From contig DYGI01000001.1 of NCBI GenBank assembly GCA_020724805.1, positions 111,157 to 175,156 of the forward strand: 64,000 bases of DNA, written 5' to 3'. This stretch comes from Candidatus Microgenomatus sp. (GTDB lineage Bacteria > Patescibacteriota > Minisyncoccia > UBA6257 > GWB1-50-10). A program made the position numbers and the translations under genes. The notes under the pieces were generated by a model. That model made no database searches, had not been told where the DNA came from, and worked only from the letters and a program-made list of their open reading frames with translations. Of the stretch, positions 1 to 64,000 are shown one piece after another (the stretch's first letter is position 1; every line of letters starts with the position of its first letter).

Positions 1-19
1 GGTTTACTTTTATAGCGTT

Positions 20-355
20 ATGAAACAAGAGGAAAGAAAGGAGCTCGAAGCGAAGCTTAAAGAAAAAGAGGAGAAACTGGAAGTGCAGCTCGAGGACTTC
101 AAGAAGAGTCTCGATTTCGGCGACGAAACCGACCACTTCGAGGAGGAGGCGGACGAGGCCGAAGAATTCGGCACTTGGATGGGACTGAAGCGCATTGTGA
201 ACCGCCAACTTATACGCGTGCGCCTTGCGCTCTCGAAGATGAAGATAGGAACCTACGGTATTTGCGAATCGTGCGGAAATGAAATTGAACGCGATCTTCT
301 TCTGGCGGATCCGGAATCTCCCCACTGCAAGAACTGCAAACTGAAGCGAACGTGA
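20..355 (+). CDS. DksA/TraR-family C4 zinc-finger protein
   Basis: 111 aa with an N-terminal charged coiled-coil and a C-terminal CESCG...CKNC four-cysteine motif typical of DksA/TraR/YteA proteins. Confidence 0.6.
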   Translation: MKQEERKELEAKLKEKEEKLEVQLEDFKKSLDFGDETDHFEEEADEAEEFGTWMGLKRIVNRQLIRVRLALSKMKIGTYGICESCGNEIERDLLLADPESPHCKNCKLKRT

Positions 356-1890
356 CCACGGTTCCTAAACTTTTTACCGCGGAGTTGGACGGAATTGAGG
401 CGAGCGAAATCGAAGTGGAGGCCGACCTGAATGTCGGCCTCCATGCGTTCACCATCGTCGGGCTTGCGGACAAGGCCGTGGCGGAATCCAAGGAGCGCGT
501 GAACTCAGCGCTTAAGCACCTCGGAGTACGGCAACCCACACGCGAGAATCGCCGCATCACGGTAAACCTTGCTCCCGCTGACATAAAAAAAGCGGGCTCT
601 CACTACGACCTCGCGATTGCGCTCGCATATCTCCTCGCCAGCGAACAAATAAAACCATTCGACCCTGCGCGAAAACTTTTTGTTGGAGAGCTTTCCCTCG
701 ACGGAACGCTCCGCTCCGTCGCGGGCATTTTAAACATCGCGCTTTTTGCGCGGGAGCGCGGATTCACTGAAATTTTTGTTCCGAGCGAAAATGCGTCCGA
801 GGCGGCGGTCGTTCCGGAAATCTCCGCATTCCCCGTTTCTACGCTCCGTGATCTCGTAATGCATCTCGATGGCACTCGCACGCTCACTCCTCAACCACGC
901 GCGACTCTTGCTCCGCAGTTTCGCGCGGGCTCGGTTGCATTCGTCGATATCCGCGGCCATGACGCCGCGAAACGCGCGCTCCTCGTCGCTGCCGCGGGAG
1001 GTCATAACGTACTTCTTTCCGGACCGCCCGGCACCGGCAAAACCATGCTTGCGGAAGCATTCGCGGGGATTCTTCCTCCGCCGCAAGAAGAGGAAATACT
1101 TCATGTGACACGGATCTGGAGTGCGGCCGGTCTCACCATGAAAGAGCCGCTCGTCAATGCGCGTCCGTTCCGGGCTCCTCACCACAGCGCATCCGCGGTC
1201 GCTATCCTCGGCGGCGGCGCCAATCCAAAACCCGGAGAAGTTTCCCTTGCTCATCGCGGTGTCCTTTTCCTTGATGAGTTTCCGGAATTCCACCGGGACG
1301 TCCTCGAAGGCCTCCGCCAGCCACTTGAAAGCGGAGAAATACTTGTCGCGAGAGCCAAAAAAACCCTCGTTTTTCCTGCTCGTTTCACGCTTATCGCCGC
1401 GATGAATCCGTGTCCTTGCGGCTATTTCGAGGACCCAGCACATGAGTGCCGATGCAGCGCCGCGGAAGTATTCCGTTATCAAAGAAAAATATCAGGTCCT
1501 CTTCTCGATCGTATCGATATACAACTCGAAATACCGCGCATTCCCACCGAAGAGCTTCACGCCACGCGGGACCACACACGGGGAAATGATGAAAAAATCC
1601 GAGCGCGTGTTCTTTATGCGCGCGAATTCCAAAAAGAGCGCTTCAAAAAACATGAGCGCGTCCTTTTTTCGAACAGCGAAATGAGCTCGCGGGAGGCGGA
1701 ACAATTCATAACGCTTGATACTGAGGCCGACGCACTTTTAAAGCGCGCGCTCGATCGCTCTCTTCTTTCACCGCGCGGTTATTACCGCACCCTGAAAGTT
1801 GCGCGAACCATCGCGGATCTCGACAGGTCACCACAGGTACGTGCGCCCCATATCGCGGAAGCGCTTCAATATCGGGTAAAACAAGAATAG
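352..1890 (+). CDS. comM: YifB/ComM family Mg-chelatase-like AAA+ ATPase
   Basis: 512 aa; N-terminal Lon-like domain, Walker A LSGPPGTGKT, Walker B VLFLDEF, CxC..C motif, C-terminal MgChl domain. Confidence 0.85.
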   Translation: MTTVPKLFTAELDGIEASEIEVEADLNVGLHAFTIVGLADKAVAESKERVNSALKHLGVRQPTRENRRITVNLAPADIKKAGSHYDLAIALAYLLASEQIKPFDPARKLFVGELSLDGTLRSVAGILNIALFARERGFTEIFVPSENASEAAVVPEISAFPVSTLRDLVMHLDGTRTLTPQPRATLAPQFRAGSVAFVDIRGHDAAKRALLVAAAGGHNVLLSGPPGTGKTMLAEAFAGILPPPQEEEILHVTRIWSAAGLTMKEPLVNARPFRAPHHSASAVAILGGGANPKPGEVSLAHRGVLFLDEFPEFHRDVLEGLRQPLESGEILVARAKKTLVFPARFTLIAAMNPCPCGYFEDPAHECRCSAAEVFRYQRKISGPLLDRIDIQLEIPRIPTEELHATRDHTRGNDEKIRARVLYAREFQKERFKKHERVLFSNSEMSSREAEQFITLDTEADALLKRALDRSLLSPRGYYRTLKVARTIADLDRSPQVRAPHIAEALQYRVKQE

Positions 1891-1895
1891 GGAAT

Positions 1896-2684
1896 ATGGG
1901 AAAAAGATTGGGTCAACATTTCTTGAAGGACAAGAAAATTCTCTCTGCAATTGCGCATGAGGCTTTTTCCTTGTCCGCTCATCCTTATATTGTGGAGGTC
2001 GGTCCTGGGCACGGGGAGCTCACCAATGAGCTTCTCGCGCAAGGCGCATCGCATATTGTCGCCGTAGAACGGGATGTGAGCTTAGCCGAGCGTCTCGCTC
2101 GTTCACTGGCTCCACAATCAAGCGCGAGGTTGGAGATTATCAAAGGCGACGTGAGAGAGGTTCTTCCGAAGCTCCCCGCTATCCCCTGCGTTATCGTAGG
2201 CAATATTCCCTATTACCTTACCGGATTCTTGTTTCGACTCCTCGGCGACCTTGTGGCGCGCAGAGCTTTTCCTATCCAACGCGCCGTGTTTCTTGTTCAA
2301 AAAGAAGTTGCGGAACGTGCGATTGCCGATGCTCCGCACATGAATCTCCTTGCCGCAACTCTTCGGGGGTGGACTCGTCCCCACATTGTGTTCGCGGTTG
2401 CGCGCCATAAATTTTTTCCTCCCCCAAAGGTGGATTCTGCGCTCCTTGTGCTTGAAATCGAGCATGAAGCCACAGGGGAAGCTCTTTCCCATTACTTTGA
2501 AACCGCAAAAAAGTTGTTTCGCCAGCCGCGAAAAACGCTCGTGAACAACTTGCGAGAGTCGCTTTCGATTCCACGTGACGAGGCGGAACAAATAGTGTCG
2601 CTCCTTGGCCTCGCGGAGAGCGCACGAAGCGCGCTTCTTACGCAGGGACACATCAAAACCATTTCAAAAATGATGTATAATTGA
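1896..2684 (+). CDS. rsmA: 16S rRNA (adenine1518/1519-N6)-dimethyltransferase RsmA/KsgA
   Basis: MGKRLGQHFL start, VEVGPGHGELT SAM motif, NIPY motif; 262 aa. Confidence 0.85.
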   Translation: MGKRLGQHFLKDKKILSAIAHEAFSLSAHPYIVEVGPGHGELTNELLAQGASHIVAVERDVSLAERLARSLAPQSSARLEIIKGDVREVLPKLPAIPCVIVGNIPYYLTGFLFRLLGDLVARRAFPIQRAVFLVQKEVAERAIADAPHMNLLAATLRGWTRPHIVFAVARHKFFPPPKVDSALLVLEIEHEATGEALSHYFETAKKLFRQPRKTLVNNLRESLSIPRDEAEQIVSLLGLAESARSALLTQGHIKTISKMMYN

Positions 2685-2691
2685 GAGGAAC

Positions 2692-3483
2692 TTGGCGTCG
2701 CCAAGGCCTTTCATGACCCGGAAAACTATAGCCATAGCGATACTTATGGGAGGAGCGCTTGGCGCATTCCTCATTACGCGCCTCGCAACCCCTTCCGAAC
2801 GTGACTTGAAAACGCTTTCCATCACCCAAGGGCAAGGAGGAGAGCTTGCGTTCGCGTTCGGAAATGCGGAATTGTCAGGAAGTTTACTGGATACAATATC
2901 AGGTGATTCAAATTTCACCGAAAGCGTGGTTCAAAAATATGGGGAAGAAATTCTTCGGATAAATCCGAGAGGATCCTCCGCAAGTGCGGTCGCGCTTCCT
3001 CCGGAGGGGACACTCGAGAGCCTTATTGTGGAGGCGGTGGAGCGACCGTTTGTGTTTTCTTCGTTCACTGAACGCGATATCAGAACCTCCTCCGGAAAAA
3101 CTAGGGAAGCGCTCGTTTTCTATTTGAATACAATCGTCGCAATACAGGAGGAACGGCTCAGCGAACACGCGAGTTCACTGCTTGGCGCAGTTGCACGCTT
3201 CGTGAGTGAGAACAATGGGCGCGAATTGGAACTCGCACAAAACGCTATGCGACTTTATATCGGAGACCTCCTTAAAATTTCCGCACCCGCCCCTCTCGCG
3301 TCGTTTCATTTGGGATTGCTGAACCTCTGGCAAAAGCGAGTCGCACTTACGAATACCATCCTTGAAAGCGCGGATGATCCGTTGAAGATTGTGGCGGCGG
3401 TGGAACATCTCTCACAAACCGCGGAGGAAGAAACGAGATTGACCGAACTTCTTGTGTTGAATATTTCGAAACTTCATTTTTAG
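2692..3483 (+). CDS. hypothetical N-terminally membrane-anchored protein, first gene of the T4SS-like operon
   Basis: 263 aa ORF; TM helix after the MTRKTIAIAILMGG internal start; no recognisable domain; co-directional and abutting the next gene. Confidence 0.4.
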   Translation: MASPRPFMTRKTIAIAILMGGALGAFLITRLATPSERDLKTLSITQGQGGELAFAFGNAELSGSLLDTISGDSNFTESVVQKYGEEILRINPRGSSASAVALPPEGTLESLIVEAVERPFVFSSFTERDIRTSSGKTREALVFYLNTIVAIQEERLSEHASSLLGAVARFVSENNGRELELAQNAMRLYIGDLLKISAPAPLASFHLGLLNLWQKRVALTNTILESADDPLKIVAAVEHLSQTAEEETRLTELLVLNISKLHF

Positions 3484-3486
3484 CCC

Positions 3487-5274
3487 ATGGAATTCTCTCG
3501 CCGCTTCCTCGCGCTTCTCCTCATCGCCTCTTTTGCCGCGGGCGCATTTGCGCCCGCGTTCGCGTTTGCACAGGCGAACAACGCGGTCGCTGAATGCACC
3601 GTCGACATGGCCATAAATTCTTTGGGTGGAAAGATCCTTGGGGTAGCGAAGGACGTGGGAAATGCACTTATAGATGCGGTGGAGGACGTTCCTGTTGTAG
3701 GAGGCATCATCGAGGGAATAGGGGGTATTTTCGGCCTTGGGGAAGATGAGAGCAAAGGCTCAAGCGCCGATGACCCCATGTATGTGAAAGAATCGGGTGA
3801 ACAAAAGGATGAGGTCAAAAAACTTCAATTCGATAGCTGTATAAACGCTATCAAAGATACGGCGTTCAAGGTAGCACTCGCAAAGCTCAAAAAGCGTCTT
3901 TTGGACCGCATGACCGACGACATCATTGGATGGATCAATGGGAACGGGGACCCGAAATTCATTACTAACTTCGGCGATTTCTTGGAAGATGCCGCACAAG
4001 CTGCGGTAGGCGACACCGCGCGCGCGCTCGGACTTGCGGAACTTTGCACTCCTTTTAAATATCGCGTGCCACAATTACTCACCAAAGTACCCGAGTTCTC
4101 GGAAAGCGTGCGGTGCACTCTCGATGATATTGTGGAAAACGTCGAGGGATTTTATAACGACTTTGAACAGGGTGGGTGGCTCGCGTATACGGAACTCTGG
4201 AAACCGAACAACAACCCATTTGGAATATTTCTCAAAACGCATGACCAAATTCTTAAAGAAACCGCGAAGAAGGAGGATGAGGCGCGCGCGGCAGCGACTA
4301 TAGGAGGGGGATATACTCCGGTGTATCAGTGTGTTGAGTGGACGCTTTCCGGAGTTCGGAAAAGCGACAAAAAATTTGTTTCTTTCAAAATTCCCGCGGA
4401 CGAAAGTTTTCCGTATTTTCACCCGACGCTTCCCCCCGCAGAAAATTCTCCCGCCTACCAAAACGCTTTGAACACGCTCATAAAACCTAACTATGAGTGC
4501 ACGAGGCCGGAGTGGTCGCTCCCTCCCTCAGCGACCCAACAGATCGCTGCAATTCCTTACGTTGCCGACACGCAAGTGGTGGCAAACTCCGACGACCTTT
4601 CACCTTACGTGAATGCCATCTTCGATGCCGCAGTGAATCGCGTTATTAAAGAGGGGGTAAAAGGACTCCGCGGCAACCTTTCAAAGCTTAGAAGTGAAAG
4701 CACCACAGGTCGATCGCCCGAACAATACCCCGAGGGCGATCCGTACCGCGGCTACGGAGAGGAGTATGAGAACGCCACAAATTTCACACGGCAACTTCGC
4801 ACCGAGATAGGGGCAAAAATAGAATCGGCACGTGACAATGTGGGGATCGCGAGCACCACACTTACACGACTTGTGGCGCTTAATAATGAATTGATCGCCA
4901 CCACTACGCTTCTCGCCGATTGCGAGCAGGGAAGGACGGAAACAAGCTATCAGACGTGTGCGAACACATCATCAACGTTGGTTGCGGCAAATTCCGCGAA
5001 ATCGAGGTTTGTCGCCGACCGCGAATCGCTCACCGAAGCGCTTACCAAAATCCAGGAACTTGAGGATGCATTCGAAGAAAATACCGACCTCAGCGAGGCG
5101 GCGTTACGCGTGCTTCTTTCCAATCTCGGTTCGATACACCTTACGCTTAAAGACATGATTTCAAAGCAACAAGCCTTTGAAATGGGATTGCGAAATGGAC
5201 TTGTCATACAAAGGCAGGCGCTTCAGGCATGTCAAACAGGCATCTATTCGTGCACCTGGACTCCCGCTCCATAA
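3487..5274 (+). CDS. large secreted protein of the T4SS-like locus
   Basis: 595 aa with a cleavable signal peptide (LLLIASFAAGAFAPAFAFA-QA); no recognisable catalytic motif; starts 4 nt after the previous gene. Confidence 0.5.
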   Translation: MEFSRRFLALLLIASFAAGAFAPAFAFAQANNAVAECTVDMAINSLGGKILGVAKDVGNALIDAVEDVPVVGGIIEGIGGIFGLGEDESKGSSADDPMYVKESGEQKDEVKKLQFDSCINAIKDTAFKVALAKLKKRLLDRMTDDIIGWINGNGDPKFITNFGDFLEDAAQAAVGDTARALGLAELCTPFKYRVPQLLTKVPEFSESVRCTLDDIVENVEGFYNDFEQGGWLAYTELWKPNNNPFGIFLKTHDQILKETAKKEDEARAAATIGGGYTPVYQCVEWTLSGVRKSDKKFVSFKIPADESFPYFHPTLPPAENSPAYQNALNTLIKPNYECTRPEWSLPPSATQQIAAIPYVADTQVVANSDDLSPYVNAIFDAAVNRVIKEGVKGLRGNLSKLRSESTTGRSPEQYPEGDPYRGYGEEYENATNFTRQLRTEIGAKIESARDNVGIASTTLTRLVALNNELIATTTLLADCEQGRTETSYQTCANTSSTLVAANSAKSRFVADRESLTEALTKIQELEDAFEENTDLSEAALRVLLSNLGSIHLTLKDMISKQQAFEMGLRNGLVIQRQALQACQTGIYSCTWTPAP

Positions 5275-5280
5275 CCATCC

Positions 5281-7158
5281 ATGACTCGATTCTTCCGTTC
5301 ACTTAAATCATCGCGCTTCGGGACTTTGCTCGTCCTTGGAGGTTTTCTTTTGGGGTTCCCGTTTCCCGCGCGCGCGGGTCTTTTTAGCATCGAGGGGATC
5401 GCGGTAGGAGCCATTGGCGTCGTCGCTTACGTAGTGAATTACATCGCGGGCTACCTCGGAGGCATAGCGCTCGCCATCGTATCGTGGTTCACCAATGTCG
5501 CGATGGAGCTTAATCGCCGCGTACTCGACACGGATTCCATAGTCCACGTGGGGTGGAATATCACCCGCGATATCGCAAACCTTGGTTTTGTGCTCGTCAT
5601 TATAGTCATTGCGGTATCGGTCATGTTGCGTTTTGAAACCTATGGAAGCCGCAAAGTGCTTACCCGGCTCATCGCAGCCGCTATTGTGGTGAATTTTTCG
5701 CTCGCCATCATGGGGGTATTTCTTCAATTTGCCGACACTTTCACTAATTTCTTTCTCTCGCGCATTCCGAGTCCAAGCGATCTTGGAACCGCGCTCGCTT
5801 CATCGTTTGAGGCACAAAAATTCTTTTTGAACGCCCAAAATTTCAGTTCCGACGCCGTAAGCGGCGCTACTATCACCGCGTCCATGCTGTCAAACATCGC
5901 CTCGATGGTTTTTTCGACCGCGTTCGTCCTTATTGCAACCATCGTCATTGGCACCTTCGCCATCATGCTCCTTGTCCGTTACCTTCACCTTGTTATCCTC
6001 GGCATCCTCGCTCCTCTCGTGTGGCTTTTCTGGGTCATTCCCGACTTGGGGGGCCAATTTAAGACGTGGTGGAACGCGTTCATTAAGTGGACGTTCTTCG
6101 CCCCAGCCTCTTCGTTCTTCATCTACCTCTCACTTGTGGCGGTGGAACGCATGAAGGATATAAAACTCGAAGTGTTCACCGCAGGTTCCGGTTTCTTTGA
6201 GACGGTTTTTTTGAGCGTCGCAACGCAAGGCGCCCAAATGGTGGTTATCGCCGGTCTTATGCTCGGCGGGCTTATCGTTGCAAACAAAATGGGCATCGAG
6301 AGCGCGAATATCGGAATGAACCTCGCGAACAAGGCTAAGGCGGGCGCGATCGGATGGGCGGGCAAACAAGCTCAGCGTGGCGGACGAGCGCTCGGCGACA
6401 CTCTCCGTACTTCGGGAAGAAAATTCGATCCCACCACAAAACAGACCACCACCCGGCTTCAACGTTGGGGTTCAGCCCTCCAGGGGGTACCTGGACTTCA
6501 AGGTGTCGGAAGCTATCTTGCGAAACAGGGAACTGAGGTTCCCAAGAAACGTCCCGAAGATATAGAGAAGTACCGCAAGGATGAGCTTGAAGCGCTTACC
6601 AATGAGGGCATCGAGAAGCTTGCCACGCAGCGCTTAAGTCCGACGCTGGCTGACCCCACTCGGGTTGCCGCCTTAGCGCAAGAGCTGGCAAAGAGAAACT
6701 TGTTCGGAAATCTCGATCCCAAGCGTCAATCACAATTTATTGATGTGGCGGAACGCATGGGAACTGCCCAAGCTATCTACAACAATCGCCCCGATCTCGT
6801 TGAGCCTCGTCCAGGCGAGACAAAAGAAAAAGCGATTGAACGGGTTACCAAAAAAATCAAAACCGCTGACATTACCCAAATTTCTGACAGGGTATTGGGA
6901 GACTCCAGTAATGCGAGGCCTCCAGAGCGCAGCCAAATGACGGTAACGCTCAATCTCAGTAATCCACAACTTGGGAAACTCGGGACCGAAGGAAGCGCCG
7001 ACCAGATTGAGGCAATTCGTAACAGCTTGCAGTGGGCGCTTACCGCAACGCCTCAGCAATTACAGCAATTCCAACCACCCCTTACACAGGATGAATGGAG
7101 CAATCTCCAAAGAATGGTTGATTATATAAACGACAATCCTAACTGGCAAAACATTTAG
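5281..7158 (+). CDS. VirB6/TrbL-like polytopic membrane protein with hydrophilic C-terminal extension
   Basis: 625 aa; ~6-8 predicted TM helices in the first ~330 aa, then a soluble tail; this is the architecture of VirB6/TrbL-family channel components; it sits in an operon with VirB3- and VirB4-like genes. Confidence 0.5.
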   Translation: MTRFFRSLKSSRFGTLLVLGGFLLGFPFPARAGLFSIEGIAVGAIGVVAYVVNYIAGYLGGIALAIVSWFTNVAMELNRRVLDTDSIVHVGWNITRDIANLGFVLVIIVIAVSVMLRFETYGSRKVLTRLIAAAIVVNFSLAIMGVFLQFADTFTNFFLSRIPSPSDLGTALASSFEAQKFFLNAQNFSSDAVSGATITASMLSNIASMVFSTAFVLIATIVIGTFAIMLLVRYLHLVILGILAPLVWLFWVIPDLGGQFKTWWNAFIKWTFFAPASSFFIYLSLVAVERMKDIKLEVFTAGSGFFETVFLSVATQGAQMVVIAGLMLGGLIVANKMGIESANIGMNLANKAKAGAIGWAGKQAQRGGRALGDTLRTSGRKFDPTTKQTTTRLQRWGSALQGVPGLQGVGSYLAKQGTEVPKKRPEDIEKYRKDELEALTNEGIEKLATQRLSPTLADPTRVAALAQELAKRNLFGNLDPKRQSQFIDVAERMGTAQAIYNNRPDLVEPRPGETKEKAIERVTKKIKTADITQISDRVLGDSSNARPPERSQMTVTLNLSNPQLGKLGTEGSADQIEAIRNSLQWALTATPQQLQQFQPPLTQDEWSNLQRMVDYINDNPNWQNI

Positions 7159-7159
7159 T

Positions 7160-8044
7160 ATGACCTCGAAAGAACTGCGAGAAAAATTAGCAGAAGTTCC
7201 TCAAGTCATTCGCGAATGGTTCGGCTCCGAAGAGGTGGTGGCTCACATAAGAAGCTTGAGTAATGAGCTGGGGACTCCCCGAGAAAAGAGGGGCGCTATT
7301 CCCCGCCTTCTTCTTCGTCTTGAGGTGGGGGATTTGGAGCCTCAATTCTTTTCGGGCGAACTTGCCCAAGAGCTCGGCCTCACAAAGGAACGCGCGCTTG
7401 CCGTTGCTTCGGAAATAAGGAAAACAATACTCCATCCCAAAAAAGAGGCCCTGAGTGATTATGGTATCGACCAATTCCTTCTCGAAGAATTCAATCTCCC
7501 TATTCCGCGAATGCGTCGCGAAACCGTGACGCCTGTCGCGGCTCCTTCCTCAGCTCCGACGTTTGGGTCTTCGACCGCAATACTCCACCCGCCTTCTGTA
7601 CCGCAGGAACCTTCTCCACCTCCTTCTCCCACAACAACAAAATCCACAGTTACTCCTTTCGTGCTTCATGAGGAAAAGCCTCTTACTTCCGAGGCAAAGA
7701 AAGAACCCATGAAAGGATTTTCGCTCCCATTCGGGCTTTTTAAGCCTAAAGCTCCCGAATCGACTATTTCGAGAGCGAGCGTAGAAGCCCCCAAGCAGGT
7801 ACATTACAGCGAATACCGTTCCGGTGGCGCGCCTGGAGGCGGTGGAGAATTTATCAACTTAGAGACCTTCGGAAAAACGTCGGTTGCGCCAAAATCTGTT
7901 ACCCCGCCAACCCCTCCGCCTCCTTCATCATCGCCCGCCACTCCTCTTACAATCAAAAAACCCGACAGTGCGGGGCTCGCAAAAGCGCCAGAGAGCGGAA
8001 CTGGAACGCCAAAAATAGAAAAAAACACCGTGGATCTTCGCTAA
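7160..8044 (+). CDS. Pro/Ser/Thr-rich hypothetical protein
   Basis: 294 aa, low complexity with PPPS and TPPTPPPP tracts; start overlaps the previous stop. Confidence 0.4.
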   Translation: MTSKELREKLAEVPQVIREWFGSEEVVAHIRSLSNELGTPREKRGAIPRLLLRLEVGDLEPQFFSGELAQELGLTKERALAVASEIRKTILHPKKEALSDYGIDQFLLEEFNLPIPRMRRETVTPVAAPSSAPTFGSSTAILHPPSVPQEPSPPPSPTTTKSTVTPFVLHEEKPLTSEAKKEPMKGFSLPFGLFKPKAPESTISRASVEAPKQVHYSEYRSGGAPGGGGEFINLETFGKTSVAPKSVTPPTPPPPSSSPATPLTIKKPDSAGLAKAPESGTGTPKIEKNTVDLR

Positions 8045-8050
8045 CGTGTC

Positions 8051-8554
8051 ATGGCAACATTCCAAGTCCCACAGTTCATTGATGAACAACCGAAGGTAGT
8101 CGGGTTTCTCACGCTTCCGCAATTTCTCTATCTCGCCGCGGCGGCAGGAATAAGCTTCGCATCGTTTTACGTATTTACGTTCATTCTTTGGCTCTTTATC
8201 ACGCTTGTGGTCGCCACGGTGGCCATCGCGCTTGCATTCGTAAAGGTAAACGGGCAATCGTTCCCTGCGGTGCTCCGCTCCGCGCTCACATATTACTGGA
8301 AGCCGCGTATCTATACCTGGTCACGCACGCTTCCCGAATCAAAAATCCCCGGCGTTGCCGAACTCGAGAAAATCGAAGCCATCCGTCAACGTATGGGGAT
8401 CGAGGAAAAACTGAAATCGCTTGCGCTTCAGATTACTACCGGGAAAATTTTTTCTCGTCCCGCCGAAAAAGTCTCCAAGTCGCAGGAGTATCAGGTCGTT
8501 ACGTATCTCACCGGGGAGAAGAAAGTCGCAAAGCGGGTGGATTACAAGGAATAA
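8051..8554 (+). CDS. PrgI/VirB3-like small membrane protein
   Basis: 167 aa; N-terminal FIDEQPKVVGFLTLPQFLYL followed by two TM helices resembles PrgI/TcpE (VirB3 analogue) proteins; lies immediately upstream of VirB4, the canonical synteny. Confidence 0.45.
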   Translation: MATFQVPQFIDEQPKVVGFLTLPQFLYLAAAAGISFASFYVFTFILWLFITLVVATVAIALAFVKVNGQSFPAVLRSALTYYWKPRIYTWSRTLPESKIPGVAELEKIEAIRQRMGIEEKLKSLALQITTGKIFSRPAEKVSKSQEYQVVTYLTGEKKVAKRVDYKE

Positions 8555-8590
8555 TTGGTAACGCAGAAACAATAACGATACACTGAAGCT

Positions 8591-9238
8591 ATGCCGAAAG
8601 AACCCACTACGCCTACCCAAGAACTCGTCGACGTAAAGGAGATACGTGACGGCGTACTTTATTTGAAGAACGGCAGCGTTCGCAGAGTCCTTATCGTGTC
8701 CGGAGTGAATTTCGATCTTAAATCCGAAGCTGAACAAGGTCTTATTCTCGGAAGCTTTCAGAATTTCCTGAATACCCTCGATTTTTCGGTTCAATTCTTC
8801 ATACACTCGCGCAAAGTGAACGTCGACGCGTATCTCGCTTCCATGGGCACAAGGATGGAAGAGGAAACGAGCGAATTGCTGAAAATCCAGATCAGTGAGT
8901 ACATACAGTTCATCCGGACTTTCGTAGAAGAAAACGCCATCATTTCCAAAACTTTTTTTGTGGTAGTGCCGTATGAATCCTTGATACCGGAGGGTAAGGT
9001 AAGTGGCCTTGCGTCGCTTTTTAGAAAGACTCCGAAGACCGCAGGTTCGTCTCCACTGGGAAATAATCCGCAGGAGGTGCTTTCCCAGCTTGAGCGGCGC
9101 GTAAATCAGGTGGTGGATGGACTGGCTCAGATCGGTTTGCGGGCAGCGCCGCTTGAAAACGACGCGGTAGTGGAACTTTTTTACAACCTCTACAATCCGG
9201 AACTCGTGGAGGGGAAAAGGGCGGTGAGTAAAGAGTAG
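8591..9238 (+). CDS. VirB4/TrbE N-terminal domain protein (split VirB4, part 1)
   Basis: 215 aa; size and position match the N-terminal membrane-associated domain of VirB4; ends with TAG TAG 7 nt before the ATPase ORF, which is in a different frame. Confidence 0.5.
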   Translation: MPKEPTTPTQELVDVKEIRDGVLYLKNGSVRRVLIVSGVNFDLKSEAEQGLILGSFQNFLNTLDFSVQFFIHSRKVNVDAYLASMGTRMEEETSELLKIQISEYIQFIRTFVEENAIISKTFFVVVPYESLIPEGKVSGLASLFRKTPKTAGSSPLGNNPQEVLSQLERRVNQVVDGLAQIGLRAAPLENDAVVELFYNLYNPELVEGKRAVSKE

Positions 9239-9245
9239 TAGCGCT

Positions 9246-11000
9246 ATGGAAACCAAAATGCCAAAACCGTACGAACCCTCTTCGGAGGACACCCGCAGCG
9301 TTATCGCGCCGGCGGGAGCCGAGATGTCGTCGAACTATTTGAAGCTTGGGGATTACTACGCAAAAACGCTTTTTGTGTTCACCTATCCGCGCTACGTGGC
9401 AAGCGGGTGGTTTTCGCCGCTCATCAACCTCCCTGACATGCTCGATATTTCCATTTTCGTGCACCCCACCGATACCGGGGTAGCGCTGCGAAATCTCAGG
9501 AAAAAAGTTGCGCAAGTGCAGGCGGAGATGATGGAACGCGAAGAAAAGGGATTCGTGCGCGATCCCGTGCTCGAGACCGCATACCATGACCTTGAAAACC
9601 TCCGCGATACGCTCCAGCAGGCGCAGGAAAAGCTCTTTAAAGTGGGAGTCTACATCACGCTCTATGGAAAGTCTCCCGAAGAACTTTCAAAGCTTGAGGA
9701 TAAAATACAGTCCATTTTGGAATCCAAGCTGGTGAACATAAAACCGGCGCTCTTCCGCCAAGACGAAGGGTTTCTCTCGGTACTCCCTACCGGCTCGGAC
9801 AAACTCGAGATCAATACCCCCATGAACTCGGGGCCTGCATCTTCGCTTTTCCCGTTCGTATCGCCGGACCTCACTTCCGACAAGGGAATTCTCTACGGCA
9901 TCAATCTTCATAATCAATCACTCATCATTTTTGACCGTTTTTCCCTCGAGAATGCGAATGCGGTGGTGTTCGCGAAGTCCGGTTCCGGAAAGTCCTATGC
10001 GACAAAACTCGAGATTTTGCGCTCCATGATGATGGGTACGGACATGATCGTTATTGACCCGGAGAATGAGTACCAAAATCTCGCGAACGCGGTCGGGGGA
10101 AGTTATTTCAAAATCTCTCTCACCTCCCCAAGCCATATCAACCCCTTCGATATCCCGCTGATTCCTGAGGGAGAGGAACCGTCCGACGTGTTCAAATCCC
10201 ACATTTTAAACCTCACCGGCCTCGTGAAGCTCATGCTCGGTACGGTCACGCCGGAAGAAGATTCACTCCTCGACCGCGCCATTACGGAAACCTACGCATC
10301 CCGCGACATCAACGCGGAAAATTTTGGAAGCATCAAAGAATTGAATCCTCCTCTCCTTGAAGACCTTCAAACGGTGCTCGCGAATACCGAGGGAGGAAGG
10401 TCCATCGCCACTCGTCTTGAAAAATTTGTGAAGGGTTCGTATGCGGGATTTACGAACGCGCCCACGAACATCGACGTAAAGAATCGGCTGATTGTGTTCT
10501 CTATCCGCGACCTTGAAGAGGAGCTTCGCCCTATCGCGATGTATATCGTATTGAACTTCGTGTGGAACTTGGTTCGTTCCGAACTCAAGCGCCGCCTCCT
10601 TATCATCGACGAGGCGTGGTGGATGATGAAATATAAGGATTCCGCATCGTTCCTCTTCGGCCTCGTAAAGCGCGCTCGAAAATACTACCTCGGCATCACC
10701 ACCATCACTCAAGATGTGGAGGACTTCCTTCGGTCCGAATACGGCCGCCCTATCGTCACCAACTCTTCCATTCAACTCCTCATGAAACAATCGCCCACGT
10801 CCATTGAAGCGGTCGCGTCCGCATTCGACCTCACCGAGGGTGAGAAAATGCTCCTCCTTGAAGCGGGGGTTGGCGAGGGGCTTTTCTTTGCGGGTTTGAA
10901 ACATGTGGCGGTAAAAATCATCGCGTCCTACACCGAAGATCAGATTATCACCACGAATCCGGAGCAAATGCTCGAAATAAAAGGATTACGGAAGGAGTGA
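9246..11000 (+). CDS. VirB4/TrbE/CagE-family type IV secretion ATPase (C-terminal ATPase part)
   Basis: 584 aa; Walker A FAKSGSGKSYAT, Walker B LLIIDEAWWM (the DEAW motif characteristic of VirB4/TraC). Confidence 0.8.
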   Translation: METKMPKPYEPSSEDTRSVIAPAGAEMSSNYLKLGDYYAKTLFVFTYPRYVASGWFSPLINLPDMLDISIFVHPTDTGVALRNLRKKVAQVQAEMMEREEKGFVRDPVLETAYHDLENLRDTLQQAQEKLFKVGVYITLYGKSPEELSKLEDKIQSILESKLVNIKPALFRQDEGFLSVLPTGSDKLEINTPMNSGPASSLFPFVSPDLTSDKGILYGINLHNQSLIIFDRFSLENANAVVFAKSGSGKSYATKLEILRSMMMGTDMIVIDPENEYQNLANAVGGSYFKISLTSPSHINPFDIPLIPEGEEPSDVFKSHILNLTGLVKLMLGTVTPEEDSLLDRAITETYASRDINAENFGSIKELNPPLLEDLQTVLANTEGGRSIATRLEKFVKGSYAGFTNAPTNIDVKNRLIVFSIRDLEEELRPIAMYIVLNFVWNLVRSELKRRLLIIDEAWWMMKYKDSASFLFGLVKRARKYYLGITTITQDVEDFLRSEYGRPIVTNSSIQLLMKQSPTSIEAVASAFDLTEGEKMLLLEAGVGEGLFFAGLKHVAVKIIASYTEDQIITTNPEQMLEIKGLRKE

Positions 11001-11001
11001 T

Positions 11002-11502
11002 ATGAGCACGCCAAAATTCAACCTTATCGAGATAATTTTGGGGAGCATGGTAGCGCTCCTTATCGATATTGTGAGCATCTTCGCGGACCTTCTCGCGGGC
11101 GTCGGAGGGTTTATAGTGCAATCGCTCTCATGGCTCCTTTTCACACTGTGGTTTCACTTGAAGGGCGCGAAGGCGACCGCATCGCTTGTAAGAAGATTTC
11201 TTATTCCCATTGCCGTGCAGATCGTTCCGGTCATTCCCACCCAGATATTCACCTTTCTCGTATCCGTTTATATGGAGAATCATCCGGAAAAATTCGGCTA
11301 CGTTACAACCGCGGTTTCCCTTGCTAAAATGGACATAAAGAAATTGAAAAACATAAAAGAAGCGGAAGGGACGATGGCTTCTATAAAAGAGGGGAGAACG
11401 CAATATCGCGCCGCGCGCCGGGAATTCCAAAGAGAGCGGGATGATTATTTTAAGGAAAAAAAGGAAGGGACAAATAACGAACTCTATAAAAAAGCGGCAT
11501 GA
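11002..11502 (+). CDS. small polytopic membrane protein of the T4SS-like locus
   Basis: 166 aa, 3-4 TM helices, basic C-terminal tail; start overlaps the VirB4 stop. Confidence 0.4.
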   Translation: MSTPKFNLIEIILGSMVALLIDIVSIFADLLAGVGGFIVQSLSWLLFTLWFHLKGAKATASLVRRFLIPIAVQIVPVIPTQIFTFLVSVYMENHPEKFGYVTTAVSLAKMDIKKLKNIKEAEGTMASIKEGRTQYRAARREFQRERDDYFKEKKEGTNNELYKKAA

Positions 11503-12173
11503 AAAAAATCGTCTTTACCATATTAGTAGTCCTCATTTCCCTCGCGGCGGGAGCTGCAGGAATTTTCGCACAAAGTCAGCCCACCCAAGCGTTCGTAACT
11601 TGGCGCGCCGAGAACTTTTACCCTTCGTATTTCGAAGGTCGAGTCCTTCCTTCCTCGGGATCTTCTGTATCTCTCGCGGTGGAAGTAACGCAGGGCGGAA
11701 TTTTACGAGACCTTGCGCAGGCGGACATTGGTTGGCAGGTGGACGGAAAATTCATCGGGAGCGGACGCGGAATGAAGCAGGCAAAATTCACTGCCACAAA
11801 GGGGAGTGGAAACTCTCATTTCGTTCGAGTGTCTATCGCGCAAAATAGCGAGCTCGTTGAAGTGTCAGTTCGCATTCCCACCACTGCGCCCACGGTGGTT
11901 ATCGATGCACCGTATGTCGACAAACGAGGCACGGAGGGGAAAATTACACTTTCTTCTCTCCCTTATTTTTTCAACGCCTCTTCACTCGACGATTTTCGCT
12001 TTTCGTGGACCATTGATGGGGAACGTAGAGAGGTTGGAAGCGATACTACCCTTACCATCGCCGACGCTGCAAGCATCGTCGCGCGAACTTTTCGTATAGA
12101 CCTCGAAGCCTTGAATACTTTAAACCCGATGGAAACCGCGACCGCACGAAACCAATTCGCGATTACCCCATGA
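11499..12173 (+). CDS. secreted protein of the T4SS-like locus
   Basis: 224 aa with signal peptide MKKIVFTILVVLISLAAGAAGIFA; 4-nt overlap with the previous gene. Confidence 0.4.
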   Translation: MKKIVFTILVVLISLAAGAAGIFAQSQPTQAFVTWRAENFYPSYFEGRVLPSSGSSVSLAVEVTQGGILRDLAQADIGWQVDGKFIGSGRGMKQAKFTATKGSGNSHFVRVSIAQNSELVEVSVRIPTTAPTVVIDAPYVDKRGTEGKITLSSLPYFFNASSLDDFRFSWTIDGERREVGSDTTLTIADAASIVARTFRIDLEALNTLNPMETATARNQFAITP

Positions 12174-12976
12174 AACTGACATACATCGCATTAGTTGCGG
12201 GAATTCCTCTCCTTATGATGTCGGGGTCGTTTCTTGCGAACGCCGCTTCGTTTGATCTGCCAGATATTTCATGTCCGGCAGGACTCAATTGCGCCACTCT
12301 CCCAAGCTCCGAAAGTATTACCGGGAACCCTCTCGCGGGAACCCCAGGAAACCCCGCGGCGTATATCGCGCGCCTTTATCAGATTGCACTTGCGATTGCC
12401 GGCATCCTTGCGGTTGCTATCATTGTGACCGGGTCTCTTTTCTATACTTTCGCGGGCGGAAACACCGATCGGCAACGGGAGGGGAAAGACATGATAACCT
12501 CCGCGCTCTGGGGCGTCGCCCTTCTCTTCGGTTCGTATCTCATTTTGAACACCATAAACCCCGAGCTCGTAACGCTAGACCCTTTGAGAGGGCCATACGC
12601 CAGCACCACAAGCGAACGTATCAGTTTCGCTGGTCAACTTGGAAAATGCTCGCCTGAGTCCATTACAGGACTCACGCTCTGCCCCCCAGGACAGGACGAA
12701 GACGATGTCCCTGGGTGCGTTGATGGTATTACATTGAACCTTAGATTTTCGGAGATGTCTTCACAGTGCAGCGGAAGGTTTAGAACGATTGGTGGAGCGA
12801 CATTCATTTATAACAAAACGAACCCAAGTTTACCCGCGGTGTGCCACCCGTTTTATAAAAAATACAGCGCAACAAGTACCCAAGATAGAGCGACATATAA
12901 CCCAGATGTCGAATCTCCAAAACTTAGTGAAGCAAGTAGTTGGAAGCCTGGGGAATGGCAATTTTGTGGTAGATAA
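12170..12976 (+). CDS. VirB2/TrbC-like pilin candidate with Cys-rich C-terminal extension
   Basis: 268 aa; signal peptide, then two closely spaced hydrophobic helices (IALAIAGILAVAIIVTGSLFY ... ALWGVALLFGSYLILNTI) as in VirB2/TrbC pilins, followed by a Cys-containing domain. Confidence 0.4.
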   Translation: MKLTYIALVAGIPLLMMSGSFLANAASFDLPDISCPAGLNCATLPSSESITGNPLAGTPGNPAAYIARLYQIALAIAGILAVAIIVTGSLFYTFAGGNTDRQREGKDMITSALWGVALLFGSYLILNTINPELVTLDPLRGPYASTTSERISFAGQLGKCSPESITGLTLCPPGQDEDDVPGCVDGITLNLRFSEMSSQCSGRFRTIGGATFIYNKTNPSLPAVCHPFYKKYSATSTQDRATYNPDVESPKLSEASSWKPGEWQFCGR

Positions 12977-12982
12977 TATTCC

Positions 12983-14110
12983 ATGAAACCTGTTTATAAA
13001 ATACTCATTTCGCTTGGCGCGATCATTGCCGTTAGTGCCGCAGGATATTTTATTTGGTGGCTTTTCATCGATGCCCCTACGGATACCGGCCCTTCTCCGG
13101 ACGGTTCTCTTCCATCTAGTGCCGGTTCCGCTTCAACCTCCACTTCTTCCTCTGGAGAAATTTCCGATTCCTTGTTTGCAACACCGCGCGCGCTTTCGGA
13201 CCGCACCATTTTCGATTACTGGCTTGTTCCTGAAACCGGAGAAGTCTATTACTTCACATCCGAGGGGTATGTGTATGCGGTGAAACAAGGTCCTGACCTG
13301 GAAATTTCCCGTCAATCTATTGTGTCGCTGAACCGAACTGAACCTTCTCCCGATGGACGTAAAGTGCTTGTCTCATTTGGAAATCCCAATGACCCGCAAT
13401 GGGCGATATTCGATTCCGTCGATGCGGTGTGGCGCCCCTTGCCGCGTGAAATAGTCAACGCCGGGTGGGGGAGGGCCTCGAACGAACTTATCGCGTCGGT
13501 AAGAAACGGAAACGAGATAAATCTCTCGCTGGTGGACATATCAAAGACCCCGAATTCCTATACCGTTATCCTTCGAAGTTTTGCCGTTGAAGGAGTGTCT
13601 TTTTTTGCTCTCACCGAGGGGAATATTGGGATAGCAGAAAGAGCCTCTTCGTATGCGGGGGGGCGAGTGTGGAGTTTAAATCCTACCTCTAAAACACTTA
13701 CCCTTCTCCTTGCGCCAGCGCTCGGGCGTACCGTGAAAGTGGACATTAAAGAAAATGTGAGTTATCTCGGAAGCGCCGAGGGATTCTCCTTTGCGGACCG
13801 CTCACTCCAAAACGCTTTTCCTTTCTTTCTTAATACTCTCCCGGACAAATGCGCAGCACACGCGAGCACCACATACTGCTTCGTGCCAAGGAATTTGAGC
13901 GAGCGAGTAACGTTCCCGGACGATTACTTTATGCATGCGTTTTACAGTATAGATTCTCTTTATCAAATCGCGCATGGTGATGGAACTATTACACCTTTTA
14001 TTTTAGGAGATGTTTCTTTCGATGCTTCCCGCGTGCGCGCACAAAAAAATACGGTCTACTTTATAGACCGCTACACCTCGCTTCTTTACGCGCTCGCAGT
14101 CGCTCAATAG
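12983..14110 (+). CDS. N-anchored secreted protein with Ser/Thr-rich linker
   Basis: 375 aa; N-terminal TM/signal anchor, S/T-rich linker, C-terminal beta-rich domain; last gene of the co-directional block. Confidence 0.4.
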   Translation: MKPVYKILISLGAIIAVSAAGYFIWWLFIDAPTDTGPSPDGSLPSSAGSASTSTSSSGEISDSLFATPRALSDRTIFDYWLVPETGEVYYFTSEGYVYAVKQGPDLEISRQSIVSLNRTEPSPDGRKVLVSFGNPNDPQWAIFDSVDAVWRPLPREIVNAGWGRASNELIASVRNGNEINLSLVDISKTPNSYTVILRSFAVEGVSFFALTEGNIGIAERASSYAGGRVWSLNPTSKTLTLLLAPALGRTVKVDIKENVSYLGSAEGFSFADRSLQNAFPFFLNTLPDKCAAHASTTYCFVPRNLSERVTFPDDYFMHAFYSIDSLYQIAHGDGTITPFILGDVSFDASRVRAQKNTVYFIDRYTSLLYALAVAQ

Positions 14111-14112
14111 GT

Positions 14113-14541
14113 CTACGCAAGGCGCTTGATAATCACGCGCCTCTCCTTTCCTGTACCCACGCTCTCGGTGGTGAGTTCGGGGTGGGTAGCTATCTCTACG
14201 TGCACAAGTCTCCGTTCGTATCCATTCATGGGAGGGAGTTCCACTTCCTCTTTTGTGGTAACCGCCTTTCGCGCCGCTGCGCGGGCAAGTTCCGCAATGA
14301 GCCGCTCGCGTTCCTTCCGATAATAGTTCAAATCCACCACGTAAAGCGGAAGTTTTTCGCGCCGCATGATAAGGCTGACCACGTGTTCGAGTGCGGGAAG
14401 CATAAAACCTATTTCTTCGCGCGTAAGACCGTCGCCGATATGTACGCCGATTTTCCGGTGTTCTTCCTCGACCTCTACGCGAACTTCCGTAAAGCCCATG
14501 GAGGCGACGAGCGTGCGAATTTTTTCCGTTATTTGTTCCAT
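14113..14541 (-). CDS. jag: Jag/KhpB-like RNA-binding protein (KH + R3H)
   Basis: 142 aa with a C-terminal R3H-like segment (GYERRLVHVEIA) and the conserved position downstream of yidC. Confidence 0.75.
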   Translation of the reverse strand: MEQITEKIRTLVASMGFTEVRVEVEEEHRKIGVHIGDGLTREEIGFMLPALEHVVSLIMRREKLPLYVVDLNYYRKERERLIAELARAAARKAVTTKEEVELPPMNGYERRLVHVEIATHPELTTESVGTGKERRVIIKRLA

Positions 14542-14551
14542 ATACGAATGT

Positions 14552-15223
14552 TTAGCTGGTGGAAATCTCTTTTTTGATGGTCTTATTGATCACAATCTGC
14601 TGTCCCACCGAAAAGACCGTAGACGCGACCCAATAAAGCCCGAGAGCCGAGGGGAGCGAGGTGAGCACAATGAGCGATATGGCGGGTCCGGCAAAAAGCG
14701 CGAAAAGCCGTGTCATTTTTGCGGCCCCCTCATTCGCCCCTTTCCCTTGCGGCATAAGCCGCGCCTGAATGTACTGAAGTCCTGCCGCGAGAAGCGCTAT
14801 CGCGATGCTCTTCTCATCAAGATTTATTAACCCAAGAAAGGTGTGTGAGTCAAATACCGCGTTTCCCAATTCTCGTGTGAATATCTGGAAAAGTGCGATG
14901 AAGATGGGGAGCTGAAGGAGAAGGAAAAAGATTCCGGAGAGAGGATTTACCTTATGCTCGCGATATAAGGCCATGAGGGCGCGCCCTTGCGCCTCACGAT
15001 CTCCTTTATGATTGTCTTGAATTTCCTTTACTTTCGGCTGAAGCGTCTGAAGAATGCTCTGATCTTTTGCGCTCTTCCAAAAAAGGGGGAGAAGGACTAT
15101 GCGAACCGCGATGGTGAGAAGAATTATGGAAATTCCTAGGTCGTGCGGGGGGACCACTTGATGTATCCATACCAACACCGCAAATACAGGTTCATAGATG
15201 TATGCGTGAAAAAGTGATGACAT
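14552..15223 (-). CDS. yidC: membrane protein insertase YidC (short Oxa1 type)
   Basis: 223 aa, 5 TM, conserved YidC core motifs (PLSGIFFLLLQLPIF); sits in the rnpA-yidC-jag cluster. Confidence 0.85.
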   Translation of the reverse strand: MSSLFHAYIYEPVFAVLVWIHQVVPPHDLGISIILLTIAVRIVLLPLFWKSAKDQSILQTLQPKVKEIQDNHKGDREAQGRALMALYREHKVNPLSGIFFLLLQLPIFIALFQIFTRELGNAVFDSHTFLGLINLDEKSIAIALLAAGLQYIQARLMPQGKGANEGAAKMTRLFALFAGPAISLIVLTSLPSALGLYWVASTVFSVGQQIVINKTIKKEISTS

Positions 15224-15236
15224 AAAAAGTGATGTG

Positions 15237-15491
15237 TCAGATTTTCAGAGCTTTTTGTAGTTCGTTAACTAACTCGGAAAATGGGGTGTCCGCCGCTTTC
15301 TCTGACGCGACGATTGTGGTGGGCCGCGTAGGCAATGTCCCGCCCTTTCTTAACGCGGCGCGAATCCGCCTCCGGATGCGGTTCCGTGTTACCGCGAGAG
15401 CCGCGTTTTTCCGGGGAACCACGATAATGAACGGGGTTTTGGTCCCTTGCGGCGCGGCGCGTATACGGAAAAGCGGGGAAGTCCCGCTCAT
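15237..15491 (-). CDS. rnpA: ribonuclease P protein component
   Basis: RNR motif region VTRNRIRRRIR; start trimmed to the internal ATG (MSGTSPLFRIR) that follows the rpmH stop by 1 nt. Confidence 0.8.
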   Translation of the reverse strand: MSGTSPLFRIRAAPQGTKTPFIIVVPRKNAALAVTRNRIRRRIRAALRKGGTLPTRPTTIVASEKAADTPFSELVNELQKALKI

Positions 15492-15492
15492 T

Positions 15493-15630
15493 TTACCGCG
15501 GCGCGAGGCGGCGACGCCCCTTCCGCCGCCTCCGGCGCAGCACCGAACGCCCATTAGAGGTTCTTGAGCGAACGAGGAACCCGTGGGTCTTCTTTCGCTT
15601 ACGGCGGTTCGGCTTATAAGTGAAACTCAT
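15493..15630 (-). CDS. rpmH: 50S ribosomal protein L34
   Basis: Hand translation of the minus strand gives [45 protein letters not shown]; not in the ORF track because it is <60 aa. Confidence 0.85.
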
Positions 15631-15765
15631 AGCTTCACCAGCATACTAGAAAATACCCGAAAATTCAACGCGAAACGCTTACAAACCTTGTTCACACGCT
15701 ATGCACTCTTCACCCACATTCCAAACTTTTCCCGCATCTTGCTCCGCGCACGGAGCGCAGGTAGT

Positions 15766-17154
15766 ATGGTGGGTATTATGAACCCGAAAGAGCTGTGGAA
15801 GGCGACGTTGGGGGAGATAGAACTTCAAATCTCCAAACCGAATTTCAGTACGTGGCTTAAGAACAGCGAGTTGGTGGAGCGGAACGAACGCGAAGGTGTA
15901 GCGTTGGTGGGACTTCCTAATAATTTTGCGAAAGAGTGGGTTCGGAACCGTTACCACAAACTCATCCTTGGTTCCCTTCGTAATCTCGACAGCTCAATAC
16001 GGAACGTGGACTATGTTGTTCTGACGGGCGTGCGCGAAGTTCCCGCGCGCGTCGCTACTACCAAAGTTCCTGCGGCAACACCCCTTACCGACGAGCGGTC
16101 GCAGCTCCCTATAACCGAACTCAAAGTCGATCCGCTTACCAACCTTAATCCTCGATACACATTCGATACGTTCATTGTCGGCTCTTCGAACGAACTTGCG
16201 TACGCGGCGATTCAAGCGGTAATAGGCGCGGTCGGAAAAAAATACAATCCTCTTTTCATATACGGAGGAGTGGGACTTGGGAAAACCCATCTTCTTCAAG
16301 CGGCGGGAAACACGATTTCAAAAAACGTAGGGGGAAGAAACCGCGTGCTTTACGTGTCTTCAGAAAAATTCATCAATGATGTGGTGTGGGCGGTTCGCAA
16401 CAAAAGGATGGAGGATGTAAAGAAAAAGTACCGGGACGTGGACGTGCTCATTATCGACGACATCCAGTTTATTGGAGGAAAAACAACCACTGAACTTGAG
16501 TTTTTTTACACTTTTAACGCGCTTTATGAGCATTCAAAGCAAATAATCATCTCCTCAGACCGGCCTCCCGCCGCTATCCCCACCCTTGAGGAGAGGCTTC
16601 GCTCCCGCTTCGAGGGGGGCATGATAGCGGACATTACCTATCCGGACTACGAAATGCGCCTCGCTATCCTTCGCGCCAAACTTCAGGAACTCGGAACACC
16701 GCTCGACGATAAGGTCCTTACCCATATTGCGGCGAAAGTGCAGAAAAATATCCGGGAGCTCGAGGGCGTCCTCAATAAGGTTCTCTTCTTCCATCAACAT
16801 AAAGGGGGGGTCGATGTTAAAAAACTAGATGAGATAATTAATGAGACCACTCAAGTGACCGCAAAAAACGTGAGTGCGTCCGATGTTATTAAAACCGTTG
16901 CAGAGTTCTTTGAAGTTCCCATAACCGATCTTACGCAGCGCTCACGGAAGCAGGAGGTGGTGGAACCCCGCCAAATCGCCATGTTCCTTCTCCGGGACCT
17001 TCTTAAGCTCTCCTATCCCCATATCGGGGAGAAGTTGGGAAAACGGGACCACACGACCGCGATCCATGCATATGAGAAGATAAACAAAGAACTTAGCCAA
17101 AATCCTGCGCTCAACCAAAAAATAATGCTCATTAAAGAACGTGTGTATAAGTAG
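15766..17154 (+). CDS. dnaA: chromosomal replication initiator protein DnaA
   Basis: AAA+ Walker A GGVGLGKTHLL, Walker B LIIDDIQF, C-terminal DNA-binding helix; start moved to MVGIMNPKELW because the track start at 15583 overlaps rpmH. Confidence 0.9.
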   Translation: MVGIMNPKELWKATLGEIELQISKPNFSTWLKNSELVERNEREGVALVGLPNNFAKEWVRNRYHKLILGSLRNLDSSIRNVDYVVLTGVREVPARVATTKVPAATPLTDERSQLPITELKVDPLTNLNPRYTFDTFIVGSSNELAYAAIQAVIGAVGKKYNPLFIYGGVGLGKTHLLQAAGNTISKNVGGRNRVLYVSSEKFINDVVWAVRNKRMEDVKKKYRDVDVLIIDDIQFIGGKTTTELEFFYTFNALYEHSKQIIISSDRPPAAIPTLEERLRSRFEGGMIADITYPDYEMRLAILRAKLQELGTPLDDKVLTHIAAKVQKNIRELEGVLNKVLFFHQHKGGVDVKKLDEIINETTQVTAKNVSASDVIKTVAEFFEVPITDLTQRSRKQEVVEPRQIAMFLLRDLLKLSYPHIGEKLGKRDHTTAIHAYEKINKELSQNPALNQKIMLIKERVYK

Positions 17155-17305
17155 TTGCGACGGTACTTTCCCTTCCCCACCCTCACCGATTTTTTCCACA
17201 AGTTTTCCCACCCACTCACTAAAGAAAATTTGTTCACTGAATTGAAAAAAATGACATTTCCACATATGCACACCACCTACTACTTCTTCTACTGAATTTA
17301 TATAT
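17155..17305. other. candidate oriC (dnaA-dnaN intergenic): DnaA-box-like 9-mers plus an AT-rich unwinding element
   Basis: TTTTCCACA (17192-17200), GTTTTCCCA (17203-17211) and ATTTCCACA (17256-17264) are each 1-2 mismatches from TTATCCACA; an AT-rich run (TGAATTTATATATATGAAAATAATAG) lies at 17293-17318. Confidence 0.5.
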
Positions 17306-18415
17306 ATGAAAATAATAGTACTTAGAGGGAATCTTGTGGCAGGACTCGCTGCGGTCGAACGCGGAATTGGGGGGAGTGCAAATCTTCCTATCCTAAAAAA
17401 CGTTCTTATTTCAGCTCGTGAGGGAGGGATTTCATTCACCACCACCAATCTTGAACTTGCCATCACACACGAAGTGTCAGGAAAGGTTCTTGAACCGGGA
17501 GAAACCACGTGTCAGTTTGGGATACTGAATTCGATCGTAAAAAACGTCACTGCGGAGAGGATTACGCTCGAAAAATCAGGAAAAAAACTACTTCTCACCA
17601 CTGAGAATTACGAGGCGCAAATTCAAACACAAGACGCAAAAGAGTTTCCCTTGGTTCCGTCGGTATCGGAGAGCGCAAAAACCGCGGTATTCGGCGTGGA
17701 AACTCTTACCGATGCACTCCAAAGTGTGATCGTTGCGACTCAATACACCGATATTCGTCCGGAAATAAGCGGGGTATTGTTTCGTTTTCACGAAAGCGGA
17801 GTTACTTTTGTGGCGACCGACAGTTTTCGCCTCTCGGAGTACGTACTTGCGAGCAAGGAGCTCGCGGTGCACGGCATGGATGCGATAGTACCCCTTCGGA
17901 CCGCGGAAGAGCTTCTCCGTATAGTGCAAGGAGGAGTAAAAAATTCTTCAGTCGAGATAACCGTGGACACGAATCAGGTGTTGGTAAAAACAGCAGGAAC
18001 GCATATAGTTTCGCGGCTTATTGACGGGCGATTTCCAGAGTATCACGCGATCATTCCGAAGGAGGTCAAAAACGAAGCGACGGTGGCGCGAGAGGAGTTC
18101 ATGCAAGCCATCAAACTCACCAGCTCATTCTCAGGTCGGGCGAACGATATAGTGCTCGCGGTTTCCGACAACAAGAAATCGTTGGAACTTTTTTCGAGTG
18201 ATGCCTCTCTTGGAGAAAGTAGATACCATATCCCGCTAAAAATGAAGGGAGAGAAATTCTCCGTATCATTCAACTGGCGCTATCTCTTGGATGGGTTGCG
18301 GATCTATCGTGGTTCTTCAATAACGCTTGGTGTAAATACTCCCGACCGCCCCGCGGTCGTGAAAGACCCTTCCGCACCGCACCTCACCTATGTGGTGATG
18401 CCTATTAAGGCGTAG
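17306..18415 (+). CDS. dnaN: DNA polymerase III beta sliding clamp
   Basis: 369 aa, three-domain beta-clamp pattern; directly follows dnaA. Confidence 0.85.
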   Translation: MKIIVLRGNLVAGLAAVERGIGGSANLPILKNVLISAREGGISFTTTNLELAITHEVSGKVLEPGETTCQFGILNSIVKNVTAERITLEKSGKKLLLTTENYEAQIQTQDAKEFPLVPSVSESAKTAVFGVETLTDALQSVIVATQYTDIRPEISGVLFRFHESGVTFVATDSFRLSEYVLASKELAVHGMDAIVPLRTAEELLRIVQGGVKNSSVEITVDTNQVLVKTAGTHIVSRLIDGRFPEYHAIIPKEVKNEATVAREEFMQAIKLTSSFSGRANDIVLAVSDNKKSLELFSSDASLGESRYHIPLKMKGEKFSVSFNWRYLLDGLRIYRGSSITLGVNTPDRPAVVKDPSAPHLTYVVMPIKA

Positions 18416-21020
18416 ATGGTTCGCTGCGGAAAAATACATTAGTGCGCGACGAGGTCACTCCAGACTTGGAATACGCGCGGACTTCCAAAGAGTTTTGAGG
18501 CTCTAATGTGAGCGGAACCGCATAGCGGTAGTAATACGTGGTGCCCCAAATATTGAGTGCATGAATAAGCCGACGGTTGAAATAAAGCTCCACCCGGGAA
18601 AGCTCGTCTCCTTGCGCCCGGAGTGTTGCTGAAACAGAAAGAGGATTTGCATTGTCCATAAAAATACCCGCCGCAGGGAGAAGATTTTCCACATATACAC
18701 TCCCACTTAGAGGGGCGACTCCTCCCGTGTTGGTTTGTGCGGAGGTTCCAGATGAGGAAAACACAGAACCTTCAGGAAGTGGCGCGTTGTAAGAGGTGAA
18801 GTTGGGGACGTTGAGGCGCGCCCACGCAAGAACCTCTTCCTCCCAATTTTTGAACTGCGAATCATTCTCCGGTGATGAGGGAATTGGGCCATGAGGATCG
18901 CGGCGGTCGACGTAATAAAGAATGGAATGGACCTGCGGAAACGAACCTCCGGGCGCGGTGGCGGTGATATTCCAGTTCCCGTCGAGCATGGGTTTTGCGG
19001 GAAGCGTAATGGCTGCGGGCCGCTCGAACGGTTCCGATTCGTATCTCTCGAGCGCTTCCTTCATAAATGCGTTCCACACTGGGACCGCCGCGAGAATACT
19101 GGACCCCTGACGTATCATAGCTTGGTTGTTATTGTTTCCTGCCCACACGCCGACCGCGAGGAATGGAGTATATCCCACAGTCCACGCATCGCGATGGTCT
19201 TCACTGGTCCCGGTTTTGAGCGCCACTTCGTGGTCGGGGAATATTGTGAGCGCATTCGAGCTTCTGAAGATCGGATAGCGAAGGTCGGGGTCTGAAAGGA
19301 TTCGCGTGATAAGTTTGGCGGCAGTCCCGTCATCGACCCGCTTGGTGATATCGTGGTATTCCTCAAGTACGCGGCCCGATGAATCTTCTACGCGAAGGAC
19401 TAAAGTTTGGTCATGGCGAACCCCATTCCCGGCGAGTGTTGCGTACGCATTCACAAGGTCAATGAGTTTTACTTCGCCGCCTCCCAAGGTAAGGGAGAGT
19501 CCATAACGCCATCGTTCCTGCAATGTGGTAATGCCGTACGCGTGGAGCTTGGCGAGCACGTCATCGAATCCGGCAAGATAAAGAGTTTTCACTGCAGGAA
19601 TGTTCAAAGATTCTGCGAGCGCGTTTTTCATTTTTACGGGGCCGCGGGTAAGGCCGTCGAAATTTCCGGGCCGGTAGCTAGTTTCCGGATCGTCACGGAC
19701 ATCGAATTCGGTGGAAACATCGAAAAGTACCGTTTCGGGAGAATATCCTTTCTCGAAGGCCGTGAGATATATAAAAGGTTTGAGTGCCGAGCCGGGCTGT
19801 CGAAGTCCTTGGGTCGCAACATTGAAATTTCCCTCAAATTGGCAGCTGGTATTACCGATCGAGCCCGGCTTACACCCTGCGGGTTCAGGTGGGGACGCGT
19901 ATTCTTTGGAACCGACGAGCGCAAGCACCTGCCCGGTTTTCGGGTCTTGGGCCACAAGCGCCGCATTTGCACTGCCGTAGAGCTCAAGATTGCGGGCGGA
20001 ACCGTCGCGTATCGCGATTTCCGCAAGACTTTGCAGTTCCGCATCGAGTGTGGTGATGACTTTCAATCCTCCCCGTTCCACCAGCTCCTCGCCGTAGCGT
20101 TCCGTGAGGTATTCTCGGACCGCTAGGGAAAAGTGAGGGGCGACGATGACGCCAAGGGTAGGCTCAAGGAACGCGAGAGTCTCGTTTTTCGCGTCGTCAC
20201 GCTCTTTCGCGGTGATGAATCCAAGCTCCACCATGCGGTCCAATACATAATCCTTTCGCGCGGTAAGGTCGTTTATGTGAGAGCCCCATGGGGAATAATA
20301 CGAAGGGGCCTTGAGGAGGGCCGCGAGCGTTGCTGCCTCTCCAAGTGTTGCTTCACGGATAGATTTTCCGAAATAAATTTTTGAGGCCGCCTCGACACCA
20401 TACGCATTCGAACCGTAAGGGATTTGGTTCAAATAGAACCCGAATATCTCGTCTTTGGAATAACGGTCCTCGAACTCGATGGCGAGAATAAGCTCTTTTA
20501 CTTTTCGTAGATAACCCAAGAATCCTTGGCGCGTGTTGTCGCCGAGCACCGCATTTTTTGCGAGTTGCTGGGTGATGGTGGAGCCTCCCTGCACCGTTCT
20601 TCCCTCCCGGACGTTGGTGATGAATGCGCGAAGGATTCCCCTCCAATTGAACGCGGGTTGGGTATAGAATTCCGCGTCTTCCGCCGCAAGCGTCGCCTTT
20701 TTTACATGCGCCGGTATTTCCTCAAAAGGAACCACCGTGCGGCGCTCTTCGTTGTATATCTCGTAGAGGAGGTGCTCTCCTGTGCGGTCGTAAAGTTTTG
20801 TGGACTGACTTACCTGGCGGTTATGAAATTCATCGGGCGAAGGGAGTGATTGTAGGGTGATGAATATCCATACCACCATTCCAACCGCCGCGAAAAGAAC
20901 CAGCGCGGACCCCCAAAAAGCAATCCACGAAACCTTTCTTTTTCTTCGGAACGTGTTCCGCAGCGTGCGCCTCATATCATCTCCATAGTAACGATTTTCT
21001 TTGAGGAAAGGAACAAACAA
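18405..21020 (-). CDS. class A penicillin-binding protein (PBP1A-type transglycosylase/transpeptidase)
   Basis: 871 aa; N-terminal TM, GT51 motifs (EDxxFxxH-like AEDAEFY, GGSTITQQLAKN), transpeptidase SxxK and KTG motifs (KTGTSED). Confidence 0.85.
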   Translation of the reverse strand: MFVPFLKENRYYGDDMRRTLRNTFRRKRKVSWIAFWGSALVLFAAVGMVVWIFITLQSLPSPDEFHNRQVSQSTKLYDRTGEHLLYEIYNEERRTVVPFEEIPAHVKKATLAAEDAEFYTQPAFNWRGILRAFITNVREGRTVQGGSTITQQLAKNAVLGDNTRQGFLGYLRKVKELILAIEFEDRYSKDEIFGFYLNQIPYGSNAYGVEAASKIYFGKSIREATLGEAATLAALLKAPSYYSPWGSHINDLTARKDYVLDRMVELGFITAKERDDAKNETLAFLEPTLGVIVAPHFSLAVREYLTERYGEELVERGGLKVITTLDAELQSLAEIAIRDGSARNLELYGSANAALVAQDPKTGQVLALVGSKEYASPPEPAGCKPGSIGNTSCQFEGNFNVATQGLRQPGSALKPFIYLTAFEKGYSPETVLFDVSTEFDVRDDPETSYRPGNFDGLTRGPVKMKNALAESLNIPAVKTLYLAGFDDVLAKLHAYGITTLQERWRYGLSLTLGGGEVKLIDLVNAYATLAGNGVRHDQTLVLRVEDSSGRVLEEYHDITKRVDDGTAAKLITRILSDPDLRYPIFRSSNALTIFPDHEVALKTGTSEDHRDAWTVGYTPFLAVGVWAGNNNNQAMIRQGSSILAAVPVWNAFMKEALERYESEPFERPAAITLPAKPMLDGNWNITATAPGGSFPQVHSILYYVDRRDPHGPIPSSPENDSQFKNWEEEVLAWARLNVPNFTSYNAPLPEGSVFSSSGTSAQTNTGGVAPLSGSVYVENLLPAAGIFMDNANPLSVSATLRAQGDELSRVELYFNRRLIHALNIWGTTYYYRYAVPLTLEPQNSLEVRAYSKSGVTSSRTNVFFRSEPSTP

Positions 21021-21050
21021 AAATACAAACGCCCTTCGCGAATGAAGGGC
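21012..21050 (-). terminator. rho-independent terminator downstream of the ruvC block
   Basis: GCCCTTC-GCGAAT-GAAGGGC hairpin followed on the minus strand by GTTTGTATTTTTGTTTG. Confidence 0.5.
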
Positions 21051-21312
21051 GCCTGCGAAGTTTCGCGCGCGTTATTATTGCGCCTCATCCGGATTCGAAA
21101 GCGGGTCGTCACTTTCAGGCGCCTCCTCCTCTGAAGGGGTGGGAGTGTATGACCCTCCTTCGTCACCTGCCTCTTCCTCGAAGTCTTCGTCTGTCGAGAT
21201 CCCGTCCCCGAGGTAAGTCATGCGAAGTTCCGTATCGATCATGGAGTGGGAATGCATTTCAAAGCGACCTTTCGCGTACGTCGTGGAAAGTATAGAGAGA
21301 GAAAAATACGTG

Positions 21313-21786
21313 TCAACCCCTCGGGAGAGGTCCTGCGGCTGCGATTGCGATGGCGAGCGCGTCGGTCGTGTCGTCCGGGCCGCCATGGTCCTCAAGACGT
21401 AATATCCATCGAGCCATTTTCGCAACCGCGCTCTTATTGGCGTTCCCATCTCCCGTAACCGCCCGTTTCACCTGATTTGGAGTAAGTTCCACCAACGTTG
21501 CGCCGGTCTTTCCTGCGGCGAGCAGAATAACGCCACGAGCTTCGGAAACCGCCATCGCGGTGCTTCGATTGGCCGAGAAAAAAAGGCGCTCAATCCCGAT
21601 TCGTTCGGGCTTCGCACGCTCAAAAAAGGCCGCGAGCAATTTCTCAAGCGCCAAAAGGCGGTCGTTTTGCGGAAGTGCGGAAAGTTCCCAAGTTCCCATA
21701 TCCTCGCACCTCAAGGAATTTCCCCCAACATCAAGGAGCGCGTATCCTATCCGAGCCCTTCCCGGATCTATCCCGACCACCCTCAT
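21313..21786 (-). CDS. ruvC: crossover junction endodeoxyribonuclease RuvC
   Basis: MRVVGIDPG start and catalytic acidic residues; 157 aa; 4-nt overlap with yebC. Confidence 0.85.
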   Translation of the reverse strand: MRVVGIDPGRARIGYALLDVGGNSLRCEDMGTWELSALPQNDRLLALEKLLAAFFERAKPERIGIERLFFSANRSTAMAVSEARGVILLAAGKTGATLVELTPNQVKRAVTGDGNANKSAVAKMARWILRLEDHGGPDDTTDALAIAIAAAGPLPRG

Positions 21787-22301
21787 GGTTTTATGTTTGT
21801 AATGACGTTTTGGATGTCGTCGTGCGCTTGAAGCGCCTCCACCAAACGCGCGAGCGCTTCTCGCCCTTCTTGGCCTACCGGTTGAGGAAATTTCGGGGTA
21901 TTACCATCGAAGGCCCATCGCACGCTTCCTGGTTCCGCCCACTTTGCGCCGTGCTCCTTAAGAAGAGTTTTCACTTCCATAATAGTTCTATTTTTGCTGT
22001 CGGTAATCGCCTCAATGAGGAGCGCGACTCCTTCGGGGCCGTATGCTTCGAGAATGAGAGATTCCAGAAGTTCCTCTCCTTTTTCGCCGCGGTTAATAGC
22101 GCGTGCGATATTGTCGCTCGGCACATTGGACGCGCGCGCCTTTTCTATCGCGGTGCGGAGCGTGGGGTTGAAATCGGGGTTCGGCTCGCTTCGTGCGGAG
22201 GCGGTGATGGCGCGGAGAAGTTTTGAAAAGAGAGCGCCCCGTTTTTTATCCGTGGCCCCCTTGTGTTGTTTTATTTGCTTCCAATGACTGTGCCCAGCCA
22301 T
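21783..22301 (-). CDS. YebC/PmpR-family DNA-binding regulator (short form)
   Basis: MAGHSHWKQIKQHKG...KRGALFSKL N-terminus is diagnostic; 172 aa is shorter than the usual ~240 aa. Confidence 0.75.
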   Translation of the reverse strand: MAGHSHWKQIKQHKGATDKKRGALFSKLLRAITASARSEPNPDFNPTLRTAIEKARASNVPSDNIARAINRGEKGEELLESLILEAYGPEGVALLIEAITDSKNRTIMEVKTLLKEHGAKWAEPGSVRWAFDGNTPKFPQPVGQEGREALARLVEALQAHDDIQNVITNIKP

Positions 22302-22306
22302 GGTGC

Positions 22307-23449
22307 CTAAGAACGCTGTGCGATGAGCGGCAACGTTACGGTAAGTGTGGTGCCACGCTCGGCTTCCGAGGACACTTCGACGGTTCCGTCGTGAGCCTCA
22401 ATGATATTTTTTGCGATATAAAGACCAAGTCCACTTCCATTCGGTTCCACTTGTATGGCGTTTGAGCCACGCTCGAGTTTTTTGAAGAGTTTCCTCTCCT
22501 CTCCTCGGGGGATTCCGATGCCGGTATCGGCAATGACGATGGTGGCTCGAGAAGGATCGGCGGCGAGCTTCACCGTAACTGCGCCTCCCTTCACGTTGTA
22601 TCGAACCCCGTTATCGAGGAGGTTAAGAAGTGCAGTGCCGAGACGCGTGGGGTCTATATCTACCGGAAGTGAGGAAATCCCTTCATGGGTAAAAACCATA
22701 TTTACCCCGCGCTGCTCGGCGATGGGGGTTATGGTGCCGGTGAGTGTTTGAAGGAAAGATACAAGGTCGATACGCTCCCGCACTAGTCCAAACTTCCCAT
22801 CCTCGATTTTCGCCGCGTCAAGAAAATCGTTCACGATCTTAAGGCAGCGGTCGACGAGTGCGAGCGACTCTCCAAGAAGATTCGCGGTATTTTCGTTCCC
22901 TCCCTTCCCCATGCTTTCAAGAGACCACTTAAGTGCGGTGAGTGGCGTGCGAAGCTGATGCGCGGCAACGCCGACAAATTCGCTCTGCGAAGCGAGAACC
23001 TCCCTCGTTCGCGTTTCGTCCCGTACGATCTTCACGAACGCGGAAGGCGTTCCGGAGGAGTCCATGATGCGCATGGTATACGCGACCAGTTCGCGTCTCG
23101 GCTCTTCGAATGAAAGCGTTACCACTTGTGGCCACGTCCCGGTTTCCGAGCGCTCCACACTTGAAGGCGCGAGGGAAGGGAAAAGCGTTTGGGCGAGAAG
23201 GCGGTAGCGCGGTCGTTCCACGAGTCCCGGCTCGACCCTAATCCCCGAAAGTTCCTCTCGGCGGACTCCAAAAAGAGCCTCCGCCGCTTTATTGAATGAA
23301 AGGACGCTGAAATTGGCGTCGTAAATTATCACGGCATCGGGAAAGTCCCGGAATACCACCTCGAAAGACGTTTCTGCGAGCGGCAAAGCACCGTCTTTCC
23401 GTGAAGATTTTAGAGAGTCGAAAAGTGTATGGAAAAGGTTTCGCATCTG
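22307..23449 (-). CDS. sensor histidine kinase (PAS + HisKA + HATPase_c), no cognate regulator adjacent
   Basis: H-box AAHQLRTPLTAL, N-box LLNLLDNGVRY, G1/G2 boxes DTGIGIP and GSGLGLYIAK; start set to MRNLFHTL just after the polA stop. Confidence 0.8.
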   Translation of the reverse strand, partial: QMRNLFHTLFDSLKSSRKDGALPLAETSFEVVFRDFPDAVIIYDANFSVLSFNKAAEALFGVRREELSGIRVEPGLVERPRYRLLAQTLFPSLAPSSVERSETGTWPQVVTLSFEEPRRELVAYTMRIMDSSGTPSAFVKIVRDETRTREVLASQSEFVGVAAHQLRTPLTALKWSLESMGKGGNENTANLLGESLALVDRCLKIVNDFLDAAKIEDGKFGLVRERIDLVSFLQTLTGTITPIAEQRGVNMVFTHEGISSLPVDIDPTRLGTALLNLLDNGVRYNVKGGAVTVKLAADPSRATIVIADTGIGIPRGEERKLFKKLERGSNAIQVEPNGSGLGLYIAKNIIEAHDGTVEVSSEAERGTTLTVTLPLIAQRS

Positions 23450-23450
23450 A

Positions 23451-25919
23451 TTATGCAGCGTCCTGCCACGGTTCCATGCTCCCCCAATCGTCTCCCGTGC
23501 GGATGTCCACGCGGAGAGGCACCGAAAGGTCGACGACCGATTCCATAAGTTTTTGGATGGCGGGCGCCTGCGTGTGTAGCATACCGCGCGGCATCTCGAA
23601 GAGCAATTCATCGTGGACGGAGAGCACCATGCGAATATCGCGCGTCGTCGAGATGAGGTCGGCTATTCCGGCCATGGAAAGCTTCAGAATGTCGGCGCCA
23701 AGCGATTGAAGAGGCATATTAATGGCGGCGCGCTCCACTTCCCCCCAAGAACCTCGCTTCGAGGCCTCGCGGAACCATCGCCGCCTTCCGTGTTCGTTTG
23801 CCACATATCCGTTCGCTTTTGCGTCCTTCTTCACCCTTTCCTGCCACCGTCTTACCGAGGGGAATTCGTTGAAATACTCTTCCATGAACCGCTTGGCGTC
23901 GGCTAGTGAAAGACCGCTCGAGGCGGCGAATGCGCGAGCTCCCATTCCGTACACAATGCCAAAGTTCAATGTTTTTGCGGTGCGGCGCATGGGAGGAGTT
24001 ACTCCGGAAAGGGGAACGTGAAATACCTTTGCGGCGGTGAGCGCGTGAATATCCTTCCCTTCGCGGAACGCGGTGCGAAGTGCTTCGTCCTCGGAAACGT
24101 GCGCAAGGAGCCGAAGTTCAAGCTGTGAATAATCGAAGGATACGAGGGTAGTGCCGCGCGGAGCGGTGAATGCACAGCGAAGCAGTTTCGCCCATTTTGA
24201 CTCCTGTGGAATGTTCTGGAGGTTGGGGCGTTCAGAGGCGAGTCGCCCGGTTGCGGTACCTGTTTGAAGGAACGTGGTTCTCACTCGTCCGTCTTTTTCG
24301 ATGGCGGCCAAGAGAGGCTCAACAAAACTCGAGAATATCTTGAATGTTTCCCGGTATTCAAGGAGAAGAGGGACGATGGGGTGGGCGCTTTTGAGTTCGA
24401 GAAGAATATCCCGTCCGGTGCGCCGTTGGCCGGTGCGCGTTTTACGTTTTTTCTCGGTTCCAAGATTCAGGCGTTCAAAGAGAACTTCCGCGACCTGGCG
24501 CGGAGAATTTATATTAAAAGCTCCTCCCGCTTCTCTAGTGATACGCTCTTCGAGCGCGGCAAGTTCTTTGCGCATCTCCTGTGAGAGCGAGCGAAGGTGT
24601 GCCCGATCAACCGCGATACCGGTCCGTTCCATGAGCGCGAGGACCGGCACGAGCGGCATCTCGATTTTTTCGAATACGCCCATAAGTCCGTTCGTCGTAA
24701 GAGCATTGCGGAGCGCGAGATACAGCGCGCGGTCATCTTGGGCGCCGGAGCGGACAAAACGGGCAATAAGCGCCTCCTTGGAAAAATCTTGTTGATCTGG
24801 GTCGATAAGCCACCCGGCGATGAGGAGGTCAAAAAAAGGACCGGTGATCATTCCCGCCTTATCGCCCAAGTTTTTCAATATCGTTTTCCAATCGTACGCA
24901 ACCTTTTCTTTTTTACCCCGAAAATCTTTTAAGTGAAGAAGGGCGTCCTCCGCATCTTCAATAAATATCGAATCTTTGGGAACGGTATCGTCCGCGGGAA
25001 CATCCGCGCGAGGCGAAGGCATGTGGGAAAGGCCTTCAGGACGAGCGCGGAGACTTTCAAATCCCAATTGCGAGAAATATGCATTCACTTCGTTCTCGGG
25101 AATTCCGCGAAATGTTTCATGCGGTACATCGAGGGGTACCGCGGTATCGATGGTGGCGAGTTTTTTAGAAAAGCGAGCCTCCGTTTCGTGCGCTACCATG
25201 AGTTTTATAAAGCGTGCCTGAATACCGGCACGTTTCGCGCATTCCTCCACCCCGTCCTTTGCAAGCGCGCGGTAAATACCCTCGATGCTTCCAAAGCTGC
25301 GGACAAGCTTTAAGGCGCTGCCCTCGCCGACGCCGGGAACGCCTTTGATGTTGTCCGAGGCGTCGCCCATGATGCCCTTGAGATCGGGGATGTATTCGGG
25401 GCCGAATCCATACCGTTCTTTCACCGCGCGCTCGTCGTACACCATGGTTTCCGAAACCCCTTTTTTGAACGTTTCTACGCGCACGTACGGATCTTTCACG
25501 AGTTGGAGCGCGTCGAGGTCTCCGGTCAAAATAGTGACCTCGCGCCCGTCGCGAGCAAATTGCGTTGCAAGCGTGCCGATAATATCGTCGGCTTCCACCT
25601 TCGACATCTCAACGACCGGGATGCCGAACGTGCGGAAAAGTTCCCTCGCCTCAATAAGCTGGCTCACGAGCTCGTCGGGCGCTTTCGGACGATGCGCTTT
25701 GTAATCGGCGAATGAATCCTTGCGGTGAGTGGGCTCCGGACGGTCGAATGCCGCGTAGATGCCCGCAAATTCCCTCTCACGAAGAACCTTAAGGAGAATG
25801 CGCGAAAGGCCATAAAGCGCTCCGGTAGGTCGTCCGTCGGGCGCGGAGAGAGGAGGGAGCGCATGGAATGCCCTATGGATGAGCGCGTGGGCGTCTATAA
25901 GAAGTATGGTGTCGCGGGC
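23451..25919 (-). CDS. polA: DNA polymerase I (5'-3' exonuclease + polymerase domains)
   Basis: N-terminal FEN-like LLIDAHALIHRAFHA, C-terminal polymerase motifs (DYSQLELR, RRTAKTLNFGIVYG, VHDE); start trimmed to MARDT to avoid overlapping tsaE. Confidence 0.9.
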   Translation of the reverse strand, partial: ARDTILLIDAHALIHRAFHALPPLSAPDGRPTGALYGLSRILLKVLREREFAGIYAAFDRPEPTHRKDSFADYKAHRPKAPDELVSQLIEARELFRTFGIPVVEMSKVEADDIIGTLATQFARDGREVTILTGDLDALQLVKDPYVRVETFKKGVSETMVYDERAVKERYGFGPEYIPDLKGIMGDASDNIKGVPGVGEGSALKLVRSFGSIEGIYRALAKDGVEECAKRAGIQARFIKLMVAHETEARFSKKLATIDTAVPLDVPHETFRGIPENEVNAYFSQLGFESLRARPEGLSHMPSPRADVPADDTVPKDSIFIEDAEDALLHLKDFRGKKEKVAYDWKTILKNLGDKAGMITGPFFDLLIAGWLIDPDQQDFSKEALIARFVRSGAQDDRALYLALRNALTTNGLMGVFEKIEMPLVPVLALMERTGIAVDRAHLRSLSQEMRKELAALEERITREAGGAFNINSPRQVAEVLFERLNLGTEKKRKTRTGQRRTGRDILLELKSAHPIVPLLLEYRETFKIFSSFVEPLLAAIEKDGRVRTTFLQTGTATGRLASERPNLQNIPQESKWAKLLRCAFTAPRGTTLVSFDYSQLELRLLAHVSEDEALRTAFREGKDIHALTAAKVFHVPLSGVTPPMRRTAKTLNFGIVYGMGARAFAASSGLSLADAKRFMEEYFNEFPSVRRWQERVKKDAKANGYVANEHGRRRWFREASKRGSWGEVERAAINMPLQSLGADILKLSMAGIADLISTTRDIRMVLSVHDELLFEMPRGMLHTQAPAIQKLMESVVDLSVPLRVDIRTGDDWGSMEPWQDAA

Positions 25920-25926
25920 CATGGAT

Positions 25927-26388
25927 TCACTGGACCTGCTTAAATTCAATAACCCGTTCGTGGGGATTCCTCGCATGACTTAATTTTACCCGCAACGTAG
26001 CGGAAGGAAGGACGCGCCGAACATTCCCGGCCCATTCGATGAGGAAAAGGTTTTTCGGATTTTTTAACTCCTCGAGAATGCCCAATGGAGCGAGTATTTT
26101 TTTTGAGGCGCTTCGTACCCGATACGCGTCTACATGGAAAAGATTCCGATAGTGGCGAGTGCGGAGCGGATAGCGGCGGACGAATATAAAAGTGGGGCTC
26201 GGGAGATTTTTACGAATTCCCATCGCACGCGCAAAACTTCCCGTGAACGTGGTTTTGCCCGCACCCAAAGGGCCTTCAAGCGCGATTACGGTTGCGTGGG
26301 GGAGAGAAAGGGGGCGGCGGACCATTTCCTTTGCAAGCGCCGCAGCGAGCGCTTGGGTCATGCGAGGCGAATGCGAAACGATACGCAT
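25927..26388 (-). CDS. tsaE: tRNA threonylcarbamoyladenosine biosynthesis protein TsaE
   Basis: P-loop LEGPLGAGKTTFTGSFARAMG typical of YjeE/TsaE; 153 aa. Confidence 0.8.
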   Translation of the reverse strand: MRIVSHSPRMTQALAAALAKEMVRRPLSLPHATVIALEGPLGAGKTTFTGSFARAMGIRKNLPSPTFIFVRRYPLRTRHYRNLFHVDAYRVRSASKKILAPLGILEELKNPKNLFLIEWAGNVRRVLPSATLRVKLSHARNPHERVIEFKQVQ

Positions 26389-26392
26389 CGCG

Positions 26393-27415
26393 TCAAATAA
26401 GCGAGGGGTGCGGCGGGATGCCGAGGTGGAGATATGCGTCCTTGGTTGCCACCCGCCCCGCAGGAGTGCGGTGGAGGAATCCGAGCTTCATAAGGAACGG
26501 TTCGTAGACTTCTTCCACGGTTCCGGGGTCCTCGTTCATGGCCGCGGCGAGCGCCTTGAGGCCCACCGGGCCCCCATTCCACTTGGTGATGAGCGTGCGG
26601 AGAAGCTCCCGGTCCGCCTCTTCAAGTCCCAATGGATCTATCTCGAACATGGAAAGCATCGCCATAACCGCGCGTTCGTCGATTGAACCTGTGCCGTGCA
26701 CTTCGGCGTAGTCGCGCGCGCGTTTCAAAAGTCGGTTCGCGGTGCGGGGCGTGAAGCGGGCGGCTTTGGCGAGAAGCGAGCATCCGTCCTCGGAAAGGGT
26801 TATCCCGAGAATCCGCGCGGAGCGCATAAGAATACGTTCGATATCCTCGGTTTGGTAATAATCGAGACGGAACGTAGCGCCGAAACGTGAACGGAGCGGA
26901 GAAGAGAGAAGATTCACGCGTGTCGTTGCCGCAATGACGGTGAATGGAGGTAGGTCGAGCGAGAAGGCGCGCGCGGACGGGCCCTTTCCCATCACGAGGT
27001 GAAGCTTGCGTGCCTCCATCGCGGGATAGAGTATTTCCTCGGCAAGTTTTGAAACGCGGTGAGCCTCATCAATGAAAAGGATGTCTCGTGGCTCAAGGTT
27101 GGAAAGTATTGCAGCAATGTCGCCCGCTTTCTCAAGAGCAGGACCCGCGGTGGTGTGAACCTTCGCTTTTGTTTCGTGGCCGATGAGATTTGCGAGCGTG
27201 GTCTTCCCGAGGCCTGCTTGTCCGTAGAAAAGGAGGTGGTCGGGCGCCTCGGCGCGGTTTCGCGCGGCATCAATGATAAGGCGGAGGTTCCTTTTTACCT
27301 TTTCCTGGCCTACATACTCCTCCCATGTGGTAGGGCGGAGGGTGAGCTCGAGCGCGACGTCGTCGGGAGAGGCGTGCTCCTGGGGAGAAACTGGGGAAGG
27401 GGTGGGGATTGACAT
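26393..27415 (-). CDS. ruvB: Holliday junction branch migration helicase RuvB
   Basis: Walker A GQAGLGKTTLA, Walker B ILFIDEAHR, C-terminal winged helix; 340 aa. Confidence 0.9.
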   Translation of the reverse strand: MSIPTPSPVSPQEHASPDDVALELTLRPTTWEEYVGQEKVKRNLRLIIDAARNRAEAPDHLLFYGQAGLGKTTLANLIGHETKAKVHTTAGPALEKAGDIAAILSNLEPRDILFIDEAHRVSKLAEEILYPAMEARKLHLVMGKGPSARAFSLDLPPFTVIAATTRVNLLSSPLRSRFGATFRLDYYQTEDIERILMRSARILGITLSEDGCSLLAKAARFTPRTANRLLKRARDYAEVHGTGSIDERAVMAMLSMFEIDPLGLEEADRELLRTLITKWNGGPVGLKALAAAMNEDPGTVEEVYEPFLMKLGFLHRTPAGRVATKDAYLHLGIPPHPSLI

Positions 27416-27613
27416 TTTATTTCCTTTATGCTAGTATTCCATCGGAAAGATCGCGAAGTGAGACCTGTGGGTATACGGATACTTCTGTAGTTTAGGACGC
27501 CTCGGCTTCGGCGGGGGCACTCCTCGAGGAGATCCTTCCTCTTCCCGCGTAGCGTGAGGAGTTTTCGTGAACCATTCCCTGGTTTACGCCCACAGATCTT
27601 ACGGCGCGATCTT

Positions 27614-29290
27614 TTATTTTTCTCTCCAAAGGAGAGGACCCGTCACGCGCTCCACCTCGTCGAACGAGGTGATACCCTGGAGAACCTTCAGCGTCCCATC
27701 TTCCTGCATTGTAGTCATTCCCCCCTCGCGTGCCAAGCGCGCAAGGTCCAATTCCGTAGGATTTTTGTAGATTGATTCCTCTATCGGCTTGGTAATGGCA
27801 AAAAGCTCGAATATGGAAGTGCGCCCCCGGTACCCGAGATTCTTACATTCGGAACATCCTTTAGGCGCATAGACCGTTGGTTTTGCGTACGGCGTTCGAT
27901 CCACCCTCGCGGGGAGCGCTTTCATGAATTCCGCGATACGCGCCTCGTCCTCTTTTGAGAGAGGCGCTGCGACGCGGCAGTGAGCGCAAAGTATGCGCAC
28001 GAGGCGTTGCGCGATAACGAGCGAAAGTGCGGGCCCTAAAATTTGAGGTTGGATGCCGAGGTCAAGGAGTCGGGGCACGGCGCCCACCGCGTCGTTCGTG
28101 TGAAGCGTTGAAAATACGATGTGGCCCGTAAGGGAAGCGTTCAAAGCTATCTCTGCGGTTTCTTTATCGCGTATCTCGCCCACAAGGATGATGTTGGGGT
28201 CCTGGCGGAGGATGGCCCGGAGACCCGAGGCAAACGTGTAATTCGCTCCGGGGTCCACCTGGGTCTGCGAGATGCCTCCTAGGTGATACTCGATGGGGTC
28301 TTCGACGGTGATTATCTTTATTTCCGGTTTCCATACGTGTTTCAGAAAAGCGTAGAGCGTGGTTGTTTTTCCGCTCCCGGTAGGGCCGGTGTTCAAGATT
28401 AAGCCGTTGGGTTTTTTTATCTCCGCTTTGACTATCGCAAGATCGTCGGCGCGCCACCCAAGCTCTTCGAGATTTACTTTGAGCGCATTGGGGTCCAAAA
28501 CACGCATAACCACAGTCTCCCCATATTCCGAGGGGATGAGCGAAGTACGGACTTCGACGTCGCGGTCCTCGAGATCTATGGTGAAGCGCCCGTCCTGGGG
28601 TTCGGTCGCCACGTTCAATTTGAGGTTGGAAAGAAGTTTTACCCGCGTGACGAGAGAGTGATATACGGGCGTGGCAAATCCTTCGAACGCGGCATAGAGC
28701 AGTCCGTCAATGCGGTAGCGGAGCGTGCCCCCGCCTTCCCGCGGCTCGAGATGGATATCGGAAGCCCGAAGTGCCATGGCGCCCGCGATGATGATTTCGA
28801 GCATCTCCGACGTGAGAGGACTTTTGAATTCAGTGATGGCGACTTTCACGTCCTCGAGGTTTTTCATCTTTCCTTTGAGCGTCTCGAGGCGGGCATGGTC
28901 TATTTGCACCTTGCCGCTTATCACTTTTTCCTCCGTGGGAACGTACTGGTAGTAATGCCACTCGTGGGACAGCGAAGTGAGCGAAACCACCACTACCTCG
29001 ACGGTATAGGTTTTTTTGAGTCGCTCGATAATCGCCTTTGCGTCGGGCTTTTCGGGGTTGAAGGCCGCGAGGACGAGTTTTTTTCTGACGAGCTGGAGAG
29101 GAACTATGAGTGCTTCCTTTGCGTCCGCCTCCGGGACGAGCTGCATGGCGTCTATCTCGGTCGGGACTTTTACCGAGACGAGGTCGAGATAGGGAAGCTT
29201 GAGGGTCGCGGCGCGCCGCTTTGCGTCAGCTTCCTCGGCCTCTTTACGCTGCTTCGCGAGCTTTTCTTCCAGGGCTTTGGTTTGAAGCAT
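27614..29290 (-). CDS. pilB: GspE/PilB-family type II/IV secretion (pilus assembly) ATPase
   Basis: 558 aa; N-terminal GSPII-N-like domain, Walker A GPTGSGKTTTLYA, tetracysteine CxxC...CxxC, Asp/His boxes. Confidence 0.85.
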   Translation of the reverse strand: MLQTKALEEKLAKQRKEAEEADAKRRAATLKLPYLDLVSVKVPTEIDAMQLVPEADAKEALIVPLQLVRKKLVLAAFNPEKPDAKAIIERLKKTYTVEVVVVSLTSLSHEWHYYQYVPTEEKVISGKVQIDHARLETLKGKMKNLEDVKVAITEFKSPLTSEMLEIIIAGAMALRASDIHLEPREGGGTLRYRIDGLLYAAFEGFATPVYHSLVTRVKLLSNLKLNVATEPQDGRFTIDLEDRDVEVRTSLIPSEYGETVVMRVLDPNALKVNLEELGWRADDLAIVKAEIKKPNGLILNTGPTGSGKTTTLYAFLKHVWKPEIKIITVEDPIEYHLGGISQTQVDPGANYTFASGLRAILRQDPNIILVGEIRDKETAEIALNASLTGHIVFSTLHTNDAVGAVPRLLDLGIQPQILGPALSLVIAQRLVRILCAHCRVAAPLSKEDEARIAEFMKALPARVDRTPYAKPTVYAPKGCSECKNLGYRGRTSIFELFAITKPIEESIYKNPTELDLARLAREGGMTTMQEDGTLKVLQGITSFDEVERVTGPLLWREK

Positions 29291-29313
29291 GAGATACCTA
29301 TATTGTAGCGCAT

Positions 29314-29342
29314 TTGACTTTTCTAATATTTAGTGATATAAT
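29314..29342 (+). promoter_or_regulatory. near-consensus sigma70-type promoter
   Basis: TTGACT (29314-29319), 17-nt spacer, TATAAT (29337-29342); AAGGAG SD 7 nt before the 29373 ATG. Confidence 0.5.
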
Positions 29343-29372
29343 GAAACCAGAACAATACCAAGGAGCTCAGTC

Positions 29373-29822
29373 ATGAAAAAGCTTATGCTTTTCCTCGCGT
29401 TCGCGGGAATTGGTCTCGGTTCAAGCGGATGCTTTCCGCAGGTTTCCGAGTTCGTTCTGTATGGTCCCTGTGAGGACATGGCGTTTTATGCCATGAACGG
29501 AACGCCCCACTATATCGAAGTGGCGGTGGAGAACGAAGTGTTGGGTCCCATCGCTCCCGGCGATGAAGTGGTGTTCTCCAAACGTTTCGCGGCGTTCCAA
29601 AATCTGAACAAGGGCTTTGCGCTCAGAGCCAGCGTGGTTCCATTCAATCCGAACATCAGGTCCGCGACGGACGAGTGGCGGTTTACAAACAACGGGAATC
29701 GCTATTTCCGTTCATCAGGTTCCACCCCTCGAGTTGCCAAGAATGCGGTCGTGCGAGCGGTAGTTGAACTTACGAGCACGAACCCGAAGGCCCGCACGAA
29801 CCAGTTGAGATTCCGGTTCTGA
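29373..29822 (+). CDS. small secreted/lipoprotein-like hypothetical protein
   Basis: 149 aa; signal peptide MKKLMLFLAFAGIGLGSSGC with Cys after the hydrophobic core; strong promoter and RBS upstream. Confidence 0.45.
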   Translation: MKKLMLFLAFAGIGLGSSGCFPQVSEFVLYGPCEDMAFYAMNGTPHYIEVAVENEVLGPIAPGDEVVFSKRFAAFQNLNKGFALRASVVPFNPNIRSATDEWRFTNNGNRYFRSSGSTPRVAKNAVVRAVVELTSTNPKARTNQLRFRF

Positions 29823-29903
29823 GGGAGGGCGCCGAAGGGCAATCAGTGGCCCATTTCGATACATGTCGGAATGGGCCATTTCTTTTTCTATAATGAAACC
29901 ATC

Positions 29904-30761
29904 ATGGTCATCGCACTCTTTGGAGCCGATTCCTACCGTCGCAGCGAAAAAGCAAAAGAGCTCGTGGCGGCATATCGCGCGAAATATGAACACGCGGACC
30001 TTTTTTCGGTGGATTTGGAGGACGATATGGAGGGCTGGAATAGTGCGAAGGATTTTCTTCGCCAACCATCCATGTTCGTGGATTCCAAAGTGCTTCTCGT
30101 GCGCGAGCCGGCTTCGGTGACTGAAAAGGAGTGGGAAGAAGCGCTGCGCGAATCGGTTCGCGCGAAAGGGGTGGTAGTCCTTCTCTCCTCGAAAGAGAAT
30201 CCTGCGGACGCATTCCCGTTTCTCGGCGAGAAAGGGGTGGAGAGGCAGGAATTCGCGGAACTTGAAGGACGGCTTCTTGAGGTATTCGTCCTTCGGGAAG
30301 CGAAAGCGCGAGGAATTACGTTCGCGCCCGATGCGCTCAGATTTTTCCTTGCCTATCTGAGTTCGCTTGAATTGCGGAGCGCGCGCGCTTCTGCGGAACT
30401 CGACCGCATATTACTTGCGAAGTTTGCGGCGCCGGTTACTCGCGCGGACATGGAGCTTCTCACCGCATGGCTTCCCGCCGAGGATATCTATCGGGGACTC
30501 GATTCTATCCACATGGGGAAAAGCCCCGGAGAGCGCCTTGTTGCCCTCGAGCGGCTTCTCGGCGGCTATGATGCCGCAAGGATTTTTAATACGCTCGCAT
30601 ACGCGGTGCATGGACCTTCCGCCCTGGCGCTTGCGGCATACGATATCGCGATAAAAAGCGGGCGGCTCGAATATGAAGAAGCGCTCGTCGATTTCTCAAT
30701 GAGTCCTTCGAACAGCTCAGGAGTTACCCGCGCGGAATTCTTTTTGCGAGACGTGATTTAA
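29904..30761 (+). CDS. holA: DNA polymerase III delta subunit (HolA)-like
   Basis: Start MVIALFGADSYRR resembles the HolA N-terminus; clamp-loader delta-like helical C-terminus; adjacent to rpsT as in many bacteria. Confidence 0.5.
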   Translation: MVIALFGADSYRRSEKAKELVAAYRAKYEHADLFSVDLEDDMEGWNSAKDFLRQPSMFVDSKVLLVREPASVTEKEWEEALRESVRAKGVVVLLSSKENPADAFPFLGEKGVERQEFAELEGRLLEVFVLREAKARGITFAPDALRFFLAYLSSLELRSARASAELDRILLAKFAAPVTRADMELLTAWLPAEDIYRGLDSIHMGKSPGERLVALERLLGGYDAARIFNTLAYAVHGPSALALAAYDIAIKSGRLEYEEALVDFSMSPSNSSGVTRAEFFLRDVI

Positions 30762-30984
30762 GGCGTCGCGCTTTCCCTTTTTTGATAAGCCCCACCTTCG
30801 CCATTTTATCGAGGGTTTGATATGCGCGGGAGAGCGCTGCGCGGGTTTCTGCCGCATCATTCCCTCCAGAGAGCTTTCGCGCGTGTTTTACCGCATCACG
30901 GAGGGCTGCTTTTCTCGCGAGATTTTTGGTGCGCCGCCGTGCGTTTTGGCGGAGCGCTTTTTCGGCTGATTTCGTTCGTGGCAT
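30724..30984 (-). CDS. rpsT: 30S ribosomal protein S20
   Basis: 86 aa, MPRTKSAEKALRQNARRR N-terminus, basic helical protein. Confidence 0.9.
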   Translation of the reverse strand: MPRTKSAEKALRQNARRRTKNLARKAALRDAVKHARKLSGGNDAAETRAALSRAYQTLDKMAKVGLIKKGKARRLKSRLAKRIPRG

Positions 30985-31036
30985 ACCGCACCATTAAAAA
31001 GGACGCGTCACGCAAAGTCAACTATAATGAAGCGGA

Positions 31037-31624
31037 ATGATACACGCGTTGAAAGGAACGTTGGTGTCGGCTCATGAGGGGCGCATCGTGGTGGATTGCC
31101 ACGGAGTTGGCTTTCTTCTCTATGTGAACGACCGTACGCGTCGTGCGCTTCCCGCGCCCGGCGCGGAAGTGTCGCTCTTTACTCACTTTTATCTTCGCGA
31201 AGAGCGTGCGGAACTTTATGGATTTATGGATGCGCAATCGCTCACACTTTTTGAACTTCTCGATTCGGTGGCAGGAGTGGGTCCGAAATCCGCACTTGCG
31301 GTTTTGGATGCGGAAACTCCCGAAAATCTTATGGCGGCCATCTTCGAAAAGCGCACGGACCTTCTCACAAAGACTCCTGGGATAGGGAAGAAGACCGCGG
31401 AACGTATCGTGCTCGAACTTTCCTCGAAAATAGTAGCGCCTGCCGCCCATGAACGTACTGCGGCGATGGATAGGGACCGCGAAGTTGAAGAGGTCTTAGT
31501 AAACCTTGGCTACGGGCGAGAGCGGGTGCGGAGCGTTCTTGGAGCGCTCCCTGCCGCGAAGGAGGCGAACTCCGAAACGCGCATCCGCGAAGCATTGAAG
31601 GCGCTTGCGAAACGTTCCTTATGA
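31037..31624 (+). CDS. ruvA: Holliday junction DNA helicase RuvA
   Basis: MIHALKGTL start, HhH motifs (VAGVGPKSALAVL, TPGIGKKTAERIV), 195 aa. Confidence 0.9.
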   Translation: MIHALKGTLVSAHEGRIVVDCHGVGFLLYVNDRTRRALPAPGAEVSLFTHFYLREERAELYGFMDAQSLTLFELLDSVAGVGPKSALAVLDAETPENLMAAIFEKRTDLLTKTPGIGKKTAERIVLELSSKIVAPAAHERTAAMDRDREVEEVLVNLGYGRERVRSVLGALPAAKEANSETRIREALKALAKRSL

Positions 31625-32811
31625 ATTGGCTCCGCGACCGCTACCATCTCGCGCGCGCATATCTTGCCGACCTCTGGTATCGGCATCCAAGCCGCGACCT
31701 TGTAGTGGTGGGGGTAACGGGGACCAAGGGAAAGTCCACTGTGGTGGAGCTGCTTGCGGCCATCTTTGATGCCGCAGGCGAAAAAACCGCGTTCCTCTCT
31801 TCCGCGAGGGTGAAGATGGGCGAACAAGTGGATTGGAATCGTACGGGGAACAGTATGCCGGGGCTCGGTGCACTCCAAAGATTTTTGCGTCAGGCGGCGC
31901 GCGCCGGGTGCCGTTACGCATTTTTGGAAGTCACTTCGCAAGGAGTGCTCCAGCATCGACACCGTTTTATAGAATGGGATGCCGCGGTGTTCACGAATCT
32001 TGCACCCGAACACATCGAAGCTCACGGTTCGTTCGAAGCCTATCGCGACGCGAAACTTTCTTTTTTCGAGAGTGCGGCCCGCTCGGCGAAGGCTGATCGT
32101 GTAGTGGTAGTGAATAAAGACGATCTCTCGGCCCATTTTTTCATTGAAGTGGCGGAGCGTGGCGGCGCGCGTGTGATCGAGGTTCCTGTACGTGCGCGCG
32201 GCGAGGAACTCCAACTTGCCGGGAAGTGGGTCAGTGTGCCTATGAATCTCGAAAATGCGGCGCTTGCCGCGGCATACGCGGAAGTGTGCAGCGTACCGCG
32301 TCACCTCATACGAAGCGCTCTCGATGCGTTTCAAGGCGTGCCGGGGCGCCTTGAATATATTCAAGAACGACCCTTTGCGGCGGTGGTGGATTACGCGCAT
32401 ACACCGGATTCGCTTGCGCGGGTGTATGAACATTTAAAAAATACGCACCATGGACACCTTGTCTGCGTGCTGGGCGCGGCGGGAGGAGGGCGCGATAAGT
32501 GGAAGCGTCCGGAAATGGGGAAAACGGCGGCGGAATTCTGCGATACAATCATTCTCACAAACGAAGACCCGTACAACGAAGATCCTGCTCAAATTCTCTC
32601 CGAGATAGAATCCGGGACATCCGGCTTTCGTGGTCCTATTTTTAAAATTGTGGAGCGACGTGAAGCGCTCGCAAAAGCGTTCGCGCTTGCGAAGCCGGGC
32701 GATGTGGTGGTGGCGACCGGAAAGGGGAGCGAGTCGTTCATACATTTTGCGAAAGGAAAAAAGAGCGCGTGGAGCGAGCGCGATGAAATGAAAAAACTTC
32801 TTAACATATGA
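31621..32811 (+). CDS. Mur ligase family protein (central + C-terminal domains only)
   Basis: P-loop VGVTGTKGKST and Mur ligase middle/C-terminal pattern; lacks the N-terminal UDP-binding domain; 396 aa. Confidence 0.6.
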   Translation: MNWLRDRYHLARAYLADLWYRHPSRDLVVVGVTGTKGKSTVVELLAAIFDAAGEKTAFLSSARVKMGEQVDWNRTGNSMPGLGALQRFLRQAARAGCRYAFLEVTSQGVLQHRHRFIEWDAAVFTNLAPEHIEAHGSFEAYRDAKLSFFESAARSAKADRVVVVNKDDLSAHFFIEVAERGGARVIEVPVRARGEELQLAGKWVSVPMNLENAALAAAYAEVCSVPRHLIRSALDAFQGVPGRLEYIQERPFAAVVDYAHTPDSLARVYEHLKNTHHGHLVCVLGAAGGGRDKWKRPEMGKTAAEFCDTIILTNEDPYNEDPAQILSEIESGTSGFRGPIFKIVERREALAKAFALAKPGDVVVATGKGSESFIHFAKGKKSAWSERDEMKKLLNI

Positions 32812-32932
32812 ATCCCGTTAGAGGCAACCGAGTTTCAGAAATATGATTTACCATATTAATAACACACCATCGAACTCAAAGGTCTTGCGGTATCATCACG
32901 GTCGCCTTGAGGCGACCTGCCTCTAACGGGAT
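32812..32932 (+). promoter_or_regulatory. structured leader or MITE-like element bounded by a 15-bp perfect inverted repeat
   Basis: ATCCCGTTAGAGGCA (32812-32826) and TGCCTCTAACGGGAT (32918-32932) are exact reverse complements; internal hairpins AATATG/CATATT and GGTCGCC-TTGA-GGCGACC; the 3' arm ends on the AT of the downstream ATG. Confidence 0.45.
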
Positions 32933-34289
32933 GAAGCTCACGTTTTATGGAGGCGCACAGTCGGTAACCGGCGCGGCGTATCTCCTTGAATCAGGAGGCG
33001 CAAAACTTCTTGTGGATTGCGGACTCGCGCAGGGGAGCCGCTATGCCGAGGCCGCGAACTGGGAGCCGTTTCCTTATAACCCCCGCGAACTCTCTGCGCT
33101 TGTGGTAACCCATGCGCATATCGACCATGTAGGGCGTATTCCTAAGTTGGTTAAGGAAGGGTATACGAGTCCTATCTATTCCACGCCCCCCACCCGCGAT
33201 TTTTCCGAAGCGCTTCTTTTGGATTCCGAGCATATCCTTGGTGAAGAGGCGGAAGAGAAGCGTAAAGAACCGCTCTATACCGCAGAAGATGTAGCGCAGA
33301 CCGTGCGCCAATGGCAGGGAGTCGGTTACCATGAGCCGTTTTCGGTAGGGCCCTTCACCGTGGAGATGTTCGATGCGGGACACATTCTCGGCTCCGCGTT
33401 CATAGTGATCAGTGTGGAAGGGAAAAAGATCGTATTCTCGGGGGATCTCGGGAATAGCCCTGCGCCATTCATACAACCACGCGAAGATCTTCCCGGAGAC
33501 GCCGATTTTGTGCTCGTGGAGTCGGTGTACGGAGGTCGCGTCCACGAGAATATCGATGCGCGGCGCGACACGCTCGAAAACCTTGTGGAAGATACGGTGA
33601 AACGCGGAGGGACGCTTATGATACCGGCGTTTGCGCTTGAACGCACACAGGAGCTGCTCTACGAGTTGAATACGCTCACTGAAGAAGGTCGCATCCCTCG
33701 CGTTCCCATTTTCATAGACAGCCCGCTCGCGATACGCCTTACCGCGGTGTACGAAAAATATTCGCGGAACCCGCTCTATTTCAACCGGGATGCAATCGAC
33801 GCGGCGAAGCGAGGGGATGCTATCTTCAAATTTCCCGGACTTGCCATGACGATGACGCGCGAGGAGTCGGACGCTATTGCGAACGTGCCTCCGCCTAAAG
33901 TAATCATTGCGGGTTCCGGAATGTCGCAGGGGGGGCGTATTCTTCGACACGAAATGCGCTATCTCCCCGATCCGAAAAACGCCATTTTCTTCGTGGGATA
34001 TCAAACGCGTGGTTCGTTGGGACGGCGCATCTTGGACGGTGAAGCGGAAGTGACCGTGAATCGGATGAAAATCCCCGTACGAGCGCACCCCTCGGTCATT
34101 TCCGGGTATTCGGCGCACGCCGACCAACCGCAACTTCTCGAATGGCTCTCGGGTGCGCGCGGCGGGATACGGAAAGCGTTCGTGGTGCAAGGAGAAGAGG
34201 AAGAAGCGAACGCGCTTATGCAGAAAATGCGGGATGAACTTGCAATCGTCACGCACATTCCCGCGCCGAACGAATCGGTAGTGTTATAA
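32931..34289 (+). CDS. MBL-fold beta-CASP ribonuclease (CPSF/RNase J-like)
   Basis: HxHxDH motif THAHIDHVG, beta-CASP motifs, C-terminal RNA-specificity domain; start set to ATG 32931 (MKLTFYGG) rather than the TTG used by the ORF track. Confidence 0.7.
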   Translation: MKLTFYGGAQSVTGAAYLLESGGAKLLVDCGLAQGSRYAEAANWEPFPYNPRELSALVVTHAHIDHVGRIPKLVKEGYTSPIYSTPPTRDFSEALLLDSEHILGEEAEEKRKEPLYTAEDVAQTVRQWQGVGYHEPFSVGPFTVEMFDAGHILGSAFIVISVEGKKIVFSGDLGNSPAPFIQPREDLPGDADFVLVESVYGGRVHENIDARRDTLENLVEDTVKRGGTLMIPAFALERTQELLYELNTLTEEGRIPRVPIFIDSPLAIRLTAVYEKYSRNPLYFNRDAIDAAKRGDAIFKFPGLAMTMTREESDAIANVPPPKVIIAGSGMSQGGRILRHEMRYLPDPKNAIFFVGYQTRGSLGRRILDGEAEVTVNRMKIPVRAHPSVISGYSAHADQPQLLEWLSGARGGIRKAFVVQGEEEEANALMQKMRDELAIVTHIPAPNESVVL

Positions 34290-34296
34290 TTTTTGC

Positions 34297-34920
34297 ATGA
34301 GAATAAAGAAAACAGTTCCCGAACGTAATCACGGGAATCATCGGCACAGCTTGAAGTACAAATTCTGCGTTTCGGGTGCCGCCGAAACGGGACATTGTCC
34401 GCCGGATGCGCTTGAACGTGCAGAGGAATTGGGGAAAGTCATCGCGGAGCACGGACTCGTGCTCATGACGGGCGCGACAACCGGCATTCCTTATTGGTCC
34501 GCAAAAGGAGCCAAGGCGGCGGGAGGAACGGTTATCGGGCTTTCGCCCGCGGCATCAAAAGTGGCACACGTAAAGACCTATCGCTTGCCTTTGGATTACC
34601 ACGATGTGGTGGTGTACACGGGATTCGAGTACTCGGGGAGAAACCTGCTTCTCACCCGCTCTTCGGATGCGGTCATTGTGGTCTGCGGACGTATCGGCAC
34701 TTTGAACGAATTCACCATCGCGTTCGAGGACCAGAAGCCCATAGGAGTGCTCGAAGGTTCGGGAGGCACCGCGGACCAGATACGCGACCTTCTTCTGAAA
34801 TCGCACCGGGGCATGGGCAAGGTGGTGTTTGCGAAGGACCCCGAAACGCTTGTTACGCGCCTTCTGGATCTCATAGAATCCGAGGAGGAAAAGTACGGAA
34901 TTAAAGGTCGAGTGTTCTAA
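34297..34920 (+). CDS. TIGR00725/LOG-like Rossmann-fold protein
   Basis: 207 aa; FCVSGAAETG and GGTADQIRD motifs resemble the SLOG/LOG (lysine-decarboxylase-like) nucleotide-binding fold. Confidence 0.45.
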   Translation: MRIKKTVPERNHGNHRHSLKYKFCVSGAAETGHCPPDALERAEELGKVIAEHGLVLMTGATTGIPYWSAKGAKAAGGTVIGLSPAASKVAHVKTYRLPLDYHDVVVYTGFEYSGRNLLLTRSSDAVIVVCGRIGTLNEFTIAFEDQKPIGVLEGSGGTADQIRDLLLKSHRGMGKVVFAKDPETLVTRLLDLIESEEEKYGIKGRVF

Positions 34921-34930
34921 ATTTATTACC

Positions 34931-35221
34931 ATGGGATTTTTTTCATCCCTCTTCTCGAAGAAAAATTCGGCGCCGGTCGGTAAACCTATCGGAGTGGTAA
35001 CCCATTACTATGGCGGTATCGGGGTTGCTATTGTGCGATTCTCGAAGAATGTCGCGGTGGGAGTAAAAGCGCGCTTCAAGGGAGCGACCACCGATTTCAC
35101 CGAAACCATAAAGTCCATGCAGTACGACCACGAGGACATTAGCGAGGCAAAGAAGGGTCAGGAGGTTGGCGTGAAAGTGGACGGAAAGGTCAGGGAAGGG
35201 GACGAGGTCTACGAGGCCTGA
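34931..35221 (+). CDS. small hypothetical protein
   Basis: 96 aa ORF with a good gap-free fit between neighbouring genes; no recognisable motif. Confidence 0.3.
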   Translation: MGFFSSLFSKKNSAPVGKPIGVVTHYYGGIGVAIVRFSKNVAVGVKARFKGATTDFTETIKSMQYDHEDISEAKKGQEVGVKVDGKVREGDEVYEA

Positions 35222-35228
35222 AGACGAT

Positions 35229-36335
35229 ATGAACGGACGGTTGATGCTCGCCGCGGGGACGCTCGCGGGAACAATCATCGGCGCCGGTGTTTTCGCGTTG
35301 CCGTACGTGGTGGGAAAAGTGGGAGCCGCGACCGGCCTTTTTTATTTGTGTGGCGCAGCGTTGGCATATTTCGTGGTACACCGGATGTACGCCGCGATAG
35401 TGGTGAAAAACGAAGGTGCGCATGATTATGCGGGTCTTGCGCGGATCTATTTGCCGCGCGTTCCCGCATTCATCGCATCGCTCATGGTGGTAGGTGAACT
35501 TGCCTTTGCGCTTGTGGTCTACCTCGCGCTTGCCCCCTCATTCCTTGCGCTGATCACGCCGTTCTCGCCGTTCGCGAACGCGATCCTTTTTTGGGCGCTC
35601 GGCTCGCTGTTCATATTCGCGAGCCTCATGTGGCAAGGTTTTGCCGAACTCGCGGGTACGCTTTTCATTGTGGGCATTGTGGGTGTGGTATTGGTGGCAG
35701 GAAACGGACTTCCGTTCACTGTTCCCGCGTTTCTCCCCCTTGATCTCCCCACCGCCTTTTTGCCGCTTGGCGCGCTTCTTTTCGCGTTCATGGGGAGGTC
35801 CGCCATTATTCCTGTGGTCGAAGAATGGCGAGCCGCGCGAGAAAAGTTCTCACTTTCCCGCGCCATTGCGCTCGGCACGCTTGTTCCGCTCCCGCTCTAC
35901 GCGGTGTTTGTATTTGCCATGCTTCGCCTCGCGCCTTCGGCGGCTCCCGAAGCATTGAATAGCATAGGCTTTCTTCCGGCGCCCATCCTTTTCTTGCTCG
36001 GGCTTATGGGATTTATCACGCTCTGGACCTCCTACTTCATGATCGGCGCTAACCTCAAAGGGGTGCTCCACTTAGACCTCAAGGTTCCGACATGGGGAGT
36101 AACGCTTTTTGTGCTCGCATTCCCGCTCGCGGTGTATTGTATCGGTTTTGACACCTTCTTTTCTGTCGTCACTTTCACCGGGAGCGTACTTCTTGCGCTT
36201 GATGGCATATTCGTCGTGTGGATGTGGCTTCGCGCATTCCCCGCCCATCGCTTTCGCGCGTTCGCGGCGCCGCTCGTCGCAATATTTTTCGCGGCGCTTG
36301 CATACGACCTCCTTTCCCGTACCGGTCTTTTATGA
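35229..36335 (+). CDS. amino-acid permease-like polytopic membrane protein
   Basis: 368 aa, ~11 TM; N-terminal GTIIGAGVFALP motif as in aromatic amino acid/APC-type transporters. Confidence 0.5.
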   Translation: MNGRLMLAAGTLAGTIIGAGVFALPYVVGKVGAATGLFYLCGAALAYFVVHRMYAAIVVKNEGAHDYAGLARIYLPRVPAFIASLMVVGELAFALVVYLALAPSFLALITPFSPFANAILFWALGSLFIFASLMWQGFAELAGTLFIVGIVGVVLVAGNGLPFTVPAFLPLDLPTAFLPLGALLFAFMGRSAIIPVVEEWRAAREKFSLSRAIALGTLVPLPLYAVFVFAMLRLAPSAAPEALNSIGFLPAPILFLLGLMGFITLWTSYFMIGANLKGVLHLDLKVPTWGVTLFVLAFPLAVYCIGFDTFFSVVTFTGSVLLALDGIFVVWMWLRAFPAHRFRAFAAPLVAIFFAALAYDLLSRTGLL

Positions 36336-37705
36336 GTGATACGTTCCGCACTCAATGGCTTCGCGTAGCGCTTCTCGCGCTCGCATTTTCCATTCCTTTG
36401 GGGACCAAGAAATTCCTTTTTTCGTTCACCACCCCATTTTCCAATTTTTATACTTCGGAATACACCGCCGCATTCCTTTTTGCCGTTGACGCCCTTCTTA
36501 TTCTCGGGGTCGCGGGTTCCTTTTTCATGTTTCCGAAGCTTCGCGATGCAATGCGCGACACGCGCGCCCCTTTTCTCGCACTTTCCGCATTGCTTTTACT
36601 CTCAGCACTTTCACTGTGGTTCGCACCGTATCTTAGCTTCGGTGTGTACGCATTCACGCGGCTTTTCGGCGCGGTGATCGTAGGCGTCCTTATGTGGATT
36701 GGGATACGGAACGGCGCGGTGACGCCGAGAGAACCTATGGGAGCGCTTGGGACATCCGCAGCGCTTCAGGCCGTCATCGCGCTTTTCCAATTCGGATTGC
36801 AGAAAAGCGTGGGGTTGTGGTGGCTCGGTGAAACCGTCGCATTGGGACCCGAAACGCCGGGTATCGCGAATGTGATAGCGAACGGGGTGCCGTTCCTTCG
36901 TGCGTACGGCACGCTTCCGCACGCGAACATTCTTGCGGGATTCCTGGTGCTCGGCGTGCTCGCGCTCTCGTATCTTTTCCTTACCAGCGAGCGAATGAAG
37001 GCGCGGTACATGGCGGCGACAGGACTCGTGCTTGTTGTGGGCGGACTCGTAGTTACCTTTTCGCGTTCAGGTTGGATCGTCGCAGCGTGTGCGCTCGCAC
37101 TGTTCGCCCTCGCGCTCTATGGGCGCGGCATTACGTTCTGGAGAACAGTTTCTTGGGTGCTCATAATGGCGTGCGCGGCTGCGATGTTCCTCGCGTCGCT
37201 TTGGTTTGTGGTAATGCCGCGCGCGGATTTGAATGTCGATGAATCTCCGGTGCGCGATCGGTGGGTAATGAACGAGATGGGACTCGCGCTCATCGCGGAG
37301 CGCCCGGAGGGAGTGGGGATTGGAAACCAGCTTTTTGTCTCATATGACGAGGGAGCATTCCACAAGTTCGGTCTTACCGCGCGTGGTCAATGGCAGCCCA
37401 TACATAACATCTACCTTCTTATCGCGGCCGAAACGGGCGTACTAGGGCTCGTTGCGTTCCTTGCGTGCATCGGCGTTGCGATATTTTGGGGGCGTCGCCG
37501 CTTCGGGGAGTGGAGTATGGAGATGCGGACCGTGGTGGTAATGCTTTTATCTCTTCTTCTTTTCGGCCTTTTTGACCACTTCCTTTGGGATCTCCACGCC
37601 GGCCGGTTGATGTTGTGGGTGGTTTTGGGGATACTACTGGGGTTAGGTTCGCTTCGCTTGCCTCGTATGGACGACGCCATACGAGCGCATCGTTCGACGG
37701 TATAA
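36332..37705 (+). CDS. O-antigen ligase/polymerase (Wzy_C) family membrane protein
   Basis: ~12 TM with a periplasmic loop carrying TFSRSGW (conserved O-antigen ligase motif); ATGA overlap with the upstream permease. Confidence 0.65.
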   Translation: MSDTFRTQWLRVALLALAFSIPLGTKKFLFSFTTPFSNFYTSEYTAAFLFAVDALLILGVAGSFFMFPKLRDAMRDTRAPFLALSALLLLSALSLWFAPYLSFGVYAFTRLFGAVIVGVLMWIGIRNGAVTPREPMGALGTSAALQAVIALFQFGLQKSVGLWWLGETVALGPETPGIANVIANGVPFLRAYGTLPHANILAGFLVLGVLALSYLFLTSERMKARYMAATGLVLVVGGLVVTFSRSGWIVAACALALFALALYGRGITFWRTVSWVLIMACAAAMFLASLWFVVMPRADLNVDESPVRDRWVMNEMGLALIAERPEGVGIGNQLFVSYDEGAFHKFGLTARGQWQPIHNIYLLIAAETGVLGLVAFLACIGVAIFWGRRRFGEWSMEMRTVVVMLLSLLLFGLFDHFLWDLHAGRLMLWVVLGILLGLGSLRLPRMDDAIRAHRSTV

Positions 37706-37733
37706 TGCGTATGCGTATTCTCCCGTCTCATTC

Positions 37734-37805
37734 GCCCTCGTCGTTCAATGGATAGGATATCTCCCTCCGAAGGAGGAGATGCTGGTTCGATTCCAGCCGA
37801 GGGCA
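37734..37805 (+). tRNA. tRNA-Arg (anticodon CCG)
   Basis: Manual fold: acceptor GCCCTCG/CGAGGGC, anticodon stem TCTCC/GGAGG with loop CTCCGAA, T-arm GCTGG-TTCGATT-CCAGC; CCA not encoded. Confidence 0.75.
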
Positions 37806-37809
37806 CACA

Positions 37810-38436
37810 ATGGGGAAAATAGAAGAACTCCGCGCGCTTCAAGCGGAAATGGAAGAAGACAAAAAACTCCCCCTTCGGAGCGCGAATCTCGTGTTCGGCG
37901 AAGGGAGTCCTGATGCGGCCGTCTGTTTCATCGGCGAGGCGCCGGGCCTCACCGAAGACCAGCTGAAGCGCCCTTTTGTGGGGCGTGCAGGCCAGCTCCT
38001 CAATAAGCTCATTGAAGGGGTCGGATGGAAGCGCGAAGAGGTTTACATTACGAACATTGTGAAGCGGCGTCCTCCCGAGAATCGCGACCCGCTTCCCGAG
38101 GAAATAGAGGCATATCGGCCGTATCTCGCACGCCAAATCGCGATATTGAAACCCAAGATCATCGCGCCCCTTGGCCGCTTTTCCATGAACTATTTCCTTC
38201 CCGAAGCGAAAATAACGCGTGACCAAGGGAAATTGTTCCGCGTGGGAGACCATCTTGTATATCCGCTCTTCCATCCCGCCGCCGCTCTGAGGGGTACCGG
38301 CACCATGAACGCGCTCACCGAAAGCTTCCGGCGACTCCCCGATATTGTGAAACGGTATGAAGAACTTTTTGCAAAAGGAGCCGCCGCGCCTTCCAGTAAA
38401 GAAAATTTCTCTCAAACTTCGCTCTTCTCCTCGTAG
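37810..38436 (+). CDS. uracil-DNA glycosylase, family 4
   Basis: GEAPG motif (FIGEAPG) and FVGRAGQLL as in family-4/UdgA-type UDGs; 208 aa. Confidence 0.8.
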   Translation: MGKIEELRALQAEMEEDKKLPLRSANLVFGEGSPDAAVCFIGEAPGLTEDQLKRPFVGRAGQLLNKLIEGVGWKREEVYITNIVKRRPPENRDPLPEEIEAYRPYLARQIAILKPKIIAPLGRFSMNYFLPEAKITRDQGKLFRVGDHLVYPLFHPAAALRGTGTMNALTESFRRLPDIVKRYEELFAKGAAAPSSKENFSQTSLFSS

Positions 38437-38444
38437 CGGGTATA

Positions 38445-38804
38445 ATGACGGGGATGGGCGCGGCACTTCTCTACATTGCCCGCCGTGCAGCGTATCGACT
38501 GGCGGAATTTTTCCGCCACTGGTACGTAAAGAGCGCGAAGATCTATTTTAACTTTGCGCTCGAGCGGCTTGAGCGGCTCGATTATTTCTTCGCGTGGCGC
38601 ATCACGGCACGGCATCTTTTTCATCCGCTCTATCGCGATTATTCGGTGGTCGGATATGTGCTCGGGTTTCTTTTCCGCAGCGTGCGACTTGCGCTTGCGA
38701 GCGCGGTGTACGCGGTTCTTTTTGCGATCGTAATAGGAGGATATGTCGTGTGGCTCCTTTTTCTGCCGCTTCTTCTCGTGGTGGCGTTCGCCCCTTCGCT
38801 ATGA
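38445..38804 (+). CDS. small membrane protein
   Basis: 119 aa, 2-3 TM; ATGA overlap with the clp start. Confidence 0.3.
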   Translation: MTGMGAALLYIARRAAYRLAEFFRHWYVKSAKIYFNFALERLERLDYFFAWRITARHLFHPLYRDYSVVGYVLGFLFRSVRLALASAVYAVLFAIVIGGYVVWLLFLPLLLVVAFAPSL

Positions 38805-41302
38805 CAGGAATATATTTCAAAGACCCTCGTTTCGGCTTCGACGCATTCGGTGAATTTTTAGTCCGTTTGTGCGCCGCGGTGGCATATACGGCGCTTGTGG
38901 GCGCCACAGCAACACTTCTTACTGCGGACGATGTGTCGCCACGCGCCCTCGGAGTCTTTATAGCGCTTTTCCTTCTCGACCGGCTTTTCCACTTCCGTGA
39001 AGGCGAACGCACTCTTGAGGAGTTGAAAGACGGCGCAGTGAACGTGAGGAAGGCGCTCACGCCTGCCGCATATCGCGTGTTTCGCAAATCATTCCGCCGC
39101 TCGCTTAACTCCGGGAAGAATTTCTCTCTCGCGCTCCTCAAGGAATTGGTGCGCCGTTCCGATATCAAGGAGTCGCTCCGGCGGCTCGATGTGAAGCCCG
39201 CCGTGTTTATGAAAGAAGTGGAAGATGCGCTTGCATCCGAAGAAGGAACCGCGAAACTTTCGCGGGATGAGCTTATGAAAGAGGCCGAAACGCTTGCGGT
39301 GCGTGCGTTTTATGCCGCGCGCGCCACGGAGGAGCGATTTGTAGAGCCGCGGAGCTTTTTCGCCGCACTCGCGGCACACCCTCGTGCCCCACTCCCAAAC
39401 CTTTTCGGCGTTCATGAGATAAGCGCCGAGGACGCGGTCGAAGCAGTGGTATTTGGGCGTTTCAGGCGAACTTTCGCAGGACTGCGGGGGCTTCCCGCAG
39501 TGTTGGGAGGATTTGCTCACCACACAAAAGCCCTTCGAAAACGCGCGATGAACCGCGCGTGGACCGCGCGTCCGACCCCGACCCTGGATCAATATGGCGC
39601 GGACCTTACCAACCTCGCGCATCACGAAGAAGTGGGTTTTTTGATAGGACACGAAAAAGAGTTCGAACACCTTCTTCAGATACTCGCGCGCCCGGGGAAA
39701 CCGAACGCGCTTTTGGTGGGAGAGCCAGGCATCGGAAAATCCACCCTCATTGCGCACCTTGCTTTCCGCATCATCAAGGACCGTGTGCCGCCCGCACTGT
39801 TCGATAAGCGACTCATAGAGCTTCATGTGGGCGCCATGGTGGGAGATGCGACTCCGGAAGTTGCCGCGGGGCGCATGAAAGCCGTGGTGGAGGAAATACT
39901 CGCCGCGGGAAATATCGTGCTTTCCATTCCGAATGTTCATGAGCTTTTCCGCGCGAGAGATAAAGCGGGGGTAGACCCAATCGATATTCTTCTTCCGGTC
40001 TTGGGGAGCGGCACCATTCCCGTTATCGCCGAAACGTTCCCGAAGGAATTCAAGCGAGTGGTGGAAATGCGCTCGGACTTCATGGAACAGTTCGAAACGG
40101 TGGATGTGGAAGAAATAACGCCCGCCGAAGCGACGCGGTTTTTGACCTACACCTCGCTCCTCCTTGAACGCGAGTTTGACCTTGCCATCACATTTCGTGC
40201 GGTGCGCAAAGCGGTTGAACTCGCGCATCGTTACTTCGGTTCGCGGGCCCTTCCCGGGAGCGCCCTCGATCTTTTAAAGCAGGCGCTCGCGAAAGCGGCG
40301 AGCGAAGGAGCAAAAGAGCTTCGCGAATCGCACATCATTGCGGTAGCGGAGCGGCAGTCGAAAATTCCCATAGAATCTGCGGGCGGAAAGGAAGCGGAAA
40401 AACTTCTCAACTTGGAGAACATTATCCATGAACGTCTCGTGAACCAAGAAACCGCAGTGAAAGCAGTATCGCGCGCGCTTAGGGAATATCGGAGCGGCCT
40501 CTCACGCCGCGGTGGCCCCATCGCCACATTTCTGTTCGTGGGCCCCACCGGAGTAGGGAAGACGGAGCTCGCAAAGATACTTACCAAGGTTCAATTTGGC
40601 ACCTCTTCGGCAATGCATCGGTTCGACATGTCTGAGTATCAGACGAAGGATTCCATCCAGCGTTTCATCGGGAACCCGGATGGGTCGACGACCGGCGCCC
40701 TCACAGATGCGGTGCGCGCGCTTCCCTACGCACTCATTCTCCTCGACGAGTTTGAAAAGGCGCACCCCGACATCTTAAATCTATTCCTGCAGGTTTTCGA
40801 CGACGGGAGGCTTACCGACAGCTTGGGTCGTACCGCGGATTTTTCGAATACCATCATTATCGCGACTTCGAACGCCCATTCCGACTTTATTAAGGAGGAA
40901 ATCGAGAAGGGGAAGAAGAGCGTCGACATCGCCGAGGAGCTCAAAAAGCGTCTCACGGCGTACTTCAAGCCGGAGCTTATCAATCGTTTTTCTGATATTA
41001 TTGTGTTCCGGAATCTCGTGCCCGCGGAGGTGAAGCAGATATGTGTGTTTCTTCTCAAAGAAGTTACGGATACGCTCCGTGAAGCGCATGGGATAGATCT
41101 TACCGTCGATGATTCCGCGACCACGCGTATCGCTGAGCTCGGGTGGAGCCCGGTATTCGGCGCACGCCCACTTCGGCAGACCATTTCGGAACACGTACGC
41201 GGCGTGCTCGCCGAGAAACTTTTGAAACGTGAACTTACGCGCGGTATGAGAATTATGCTCACGTACGAACACGGCGCATTCGCATTTTCCCCTAAGCAAT
41301 AA
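38801..41302 (+). CDS. Clp/Hsp100-family AAA+ ATPase (ClpC/ClpA-like, two nucleotide-binding domains)
   Basis: Clp-N repeats, D1 Walker A GEPGIGKST, D2 Walker A GPTGVGKTELAK, sensor motifs; start trimmed to MTGIYFKD (track start 38594 overlaps the upstream gene). Confidence 0.85.
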   Translation: MTGIYFKDPRFGFDAFGEFLVRLCAAVAYTALVGATATLLTADDVSPRALGVFIALFLLDRLFHFREGERTLEELKDGAVNVRKALTPAAYRVFRKSFRRSLNSGKNFSLALLKELVRRSDIKESLRRLDVKPAVFMKEVEDALASEEGTAKLSRDELMKEAETLAVRAFYAARATEERFVEPRSFFAALAAHPRAPLPNLFGVHEISAEDAVEAVVFGRFRRTFAGLRGLPAVLGGFAHHTKALRKRAMNRAWTARPTPTLDQYGADLTNLAHHEEVGFLIGHEKEFEHLLQILARPGKPNALLVGEPGIGKSTLIAHLAFRIIKDRVPPALFDKRLIELHVGAMVGDATPEVAAGRMKAVVEEILAAGNIVLSIPNVHELFRARDKAGVDPIDILLPVLGSGTIPVIAETFPKEFKRVVEMRSDFMEQFETVDVEEITPAEATRFLTYTSLLLEREFDLAITFRAVRKAVELAHRYFGSRALPGSALDLLKQALAKAASEGAKELRESHIIAVAERQSKIPIESAGGKEAEKLLNLENIIHERLVNQETAVKAVSRALREYRSGLSRRGGPIATFLFVGPTGVGKTELAKILTKVQFGTSSAMHRFDMSEYQTKDSIQRFIGNPDGSTTGALTDAVRALPYALILLDEFEKAHPDILNLFLQVFDDGRLTDSLGRTADFSNTIIIATSNAHSDFIKEEIEKGKKSVDIAEELKKRLTAYFKPELINRFSDIIVFRNLVPAEVKQICVFLLKEVTDTLREAHGIDLTVDDSATTRIAELGWSPVFGARPLRQTISEHVRGVLAEKLLKRELTRGMRIMLTYEHGAFAFSPKQ

Positions 41303-41304
41303 AT

Positions 41305-41934
41305 ATGTTCACGAATATCAATCGGGTGGTAAAAACGTTGGTCACGGTGGATTTTTTCTACAACAGCGCGTTCGGGTCGTTCGGGCCCGTATTCGCCATT
41401 TTCATCGCGGGCGGTATCGAAGGCGGCTCAGCGGCGGTGGCGGGTCTCGCCACCACCACGTATTGGGTGGTGAAATCGCTGGCACAGCTTCCTATCGCGC
41501 GCTTTTTGGATAAGACCGATGGGGAGCGCGACGATTTCTGGGCGCTGTTTTTCGGATATCTCGCGAGCGCGTTCGTTCCGTTCGGATATCTTTTCGCTAC
41601 CGCCCCGTGGCACCTCTATGTCCTCCAGGGATTTTTGGGCCTCGCAATGGCATTTGCGGTGCCTGGGTGGTATGCCATTTTCACGCGCCACGTGGACAAG
41701 TGGCGCATCGGATTCGAATGGAGCTTGCAGAGCGTGTTTGCGGTGGGTATGGCCTATGCGCTTGCAGCCGCTATTGGTGGTTTTGTGGTGGACGCGTTCG
41801 GGTTCCGCATTCTTTTCACGCTCGCGGGATGCCTGGCGCTCGTCGCCTCGTTCCTGCTCCTCCCGCTTCGCAAGCACCTCATTGCGCGGGAACGTCCGGG
41901 GTCGGCGTTACCTGAGCAAATAAAGCATCGTTAG
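41305..41934 (+). CDS. six-TM membrane protein (half-MFS-like)
   Basis: 209 aa; hydropathy resembles one six-helix MFS repeat. Confidence 0.35.
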   Translation: MFTNINRVVKTLVTVDFFYNSAFGSFGPVFAIFIAGGIEGGSAAVAGLATTTYWVVKSLAQLPIARFLDKTDGERDDFWALFFGYLASAFVPFGYLFATAPWHLYVLQGFLGLAMAFAVPGWYAIFTRHVDKWRIGFEWSLQSVFAVGMAYALAAAIGGFVVDAFGFRILFTLAGCLALVASFLLLPLRKHLIARERPGSALPEQIKHR

Positions 41935-41941
41935 AAAGAAC

Positions 41942-42469
41942 ATGACCGAGCGGCGCGAAATATCGGCGGGAATGATCATTTATCGGCGTACCCGCGAGGG
42001 ACCGAAATTCCTTTTGCTCTATAGCGGCGGCTCGTACTGGAATTTTCCGAAAGGAAAGCTCATCGAAGGGGAGCGTAATTTCAGAGCGGCGCTTCGGGAA
42101 GTGGAAGAGGAAACGGGCATTGCGCCGCGCGACCTCCAATTCAAAAGCCATTTTAAAGTGGAAGACCACTTCACGTACGTGCGGAACCGTGAGAAGATTA
42201 GAAAAACCGTTACCTACTATCTCGCGGAAACGCGCAAACACGAAGTGCGCCTCAAAATAGTTCCTCCCGGGCATCAAGGGGAGAGACACGAAGGGTACGG
42301 ATGGTTCACACTGCGGGACGCCTCGAAATTCCTTCGCACCCCGAATCTCAAACGACATCTGAAATATGCCTACGACACCATCGTTCGTCGAAAAAGTGCA
42401 CCGTCTCGCCCGCGCGATTCCCAGGGGGCGAGTCGCGACGTACGCGGACCTCGCCCGCAAGCTTCGTAA
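41942..42469 (+). CDS. NUDIX hydrolase
   Basis: NUDIX box GKLIEGERNFRAALREVEEETGI; the C-terminal ~35 aa probably read through the overlap with the next gene. Confidence 0.75.
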   Translation: MTERREISAGMIIYRRTREGPKFLLLYSGGSYWNFPKGKLIEGERNFRAALREVEEETGIAPRDLQFKSHFKVEDHFTYVRNREKIRKTVTYYLAETRKHEVRLKIVPPGHQGERHEGYGWFTLRDASKFLRTPNLKRHLKYAYDTIVRRKSAPSRPRDSQGASRDVRGPRPQAS

Positions 42470-42671
42470 CCCGCGCGCGGTCCGCGCGGTGGGGAACGCC
42501 CTGAATAAAAGTCCGGGGATGCCACGGGTTCCTTGTCATCGCGTGGTCCGTTCGGATGGCTCGGTGGGCGGTTTTGCCTCCGGCACGAAGGCGAAGGTGA
42601 AGCTTTTGATGAAAGAAGGGGTTCGCGTGGAAAAGGGGAAAGTGGACCTTGTGCGGTTCCGTATGAGGTAA
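42366..42671 (+). CDS. MGMT-family DNA-binding domain protein with active-site Cys
   Basis: 101 aa with PCHRVV motif and helix-turn-helix, equal to the C-terminal domain of O6-alkylguanine-DNA alkyltransferase. Confidence 0.7.
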   Translation: MPTTPSFVEKVHRLARAIPRGRVATYADLARKLRNPRAVRAVGNALNKSPGMPRVPCHRVVRSDGSVGGFASGTKAKVKLLMKEGVRVEKGKVDLVRFRMR

Positions 42672-43035
42672 AAAAAGAGTCCAGCGGGCGCTCGCATCGA
42701 GGGCCGTACGCTGGACTCGCAGGTTCTCCGCTTCTGCGGAGGCTCCGGATTGCTTCGGAGCGAAGCGTGTGGTGGAGAGGGCTTCGTTCCCCACGGACGA
42801 GGAAAAACGCTCTCCACGCGTTTGGGACGGCCGGCGATGAATGAGTGCCGGCGAGTCAAGGAACAATGCTCGGAGGACCGAGCGCTATTACGATATTCCC
42901 GCTCGCGTTATCCGTCAAACCAAAAGCCCCGAAGGGCTTCTATCGGTGCAGTCCAAAGGACTGCATTCAAACTGGTGCGCCCGGTGGGGCGCGCGTTATC
43001 GATATAACCGCCACGGTGCCGCAGGGCGGCCGGTT
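42672..43035. ncRNA. candidate structured non-coding RNA (identity and strand unresolved)
   Basis: 364-nt ORF-free interval in a tightly packed genome with many nested perfect hairpins (GAGTCCAGCG...CGCTGGACTC 10 bp; CTCCGC-TTCT-GCGGAG; GCTCCG...CGGAGC; TGCAGTCC-AAA-GGACTGCA; GCGCCC-GGTG-GGGCGC). Confidence 0.35.
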
Positions 43036-43380
43036 TTACCGCACTGTTGCTACGATTTTCTTGAATACCGCGGGCTCGTCTTTCGCGAGCATGGCGAGCA
43101 TTTTCCGGTCCAGCTTCACCCCCTTCTTTTTCATTGCCGAGATGAGCGTGCTGTACTTCATCCCCGCCTCGCGTGCTCCGGCGTTCACCCGCGTGTTCCA
43201 AAGCGCCCGGTATTCCCGCTTCTTCTCTTTCCGGCCCTTGAAGCTGCGGCTCCACGCGTGGAGGAGCGCTTCCTTTGCGAGGCGCTCTTTGGATCGGCGG
43301 CCCCACTTGAAACCTTTCGTGTGTTTCAGGACTCGCTCGCGTTTCTTGTGTGCAATTTTCCCACGTTTTACGCGCGTCAT
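43036..43380 (-). CDS. rplT: 50S ribosomal protein L20
   Basis: 114 aa, MTRVKRGKIAHKKRERVLKHTKGF N-terminus. Confidence 0.9.
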   Translation of the reverse strand: MTRVKRGKIAHKKRERVLKHTKGFKWGRRSKERLAKEALLHAWSRSFKGRKEKKREYRALWNTRVNAGAREAGMKYSTLISAMKKKGVKLDRKMLAMLAKDEPAVFKKIVATVR

Positions 43381-43386
43381 ATTTTA

Positions 43387-43566
43387 TTAAAGGTATTTTC
43401 TTATCATTTTCGCGCCGTCATCCAACCCGCGCGAAAGACTTTTTCGGCGCATCTGCTTCGAGCTTTTGTTCCCGCGTGAGTGGCCGAGCGCCATCGCGCG
43501 ACGAACCACTTTTCCGCGCTTGGTGACGCGAATCCGGTCTCTTACGCTTTTTCGTGTTTTAGCCAT
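43387..43566 (-). CDS. rpmI: 50S ribosomal protein L35
   Basis: Hand translation: MAKTRKSVRDRIRVTKRGKVVRRAMALGHSRGNKSSKQMRRKSLSRGLDDGAKMIRKYL (59 aa; below the ORF-track cutoff). Confidence 0.85.
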   Translation of the reverse strand: MAKTRKSVRDRIRVTKRGKVVRRAMALGHSRGNKSSKQMRRKSLSRGLDDGAKMIRKYL

Positions 43567-43567
43567 A

Positions 43568-44059
43568 TTATTTCTTCTTCTCTATTTGAGTAACAAATCC
43601 GCGTCCCGCAAATTTCGGCTCCATCGTCATTACGTGAGGCACTGTTATCATCGGGAGAAAACCTTTGAGTTTCTGAAGCCCCCATTCTTTGTTTCCTTTT
43701 TCGCGGCCACGGAGGAATATCATTACCTCCACTTTGTGTCCCTCTTCCAAAAATTCCGCCGCCTTTTTCGCCTTCACCTCAAGGTCATTTTTTGCGGCGC
43801 GTGGAGTGATGCGCACATGCTTCAACTCCATCACCTTCTCCGCATGCCGTTGTTTCTTCGCTTCCTTCTCCTTCTCGTACCGGAACTTATCGTACGAGAG
43901 GATGCGGGCCACCGGGGGAGTTACGGTCGAGGTAACCTCGATAAGGTCCAACCCCTGTTCGGAGGCTTTTTTGAGCGCCTCCCCAAAGGAGAGCACGCCG
44001 AGGTTCTTGCCGTCCGCGTCTATCACCCGAAGTTCCCGCGCGGTTATTTGATTATTTAT
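43568..44059 (-). CDS. infC: translation initiation factor IF-3
   Basis: IF-3 N- and C-domains (RVIDADGKNLGV; KVEVMIFLRGRE); the conserved N-terminus INNQITARELRV extends upstream of the GTG used by the track, suggesting an AUA/AUU-type start, as is typical for infC; exact start uncertain. Confidence 0.8.
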   Translation of the reverse strand: MNNQITARELRVIDADGKNLGVLSFGEALKKASEQGLDLIEVTSTVTPPVARILSYDKFRYEKEKEAKKQRHAEKVMELKHVRITPRAAKNDLEVKAKKAAEFLEEGHKVEVMIFLRGREKGNKEWGLQKLKGFLPMITVPHVMTMEPKFAGRGFVTQIEKKK

Positions 44060-44110
44060 TCGGTAGCGGATGCCGATATGGTATGATAGGCACTGAGAAA
44101 AGTAAACCCC

Positions 44111-44422
44111 ATGAGAATTTCTGCGCCTGCGGTGACCAAATATATGAAATACGTGCTCGGGTTTATCGAGCTCTTCCTCGGGTTTCGCGTGCTCCTCATG
44201 TTCCTCAAAGCGAGCGATGTGGCGCCCATCGTGGACCTGCTCTATCGCGTGACGGACGTTATTATGGTGCCTTTCGCGGGCATCTTCCGGGATATCGCCC
44301 TTCGGAATGGGAGCGTTATTGACTTGAATGCACTTTCTTCAATGGTGGGGTACCCCATCGTGCTTTACCTTTTGAACGAATTGCTCCACCTCATCGCGAA
44401 AGACGAACCGTCGAAGCGATAA
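44111..44422 (+). CDS. YggT-like small membrane protein
   Basis: 103 aa, two TM helices; weak resemblance to the YggT/Ycf19 family. Confidence 0.3.
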   Translation: MRISAPAVTKYMKYVLGFIELFLGFRVLLMFLKASDVAPIVDLLYRVTDVIMVPFAGIFRDIALRNGSVIDLNALSSMVGYPIVLYLLNELLHLIAKDEPSKR

Positions 44423-44429
44423 AAAAAGA

Positions 44430-44465
44430 AAAGGGCGCAACCAGAGTATGGTGCGCCTTTTCATG
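44430..44465 (+). terminator. rho-independent terminator
   Basis: GGCGCAACC-AGAGTAT-GGTGCGCC stem followed by TTTTC. Confidence 0.5.
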
Positions 44466-44597
44466 ATGAGAGAAATTCATTTGTGCAACTTTGCGAGTTG
44501 CGTATAGTGAGCTTACGCTCGAAGGACGGTATTCCCTTGTTCGCGTACCGATATTAGTATAGCAATCCTTCGCGGCGCGTATTGTGGATAACTTTTA

Positions 44598-44630
44598 AAC
44601 AAAAAGAGCCCGATGTATTGGGCTCTTCGC
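44598..44630 (-). terminator. rho-independent terminator downstream of tmk and tmRNA
   Basis: GAGCCC-AATACATC-GGGCTC followed by TTTTT on the minus strand. Confidence 0.5.
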
Positions 44631-44650
44631 AAACGTGAAACCGATTCCTA

Positions 44651-45328
44651 CTACAGATCTTTCGGGAGCAAAGGCATGATGGCCGCCTGTACGCCGAGGA
44701 AAACCTCTTCCTCGGATTGCTCCGCGTTCACCACCGCGACCTTGCCGGCAAAGGGGCCGATGTAACGCGCCTTGAGGTAATTCGCGCGTGCCTTCTCGAG
44801 CCTTTCCTTTTTCTCGAAGAACTCGGTGTGGTCGCGCCCTTTTGCGATGCGCCGTATCGCTTCCTCGGCCGAGAGGTCGAGCAAGATGGTGAGGTCGGGC
44901 CAAATCATCTGCGGCCCGACGACGTCCTCGTGGAGCTTGATGAAGTCCTCCGGTGGCCGCCCCGAGAGCATCCCATAGGCGACCGTGGAGAGCGCATAAC
45001 GCTCTTTGAGGTACGGGCACGGAATTCCGAGCTTCGCGCGCTTTTCAAAGAGCGGGCGCATGAAGCAGGCGATCAGTTCCGCGCGGTTCAGGACGTAGAT
45101 GCGCTGGAATTCGTACGGATCCTCCGGGCGAGGGAGCTCACCCTTCAACATCTTCCGGATGGTCCTTCCGAGCGGGGTGCCGGAATCCGGGTCATCGCTC
45201 GGCTCGCTTGAGAACGGGACCTCGTAGTTGGTGAGTTCCCCGAGCCAGTCCCGTACCTTGTGCATCTGCGTCCACTTTCCCGCACCGTCGATGCCCTCAA
45301 ACGCGATGAGTAATCGTAGCGGTTCCAT
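44651..45328 (-). CDS. tmk: thymidylate (dTMP) kinase-like
   Basis: P-loop FEGIDGAGKWTQ (a variant of FEGxDGxGKST); start trimmed to MEPLRLL because the longer ORF would overlap the tmRNA 3' end. Confidence 0.65.
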   Translation of the reverse strand: MEPLRLLIAFEGIDGAGKWTQMHKVRDWLGELTNYEVPFSSEPSDDPDSGTPLGRTIRKMLKGELPRPEDPYEFQRIYVLNRAELIACFMRPLFEKRAKLGIPCPYLKERYALSTVAYGMLSGRPPEDFIKLHEDVVGPQMIWPDLTILLDLSAEEAIRRIAKGRDHTEFFEKKERLEKARANYLKARYIGPFAGKVAVVNAEQSEEEVFLGVQAAIMPLLPKDL

Positions 45329-45423
45329 GCCGCCTCCTTGTGATTTGGTGATTGGTTCGTGCTCCCTCCGTTCTAACGGAGAATAGGGGAAAGCACAAGA
45401 CCGCCTTTCGGCGGTCTTGTTGA

Positions 45424-45742
45424 TGGTGGACATGGTCGGAGTCGAACCGACGTGTAACGCTTTCGGTAAAAAGCCCTCTACAAGCTTATTTCTCTTACGA
45501 GAACAAATGGTTCGTAATTTTGCGCTCCGCTACTGAACCGTCTTACGGAGCGCGAGCCTCATTTATTACACCGGAGAACCCCTATGAGGCGTCGGGAGCC
45601 GATGTCCTACTTACGCGAAAGCGTAAGCGGGAGCTGCAACTTTAGAGTTGGCAGTTTTAGGTTTGACCATGGATTTACGAGCGAATGGTCGGCTCGGCCT
45701 GCAAGCTCTCTACTTCACGCGCTAACAAGGCCCGTCATGCCC
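45424..45742 (-). ncRNA. ssrA: tmRNA (ssrA)
   Basis: 5' GGGCATG pairs with 3' CATGTCC-ACCA, including a G3:U70 wobble (AlaRS identity element); T-arm GTCGG-TTCGACT-CCGAC; PK1-like GGCCGAG...CTCGTAAA; internal tag ORF GCC AAC TCT AAA GTT GCA GCT CCC GCT TAC GCT TTC GCG TAA (ANSKVAAPAYAFA) at 45611-45652; immediately downstream of smpB. Confidence 0.8.
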
Positions 45743-45743
45743 G

Positions 45744-46184
45744 TCAGCTATGTGCGCGGCGAAGCTCTCGCTCCACATCACGCTTTTTAATGACCTCGCG
45801 CTTGTCGTGCTTCTTTCTCGCCTTTCCGAGTCCAAGCTCGATTTTCACCAGCGCGCGGTGAGTATACACCTTCAAGGGAATTAGCGTCAAACCACTTTCC
45901 AATTTACCCGTCAAGTAACTGATTTCTTGGCGCGAGAGGAGCAGTTTCCGCGTCCGCGACTCATCATACCCGTCGGGCGCGTTCCCAGGCTGGAATGAGT
46001 GAATAGAGGCCCCTACGAGGTATGCCTCGCCGCCCCGGATGACCGCGCGGGCGCCCGCGAGGTCCATCCGCCCGAGCTTCGCGGACTTCGTCTCGTGGCC
46101 CGTCAAAACCACGCCCGCGACATATGTTTCCTGTATGTCGTAGTCAAACCGCGCCTGCCGATTTTCTGATAACGTCGCCATCAC
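45744..46184 (-). CDS. smpB: SsrA-binding protein SmpB
   Basis: 146 aa; SmpB core motifs and a basic C-terminal tail. Confidence 0.9.
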   Translation of the reverse strand: MMATLSENRQARFDYDIQETYVAGVVLTGHETKSAKLGRMDLAGARAVIRGGEAYLVGASIHSFQPGNAPDGYDESRTRKLLLSRQEISYLTGKLESGLTLIPLKVYTHRALVKIELGLGKARKKHDKREVIKKRDVERELRRAHS

Positions 46185-46208
46185 TTTTCAGCGTACTATA
46201 CTGAACCT

Positions 46209-46865
46209 ATGGCGGGAATACCGAAAAAGACGTTACGGGCGCTCATTGCGTTGAAGCCGGTATCCATCGCGCTCACTGGTTCTGCGGGTGGAGGGGAGAT
46301 GGGAAAGCGGAGCGATGTGGAATCGGCCGTCATTTTCCAGGGCCGGAACTATATTTCACGCCGAAAACTGAAGAAATTCACCACTGAGAGGTTGAAGATA
46401 TACCCATTTCGCTTTGAGGAGATATTGAAATTGAAGGCGAAAAGCCCGTTTGCCAACAAGTTCTATTTCTGGTGGCTTTCGCACAACTCCAAGACTGTGT
46501 ACGGCGAGCGGATTCTAGAAAACGTTAAGGTAAAGCTTACTGCGAGCGATCTTCGCGAAGAAATTGACCATGCCCGCGGTGTAGCGCTCGCCGCGATGGT
46601 TTCGCTCCGGAACGGCGACAAGGAAACCGCGCGGTGGGGATTCACAAAATCTTGCCTTCTCGCGACCGCCGCGGCGGTGGGCCTTAAAAGAAAGTGCCCG
46701 GCGAGCTCATACCAGGAAGCGGTGAAAATGGGGAGCGTGGTATTCCCGCGCTGGAAACGTCTCATACGGAAAGCGGAGCAGATGCGGCGCAGGGGAGGTA
46801 CGCCGAGCGAACAGGATATATTTGATAACCTGGAGTGTCTTTACTTCATACGAACGAACCTGTAG
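46209..46865 (+). CDS. hypothetical protein with NTase-like (GS...DxE) and HEPN-like (R-x4-H) motifs
   Basis: 218 aa; LTGSAGGGEMGKRSDVE resembles a minimal nucleotidyltransferase signature; LREEIDHARG fits the HEPN Rx4-6H motif. Confidence 0.3.
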   Translation: MAGIPKKTLRALIALKPVSIALTGSAGGGEMGKRSDVESAVIFQGRNYISRRKLKKFTTERLKIYPFRFEEILKLKAKSPFANKFYFWWLSHNSKTVYGERILENVKVKLTASDLREEIDHARGVALAAMVSLRNGDKETARWGFTKSCLLATAAAVGLKRKCPASSYQEAVKMGSVVFPRWKRLIRKAEQMRRRGGTPSEQDIFDNLECLYFIRTNL

Positions 46866-46945
46866 AGGACACTTCTTTGAACGCGTTACACTCCGGTTCA
46901 ACTCCGGACATGTCCACAAATAAAATGTTCTCGTTTCCAAAATAG

Positions 46946-47524
46946 ATGCAAATTTTAACTGACATAATTAATGCACTGAATAGTTATTCAGATACTATTA
47001 CGGCGATTTCAGCTGTAATCGTTGCTGTTTTGGCTCTATTTGGTTTGCGGGAATGGAAACTACAAACAAAGGGAAAAACAAACTACGAAATCGCACGAAG
47101 GTATTTAAAGGCGGCCTTACGATTAAGAGACGAATTAAAATACGTTAGGAACCCATTTATTCCTCTTTCGGAAACAAACGACGCTCTGAAGGAAAGCGGC
47201 ATTGAAAGTAAGGACCATTTAGACGAAAATCGAGCGGTCTATTCGCGTCGGTGGAAAAGAGTTCAAGAGGCCTGGACGAATTTAGAAATCGAGCTTCTCG
47301 ACGCAGAAGTATCTTGGGGAAACATTGCGGTTTCCGCCTCTAAACCATTGCTTGATGCCACGAAAAAGCTTTTTGCCGCTCTAACAATGTATCTAGATGG
47401 TCAGGGTCGAGATGATAAGTTGATTTATAATCATGGAAGCCTTGAAAAACCCGACGAATTTTCAGGGCAAGTTGACCAAGCAATCGAGCAAATTCGGGAT
47501 TTCCTACGCCCCCATCTACTTTGA
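46946..47524 (+). CDS. hypothetical N-anchored helical protein (AT-rich islet)
   Basis: 192 aa, N-terminal TM; low-GC codon usage. Confidence 0.4.
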   Translation: MQILTDIINALNSYSDTITAISAVIVAVLALFGLREWKLQTKGKTNYEIARRYLKAALRLRDELKYVRNPFIPLSETNDALKESGIESKDHLDENRAVYSRRWKRVQEAWTNLEIELLDAEVSWGNIAVSASKPLLDATKKLFAALTMYLDGQGRDDKLIYNHGSLEKPDEFSGQVDQAIEQIRDFLRPHLL

Positions 47525-47538
47525 AATTTCAATGGGAA

Positions 47539-47575
47539 CACCCGCCGAGAGGCGGGTGTTTATTTACCCCTCACC
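47539..47575 (+). terminator. hairpin + T-tract terminator module, copy 1
   Basis: CACCCGCC-GAGA-GGCGGGTG then TTTATTT then ACCCCTCACC. Confidence 0.45.
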
Positions 47576-47604
47576 GCGCAAAAAGGTGTAAAATTACAAT
47601 TGAT

Positions 47605-47847
47605 ATGAATTGGCTAGAGAAAAATTGGTTTAAAGCCTCTGTCGTAGTAATTCTTATTATCACAATCGGTGGCAGTTTCTATTGGTTTCAGTGGAGACCG
47701 AGAAAAATTAGAGTTGAGTGCAATGATTCTGCATTCAGGTCTTCGATGGAATCGTACGATGCGACGTCATTTACGCAAAGCGGGAGAATGGATTTGAAAG
47801 ATAAATTTTATAAAGATTGTTTAAGATACAACGGCTTTGAGGAATAG
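47605..47847 (+). CDS. small membrane protein (AT-rich islet)
   Basis: 80 aa from the internal ATG (MNWLEKNWF), one TM helix. Confidence 0.35.
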   Translation: MNWLEKNWFKASVVVILIITIGGSFYWFQWRPRKIRVECNDSAFRSSMESYDATSFTQSGRMDLKDKFYKDCLRYNGFEE

Positions 47848-47860
47848 CCCTTAATTAGAA

Positions 47861-48073
47861 ATGGGATTTTTTAGATCTTTTTTCGGTCACAAAATAATTT
47901 GTCCACACTGCAGCGAAGAAATTGAAGTAAAGTCTGCCAAGGAAATGGGCCAGATTGAATTGCTAGGAAAGGACATGGAAGGTTATATCCATCTACTACA
48001 CAAAGGACAATGTGGCGCGCATATTATTTGGAACACTCTTTCTGGAAAAGCCGAGCTCGGAGAAAATTCTTAG
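47861..48073 (+). CDS. small zinc-ribbon-like protein (AT-rich islet)
   Basis: 70 aa with CPHC...C..H pattern. Confidence 0.35.
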   Translation: MGFFRSFFGHKIICPHCSEEIEVKSAKEMGQIELLGKDMEGYIHLLHKGQCGAHIIWNTLSGKAELGENS

Positions 48074-48085
48074 CCTGACCTAGAT

Positions 48086-48460
48086 ATGTTCAAGGAGAAA
48101 TTTGATAAAAAATTTCCTGAAGCAAAAATACTTCGGGAAATGGAGCTGAAGCGCGCATCACGCAATCTCTATAATCGATCCTCTTTCGGAAGAGCAACAT
48201 CCGTGATTTACTTTATCGTTGCTATAGCAAGCATTTTTGTATATTGGAATTTTTTTGAAGCGAACATTTCTCTTTCAATATTTTACGGACTGATTACTTG
48301 GTTTGTCGTCACATATATTTTTGACAAAATCCTTATTAAACTTTTCGGCGTAGGAAAAACCGTAAAAAAAGTAAATGACGAGGAAATAGAAGTTGCTGGA
48401 AAACAGCTTGAGGAAACATTGAAAGAAAAGGGCAAATCAATGGATGATTTTTTGAAATAG
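48086..48460 (+). CDS. small two-TM membrane protein (AT-rich islet)
   Basis: 124 aa; central hydrophobic helices, charged termini. Confidence 0.4.
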   Translation: MFKEKFDKKFPEAKILREMELKRASRNLYNRSSFGRATSVIYFIVAIASIFVYWNFFEANISLSIFYGLITWFVVTYIFDKILIKLFGVGKTVKKVNDEEIEVAGKQLEETLKEKGKSMDDFLK

Positions 48461-48495
48461 CTCACGCGTAGTAAAAAGTAGCTACTAACAAATGT

Positions 48496-48528
48496 CCGCC
48501 TCTCGGCGGGTATTTATTTACCCCACCC
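48496..48528 (+). terminator. hairpin + T-tract terminator module, copy 2
   Basis: CCGCC-TCTC-GGCGG then GTATTTATTT then ACCCCACCC; same trailing motif as copy 1 with the loop sequence complemented. Confidence 0.45.
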
Positions 48529-48594
48529 ACCCAGTGTGTCCCCCCTAGGTAGGGACGCTTGAGCTATTAGGGCCCGCTATTCAATTGTTTTTCT

Positions 48595-50205
48595 TTGTGC
48601 GATAGAGTGAATGAAATGCTCCGTGACGAAGTTCTGAAACTCGTACAAAAACACGCTCCGAAGGGGACGGCGGTAACGCTTTCCGTACCCGAAGACGCGC
48701 GTCTTGGTCACTATTCCACGAATGTGGCGTTCGCGCTTTCCAAAATAGAGAAAAAATCACCTTTGGAAATTGCCGAACGTATTGCGTCTGACGTTACAAG
48801 TTCCAAGTCCCCAGCCATTAGTCGCGCAGTCGCTGCCGCTCCGGGATTCATCAACTTTTTCCTCGCGCCCAAAGCACTCCATGAGGAATTGAACGCTATC
48901 GCAAAAGCGAAGAAGAATTATGGCCGGTCAAAAGTTAAAAGTTCCAAGTTAAAGGTTCAAGTCGAGTTCGTCTCCGCAAACCCGACCGGACCCCTCACGC
49001 TCGCGAACGGCCGCGGTGGATTTTTGGGTGACGTACTCGCGAACGTCTTGGAAAACGCAGGCGCCGCGGTGGAGCGCGAATACTATGTGAACGACACGGG
49101 GAACCAGATCTTCACGCTCGGGAAATCGCTCCTCGCTTCGCTCGGCTTCGTGCCGGACGATGAAACTTTATACAAAGGCGAGTACGTCTCCGAATGGGCC
49201 GCGAAGCACAAGAAGGACGTGGAGAAGATGCGCAAAGACCCCGCGAAGCTCGGTGAAAAAGCGGCGGGCGATTTTTTGAAACTCATCAAACGCGCATTGG
49301 AAAAGGAAGCACATATCAAGTTTGACCGGTACACGTCCGAGAAAAAGAACATCCACGCAAAAGGGTACGTAAAGAAAGCGCTCGCACTTTTCAAGAAGAA
49401 AGGCGTGACGTACGAGAAAGAAGGCGCCACGTGGCTCAAAACCACCGCGGAAGGGGATGACAAGGACCGCGTGCTCGTGACGGGCGGCGGCTTCCCCACG
49501 TACTTCCTCGCGGACGCGGGCCACTACCTCGAAACCAAAGAGCGCGGGTTCAAGGCGAAGATAAATATCCTAGGCCCCGACCACTACGGATACGTGGCGC
49601 GCATCCAGGCCGCCGCGAAGCTCGTGGGCCTCGCAAACTCCAAGGTGCTCATCACGCAGGCGGTGCGCCTCATTCGGGGCGGCGCGGAGGTGAAGATGTC
49701 GAAGCGCAAGGGGAACTTCGTGACGTTTGAGGAAGTGGTGGAAGAGGTCGGGGCGGACGCCGCGCGCTTTTTCTTCCTCTCCGTGGCGCCCGAGTCCCAC
49801 ATGGACTTCAACCTGGACCTCGCAAAGGAACGCTCCAACAAAAACCCCGTCTACTACGCCCAGTACGCCTACGTCCGCGCGAAGGCGGTGGTCGCAAAAG
49901 CCGGGAAGATCGCGGGCAAGCCCGACCTCTCTTTACTCAATACCCCCGACGACGCGGCGCTCCTCTTCCAGCTCTCCCGCCTCCCCGAGGTTCTCGCCGA
50001 CGCCGCAAATGACTACGCCGTCCACCGGCTTACGCAATACGCCTCTACCCTCGCCCGCGCATTCCACACCTTCTACGAAAAGGAGCACGTGGTAGGCGAA
50101 GCCCCCGCGCTCGCCGCCGCACGGCTCGCGCTCGTAAAGGGGAGCATTATCGTGTTTGAAAACCTTTTCCGCATTCTCGGTATCAGCGCTCCTTCAAAAA
50201 TGTAA
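48595..50205 (+). CDS. argS: arginine--tRNA ligase
   Basis: Class I HIGH-type motif (SANPTGPLTLANGRGG), Add-1 N-terminal domain, C-terminal DALR anticodon-binding domain; 536 aa. Confidence 0.9.
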   Translation: MCDRVNEMLRDEVLKLVQKHAPKGTAVTLSVPEDARLGHYSTNVAFALSKIEKKSPLEIAERIASDVTSSKSPAISRAVAAAPGFINFFLAPKALHEELNAIAKAKKNYGRSKVKSSKLKVQVEFVSANPTGPLTLANGRGGFLGDVLANVLENAGAAVEREYYVNDTGNQIFTLGKSLLASLGFVPDDETLYKGEYVSEWAAKHKKDVEKMRKDPAKLGEKAAGDFLKLIKRALEKEAHIKFDRYTSEKKNIHAKGYVKKALALFKKKGVTYEKEGATWLKTTAEGDDKDRVLVTGGGFPTYFLADAGHYLETKERGFKAKINILGPDHYGYVARIQAAAKLVGLANSKVLITQAVRLIRGGAEVKMSKRKGNFVTFEEVVEEVGADAARFFFLSVAPESHMDFNLDLAKERSNKNPVYYAQYAYVRAKAVVAKAGKIAGKPDLSLLNTPDDAALLFQLSRLPEVLADAANDYAVHRLTQYASTLARAFHTFYEKEHVVGEAPALAAARLALVKGSIIVFENLFRILGISAPSKM

Positions 50206-50217
50206 GAAAAAGGTATT

Positions 50218-50251
50218 GCTTCATTTTTGAACATATGCGTAAAAATGAAGC
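50218..50251 (+). repeat. perfect 11-bp AT-rich inverted repeat (hairpin) after argS
   Basis: GCTTCATTTTT - 12-nt loop - AAAAATGAAGC. Confidence 0.5.
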
Positions 50252-50263
50252 AGGAAAGAAAGA

Positions 50264-50323
50264 AGGTGGGGAGTAGGATAGGGAGTGGGATAGGGAATGG
50301 GATAGGGAGTGGAATGGGGAGGG
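50264..50323 (+). repeat. tandem 12-nt G-rich repeat (about 5 copies)
   Basis: GGATAGGGAGTG / GGATAGGGAATG / GGATAGGGAGTG / GAATGGGGAGGG preceded by GTGGGGAGTAG; lies in the convergent intergenic region. Confidence 0.6.
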
Positions 50324-50404
50324 AAAAGAGGAACTTTAGTTTACCGCTCCCGGTGGTTTTTTAAGCTTCAATCATGTCGTATATACGACATTGTTGAAGC
50401 TGAT

Positions 50405-51346
50405 CTAAAGGGTGAATGTCGTCATTTGGAACACGACGAAGAGTACGTATACGAAAACAAGGCCGATACCTTCAAGGCGCGTGAGCTTTTTATCCGTTTC
50501 GTAGAAGCGGTTCAGAACCGCGACAAGCACCAAAGTAAAAATAAGGAGGAGATAATACGAAGAGCCGACTTCTGTTGTCATTGGCTTCACAATCGCAAAG
50601 ATGCCGACGATTGCCGGGTTCGCGATGGTGGAGCCGATGAGGTTGGAGAGCGAGAGCTCCTCCACGTTGCGGCGCCACGCGCGGATGGCAACGATGATTT
50701 CCGGAAGATTCGTGCCAATGCCGAAGAGGACGATGCCGACGACGAAAGGAGAGATGCCGAAATCTTTTGTGAGCAGCAGCGTGACCTCAATGATGTAGTG
50801 GGAAATAACCAAAACCGCCGCGAGACCGAGTATGATGAAAAACGTTTTTTCCGCAATGCCGCGGACAGTGTCGTGGCGCTCAAACTTTTCGTGGGGTCCT
50901 CGCGCCAAGAGGTACCACAGCACGAGTCCGTACCCCACGAGGAGCGCAATGCCGTCCACGCGGCCCAAATTTCCGTCCAAGCCGAGAAGGAGGGGCGCCA
51001 TTACAAATACGACGATGGGGAGAAAGGTTCCCGGTTTCGCGCCCGTTTGTATATTGCGGTTCAGTATTGCGGAGAACCCAAGGACCAAGCCGAAAGTCAC
51101 AAGAATGCCGCCGAAAAGATTACCGAGCGAAAGCGCGCGAATATCAAGGAGAAGGGAATTTACGCCCACCGCGAGCTCGGGGAACGAGGTTAAGAATCCG
51201 AGGATAATGCCGAACGCAAATATTTTCACACCGAGCGCCATACCGAGGCGCTTCACGTTCGTGACAATGAGGTCCGCGGATTTGCCGAGGAGATAGAAAA
51301 GAATAACGAGCGCGAGGGAGAGGCCGAATGTTCCGAGGTCAGGCAT
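50405..51346 (-). CDS. CaCA-family Na+/Ca2+ (cation) antiporter
   Basis: Two alpha-repeat motifs (GKSADLIVTNV...SFPELAV and GTNLPEIIVAI), ~10 TM; start trimmed to MPDLGTFG. Confidence 0.75.
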   Translation of the reverse strand: MPDLGTFGLSLALVILFYLLGKSADLIVTNVKRLGMALGVKIFAFGIILGFLTSFPELAVGVNSLLLDIRALSLGNLFGGILVTFGLVLGFSAILNRNIQTGAKPGTFLPIVVFVMAPLLLGLDGNLGRVDGIALLVGYGLVLWYLLARGPHEKFERHDTVRGIAEKTFFIILGLAAVLVISHYIIEVTLLLTKDFGISPFVVGIVLFGIGTNLPEIIVAIRAWRRNVEELSLSNLIGSTIANPAIVGIFAIVKPMTTEVGSSYYLLLIFTLVLVAVLNRFYETDKKLTRLEGIGLVFVYVLFVVFQMTTFTL

Positions 51347-51396
51347 ACGAAAATAGTAGCAAGGAAGCCGATTTCTCGCTACAATTGGATTAACCA

Positions 51397-54300
51397 ATGC
51401 TTCGGAATTTCAAAGAATTTTCGTTGCCCGCAGTGGAAGAAAAGATGCTCGCCTATTGGCGGGCCAATCGTGTTTTTGAGGCGTCACTCAAGAAAACCGC
51501 GAAGGGCAAAAAATTCATTTTTTACGAAGGGCCGCCCACCGCGAACGGACGCCCCGGCATTCACCACGTACTCGCGCGCGCTTTCAAAGACATTATTCCC
51601 CGCTACAAAACGATGCGCGGTTTTCACGTGCCGCGCAAAGGCGGATGGGACACGCACGGACTTCCGGTGGAGATAGAAGTGGAAAAAGCGCTCGGGCTCA
51701 AATCAAAGAAGGAGATAGAAAAATACGGTATCGCCGCCTTCAATGCGAAGTGCAAGGAGTCGGTGTGGAAATACAAAGACGAGTGGGAGCGCCTCACCGA
51801 GCGAATGGGCTTTTGGCTCGATATGAAGCATCCGTACATCACGTATGAGAACCGGTACATAGAAAAGGTGTGGGGGATTTTGGCGCATGTTGCGAAGCAG
51901 AAATTGCTCTACAAAGGCCACAAGGTGGTGCCGTGGTGCCCACGATGTGGGACGGGGCTTTCTTCACACGAACTTGCCTTGGGGTACGAGACGGTGGATG
52001 ACACGTCGGTGTATGTGAAGTTCTACGCACCGAAACTCAAAGCCTCCATTCTCTCGTGGACCACGACGCCGTGGACGCTTCCAGGGAACGTGGCACTCGC
52101 GGTAGGGAAAGAGATCAAGTACGTAATCGCAAAAGTTGGAGGAGAAAATTATGTGGTGGCGAAAGAACGAACGGCCGAGGTGTTCAAAAATGAAAAATAC
52201 GAAATAGGGAAAGAATTACGCGGGAAAGACCTCGTAGGTCTCGCGTATGAGCCGCTTTTCGATGTTCCTACGCTCAAATCCAAGACCTCGTACAAGGTGT
52301 ATGCGGCGGATTTTGTAACCACCGAGGACGGCACCGGCGTGGTGCACACGGCGGTGATGTATGGCGAGGACGACTACCGACTCGGAATGAAGGCGGGTCT
52401 CCCCGCGCGCCACACGGTGGATGAAGCAGGGAAGTTCACAAAAGACGTGAAGGGGTTTGCGGGACTTTTTGTGAAGGCCGCGGAAACCGAGAAAAAAATC
52501 ATTGAGTACCTGAAAGTTAAAGGTTTATTGTTCCAAGTCAAAAGTTATTCTCATGAATACCCTTTCTGCTGGCGGTGTAAGACGCCATTGCTCTACTACG
52601 CGCGCGACTCATGGTTCATCGCGATGTCCAAGCTTCGCACGAAGCTTCTTTCGGAGAACAAGAAAATAAACTGGGTGCCGGCGCACCTGCGCGACGGCCG
52701 CTTCGGGGAATGGCTTCGCGAAGTGAAGGATTGGGCCATCTCCCGTTCCCGCTATTGGGGTACCCCACTTCCCATATGGGAGTGCGAAAAATGTGGGCAT
52801 ATGGATGTTTTAGGCAGCATGAAGGAGGTGCAAGAACGCGCCGCATGCCGCAACAAGTTTGTATTTGTGCGCCACGGCGAAGCGGACCATAACGTACTCG
52901 GGCTCTGCGGAACGTATGAAGATACTAAGAAATTTACTTCACACCTTACCAAGAAAGGAATTGTCGCCATTCGCCACACTGCGCGTGCGATGAAAAAATT
53001 GAAGCCTGACTATATCGTGACATCGCCGCTTGTCCGCACAAAAGAAACCGCCGCGATACTCCAAGAAATTTTAGGAGGAAAGATAGTAGTGGAGAAAGGT
53101 TTGCGCGAAATGAACGGTGGAAAATTTGCGGGGAAACCGGTCGAGGACTTTTACAAACTTTTCGGTGGCGAGCACGAAATATTCGAGAAAAATCCTCATG
53201 GGGGTGAAACGTGGCGCGATATCCAAAAGCGCATGGGAGATGTGTTCCGCGCCATGAATGACCGCTATCACGGGAAGACCATCATCGTAGTGGGTCACGG
53301 CGACCCATTGTGGATTTTGAAAGGGATGCTGGAAGGCGCAACAGATGAGGAGCAGCTTGCCCTTGATTACCCGGCAACTGGCGCTCGGTACGATATTCAA
53401 ACTGGCATGCTCCCGCGCGACGCTGAAGGACGCGTGGATCTCCACCGCCCATACGTGGACGATGTGACGTTCGCGTGCACGAAATGTAAGAAAGGGAATA
53501 TGAAACGCGTGCCGGAAGTATTGGATGTGTGGTTTGATTCGGGTGCGATGCCGTTCGCAGGCAACGCAGAAAATGGAAAATGGACAATGGAAAATTATCC
53601 GGCGGATTATATCAGCGAAGGAGTGGACCAGACGCGCGGCTGGTTCTACACGCTCCACGCGATAGGGGTGTTGATGGGGAAGGGCCGCTCGTACAAGAAC
53701 GTGGTCTCTCTTGGGCTTGTGCTGGATAAGAATGGCCAGAAAATGTCGAAGTCGAAGGGGAATACGGTAGATCCGTGGGCGATGATCGAAAAATACGGCA
53801 TTGATGCGGTGCGCTGGTATCTCTACACCGTGAACCCGGCGGGTGAGGCGAAGAAATTCGACGAGGCGGACATCGGCAAAACGCTCCGGCAGTTTCTGAT
53901 GATGGTCTACAATTCATGCCTTTTTTACGACACCTATGCGAATAAAAATGAAAATGGGAAATGGAAAGTGGAAAATGTTGATCATGTATTAGACCGGTGG
54001 GTGCTCGCACGACTTGCGGAGACCGAAGATTTTGCCACAAAATCGCTCGAGAAATATGAGGTAGGAGAAGCGGCGCGTGCGATAGAAGCGTTTGCCGGTG
54101 ATCTTTCGCGCTGGTATATTCGCCGCTCACGCCGGCGGCTGCAAAAACCCGAAAGCGACAAGGATTACCGTGCCGCGTCCGCGACGCTTGGCTACATACT
54201 CATGGAACTCGCCAAGCTTATAGCGCCCTTCGCGCCATTCTTCGCCGAAGCGCTCTATCTTTCGCTCGTACCACGTAAGAAAGGGAAGGTGGAAAGTGTG

Positions 54301-54846
54301 CATTTGGAAGCATGGCCGAAATCGGCAAAGCTGAAGGCGAGCGATAAAAAACTACTGAAGGAAATGGAAGAAGTGCGCCGGTTTGCAAGCATCGGTCTTG
54401 CGGTGCGGGCAGAGAAGGGCATCAAAGTGCGCCAGCCATTGAGCCAAATGAAAATTAAAGGTGGAAAATGGAACAATAAGGAGCTTCTCACCATCCTTGC
54501 GGACGAGGTGAATGTGAAAAAAGTCGCGGTGGATCCAAAACTCAAGGAGGAAATATTTATAGATGTAAATATTACCCACGAACTTTTGGAAGAAGGGTGG
54601 TTTCGAGAACTTACGCGCACCGTGCAGGGGATGAGGCAGGACGCAAACCTCACGCCGAAGGATATTGTTGTGGTGTATGCCGAAGTTCCGCCGGAACTTA
54701 CCCACGTCATCCGTTCCCGTGAGAAGGAGTTCAAGCGGGAGGTGAATGCACGCGCAGTGGAATTCGCGCGCGGGAAAAAACATCATGCCGAGCTCCAAAC
54801 GAAAATAGGGGAGTTCCCCGCGTGGCTTGCGGTGAAGAAAATCTAG
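51397..54846 (+). CDS. ileS: isoleucine--tRNA ligase (type 2) with an inserted histidine-phosphatase (PGAM-like) domain
   Basis: PPTANGRPGIHH (HIGH), WDTHGLPVE, CP1 editing region, KMSKSKGN; between the Zn-knuckle halves CEKCGH and CTKCKK is a ~200 aa segment with FVFVRHGEADHN (RHG) and IIVVGHGDPLW (catalytic His), i.e. a complete histidine phosphatase branch-1 fold. Confidence 0.9.
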   Translation: MLRNFKEFSLPAVEEKMLAYWRANRVFEASLKKTAKGKKFIFYEGPPTANGRPGIHHVLARAFKDIIPRYKTMRGFHVPRKGGWDTHGLPVEIEVEKALGLKSKKEIEKYGIAAFNAKCKESVWKYKDEWERLTERMGFWLDMKHPYITYENRYIEKVWGILAHVAKQKLLYKGHKVVPWCPRCGTGLSSHELALGYETVDDTSVYVKFYAPKLKASILSWTTTPWTLPGNVALAVGKEIKYVIAKVGGENYVVAKERTAEVFKNEKYEIGKELRGKDLVGLAYEPLFDVPTLKSKTSYKVYAADFVTTEDGTGVVHTAVMYGEDDYRLGMKAGLPARHTVDEAGKFTKDVKGFAGLFVKAAETEKKIIEYLKVKGLLFQVKSYSHEYPFCWRCKTPLLYYARDSWFIAMSKLRTKLLSENKKINWVPAHLRDGRFGEWLREVKDWAISRSRYWGTPLPIWECEKCGHMDVLGSMKEVQERAACRNKFVFVRHGEADHNVLGLCGTYEDTKKFTSHLTKKGIVAIRHTARAMKKLKPDYIVTSPLVRTKETAAILQEILGGKIVVEKGLREMNGGKFAGKPVEDFYKLFGGEHEIFEKNPHGGETWRDIQKRMGDVFRAMNDRYHGKTIIVVGHGDPLWILKGMLEGATDEEQLALDYPATGARYDIQTGMLPRDAEGRVDLHRPYVDDVTFACTKCKKGNMKRVPEVLDVWFDSGAMPFAGNAENGKWTMENYPADYISEGVDQTRGWFYTLHAIGVLMGKGRSYKNVVSLGLVLDKNGQKMSKSKGNTVDPWAMIEKYGIDAVRWYLYTVNPAGEAKKFDEADIGKTLRQFLMMVYNSCLFYDTYANKNENGKWKVENVDHVLDRWVLARLAETEDFATKSLEKYEVGEAARAIEAFAGDLSRWYIRRSRRRLQKPESDKDYRAASATLGYILMELAKLIAPFAPFFAEALYLSLVPRKKGKVESVHLEAWPKSAKLKASDKKLLKEMEEVRRFASIGLAVRAEKGIKVRQPLSQMKIKGGKWNNKELLTILADEVNVKKVAVDPKLKEEIFIDVNITHELLEEGWFRELTRTVQGMRQDANLTPKDIVVVYAEVPPELTHVIRSREKEFKREVNARAVEFARGKKHHAELQTKIGEFPAWLAVKKI

Positions 54847-54859
54847 TATACTACGCACA

Positions 54860-55474
54860 ATGTGGCAGGGCTTCCACGAAAGCTACCAAGCAGGAAAAGA
54901 CCTTGAACAAGGTCTTTTAGGGACGGAACGGCATCTTGCTCCGGAGGGAAAAGTGCGACACGTTGAGTTTGAGGGAGAGGTAGAGCAAGTTGAGGGGTAC
55001 CTTCCGTTTGAGGCGGCAGTTCAGAGCGCGAAGGAAAGGAAAACCTTTTCTCCTACCGATCCGGAGCCGGAATTTGCGAACGATCTCCACGCAACTATAG
55101 GGGAAATGTTAGGGCTTAAGGATTTGGGACAATTGGAATACTACACTGCACTCGCGCCAGAAGGATCGCCGCTCACCTCATTGGATTTTGATCACGGCGT
55201 GGACGCATTTTTTGAGCTAAAAACCCCTGGAGAATCTGGTCAGGAACGCGTGACTCTCGATATCTCATTGCGCGACAAAGAACGCGTAAAGGCGGACGTA
55301 TTGTTACGGCTCTCTCCCGATTTTTCCCCTCCATCTACAAGATATGAACGGAAGATGATGTCGCCGGAGGAAAAGCAAATGTACCATGAAGCGCTTACGG
55401 GCTTCGCTCAGGAGATTATTGACAAATTCTTTGAAAAAATGCAGACTAAAAAAACGTCAGCCAAAGTTCATTGA
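54860..55474 (+). CDS. hypothetical acidic protein
   Basis: 204 aa ORF starting 14 nt after ileS; no motif recognised. Confidence 0.35.
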   Translation: MWQGFHESYQAGKDLEQGLLGTERHLAPEGKVRHVEFEGEVEQVEGYLPFEAAVQSAKERKTFSPTDPEPEFANDLHATIGEMLGLKDLGQLEYYTALAPEGSPLTSLDFDHGVDAFFELKTPGESGQERVTLDISLRDKERVKADVLLRLSPDFSPPSTRYERKMMSPEEKQMYHEALTGFAQEIIDKFFEKMQTKKTSAKVH

Positions 55475-55639
55475 CAAAAGGAACGGTATGGAGAAAAAGC
55501 TCAATCGGAAAAAAGAGAAAGATCTGAAGCGGAAACTTCTGGGAACCATCAGAAAGAAGCCCGATTCCCCACACCCGAAAGGCGAAAAGAAAGCGAATTG
55601 AACATGCAGCCCACCAAGCAATCGGTGGGCTGTACTCTT

Positions 55640-55879
55640 TTAGTCCATCCAGCGCCTGAGGAATCTCCCTTCCTTGTCACGGAATTGACCGAGGACGATG
55701 AAGATGAAGTCGATGACGACCCAGATGCCGAGGCCGCCCGCGGTGATTATCATGAGAATGCCGGTGCCGATTTTCCCCACGTAGAAGCGGTGGATGCCGA
55801 GCCAACCGAAAAAGCCGCAGAAAAGTGCGGCGGCGAGGCGTAGCTTCGGTGAGATTTCGGCGTGGTGCGTGGTTTCCAT
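55640..55879 (-). CDS. TM2 domain-containing small membrane protein
   Basis: 79 aa; GWLGIHRFYVGK motif and two TM helices characteristic of the TM2/NINE family. Confidence 0.6.
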   Translation of the reverse strand: METTHHAEISPKLRLAAALFCGFFGWLGIHRFYVGKIGTGILMIITAGGLGIWVVIDFIFIVLGQFRDKEGRFLRRWMD

Positions 55880-55882
55880 AGT

Positions 55883-56863
55883 TTAGATAAGTCCCACTTT
55901 CTTTTTCACCTCGACCATTTTCTTTTCCGCGATTTTTGCTGATGCGTTACCTCCCTTCGCAAATGCGGCGCATGCTTTTGTGGGGGAGATTTTCTTTTTT
56001 GCGGCTTGATAGAGCGCAAGCGCCTTCACCACTACTTCCGCCACATCACGTTTGAAGTCGGCATACCCTTTCCCTGCATATTTTTTCTCAAGTGAGGAGA
56101 TGCTCACACCCGAAAGGGAGGAGTGGATGAGGAGGAGATTTGAAATGCCCGGCTTACTCTTTTCGTCGTATTTTATCTCACGGCCGGAGTCGGTAGTCGC
56201 ACGACCAAGTTTCGCGCGGATTTCGGCGGGCGCATCGTCCAAAAAGAGGCATCCTGCGGGGCGGGACTTGGACATTTTCTTTTGCGGATCGTCCAAACTC
56301 ATAAGGCGTGGCACATTCGTGTGGAGTGCTTTCGGCTCAATGAAAGTTTTGCCGAAGCGGCTATTAAACTTCCGTGCAAGCGTACGCGCGAGCTCCAAAT
56401 GCTGGTCTTGGTCGTCGCCCACCGGTACCGCGGCGGTATCGTAGAGAAGCACGTCGGCGGCCATGAGGACGGGATAATCGAAGAGGCCGACATTTGCGGA
56501 TTCCGCGCCTTCACCGGATTTTTCTTTGAACTGCGTCATTCGTCGCAGTTCTCCCATTGGGGTAATCGTATTCAAAATCCATGCGAGCTCGCTATGAGCC
56601 GGGATTGAAGATTGAGCGAAGAGCGTAGCTTTTGCGGGCGAGAGTCCCGCGGCAAGATATGAACGCATAAGGTCCTCGATCTGCGCCTTTTTCTCTTTCG
56701 GGGTATAGCTTTCCGTGAGTGAGTGAAGGTCCGCGATGAAAAAGAAACACCGATATTTGCCGGAGTTTTGGAGCTCCACAAAGTTTTTCAGCGCCCCAAG
56801 GTAATTACCGAGGTGCAGCTTGCCTGAGGGCTGGATGCCTGAGATGAGAACGGGTTTTATCAT
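55883..56863 (-). CDS. trpS: tryptophan--tRNA ligase
   Basis: GIQPSGKLHLGNYLG (HIGH region) and KMSKS; 326 aa. Confidence 0.9.
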   Translation of the reverse strand: MIKPVLISGIQPSGKLHLGNYLGALKNFVELQNSGKYRCFFFIADLHSLTESYTPKEKKAQIEDLMRSYLAAGLSPAKATLFAQSSIPAHSELAWILNTITPMGELRRMTQFKEKSGEGAESANVGLFDYPVLMAADVLLYDTAAVPVGDDQDQHLELARTLARKFNSRFGKTFIEPKALHTNVPRLMSLDDPQKKMSKSRPAGCLFLDDAPAEIRAKLGRATTDSGREIKYDEKSKPGISNLLLIHSSLSGVSISSLEKKYAGKGYADFKRDVAEVVVKALALYQAAKKKISPTKACAAFAKGGNASAKIAEKKMVEVKKKVGLI

Positions 56864-56934
56864 CGATTTTCAGTATAGAACACAGCTCATCGCGAAACAA
56901 AAAGACCGGCGATGCCGGTCTTTTTGTTTCCATG

Positions 56935-58797
56935 CTATATCTCAATGATGACTGGAAGCACCATGGGGCGGCGTTTCGTTTTTGTGAAGATGAACTGGCC
57001 TATCTGGTCACGGACCAAGGTTTTCACGTACTCGCCGTCCACCGGTTGATAGTGGGGAATGCGTCCCACGAGGCCACGGATGTGCTTCCGGATTTCATCG
57101 AGGAGCCCTTGCTGCTCTTTAAGGTAGATGAAACCGCGCGAGATGATGTCCGGGTTTTTCAATATTCTCCCATCGCGCTTGGAGAGCGTAACAATAATTA
57201 CGAGCATTCCTTCCTGCGCCAAAGCGAGTCGGTCGCGGAGCACCACTTCACCCACATCACCGACGCCCAAGCCATCCACCATGACGTAGTAGGCAGGGAC
57301 TTCCTCCCCGGTCAGACGGATTCCCGTTTTGGATATTTCCACCACGAGGCCGTTATCAGCCACTACCGTGTCGACAGGTTTCAGCCCCAAAACCTCCTGT
57401 GCGAGGCGTGCGTTTCGAAGGCGCATGAAGTAGTAACCGTGGATGGGCAAAAAGTATTTTGGTTTTACGAGACCCATCACGGTCTTCAGCTCTTCCTGTG
57501 GCGCATGGCCCGACGAGTGAATGTCGAGCATCTTGTGGTGGTAAATCATCGCACCCTGCCGCGCGAGGTTGTCCTTCAGGTTCTGCACACTTTTTTCGTT
57601 CCCGGGAACCACCGACGAAGAAAGCACGATAGTGTCGGTCGGCTTGATGCGGATCTGTTTGTGCTCACCGTTCGCCACGCGCATAAGTGACGCGTTCGGT
57701 TCGCCCTGCGCGCCCGTGGAGAGCACCAAAACCTCGTGGTCCTTGTATTTATTGATCTCTTCTAGGGGGATTATGGTTTCCTTATTGAACTTGAAATAGC
57801 CGAGGTGCTGAGCGATCTGTACGTTGGTCTTCATCGAGTAGCCGGAGAGCGCCACTTTGCGTCCAAGGCGTTCCGCGATACGCACAATTTCGCCCAAACG
57901 ATCGAGGAGTGACGCGAAAGTCCCTACAATGATGCGGCCCGGCGCGGTCTTGAAAAGTTTCTCAAGCTCCGCTTCCACGATGCGTTCCGAGAGCGCGTAC
58001 CCGGGGACTTCGGCGCCGGTTGAGTCCAACATGAGCGTGTGAATACCCTGCTCACCGACCCACTTCCACGTGTCGAGGCCCCGCGGTTTCCCGTCGTTGT
58101 CGTAATCGAACTTGAACTCTCCGGGATGCACGATGTTCCCGACCGGGGTTTTCAGGATGATGCCGATACCCTCCGGAATGTTGTGCACCACGTCGAAGAA
58201 TTTTGCGGAGAAATGATTACCGAATTTGTGCTCTTCGCCGCCCTTAATAAGGATGAAGTTCGGTTTCGGAGAGTTCGGGAAATCGTCCTGCCGCTTCATC
58301 ACGATTTCTTTGGTGAGCGGAGTCGCGTACATTGGCGGATTCCCCAACTTATCCAAAAGATAGGGGACGGCGCCGATGTGGTCGTAGTGACCATGCGTGA
58401 TGATGACCGCCTTGATGTTCTGCTTTTTCCCCTCAAGATACGTGACGTTCGGAATGATGTAGTCGATTCCCGGGGTCTCTATCTCGGGGAACTGGAGCCC
58501 CATATCAATGACCACAATCTCGTCTTTGTACTCGAAGAACATCATATTGCGACCAATCTCCTCGAGTCCTCCGAGCGCCACGAAACGCACCGCATCCGGC
58601 GAGGATGGGGCTTTATTGGCTATTACGGGGCGATGAACGACCCGTCGCGCAGGGCGCGCGGTGTCGCGAAATCCTCTCCCTGACGGGCGCGGACCATCGC
58701 GACGCGACGTCCCGTGCCTCCCTGTCGATGCGCGACCACCTCTCCCTTCGCGGGATGCGGGTTTGCGCGCGCTTTCAGCGTTCTTACTTACCATCAT
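56935..58797 (-). CDS. rnj: ribonuclease J (MBL/beta-CASP) with Arg-rich N-terminal extension
   Basis: ITHGHYDH metallo-beta-lactamase motif, beta-CASP and RNase J C-terminal domain; ~60 aa R/G-rich N-terminal tail. Confidence 0.85.
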   Translation of the reverse strand: MMVSKNAESARKPASREGRGGRASTGRHGTSRRDGPRPSGRGFRDTARPARRVVHRPVIANKAPSSPDAVRFVALGGLEEIGRNMMFFEYKDEIVVIDMGLQFPEIETPGIDYIIPNVTYLEGKKQNIKAVIITHGHYDHIGAVPYLLDKLGNPPMYATPLTKEIVMKRQDDFPNSPKPNFILIKGGEEHKFGNHFSAKFFDVVHNIPEGIGIILKTPVGNIVHPGEFKFDYDNDGKPRGLDTWKWVGEQGIHTLMLDSTGAEVPGYALSERIVEAELEKLFKTAPGRIIVGTFASLLDRLGEIVRIAERLGRKVALSGYSMKTNVQIAQHLGYFKFNKETIIPLEEINKYKDHEVLVLSTGAQGEPNASLMRVANGEHKQIRIKPTDTIVLSSSVVPGNEKSVQNLKDNLARQGAMIYHHKMLDIHSSGHAPQEELKTVMGLVKPKYFLPIHGYYFMRLRNARLAQEVLGLKPVDTVVADNGLVVEISKTGIRLTGEEVPAYYVMVDGLGVGDVGEVVLRDRLALAQEGMLVIIVTLSKRDGRILKNPDIISRGFIYLKEQQGLLDEIRKHIRGLVGRIPHYQPVDGEYVKTLVRDQIGQFIFTKTKRRPMVLPVIIEI

Positions 58798-58842
58798 AAA
58801 TACTTATTTTTTTACTTTTCGTTCGACGTTTTTACCTCAATA

Positions 58843-58870
58843 TGTCTTGTGAGCGAGGAGGGAATCGAAA
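58843..58870 (-). repeat. partial tandem duplicate of the tRNA-Leu 3' end plus trailer
   Basis: TGTCTTGTGAGCGAGGAGGGAATCGAAA versus TGTCTTGTGGGCGAGGAGGGACTTGAACCC (the tRNA 3' end and trailer, starting 58871); 3 mismatches in 28 nt. Confidence 0.6.
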
Positions 58871-58877
58871 TGTCTTG

Positions 58878-58960
58878 TGGGCGAGGAGGGACTTGAACCC
58901 TCACGGCCTTGCGGCCATAGGCTCCTGAAGCCTACGTGTCTGCCATTCCACCACCCGCCC
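58878..58960 (-). tRNA. tRNA-Leu (anticodon CAG), long variable arm
   Basis: Manual fold of the reverse complement: acceptor GGGCGGG/CTCGCCC, 3-bp D-stem, anticodon stem TAGGC/GCCTA with loop TTCAGGA, variable arm GGCCGCAAGGCC, T-arm GAGGG-TTCAAGT-CCCTC. Confidence 0.75.
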
Positions 58961-59124
58961 TTGGTAAATCACTTTATCCGCAAGAAAGCCAACAACACGA
59001 GAACACTAACAAATATCAATTCGTACGAATAACAATGCGAGTTCGTTTGCGGGCTTACTTGCGGAGAGGAGAAATTGAACGTTACGGGAAGTGTAGCAGA
59101 GCTCGCTTAATTTGTCAAATGCGG

Positions 59125-60714
59125 TTACTCAAGCACGCGGACGCGCGTCACATTCCATTCGGCGACGTTCAAAAAACGATCGGCGGGCGTGATAAGCTCT
59201 CCGGAAGGGAATCCCTCGAGGTCCTCGCCGTGGACGTGCGTATAAGGAAGTGAGACGAGGAATACCGCAGGAACATCATTGCCTATCGTTTTCCATGCAT
59301 CTTCCGCAAGACGCGCCCTCGCTTCATGGTCTCCCTCGGTGCGGATACGCTCAAGAAGCGTGTCTACGGAGCTTCTTGCGTAGAGCGAAAAGTTCTCGCC
59401 GGTGCCTCCGCGGGATGCGGAGTGCCAAAAAGGGTAGAGATCGTCGGGGTTTAGGAACGCGTGAGGCGCAAGCACCATCTCATATGCGCGGGGCTCCAAA
59501 ATATCACTTCGAAAACGCGCGAGAGGTACCTTTTCTATGGTGACAAATGAGATTCCCGCGGCGCTCCAATCCTCAAGCACCATCTCCGCGGCCCGTACGA
59601 GAAAAGGAACGTCCGGTACGGTAAGTGTGAGCGAGACGTCCGTATCGTGTTTTGCGCGGGCGAGCGCGCTTGTCGCACTCTCGGTCGCGGAGATAAGCGC
59701 CGCGTCCTCCGATGACAGACCGGGGAAATAGCTTTCCGCGTCTCCTTGGAAGACTTCACGCGCGATACGGGCGCGATCCGTGGCGTGGGACAGCGCGAGG
59801 CGGAGGAAGGGGTCGGCGAGCGCATCGTTCGCGGAATTGTTCAGAAATATCCCGTAGTAACGGGGGAGTGCAGTGCGGGTAACCGTTACGCCATCCATTA
59901 CTTCGTGAGCCTCCGGGAATGGAGGGAGGAACCCGAAACCGTGAATGCGGCGAAGGCGAAATGCATCGAGAAGTGCAGAGGAACTCTCAAAAAAGCGCAC
60001 ATAAAAATCGGCAATGAACGGTTTTTCGCCGCCGAACCGCTCATTCGGCACAAGGTGATACTCGTCGATAAAACCATCTTTTGCTTTGGTGAACGAAGCA
60101 ATGCGGTATGGGCCGTTCCCTATCGGTTGAAGCGCATACTCCGACAAATGATAGTTTTTTACGGGGATGCGCTCCCAGATATGTTTAGGGATGATAGGAA
60201 GTCGCGCAAAAAGCTCCTCCATGAAGGCGTTCGGCGACGGGAGCGTGAGTTTCACCTGGAGCATGCTCACTCGTTCGGTCGAGACGCCGCGAAGCGCTCC
60301 AGAGAATGCGGATTCGGCGAAGGGTTCTTGCGCCACATTTATCGTGAAAACTACATCGTCGGAAGTAAGGGGAGTCCCGTCGCTCCACACGAGATTTTCC
60401 TTTAGTTTCAAGGTATATACGGTAGCGTCTTTACTCCGCTCGGAGGAGACAAGGAAGGATTCAAGCGGGGAGAAGAGGAGCGCGCTAAGGTCTTGGTCCG
60501 CGGGGTTTGCGGAAGTAATCGGGTTTACGATGCTCGGTTGTCCCACGATGCCTTCGCGATATACGCCTCCGGGAGCAGGAATGAAGGTAGAATGCGCCGC
60601 GACCGTGACCGAAGTAAGCGCCACGGAAGCAGCCGCAAGGATGAGTGCCGATATAAATGCGGCGCGGCGTTCCGCCGTGCTCCATGCTCGGATAATATCC
60701 CGCGCGAGATTCAT
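59125..60714 (-). CDS. extracellular solute-binding protein family 5 (OppA/DppA-like)
   Basis: 529 aa; N-terminal anchor/signal; SBP_bac_5 pattern (LVWSDGTPLTSDDVVFT). Confidence 0.75.
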   Translation of the reverse strand: MNLARDIIRAWSTAERRAAFISALILAAASVALTSVTVAAHSTFIPAPGGVYREGIVGQPSIVNPITSANPADQDLSALLFSPLESFLVSSERSKDATVYTLKLKENLVWSDGTPLTSDDVVFTINVAQEPFAESAFSGALRGVSTERVSMLQVKLTLPSPNAFMEELFARLPIIPKHIWERIPVKNYHLSEYALQPIGNGPYRIASFTKAKDGFIDEYHLVPNERFGGEKPFIADFYVRFFESSSALLDAFRLRRIHGFGFLPPFPEAHEVMDGVTVTRTALPRYYGIFLNNSANDALADPFLRLALSHATDRARIAREVFQGDAESYFPGLSSEDAALISATESATSALARAKHDTDVSLTLTVPDVPFLVRAAEMVLEDWSAAGISFVTIEKVPLARFRSDILEPRAYEMVLAPHAFLNPDDLYPFWHSASRGGTGENFSLYARSSVDTLLERIRTEGDHEARARLAEDAWKTIGNDVPAVFLVSLPYTHVHGEDLEGFPSGELITPADRFLNVAEWNVTRVRVLE

Positions 60715-60927
60715 TTATACGAGGAGATTCAAGAGTGCGAATCCGGCAAAGAGAACTACCGCCACAATGGTCGCGTAGAATATTCCCTTCTCAACTCCGC
60801 GCCGCGCATAGTAGGGCGTGCCGCTCCCACCGCCCCCAAAAATGCCGGACATCCCGCCCGAACGCTCTTGGATAAGTACGAGGCCGATGACAAGAAGTGA
60901 GATGATGATTTGGAGAATTGGTCGCAT
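60715..60927 (-). CDS. secG: preprotein translocase subunit SecG
   Basis: 70 aa, two TM helices separated by the Gly-rich loop GIFGGGGSG. Confidence 0.8.
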   Translation of the reverse strand: MRPILQIIISLLVIGLVLIQERSGGMSGIFGGGGSGTPYYARRGVEKGIFYATIVAVVLFAGFALLNLLV

Positions 60928-60936
60928 AAAAAAGTG

Positions 60937-61299
60937 TTAGTCGCCGAGTTTTTTTGCGCTCATGTGGAGCACTACGTTCACTGCGCTTACGACAAGCGCC
61001 CCCACGAGGAGCGCCATGTACCCCTCGATGGTAACCACGTCGCTCACGATGTCAAGGACGTAGAGGAGAAGTCCATTCACCACCACCGCAAAAAGTCCGA
61101 GCGTAAGCACCATTAAGGGGCCAAAGAAAAGTTTTAAAACGGGGCGGAGAAGCAAGTTCAATACCGCGAGTATCGCACCGGCGGTGGCAAGCGCTACGAA
61201 TTCGCTCGCCGCTGAAAATCCCGGCACGAACGAACTTGCCGCGAATAGCGCGACCATGTTCGAAACGACGGAAAAGATGATACGCCCGATAAACCTCAT
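60937..61299 (-). CDS. DUF360/holin-4-like membrane protein
   Basis: ~120 aa from MRFIGRIIF, 4 TM; ATGA overlap with the gpmI stop. Confidence 0.4.
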   Translation of the reverse strand: MRFIGRIIFSVVSNMVALFAASSFVPGFSAASEFVALATAGAILAVLNLLLRPVLKLFFGPLMVLTLGLFAVVVNGLLLYVLDIVSDVVTIEGYMALLVGALVVSAVNVVLHMSAKKLGD

Positions 61300-62849
61300 C
61301 TTAGATAGGATAACAAACTGGCGCCGGTCATCTCGGGAGGCGTGGGAATGTCCATAAGTTCGAGGAGGGTAGGAGCCACATCCGCAAGAAGTCCCTGGAC
61401 CGCGAAAGGATTCGGTTTTGAGGGGTTCGCACGCGCGAATTCCTTCGCGATGAGATAGCACGGTACCGGACTCGGGTTATGTTTGGTTTCGGGCTCGCCG
61501 GTGCGGGGATCGATGAGCACCTCGGCATTCCCGTGGTCGGACGTCACGATAAGGACATGTTCTCCTTCTTCCACCGCGACGAGGAGTCGTGCGAGTTCTC
61601 GGTCCACTGTCTCCACCGCCGCGACCGTTGCGGCGTAATTTCCTGTGTGGGCAATGATATCGGCGTTCGCGTAGTTGAGGAGAATGAAATCGAAACTTTT
61701 TTCCTTGAGCGCGAGAATGGCGCGATCGGTGATTGATTTTGCCTGCATGGCGGGACGCTCATCCTTTCGAAACACGTTTTCCGAGGGGATAAGGATTCGA
61801 AATTCATTGGCGAACGGTTCCTCGCGTCTTCCGTTGAAAAAATAAGTTACGTGCGCATATTTTTCCGTTTCCCCGATGCGCAACTGCCGAAGATTTCTGT
61901 CCGCGAGCACCTCACCGAGCGTGTGGACCATCGGCTCGGCGGGGAATGCGACATCAGCGTGCTTGCCGCGATGGTACCCGGTCATGGTGATTACCCTTAC
62001 TCGCTCGAGCGGGACGAGAGGGAATCCTGCGAACGAGGGATCAAGGAATGCATCGGAAATTTGACGCATACTGTCTTCGCGAAAGTTGAAAAACACCACC
62101 GCATCTCCGCTTGCTATGTGGGGCGCGCCATCGAGAACGCGGGGCTCTATGAATTCGTCGTTCAGCCCTTTTGCGTACGCGCCCTGGAGCACTTCTTCCC
62201 ACGTGGCGACTTTTGGCGCCGTTCCGGTGAGTGCGCGATATGCCTCCCGCGTGCGGTCAAAATGCCGATCGCGGTCCATGCCGTAATAGCGACCGCCAAG
62301 CGAAGCAATCTTCACATTGGACGCGCGCGCGAGGACGTTTGTGAGACGAGTGAGGAGCGTGCGCGCTTCGCGCGGTCCGCTGTCGATGCCGTCGGTGAAA
62401 AGATGGAGCGCCACCGTGACTCCCTGGAATAGCGCCGCAAGTTTTATCAACGCTTCCAAGTGCGCAAAAGAGGCGTGTACGATGCCACTCGTGAGGAGAC
62501 CCACGAAATGTACGGTTCCCTTCGTCTCTTTCGCGTGGGAGAAGGCGCCAAGAAGCGCAGGATTTTTTTCGAACGTCCTTTCGGTGATGGCGCGGGCGAT
62601 GCGTTCCGAGTGCTGCTCCGAGGCGCGCCCGGCGCCGAGAGTGACGTGGCCCACCTCGCTGTTTCCCTCCTCGTCCCAAGGAAGCCCCACTGCGAGGCCC
62701 GAGGCCTGAAGCGCGCACCCGGGATATCGGCTCTCAAAGCGGGCAATGGTTTCCGGCCTGGCGGCATGGATGGGGTTGGATTGGTCCTCGGCGCCCAATC
62801 CCCACCCGTCCAAAATGGCAAGTACGTACGTGCGATTCATTGTATTCAT
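61296..62849 (-). CDS. gpmI: 2,3-bisphosphoglycerate-independent phosphoglycerate mutase
   Basis: iPGM metal-binding and catalytic Ser region (ILDGWGLG, SEVGH, TSDHGN); 517 aa. Confidence 0.9.
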   Translation of the reverse strand: MNTMNRTYVLAILDGWGLGAEDQSNPIHAARPETIARFESRYPGCALQASGLAVGLPWDEEGNSEVGHVTLGAGRASEQHSERIARAITERTFEKNPALLGAFSHAKETKGTVHFVGLLTSGIVHASFAHLEALIKLAALFQGVTVALHLFTDGIDSGPREARTLLTRLTNVLARASNVKIASLGGRYYGMDRDRHFDRTREAYRALTGTAPKVATWEEVLQGAYAKGLNDEFIEPRVLDGAPHIASGDAVVFFNFREDSMRQISDAFLDPSFAGFPLVPLERVRVITMTGYHRGKHADVAFPAEPMVHTLGEVLADRNLRQLRIGETEKYAHVTYFFNGRREEPFANEFRILIPSENVFRKDERPAMQAKSITDRAILALKEKSFDFILLNYANADIIAHTGNYAATVAAVETVDRELARLLVAVEEGEHVLIVTSDHGNAEVLIDPRTGEPETKHNPSPVPCYLIAKEFARANPSKPNPFAVQGLLADVAPTLLELMDIPTPPEMTGASLLSYLR

Positions 62850-62925
62850 GGTAGCAGAAGGGTATACTCTTAGCGCAGCAAACCTACTAAAGTGTCGAAG
62901 GAAATCAAATCAAATTTCATAACGT

Positions 62926-64000
62926 ATGACATTATCACCACTTTTGGCGGCGCTTGTGGCGCTCGTGGCGCTTGTCTTGGGATATGGCATCAGGTTCGCA
63001 ATTGCGCGGAGGAAGGAGTCATCGGAAGCGGAGGAGAGTAAAAAAGAACTCGACGCGGCACGCGTAGAAGCGAAGGAAATCGTCGTCGCGGCAAAAAGCG
63101 AAGCGGCGAATCTTCTTGTCGCCGCACAGAAGGAGGAAAAGGAGCGAAGAGAGGAGCTTCGGAAACTCGAGGAGCGCCTCGCGAAGCGCGAGGATGATTT
63201 GAGCGTTGAGAGGAAAACCATCGATGCGGAGCGCGCGCGCCTGAAAGAAGAAGAAGCGAAGGTAAAAGCGCGCGAAGAGGAGACGAATACGACCCGCGAA
63301 AAGGCGGTAAAGGCCCTCGAAGAGGCCGCAAAACTTTCTCGGGAGGAAGCAAAACAAAAACTATTCTCCGAGATTGAAACGGAATATCGGGACGATCTTG
63401 CAAAAGCGATAGCCAAACTCGAGCATGATCGGCGCGACACGCTTGAAACGAAAGCGAACGAACTTCTCACCTCGGTCATTCAGCGATATGCACGGGACCA
63501 CATCTCGGAGATAACCACGACCGCGGTGACGCTTCCCGCCGAGGACATTAAAGGGAAGATTATCGGTAAGGAAGGGAGAAATATCCGGGCATTCGAGCGC
63601 GCCACGGGGGTGGAGGTCATCATCGATGAAACGCCGGAAAGTCTTGTTATTTCCTCATTCGACCCCTATCGCCGCGAGCTCGCAAAAATGGCCCTCGAGA
63701 AACTTTTGAAGGACGGGCGCATTCAGCCGGCAAAGATAGAAGAAAAAGTGGAGGAAGCGCGCGCGGAGCTCGACCAAAGGGTTGAGAAGCTCGGCGAAGA
63801 AGCCGCGTCTTCTCTCGGCATATTCGATTTCCCCAAGGAGATAGTGGCACTCATCGGCCGACTTCATTTCCGTACAAGTTACGGACAGAATGTGCTTCAG
63901 CACTCGCTTGAGATAGCGCACATCGCGGGCATGCTTGCCGCGGAATTGGGCGCGAACGTAGAAGTCGCGAAGCGGGCCGCGTTGGTGCATGACATGGGGA
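62926..64000 (+). CDS. rny: ribonuclease Y (3'-truncated by the window end)
   Basis: ATG 62926; N-terminal TM, long E/K-rich coiled coil, KH motif GKIIGKEGRNIRAFE, start of HD domain (HSLEIAHIAG...LVHDMG); not in the ORF track because no stop lies within the window. Confidence 0.85.
   Translation, partial: MTLSPLLAALVALVALVLGYGIRFAIARRKESSEAEESKKELDAARVEAKEIVVAAKSEAANLLVAAQKEEKERREELRKLEERLAKREDDLSVERKTIDAERARLKEEEAKVKAREEETNTTREKAVKALEEAAKLSREEAKQKLFSEIETEYRDDLAKAIAKLEHDRRDTLETKANELLTSVIQRYARDHISEITTTAVTLPAEDIKGKIIGKEGRNIRAFERATGVEVIIDETPESLVISSFDPYRRELAKMALEKLLKDGRIQPAKIEEKVEEARAELDQRVEKLGEEAASSLGIFDFPKEIVALIGRLHFRTSYGQNVLQHSLEIAHIAGMLAAELGANVEVAKRAALVHDMG

Follow-up and report, generated by a model that had tools for sequence, protein, structure and literature searches.

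The type-2 isoleucyl-tRNA synthetase (IleRS) encoded by ileS at positions 51397–54846 of the 64,000-nucleotide stretch of DNA analysed here (the window) almost certainly carries a complete short histidine phosphatase of the PhoE/PspA/CobC type, which is joined through two short linkers to the tip of its zinc-binding CP3 subdomain. This nested module is a branch-1 histidine phosphatase of 187 residues (residues 486–672; 52852–53412). All features described below lie on the forward strand unless noted, and residue numbers refer to the 1149-residue IleRS. A first-pass annotation of the sequence had considered this architecture undescribed, and no description of a histidine phosphatase nested in IleRS was found in a literature search.

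The same annotation had read the host protein as a continuous IleRS open reading frame with all class I signatures, which was borne out by the location of GIHH (residues 54–57; 51556–51567), a HIGH-type but non-canonical form in place of HxGH, and of the KMSKS loop (residues 782–786; 53740–53754). In the alignment, G54, H56 and H57 of the former and K782, M783, S784 and K785 of the latter are invariant. The G/AXHH signature is functional in IleRS2 and has been linked to mupirocin hyper-resistance (PMC10485003). The CP1 editing domain (approximately residues 201–390; 51997–52566) contains WTTTPWT (residues 221–227) and GTGVVH (residues 312–317), lies between the CP-core zinc cysteines CPRC (181–184) and CWRC (391–394), aligns to 1ILE and to 1WK8 and 1UE0, two structures of the editing domain in isolation, and keeps its editing residues T222–T224, H317 and D326 invariant. 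The catalytic domain resumes with its second Rossmann half at the DVWFDSG strand/helix (residues 710–716; 53524–53544), followed by an anticodon-binding domain (residues 866–1016) and a C-terminal tRNA-binding DUF5915 domain (residues 1033–1148), which together cover 53992–54840 by Pfam. The Pfam order is thus tRNA-synt_1 split in two, His_Phos_1, Anticodon_1 and DUF5915. Despite the insertion, the 1149-residue protein scores 889.1 bits against the NCBIfam profile TIGR00392 (ileS; cut-off 621.4).

An AF2 model of the whole protein (pLDDT 89.4, pTM 0.80) finds its best Foldseek matches in the type-2 IleRS structures 8c8u/8c8w and 1ile. In sequence comparison, type-2 structures (1ile, 8c8w, 8c8u) score 781–809 bits and type-1 structures 346–356 bits. 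The nearest structures and the DUF5915 domain both place the protein in type 2, with which it shares the CP-core and CP3 zinc knuckles, the editing domain and the type-2 C-terminal domain. It aligns end to end with Thermus thermophilus IleRS (1ILE, 808 bits), and its model matches P. megaterium IleRS2 (8C8U) with TM scores of 0.72/0.80. However, it differs from 1ILE in having GIHH rather than HVGH, and an enzyme of about 190 residues where 1ILE has a CP3 loop of about 6 residues. The IleRS body is presumably the housekeeping enzyme and charges tRNA-Ile by the normal two-step route; no second ileS was found in the 64-kb window, which is carried on a contig of about 570 kb. Assignment to the acquired mupirocin-resistance enzymes MupA and MupB was rejected (779 and 765 bits vs. 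a cut-off of 1900), as was assignment to the GNAT-type IleRS family NF040702 (327.5 bits vs. 1999, with no acetyltransferase match in Pfam).

The insertion point is defined by the alignment to 1ILE, in which query residues 4–483 correspond to chain residues 4–481 and query residues 680–1009 to chain residues 488–821. Because the 1ILE chain aligns on both sides and leaves only about 6 residues between, about 196 residues (484–679; 52846–53433) take the place of the 1ILE loop. The N-terminal arm of CP3 (52783–52851) consists of zinc knuckle 1 (CEKC, residues 463–466, 52783–52794), which is equivalent to the CP3 zinc motif of T. thermophilus IleRS (alignment; PMC7191050), and a short helix that runs into the insert. 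The C-terminal arm (53413–53511) aligns to T. thermophilus residues 488–504 and contains LPRD..G..DLHRPY and zinc knuckle 2 (CTKC, residues 694–697, 53476–53487). Among 120 aligned homologues, C463, H683, P685, D688 and C697 are present in all, C694 in 119 and C466 in 118. The first-pass annotation had placed a module of about 200 residues between CEKC and CTKC at 52855–53450 (residues 487–685), which is correct to within a few codons.

The insert matches the Pfam family His_Phos_1 (PF00300) over residues 489–652 (52861–53352; profile positions 2–165 of 194) with 111.7 bits vs. a cut-off of 21.7 and E = 4.6e-32. The AF2 model gives it the alpha/beta fold of the superfamily. The RHG motif (residues 492–494; 52870–52878), with R492 and the nucleophile H493, directly follows the strand 487–492 and is invariant in 120/120 homologues and in 237/237 ungapped domain copies. 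SPLVR (53023–53037) supplies S543 and the phosphate-binding R547, each conserved in 242/242 copies, and GGETW (53200–53214), the 'GES' motif of the superfamily, supplies E604, which is equally conserved (242/242). LREMNGG (53101–53121) contains E571 (Glu in 179, Asp in 62 and Gln in 1 of the 242 copies), which from the PhoE/PspA alignment and family knowledge we take to be the general-acid position of PhoE and the cofactor-dependent phosphoglycerate mutases. The second catalytic histidine, H634, lies in GHGDPLW (residues 633–639; 53293–53313) and is found in 120/120 homologues and 240/241 domain copies. RHG and GHGDPLW were thus both found where the initial reading had seen its catalytic motifs. 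Profile score, RHG, the second arginine, histidine and acid, and the fold together identify the module as a histidine phosphatase, and R547, H634, E571 and E604 line up with the residues of PhoE and PspA.

In the predicted reaction, R492, R547 and H634 would hold a phosphoryl group for attack by H493, E571 or E604 would protonate the leaving group, and the phospho-histidine would then be hydrolysed. Judged from its residues, the module is very probably catalytically active. Most lineage-specific CP insertions in class Ia synthetases have no catalytic role, which would favour a pseudo-enzyme, kept only as a framework that binds tRNA or supports oligomerisation. However, pseudo-enzymes normally lose their catalytic residues, and here R492, H493, R547, E604 and H634 are conserved across about 240 copies, duplicated copies included, which makes a purely structural role very improbable. 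The strict conservation of these residues across a deep clade suggests that the activity itself is needed.

The module had also been called PGAM-like, a label that might point to the glycolytic cofactor-dependent phosphoglycerate mutase (dPGM) of the organism. In favour of this, dPGM_arch is the top NCBIfam match by score, at 79.8 bits. However, all dPGM profiles miss their cut-offs (NF038349, 79.8 vs. 225; TIGR01258 pgm_1, 26.8 vs. 81.7; NF002339, 34.7 vs. 316). A dPGM typically has about 230–250 residues, which include additional cap elements and a tail at the C-terminus; the 187-residue module is without this extra length, and the mutase matches of 228–243 residues fall below the short phosphatases. 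In addition, a separate iPGM is already encoded in the window at 61296–62849. The mutase reading was therefore rejected as highly improbable. In the modelled fold, the nearest structures are the short phosphatases PhoE, PspA and CobC, with mutases ranking below. The equivalog cut-offs of CobC (TIGR03162, 63.8 vs. 162.9), PspA (NF045917, 55.5 vs. 350), SixA (TIGR00249, 20.5 vs. 74.5) and GpmB (NF002901, 35.7 vs. 261) were all missed. The module is only 19–24% identical to PhoE (1H2E), PspA/iPSP1 (4IJ5), CobC (6E4B) and the riboflavin-pathway HFP (9MMH), and it differs from such short phosphatases in its own motifs (SWPE..LT.KG, SHGDPLW and TGE.R.L) and in being nested in, or operonic with, a tRNA synthetase. 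A word-index search with the insert alone returned only generic PhoE-like proteins, one of which (P0123) lies in an unrelated proteobacterial locus.

An assembly chimera, evidence for which the first-pass annotation had named as grounds to refute its reading, or an intein or transposon in ileS, has next to no probability. A slight dip of GC to 0.457 at 52900–53199 would suit such an origin. However, each of 7 contigs that were assembled independently from independent samples encodes an identical copy of the protein, the domain is present in at least 120 of the closest homologues, and the same junctions recur in 64 species, so that a chimera is refuted as an explanation. The reading frame is continuous, Pfam shows no Hint, endonuclease or transposase domain, and the flanks have no inverted repeats and only short direct repeats at chance level; intein and mobile element were rejected on the same grounds. 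A chance profile match is likewise excluded by the E-values and by the conservation of the architecture in these homologues.

The survey of IleRS homologues, in which all of the at least 120 closest carry the domain, extends to 64 GTDB species representatives with the phosphatase nested at the same site. Among Paceibacteria-type Patescibacteria, the nested form is old and extends across the clade. Newly described here, the nearest relatives outside IleRS are a stand-alone Patescibacteria family of about 190 residues, which shares the family-specific DPLW motif with the nested modules and whose gene precedes, in the same orientation, an ileS that lacks the insert at 15/15 stand-alone loci, within 100 bp in 12 of them. 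The gene order in relatives is argS, phosphatase gene, ileS (synteny in L005–L008 and L089). In the window, argS (48595–50205; Pfam) is the syntenic neighbour, and a membrane protein of the Na+/Ca2+ exchanger family (50405–51397, reverse strand; PF01699) abuts the start of ileS; an exchanger gene of this family also flanks ileS in L008, where the IleRS has 939 residues.

The direction of change between the nested and the split form was examined with several trees. In a midpoint-rooted IleRS tree the insert-less clade is sister to the others; of the 14 insert-less IleRS included in the tree analysis, 13 belong to two neighbouring clades. With T. thermophilus as the only outgroup, the root falls among nested forms and the basal branches measure 0.013–0.026, and in an unbootstrapped neighbour-joining tree of the domain the stand-alone forms fall within nested diversity. 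Split forms make up a clade on a long branch, and their motifs are altered. Taken together, the sequence trees lean tentatively toward the nested state as ancestral.

The phosphatase is rather likely to be a functional partner of the synthetase, since relatives keep the same phosphatase either nested in IleRS or directly before ileS. Out of 343 GTDB loci in all, this pairing holds in 79/79 evaluable ones across the two physical arrangements. It is somewhat unlikely, though worth serious consideration, that the module is instead a neutral hitch-hiker, i.e., a broad-specificity housekeeping phosphatase beside ileS that was captured into, or split from, a permissive loop, with fusion only ensuring its expression and with no mechanistic tie to aminoacylation. 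Solved structures show three different topologies for CP3, the most variable subdomain of IleRS (PMC7191050), which would make it a tolerant insertion site. Inserts of unrelated kinds occur in CPR IleRS as well: a Y1 transposase-like domain, a P-loop domain (in P0289, with only weak, generic kinase matches) and GNAT, which in P0245 accompanies the phosphatase. Some IleRS carry 2–4 phosphatase copies at different sites, which suits a dosage or generalist role, and the nearest solved relatives are generalist metabolite phosphatases. In one case the module is fused to the C-terminus of ArgRS in a block from which ileS is absent; this is the product expected from loss of a stop codon between neighbours and thus resembles read-through. 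However, several observations argue against neutrality. The ileS pairing persists in both arrangements, and a switch between nested and upstream forms would take an elaborate in-frame rearrangement, with little chance of fixation if the pairing did not matter. The second, independent site at which the module has been inserted also lies within IleRS, and 107 of the 110 long matches are IleRS, with none in ValRS, LeuRS or MetRS. The catalytic residues, moreover, are strictly conserved. On the other side, the linkage may reflect few independent events, because insert-less IleRS cluster and the argS–ileS–recO block is syntenic anyway.

The explanation that fits the data best as a whole, to which we give an even chance, is a companion phosphohydrolase dedicated to adenylate-forming enzymes. 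The phosphatase would accompany enzymes of the HUP class that convert ATP to an adenylate, acting beside rather than inside the synthetic site, with a small, soluble phosphorylated compound from the adenylation cycle as its substrate. Candidate substrates are pyrophosphate, AMP and a 3′-phosphorylated adenosine nucleotide, and tethering would provide fixed stoichiometry and proximity to the synthetase. A fusion of the module to ATP sulfurylase (P0312; one cluster, 3 sequences) lies in a sulfotransferase context, and its phosphatase part is only moderately closer to the present family (158/144 bits) than to generic ones (116 bits). ATP sulfurylase/PAPS synthase–pyrophosphatase fusions occur in eukaryotic algae and oomycetes. 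They also combine an adenylate-forming, PPi-releasing enzyme with a phosphohydrolase that pulls or clears the reaction, in parallel to P0312 and to the proposed role, although their hydrolase is a family-I inorganic pyrophosphatase and not a histidine phosphatase. We know of no branch-1 histidine phosphatase that hydrolyses PPi, and a literature search gave no support for such an activity. An approximate E. coli Ppa query gave no match to a conventional pyrophosphatase in the 64 kb of the genome of about 570 kb. A substrate of the nucleotide or PPi type is a tentative suggestion. It is conceivable, if rather doubtful, that class-I aminoacylation in a large CPR branch includes an extra, unrecognised step by a dedicated histidine phosphatase. 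If so, IleRS function in these organisms depends on phosphatase chemistry, and the step would be either local destruction of PPi/AMP in cells otherwise conserving PPi or the unblocking of a phosphate at the tRNA acceptor end. CP3 lies opposite CP2, with no reported contact to tRNA or the active site (PMC7191050, PMC11685878), and its position thus does not imply direct coupling. A mechanism that depends on geometry is also hard to reconcile with 2–4 copies at different sites.

Two other roles were weighed against that of a companion phosphohydrolase. Phosphatases that repair the tRNA 3′ end exist, such as the HD domain of the CCA-adding enzyme, as do toxins that pyrophosphorylate the CCA end (toxSAS). 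The module might similarly remove a 2′-/3′-phosphate, or a pyrophosphate remnant, from A76 of damaged or toxin-modified tRNA before charging, which is unlikely. The tie to two class-I synthetases, IleRS and ArgRS, suits a role at the level of tRNA over one at the level of the amino acid, and a 3′-phospho-adenosine substrate suits the sulfotransferase/ATP-sulfurylase context. The modules are also basic (net charge per 100 residues of +6.5 for stand-alone and +3.4 for nested forms vs. +2.5 and +1.9 for the IleRS bodies). However, CPR proteins are basic in general, and the difference between nested and stand-alone forms is not significant (p = 0.096). CP3, as noted, is not described as tRNA-contacting, and a precisely positioned end-processing site is hard to square with copies that number up to four and occupy several unrelated positions. 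The structural neighbours are all small-molecule enzymes, and there is no reason for such a need mainly at tRNA-Ile. Less probable still is a built-in protein phosphatase that reverses inhibitory phosphorylation of the synthetase, e.g., by HipA-type kinase toxins, for self-protection or regulation. The best structure and profile matches are metabolite phosphatases rather than SixA or PGAM5, no kinase was found in the window neighbourhood or in the relatives' neighbourhoods examined, and the ATP-sulfurylase fusion does not suit this role. To our knowledge, no kinase that targets IleRS has been described.

Accreted domains of aminoacyl-tRNA synthetases are normally RNA-binding, editing or regulatory. 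Here, a second hydrolytic enzyme, predicted to be fully equipped, lies within the catalytic domain of a synthetase that is presumably essential. IleRS has been noted for 'multiple nested domains' (bioRxiv 10.64898/2026.02.03.703510). Like the leucine-specific domain of LeuRS and the INS in ARD2 of IleRS, the module is nested in a surface loop of a class Ia synthetase, but those insertions are non-catalytic RNA-binding or allosteric elements, whereas the module is an independent enzyme with a full predicted active site. The NF040702 family (ileS_w_GNAT), for which no paper was found in the literature search, is a precedent for an extra catalytic domain in IleRS, with a different accreted enzyme. 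Other histidine phosphatase fusions, the RNase H/acid phosphatase proteins (NF005567, Rv2228c type) and the HPD of TFIIIC tau55 (2YN0, 6YJ6), differ in being fused terminally to unrelated hosts; their physiological substrates are poorly defined. The nested and operonic stand-alone versions form a natural 'Rosetta stone' pair, which together with the deep conservation points to a selected, undescribed biochemical connection of phosphate-ester hydrolysis with tRNA charging, or with adenylate formation in general, of relevance to how ultra-small, host-dependent bacteria organise core metabolism. That CP3 of IleRS permits the insertion of a whole enzyme may also be useful to protein engineering. 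Public annotation labels many genes of this kind no more specifically than 'class I tRNA ligase family protein'.

The IleRS encoded in the window (ileS, 51397–54846, + strand) is a two-enzyme polypeptide. As the first-pass annotation had stated, its reading frame runs through 1149 aa without interruption, and the quoted motifs were all located: CEKC at aa 463–466, RHG at aa 492–494, GHGDPLW at aa 633–639, CTKC at aa 694–697 and DVWFDSG at aa 710–716; KMSKS lies at aa 782–786. Pfam finds the class-I synthetase catalytic domain in two pieces, together with an anticodon-binding domain, DUF5915 (the C-terminal domain of type-2 enzymes) and, at aa 489–652, His_Phos_1 (E = 4.6e-32; 111.7 bits, gathering score 21.7), while the NCBIfam IleRS equivalog TIGR00392 scores 889 bits against a cut-off of 621, the interruption notwithstanding. 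In the alignment with the closest solved IleRS, the T. thermophilus structure 1ILE, query residues 4–483 correspond to chain residues 4–481 and query residues 680–1009 to chain residues 488–821, showing that about 196 residues (nt 52846–53433) take the place of a loop of about 6 residues between two zinc knuckles. The profile match and this alignment confirm the histidine-phosphatase domain proposed between the knuckles. The insert does lie inside the catalytic domain, but in the peripheral, variable CP3 subdomain rather than in the core to which it had been assigned. CP3, the IleRS element holding the insertion site, binds zinc in the Thermus IleRS and differs in topology among all three solved IleRS types (PMC7191050). 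Judged from its sequence, the IleRS body is fully equipped for activation, transfer and CP1 editing.

The first-pass annotation had considered an assembly chimera and suggested surveying homologues for the same insertion. However, the identical 1149-aa protein is encoded by seven contigs that are independent in sample and assembler, with no break in base composition across the insert. PF00300 is recorded for all 120 best homologues (53–79% identical to the window IleRS), which come from Brenner-, Jorgensen-, Lipton- and Harrisonbacteria, Paceibacterota and Minisyncoccia. A scan of GTDB species-representative genomes gave 343 loci with a relative, and 64 of the best 80, which were classified, carry the module within ileS, bounded by the same junctions. 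No repeats were found flanking the insert, and no intein or transposase domain was detected by Pfam in the window IleRS. Given the seven contigs, the 120 homologues, the 64 nested loci and the lack of flanking repeats, an assembly artefact or mobile insertion was rejected. The architecture is real, ancient and widespread, and the claim that it is undescribed agrees with the searched literature, in which no histidine phosphatase nested in an IleRS was reported.

Five residues, R492, H493, R547, E604 and H634, are invariant in the 120 homologues, in 66 stand-alone relatives and in 242 copies of the domain, taken from the GTDB loci and from representatives of 50%-identity clusters, each tandem copy included; among the 242, only truncated fragments and a single H-to-S change depart from this. 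At E571, which corresponds to the general acid of PhoE and of dPGM, 241 of the 242 have E or D. Mean pairwise identity is 0.42 for the insert, 0.67–0.73 for the Rossmann core and 0.48 for the C-terminal domain, so that the insert evolves faster than the core and at a rate like that of the C-terminal domain. Residue invariance and this rate comparison together suggest that the module is under purifying selection for catalysis. The insert is a PhoE-like histidine phosphatase with an intact set of catalytic residues, nested in CP3 of a type-2 IleRS. By the established chemistry of the family, R492, R547 and H634 would hold a phosphoryl group for transfer to H493, the leaving group would be protonated by an acidic residue (E571 or E604), and the phospho-histidine would then be hydrolysed by water. 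The label "PGAM-like" holds for the histidine phosphatase profile, but not in the sense of the cell's phosphoglycerate mutase: the module has only 187 aa and falls below every cut-off of the NCBIfam equivalogs dPGM, CobC, PspA, SixA and GpmB, and the window encodes a cofactor-independent mutase (iPGM_N plus Metalloenzyme; 61296–62849, − strand), the organism's glycolytic mutase therefore being separate from the insert. The module is instead a putative phosphatase.

Exhaustive HMMER searching with the insert as query brought up, besides IleRS-length proteins, a family of stand-alone proteins of about 190 aa from Patescibacteria (Nealsonbacteria, Parcubacteria), which are 33–38% identical to the insert and have its particular motifs SWPE..LT.KG, SHGDPLWLL and TGE.R.L in common with it. 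In three genomes inspected singly, the stand-alone gene lies 1–20 bp upstream of a co-oriented ileS encoding 931–946 aa without the insert, within an argS–phosphatase–ileS–(Na/Ca exchanger)–recO block syntenic with the window. Such a gene precedes a same-strand ileS without the insert in 15 of the best 80 GTDB loci (12 within 100 bp, three at 1–2.3 kb). One of the 80 is cut by a contig end; linkage to ileS thus holds in 79/79 evaluable loci among the best 80 of 343. In the IleRS without the insert, the CP3 zinc knuckles are retained, with a very short loop between them. The nested phosphatase has, in sister lineages, a split operonic counterpart. In Nealsonbacteria, a diversity-generating-retroelement-like pair (bAvd and reverse transcriptase RVT_1; L005 6597–7959, L006 6638–7711) sits between argS and the stand-alone gene. 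Some record titles (Acutalibacteraceae, Gammaproteobacteria and Saccharibacteria; L039, L068 and many "TPA_asm uncultured Candidatus Saccharibacteria" entries) conflict with the IleRS phylogeny, which places them among Paceibacteria-type Patescibacteria; these bins are probably mislabelled or contaminated.

In a neighbour-joining tree of the phosphatase module, which carries no support values, nested and stand-alone forms group in one clade, apart from generic PhoE-like proteins, with the stand-alone forms falling within nested diversity. A tree of the IleRS bodies, built on 890 columns with 100 bootstraps, unites eleven IleRS without the insert in one clade at 100% support (L005, L008, L033, L035, L038, L045, L052, L065, L067, L077 and L078); a further two pair up separately, and L066, likewise insert-less, is sister to a nested form at 100% support. 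With midpoint rooting, the split clade and the nested forms come out as sisters, whereas the T. thermophilus root leaves nested forms on either side, with basal branches of only 0.013–0.026. The eleven-member clade is a long branch; it has EMHKS for KMSKS and DVGNP for DVWFD, both core class-I motifs, and lies further from T. thermophilus IleRS (41% vs. 48% identity). Between insertion of a neighbouring gene and fission of a nested domain, the trees lean slightly towards a nested ancestral state. At least two transitions between the states are implied, and each way round calls for a fairly complex in-frame rearrangement that exchanges the order of the phosphatase and the initial 1.45 kb of ileS.

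Several IleRS carry more than one copy (P0236, P0301/P0434, P0256, P0238, P0265, P0291 and P0309), with catalytic residues kept throughout: P0301/P0434 have two in tandem in CP3, P0236 has its second just before the anticodon-binding domain, and P0256 has four. P0289 has a further P-loop kinase-like domain (AAA_18) after the DxWFxSG helix, beside the phosphatase, and P0245 an in-frame IS200-like Y1 transposase domain in the CP1 region plus a C-terminal GNAT domain. In CPR bacteria, IleRS seems particularly prone to taking up whole domains, although some insertions of the latter two types may be gene-calling or assembly artefacts. A long RelA/SpoT homologue (L093 1–2694) lies about 2.3 kb upstream of the P0434 gene, probably by coincidence, but it would fit a nucleotide-phosphate theme. 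IleRS accounts for 107 of 110 long representative hits, with two informative exceptions. P0292 (L089 6001–8070), an ArgRS, has a module of the insert's family at its C-terminus (bit scores of 243 with the stand-alone HMM and 96 with the generic PhoE-like one); its argS::phosphatase gene leads directly to recO, and the missing ileS must therefore sit elsewhere in that genome. P0312 (L090 8001–9707) fuses a phosphatase of the insert's family, or close to it, to PUA_2 and ATP-sulfurylase and is followed by a Sulfotransfer_1 gene (L090 9697–10536) inside a glycan-biosynthesis cluster, a context suggesting a role in PAPS/PAP or PPi turnover.

The nested phosphatase would surprise a synthetase specialist and is testable at once; its function is what we infer. 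Pairing with ileS in two arrangements, the second site in IleRS and the ArgRS and ATP-sulfurylase fusions suggest a module that partners ATP-to-adenylate enzymes and is not specific to Ile. A real functional partnership with the synthetase, of whatever kind, seems rather likely. However, several points speak against a companion role: the linkage statistics may rest on few independent events, CP3 has no known contact to the active site or tRNA, and the multiple copies at varied sites argue against any geometry-dependent mechanism. Of the three chief alternatives, neutral hitch-hiking of a housekeeping phosphatase is rather unlikely, healing of phosphorylated tRNA 3′ ends is improbable, and a self-protecting protein phosphatase is the least likely. 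The products common to the host enzymes are PPi, AMP and adenosine-nucleotide derivatives, and the sulfotransferase neighbour suggests 3′-phospho-adenosine compounds as well; a small-molecule phosphohydrolase beside the synthetase, acting on such a product, is tentatively proposed. To our knowledge, no branch-1 histidine phosphatase cleaves PPi, and a literature search for such activity in branch-1 members returned nothing relevant.

The class-I signature of the window IleRS is GIHH (51556–51567) in place of HxGH; G54, H56 and H57 are invariant in a 61-sequence alignment, and GxHH/AxHH prevails in relatives (51/63 nested, 13/14 split). This swapped motif, when present in IleRS2, leads to mupirocin hyper-resistance (PMC10485003), by analogy with which CPR IleRS carrying GxHH/AxHH are predicted to be hyper-resistant. 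A 204-aa ORF without a Pfam match (54860–55474, + strand) starts 14 bp past the ileS stop codon, recurs in that position on the independent contig L091 and is possibly co-transcribed with ileS. Three class-I synthetase genes, argS, ileS and trpS, lie in one 8-kb stretch inside the window, and a tmRNA gene (45424–45742, − strand) encodes the tag peptide ANSKVAAPAYAFA. Two large ORFs of 595 and 625 aa without Pfam matches (3487–7158 and 9246–11000, + strand), the TraG/VirD4-like P-loop ATPase near them and a type II/IV secretion ATPase (27614–29290, − strand) may belong to a pilus or to machinery of the conjugation type. The presence of dnaA (15583–17154, + strand) indicates that the window is probably near the replication origin.
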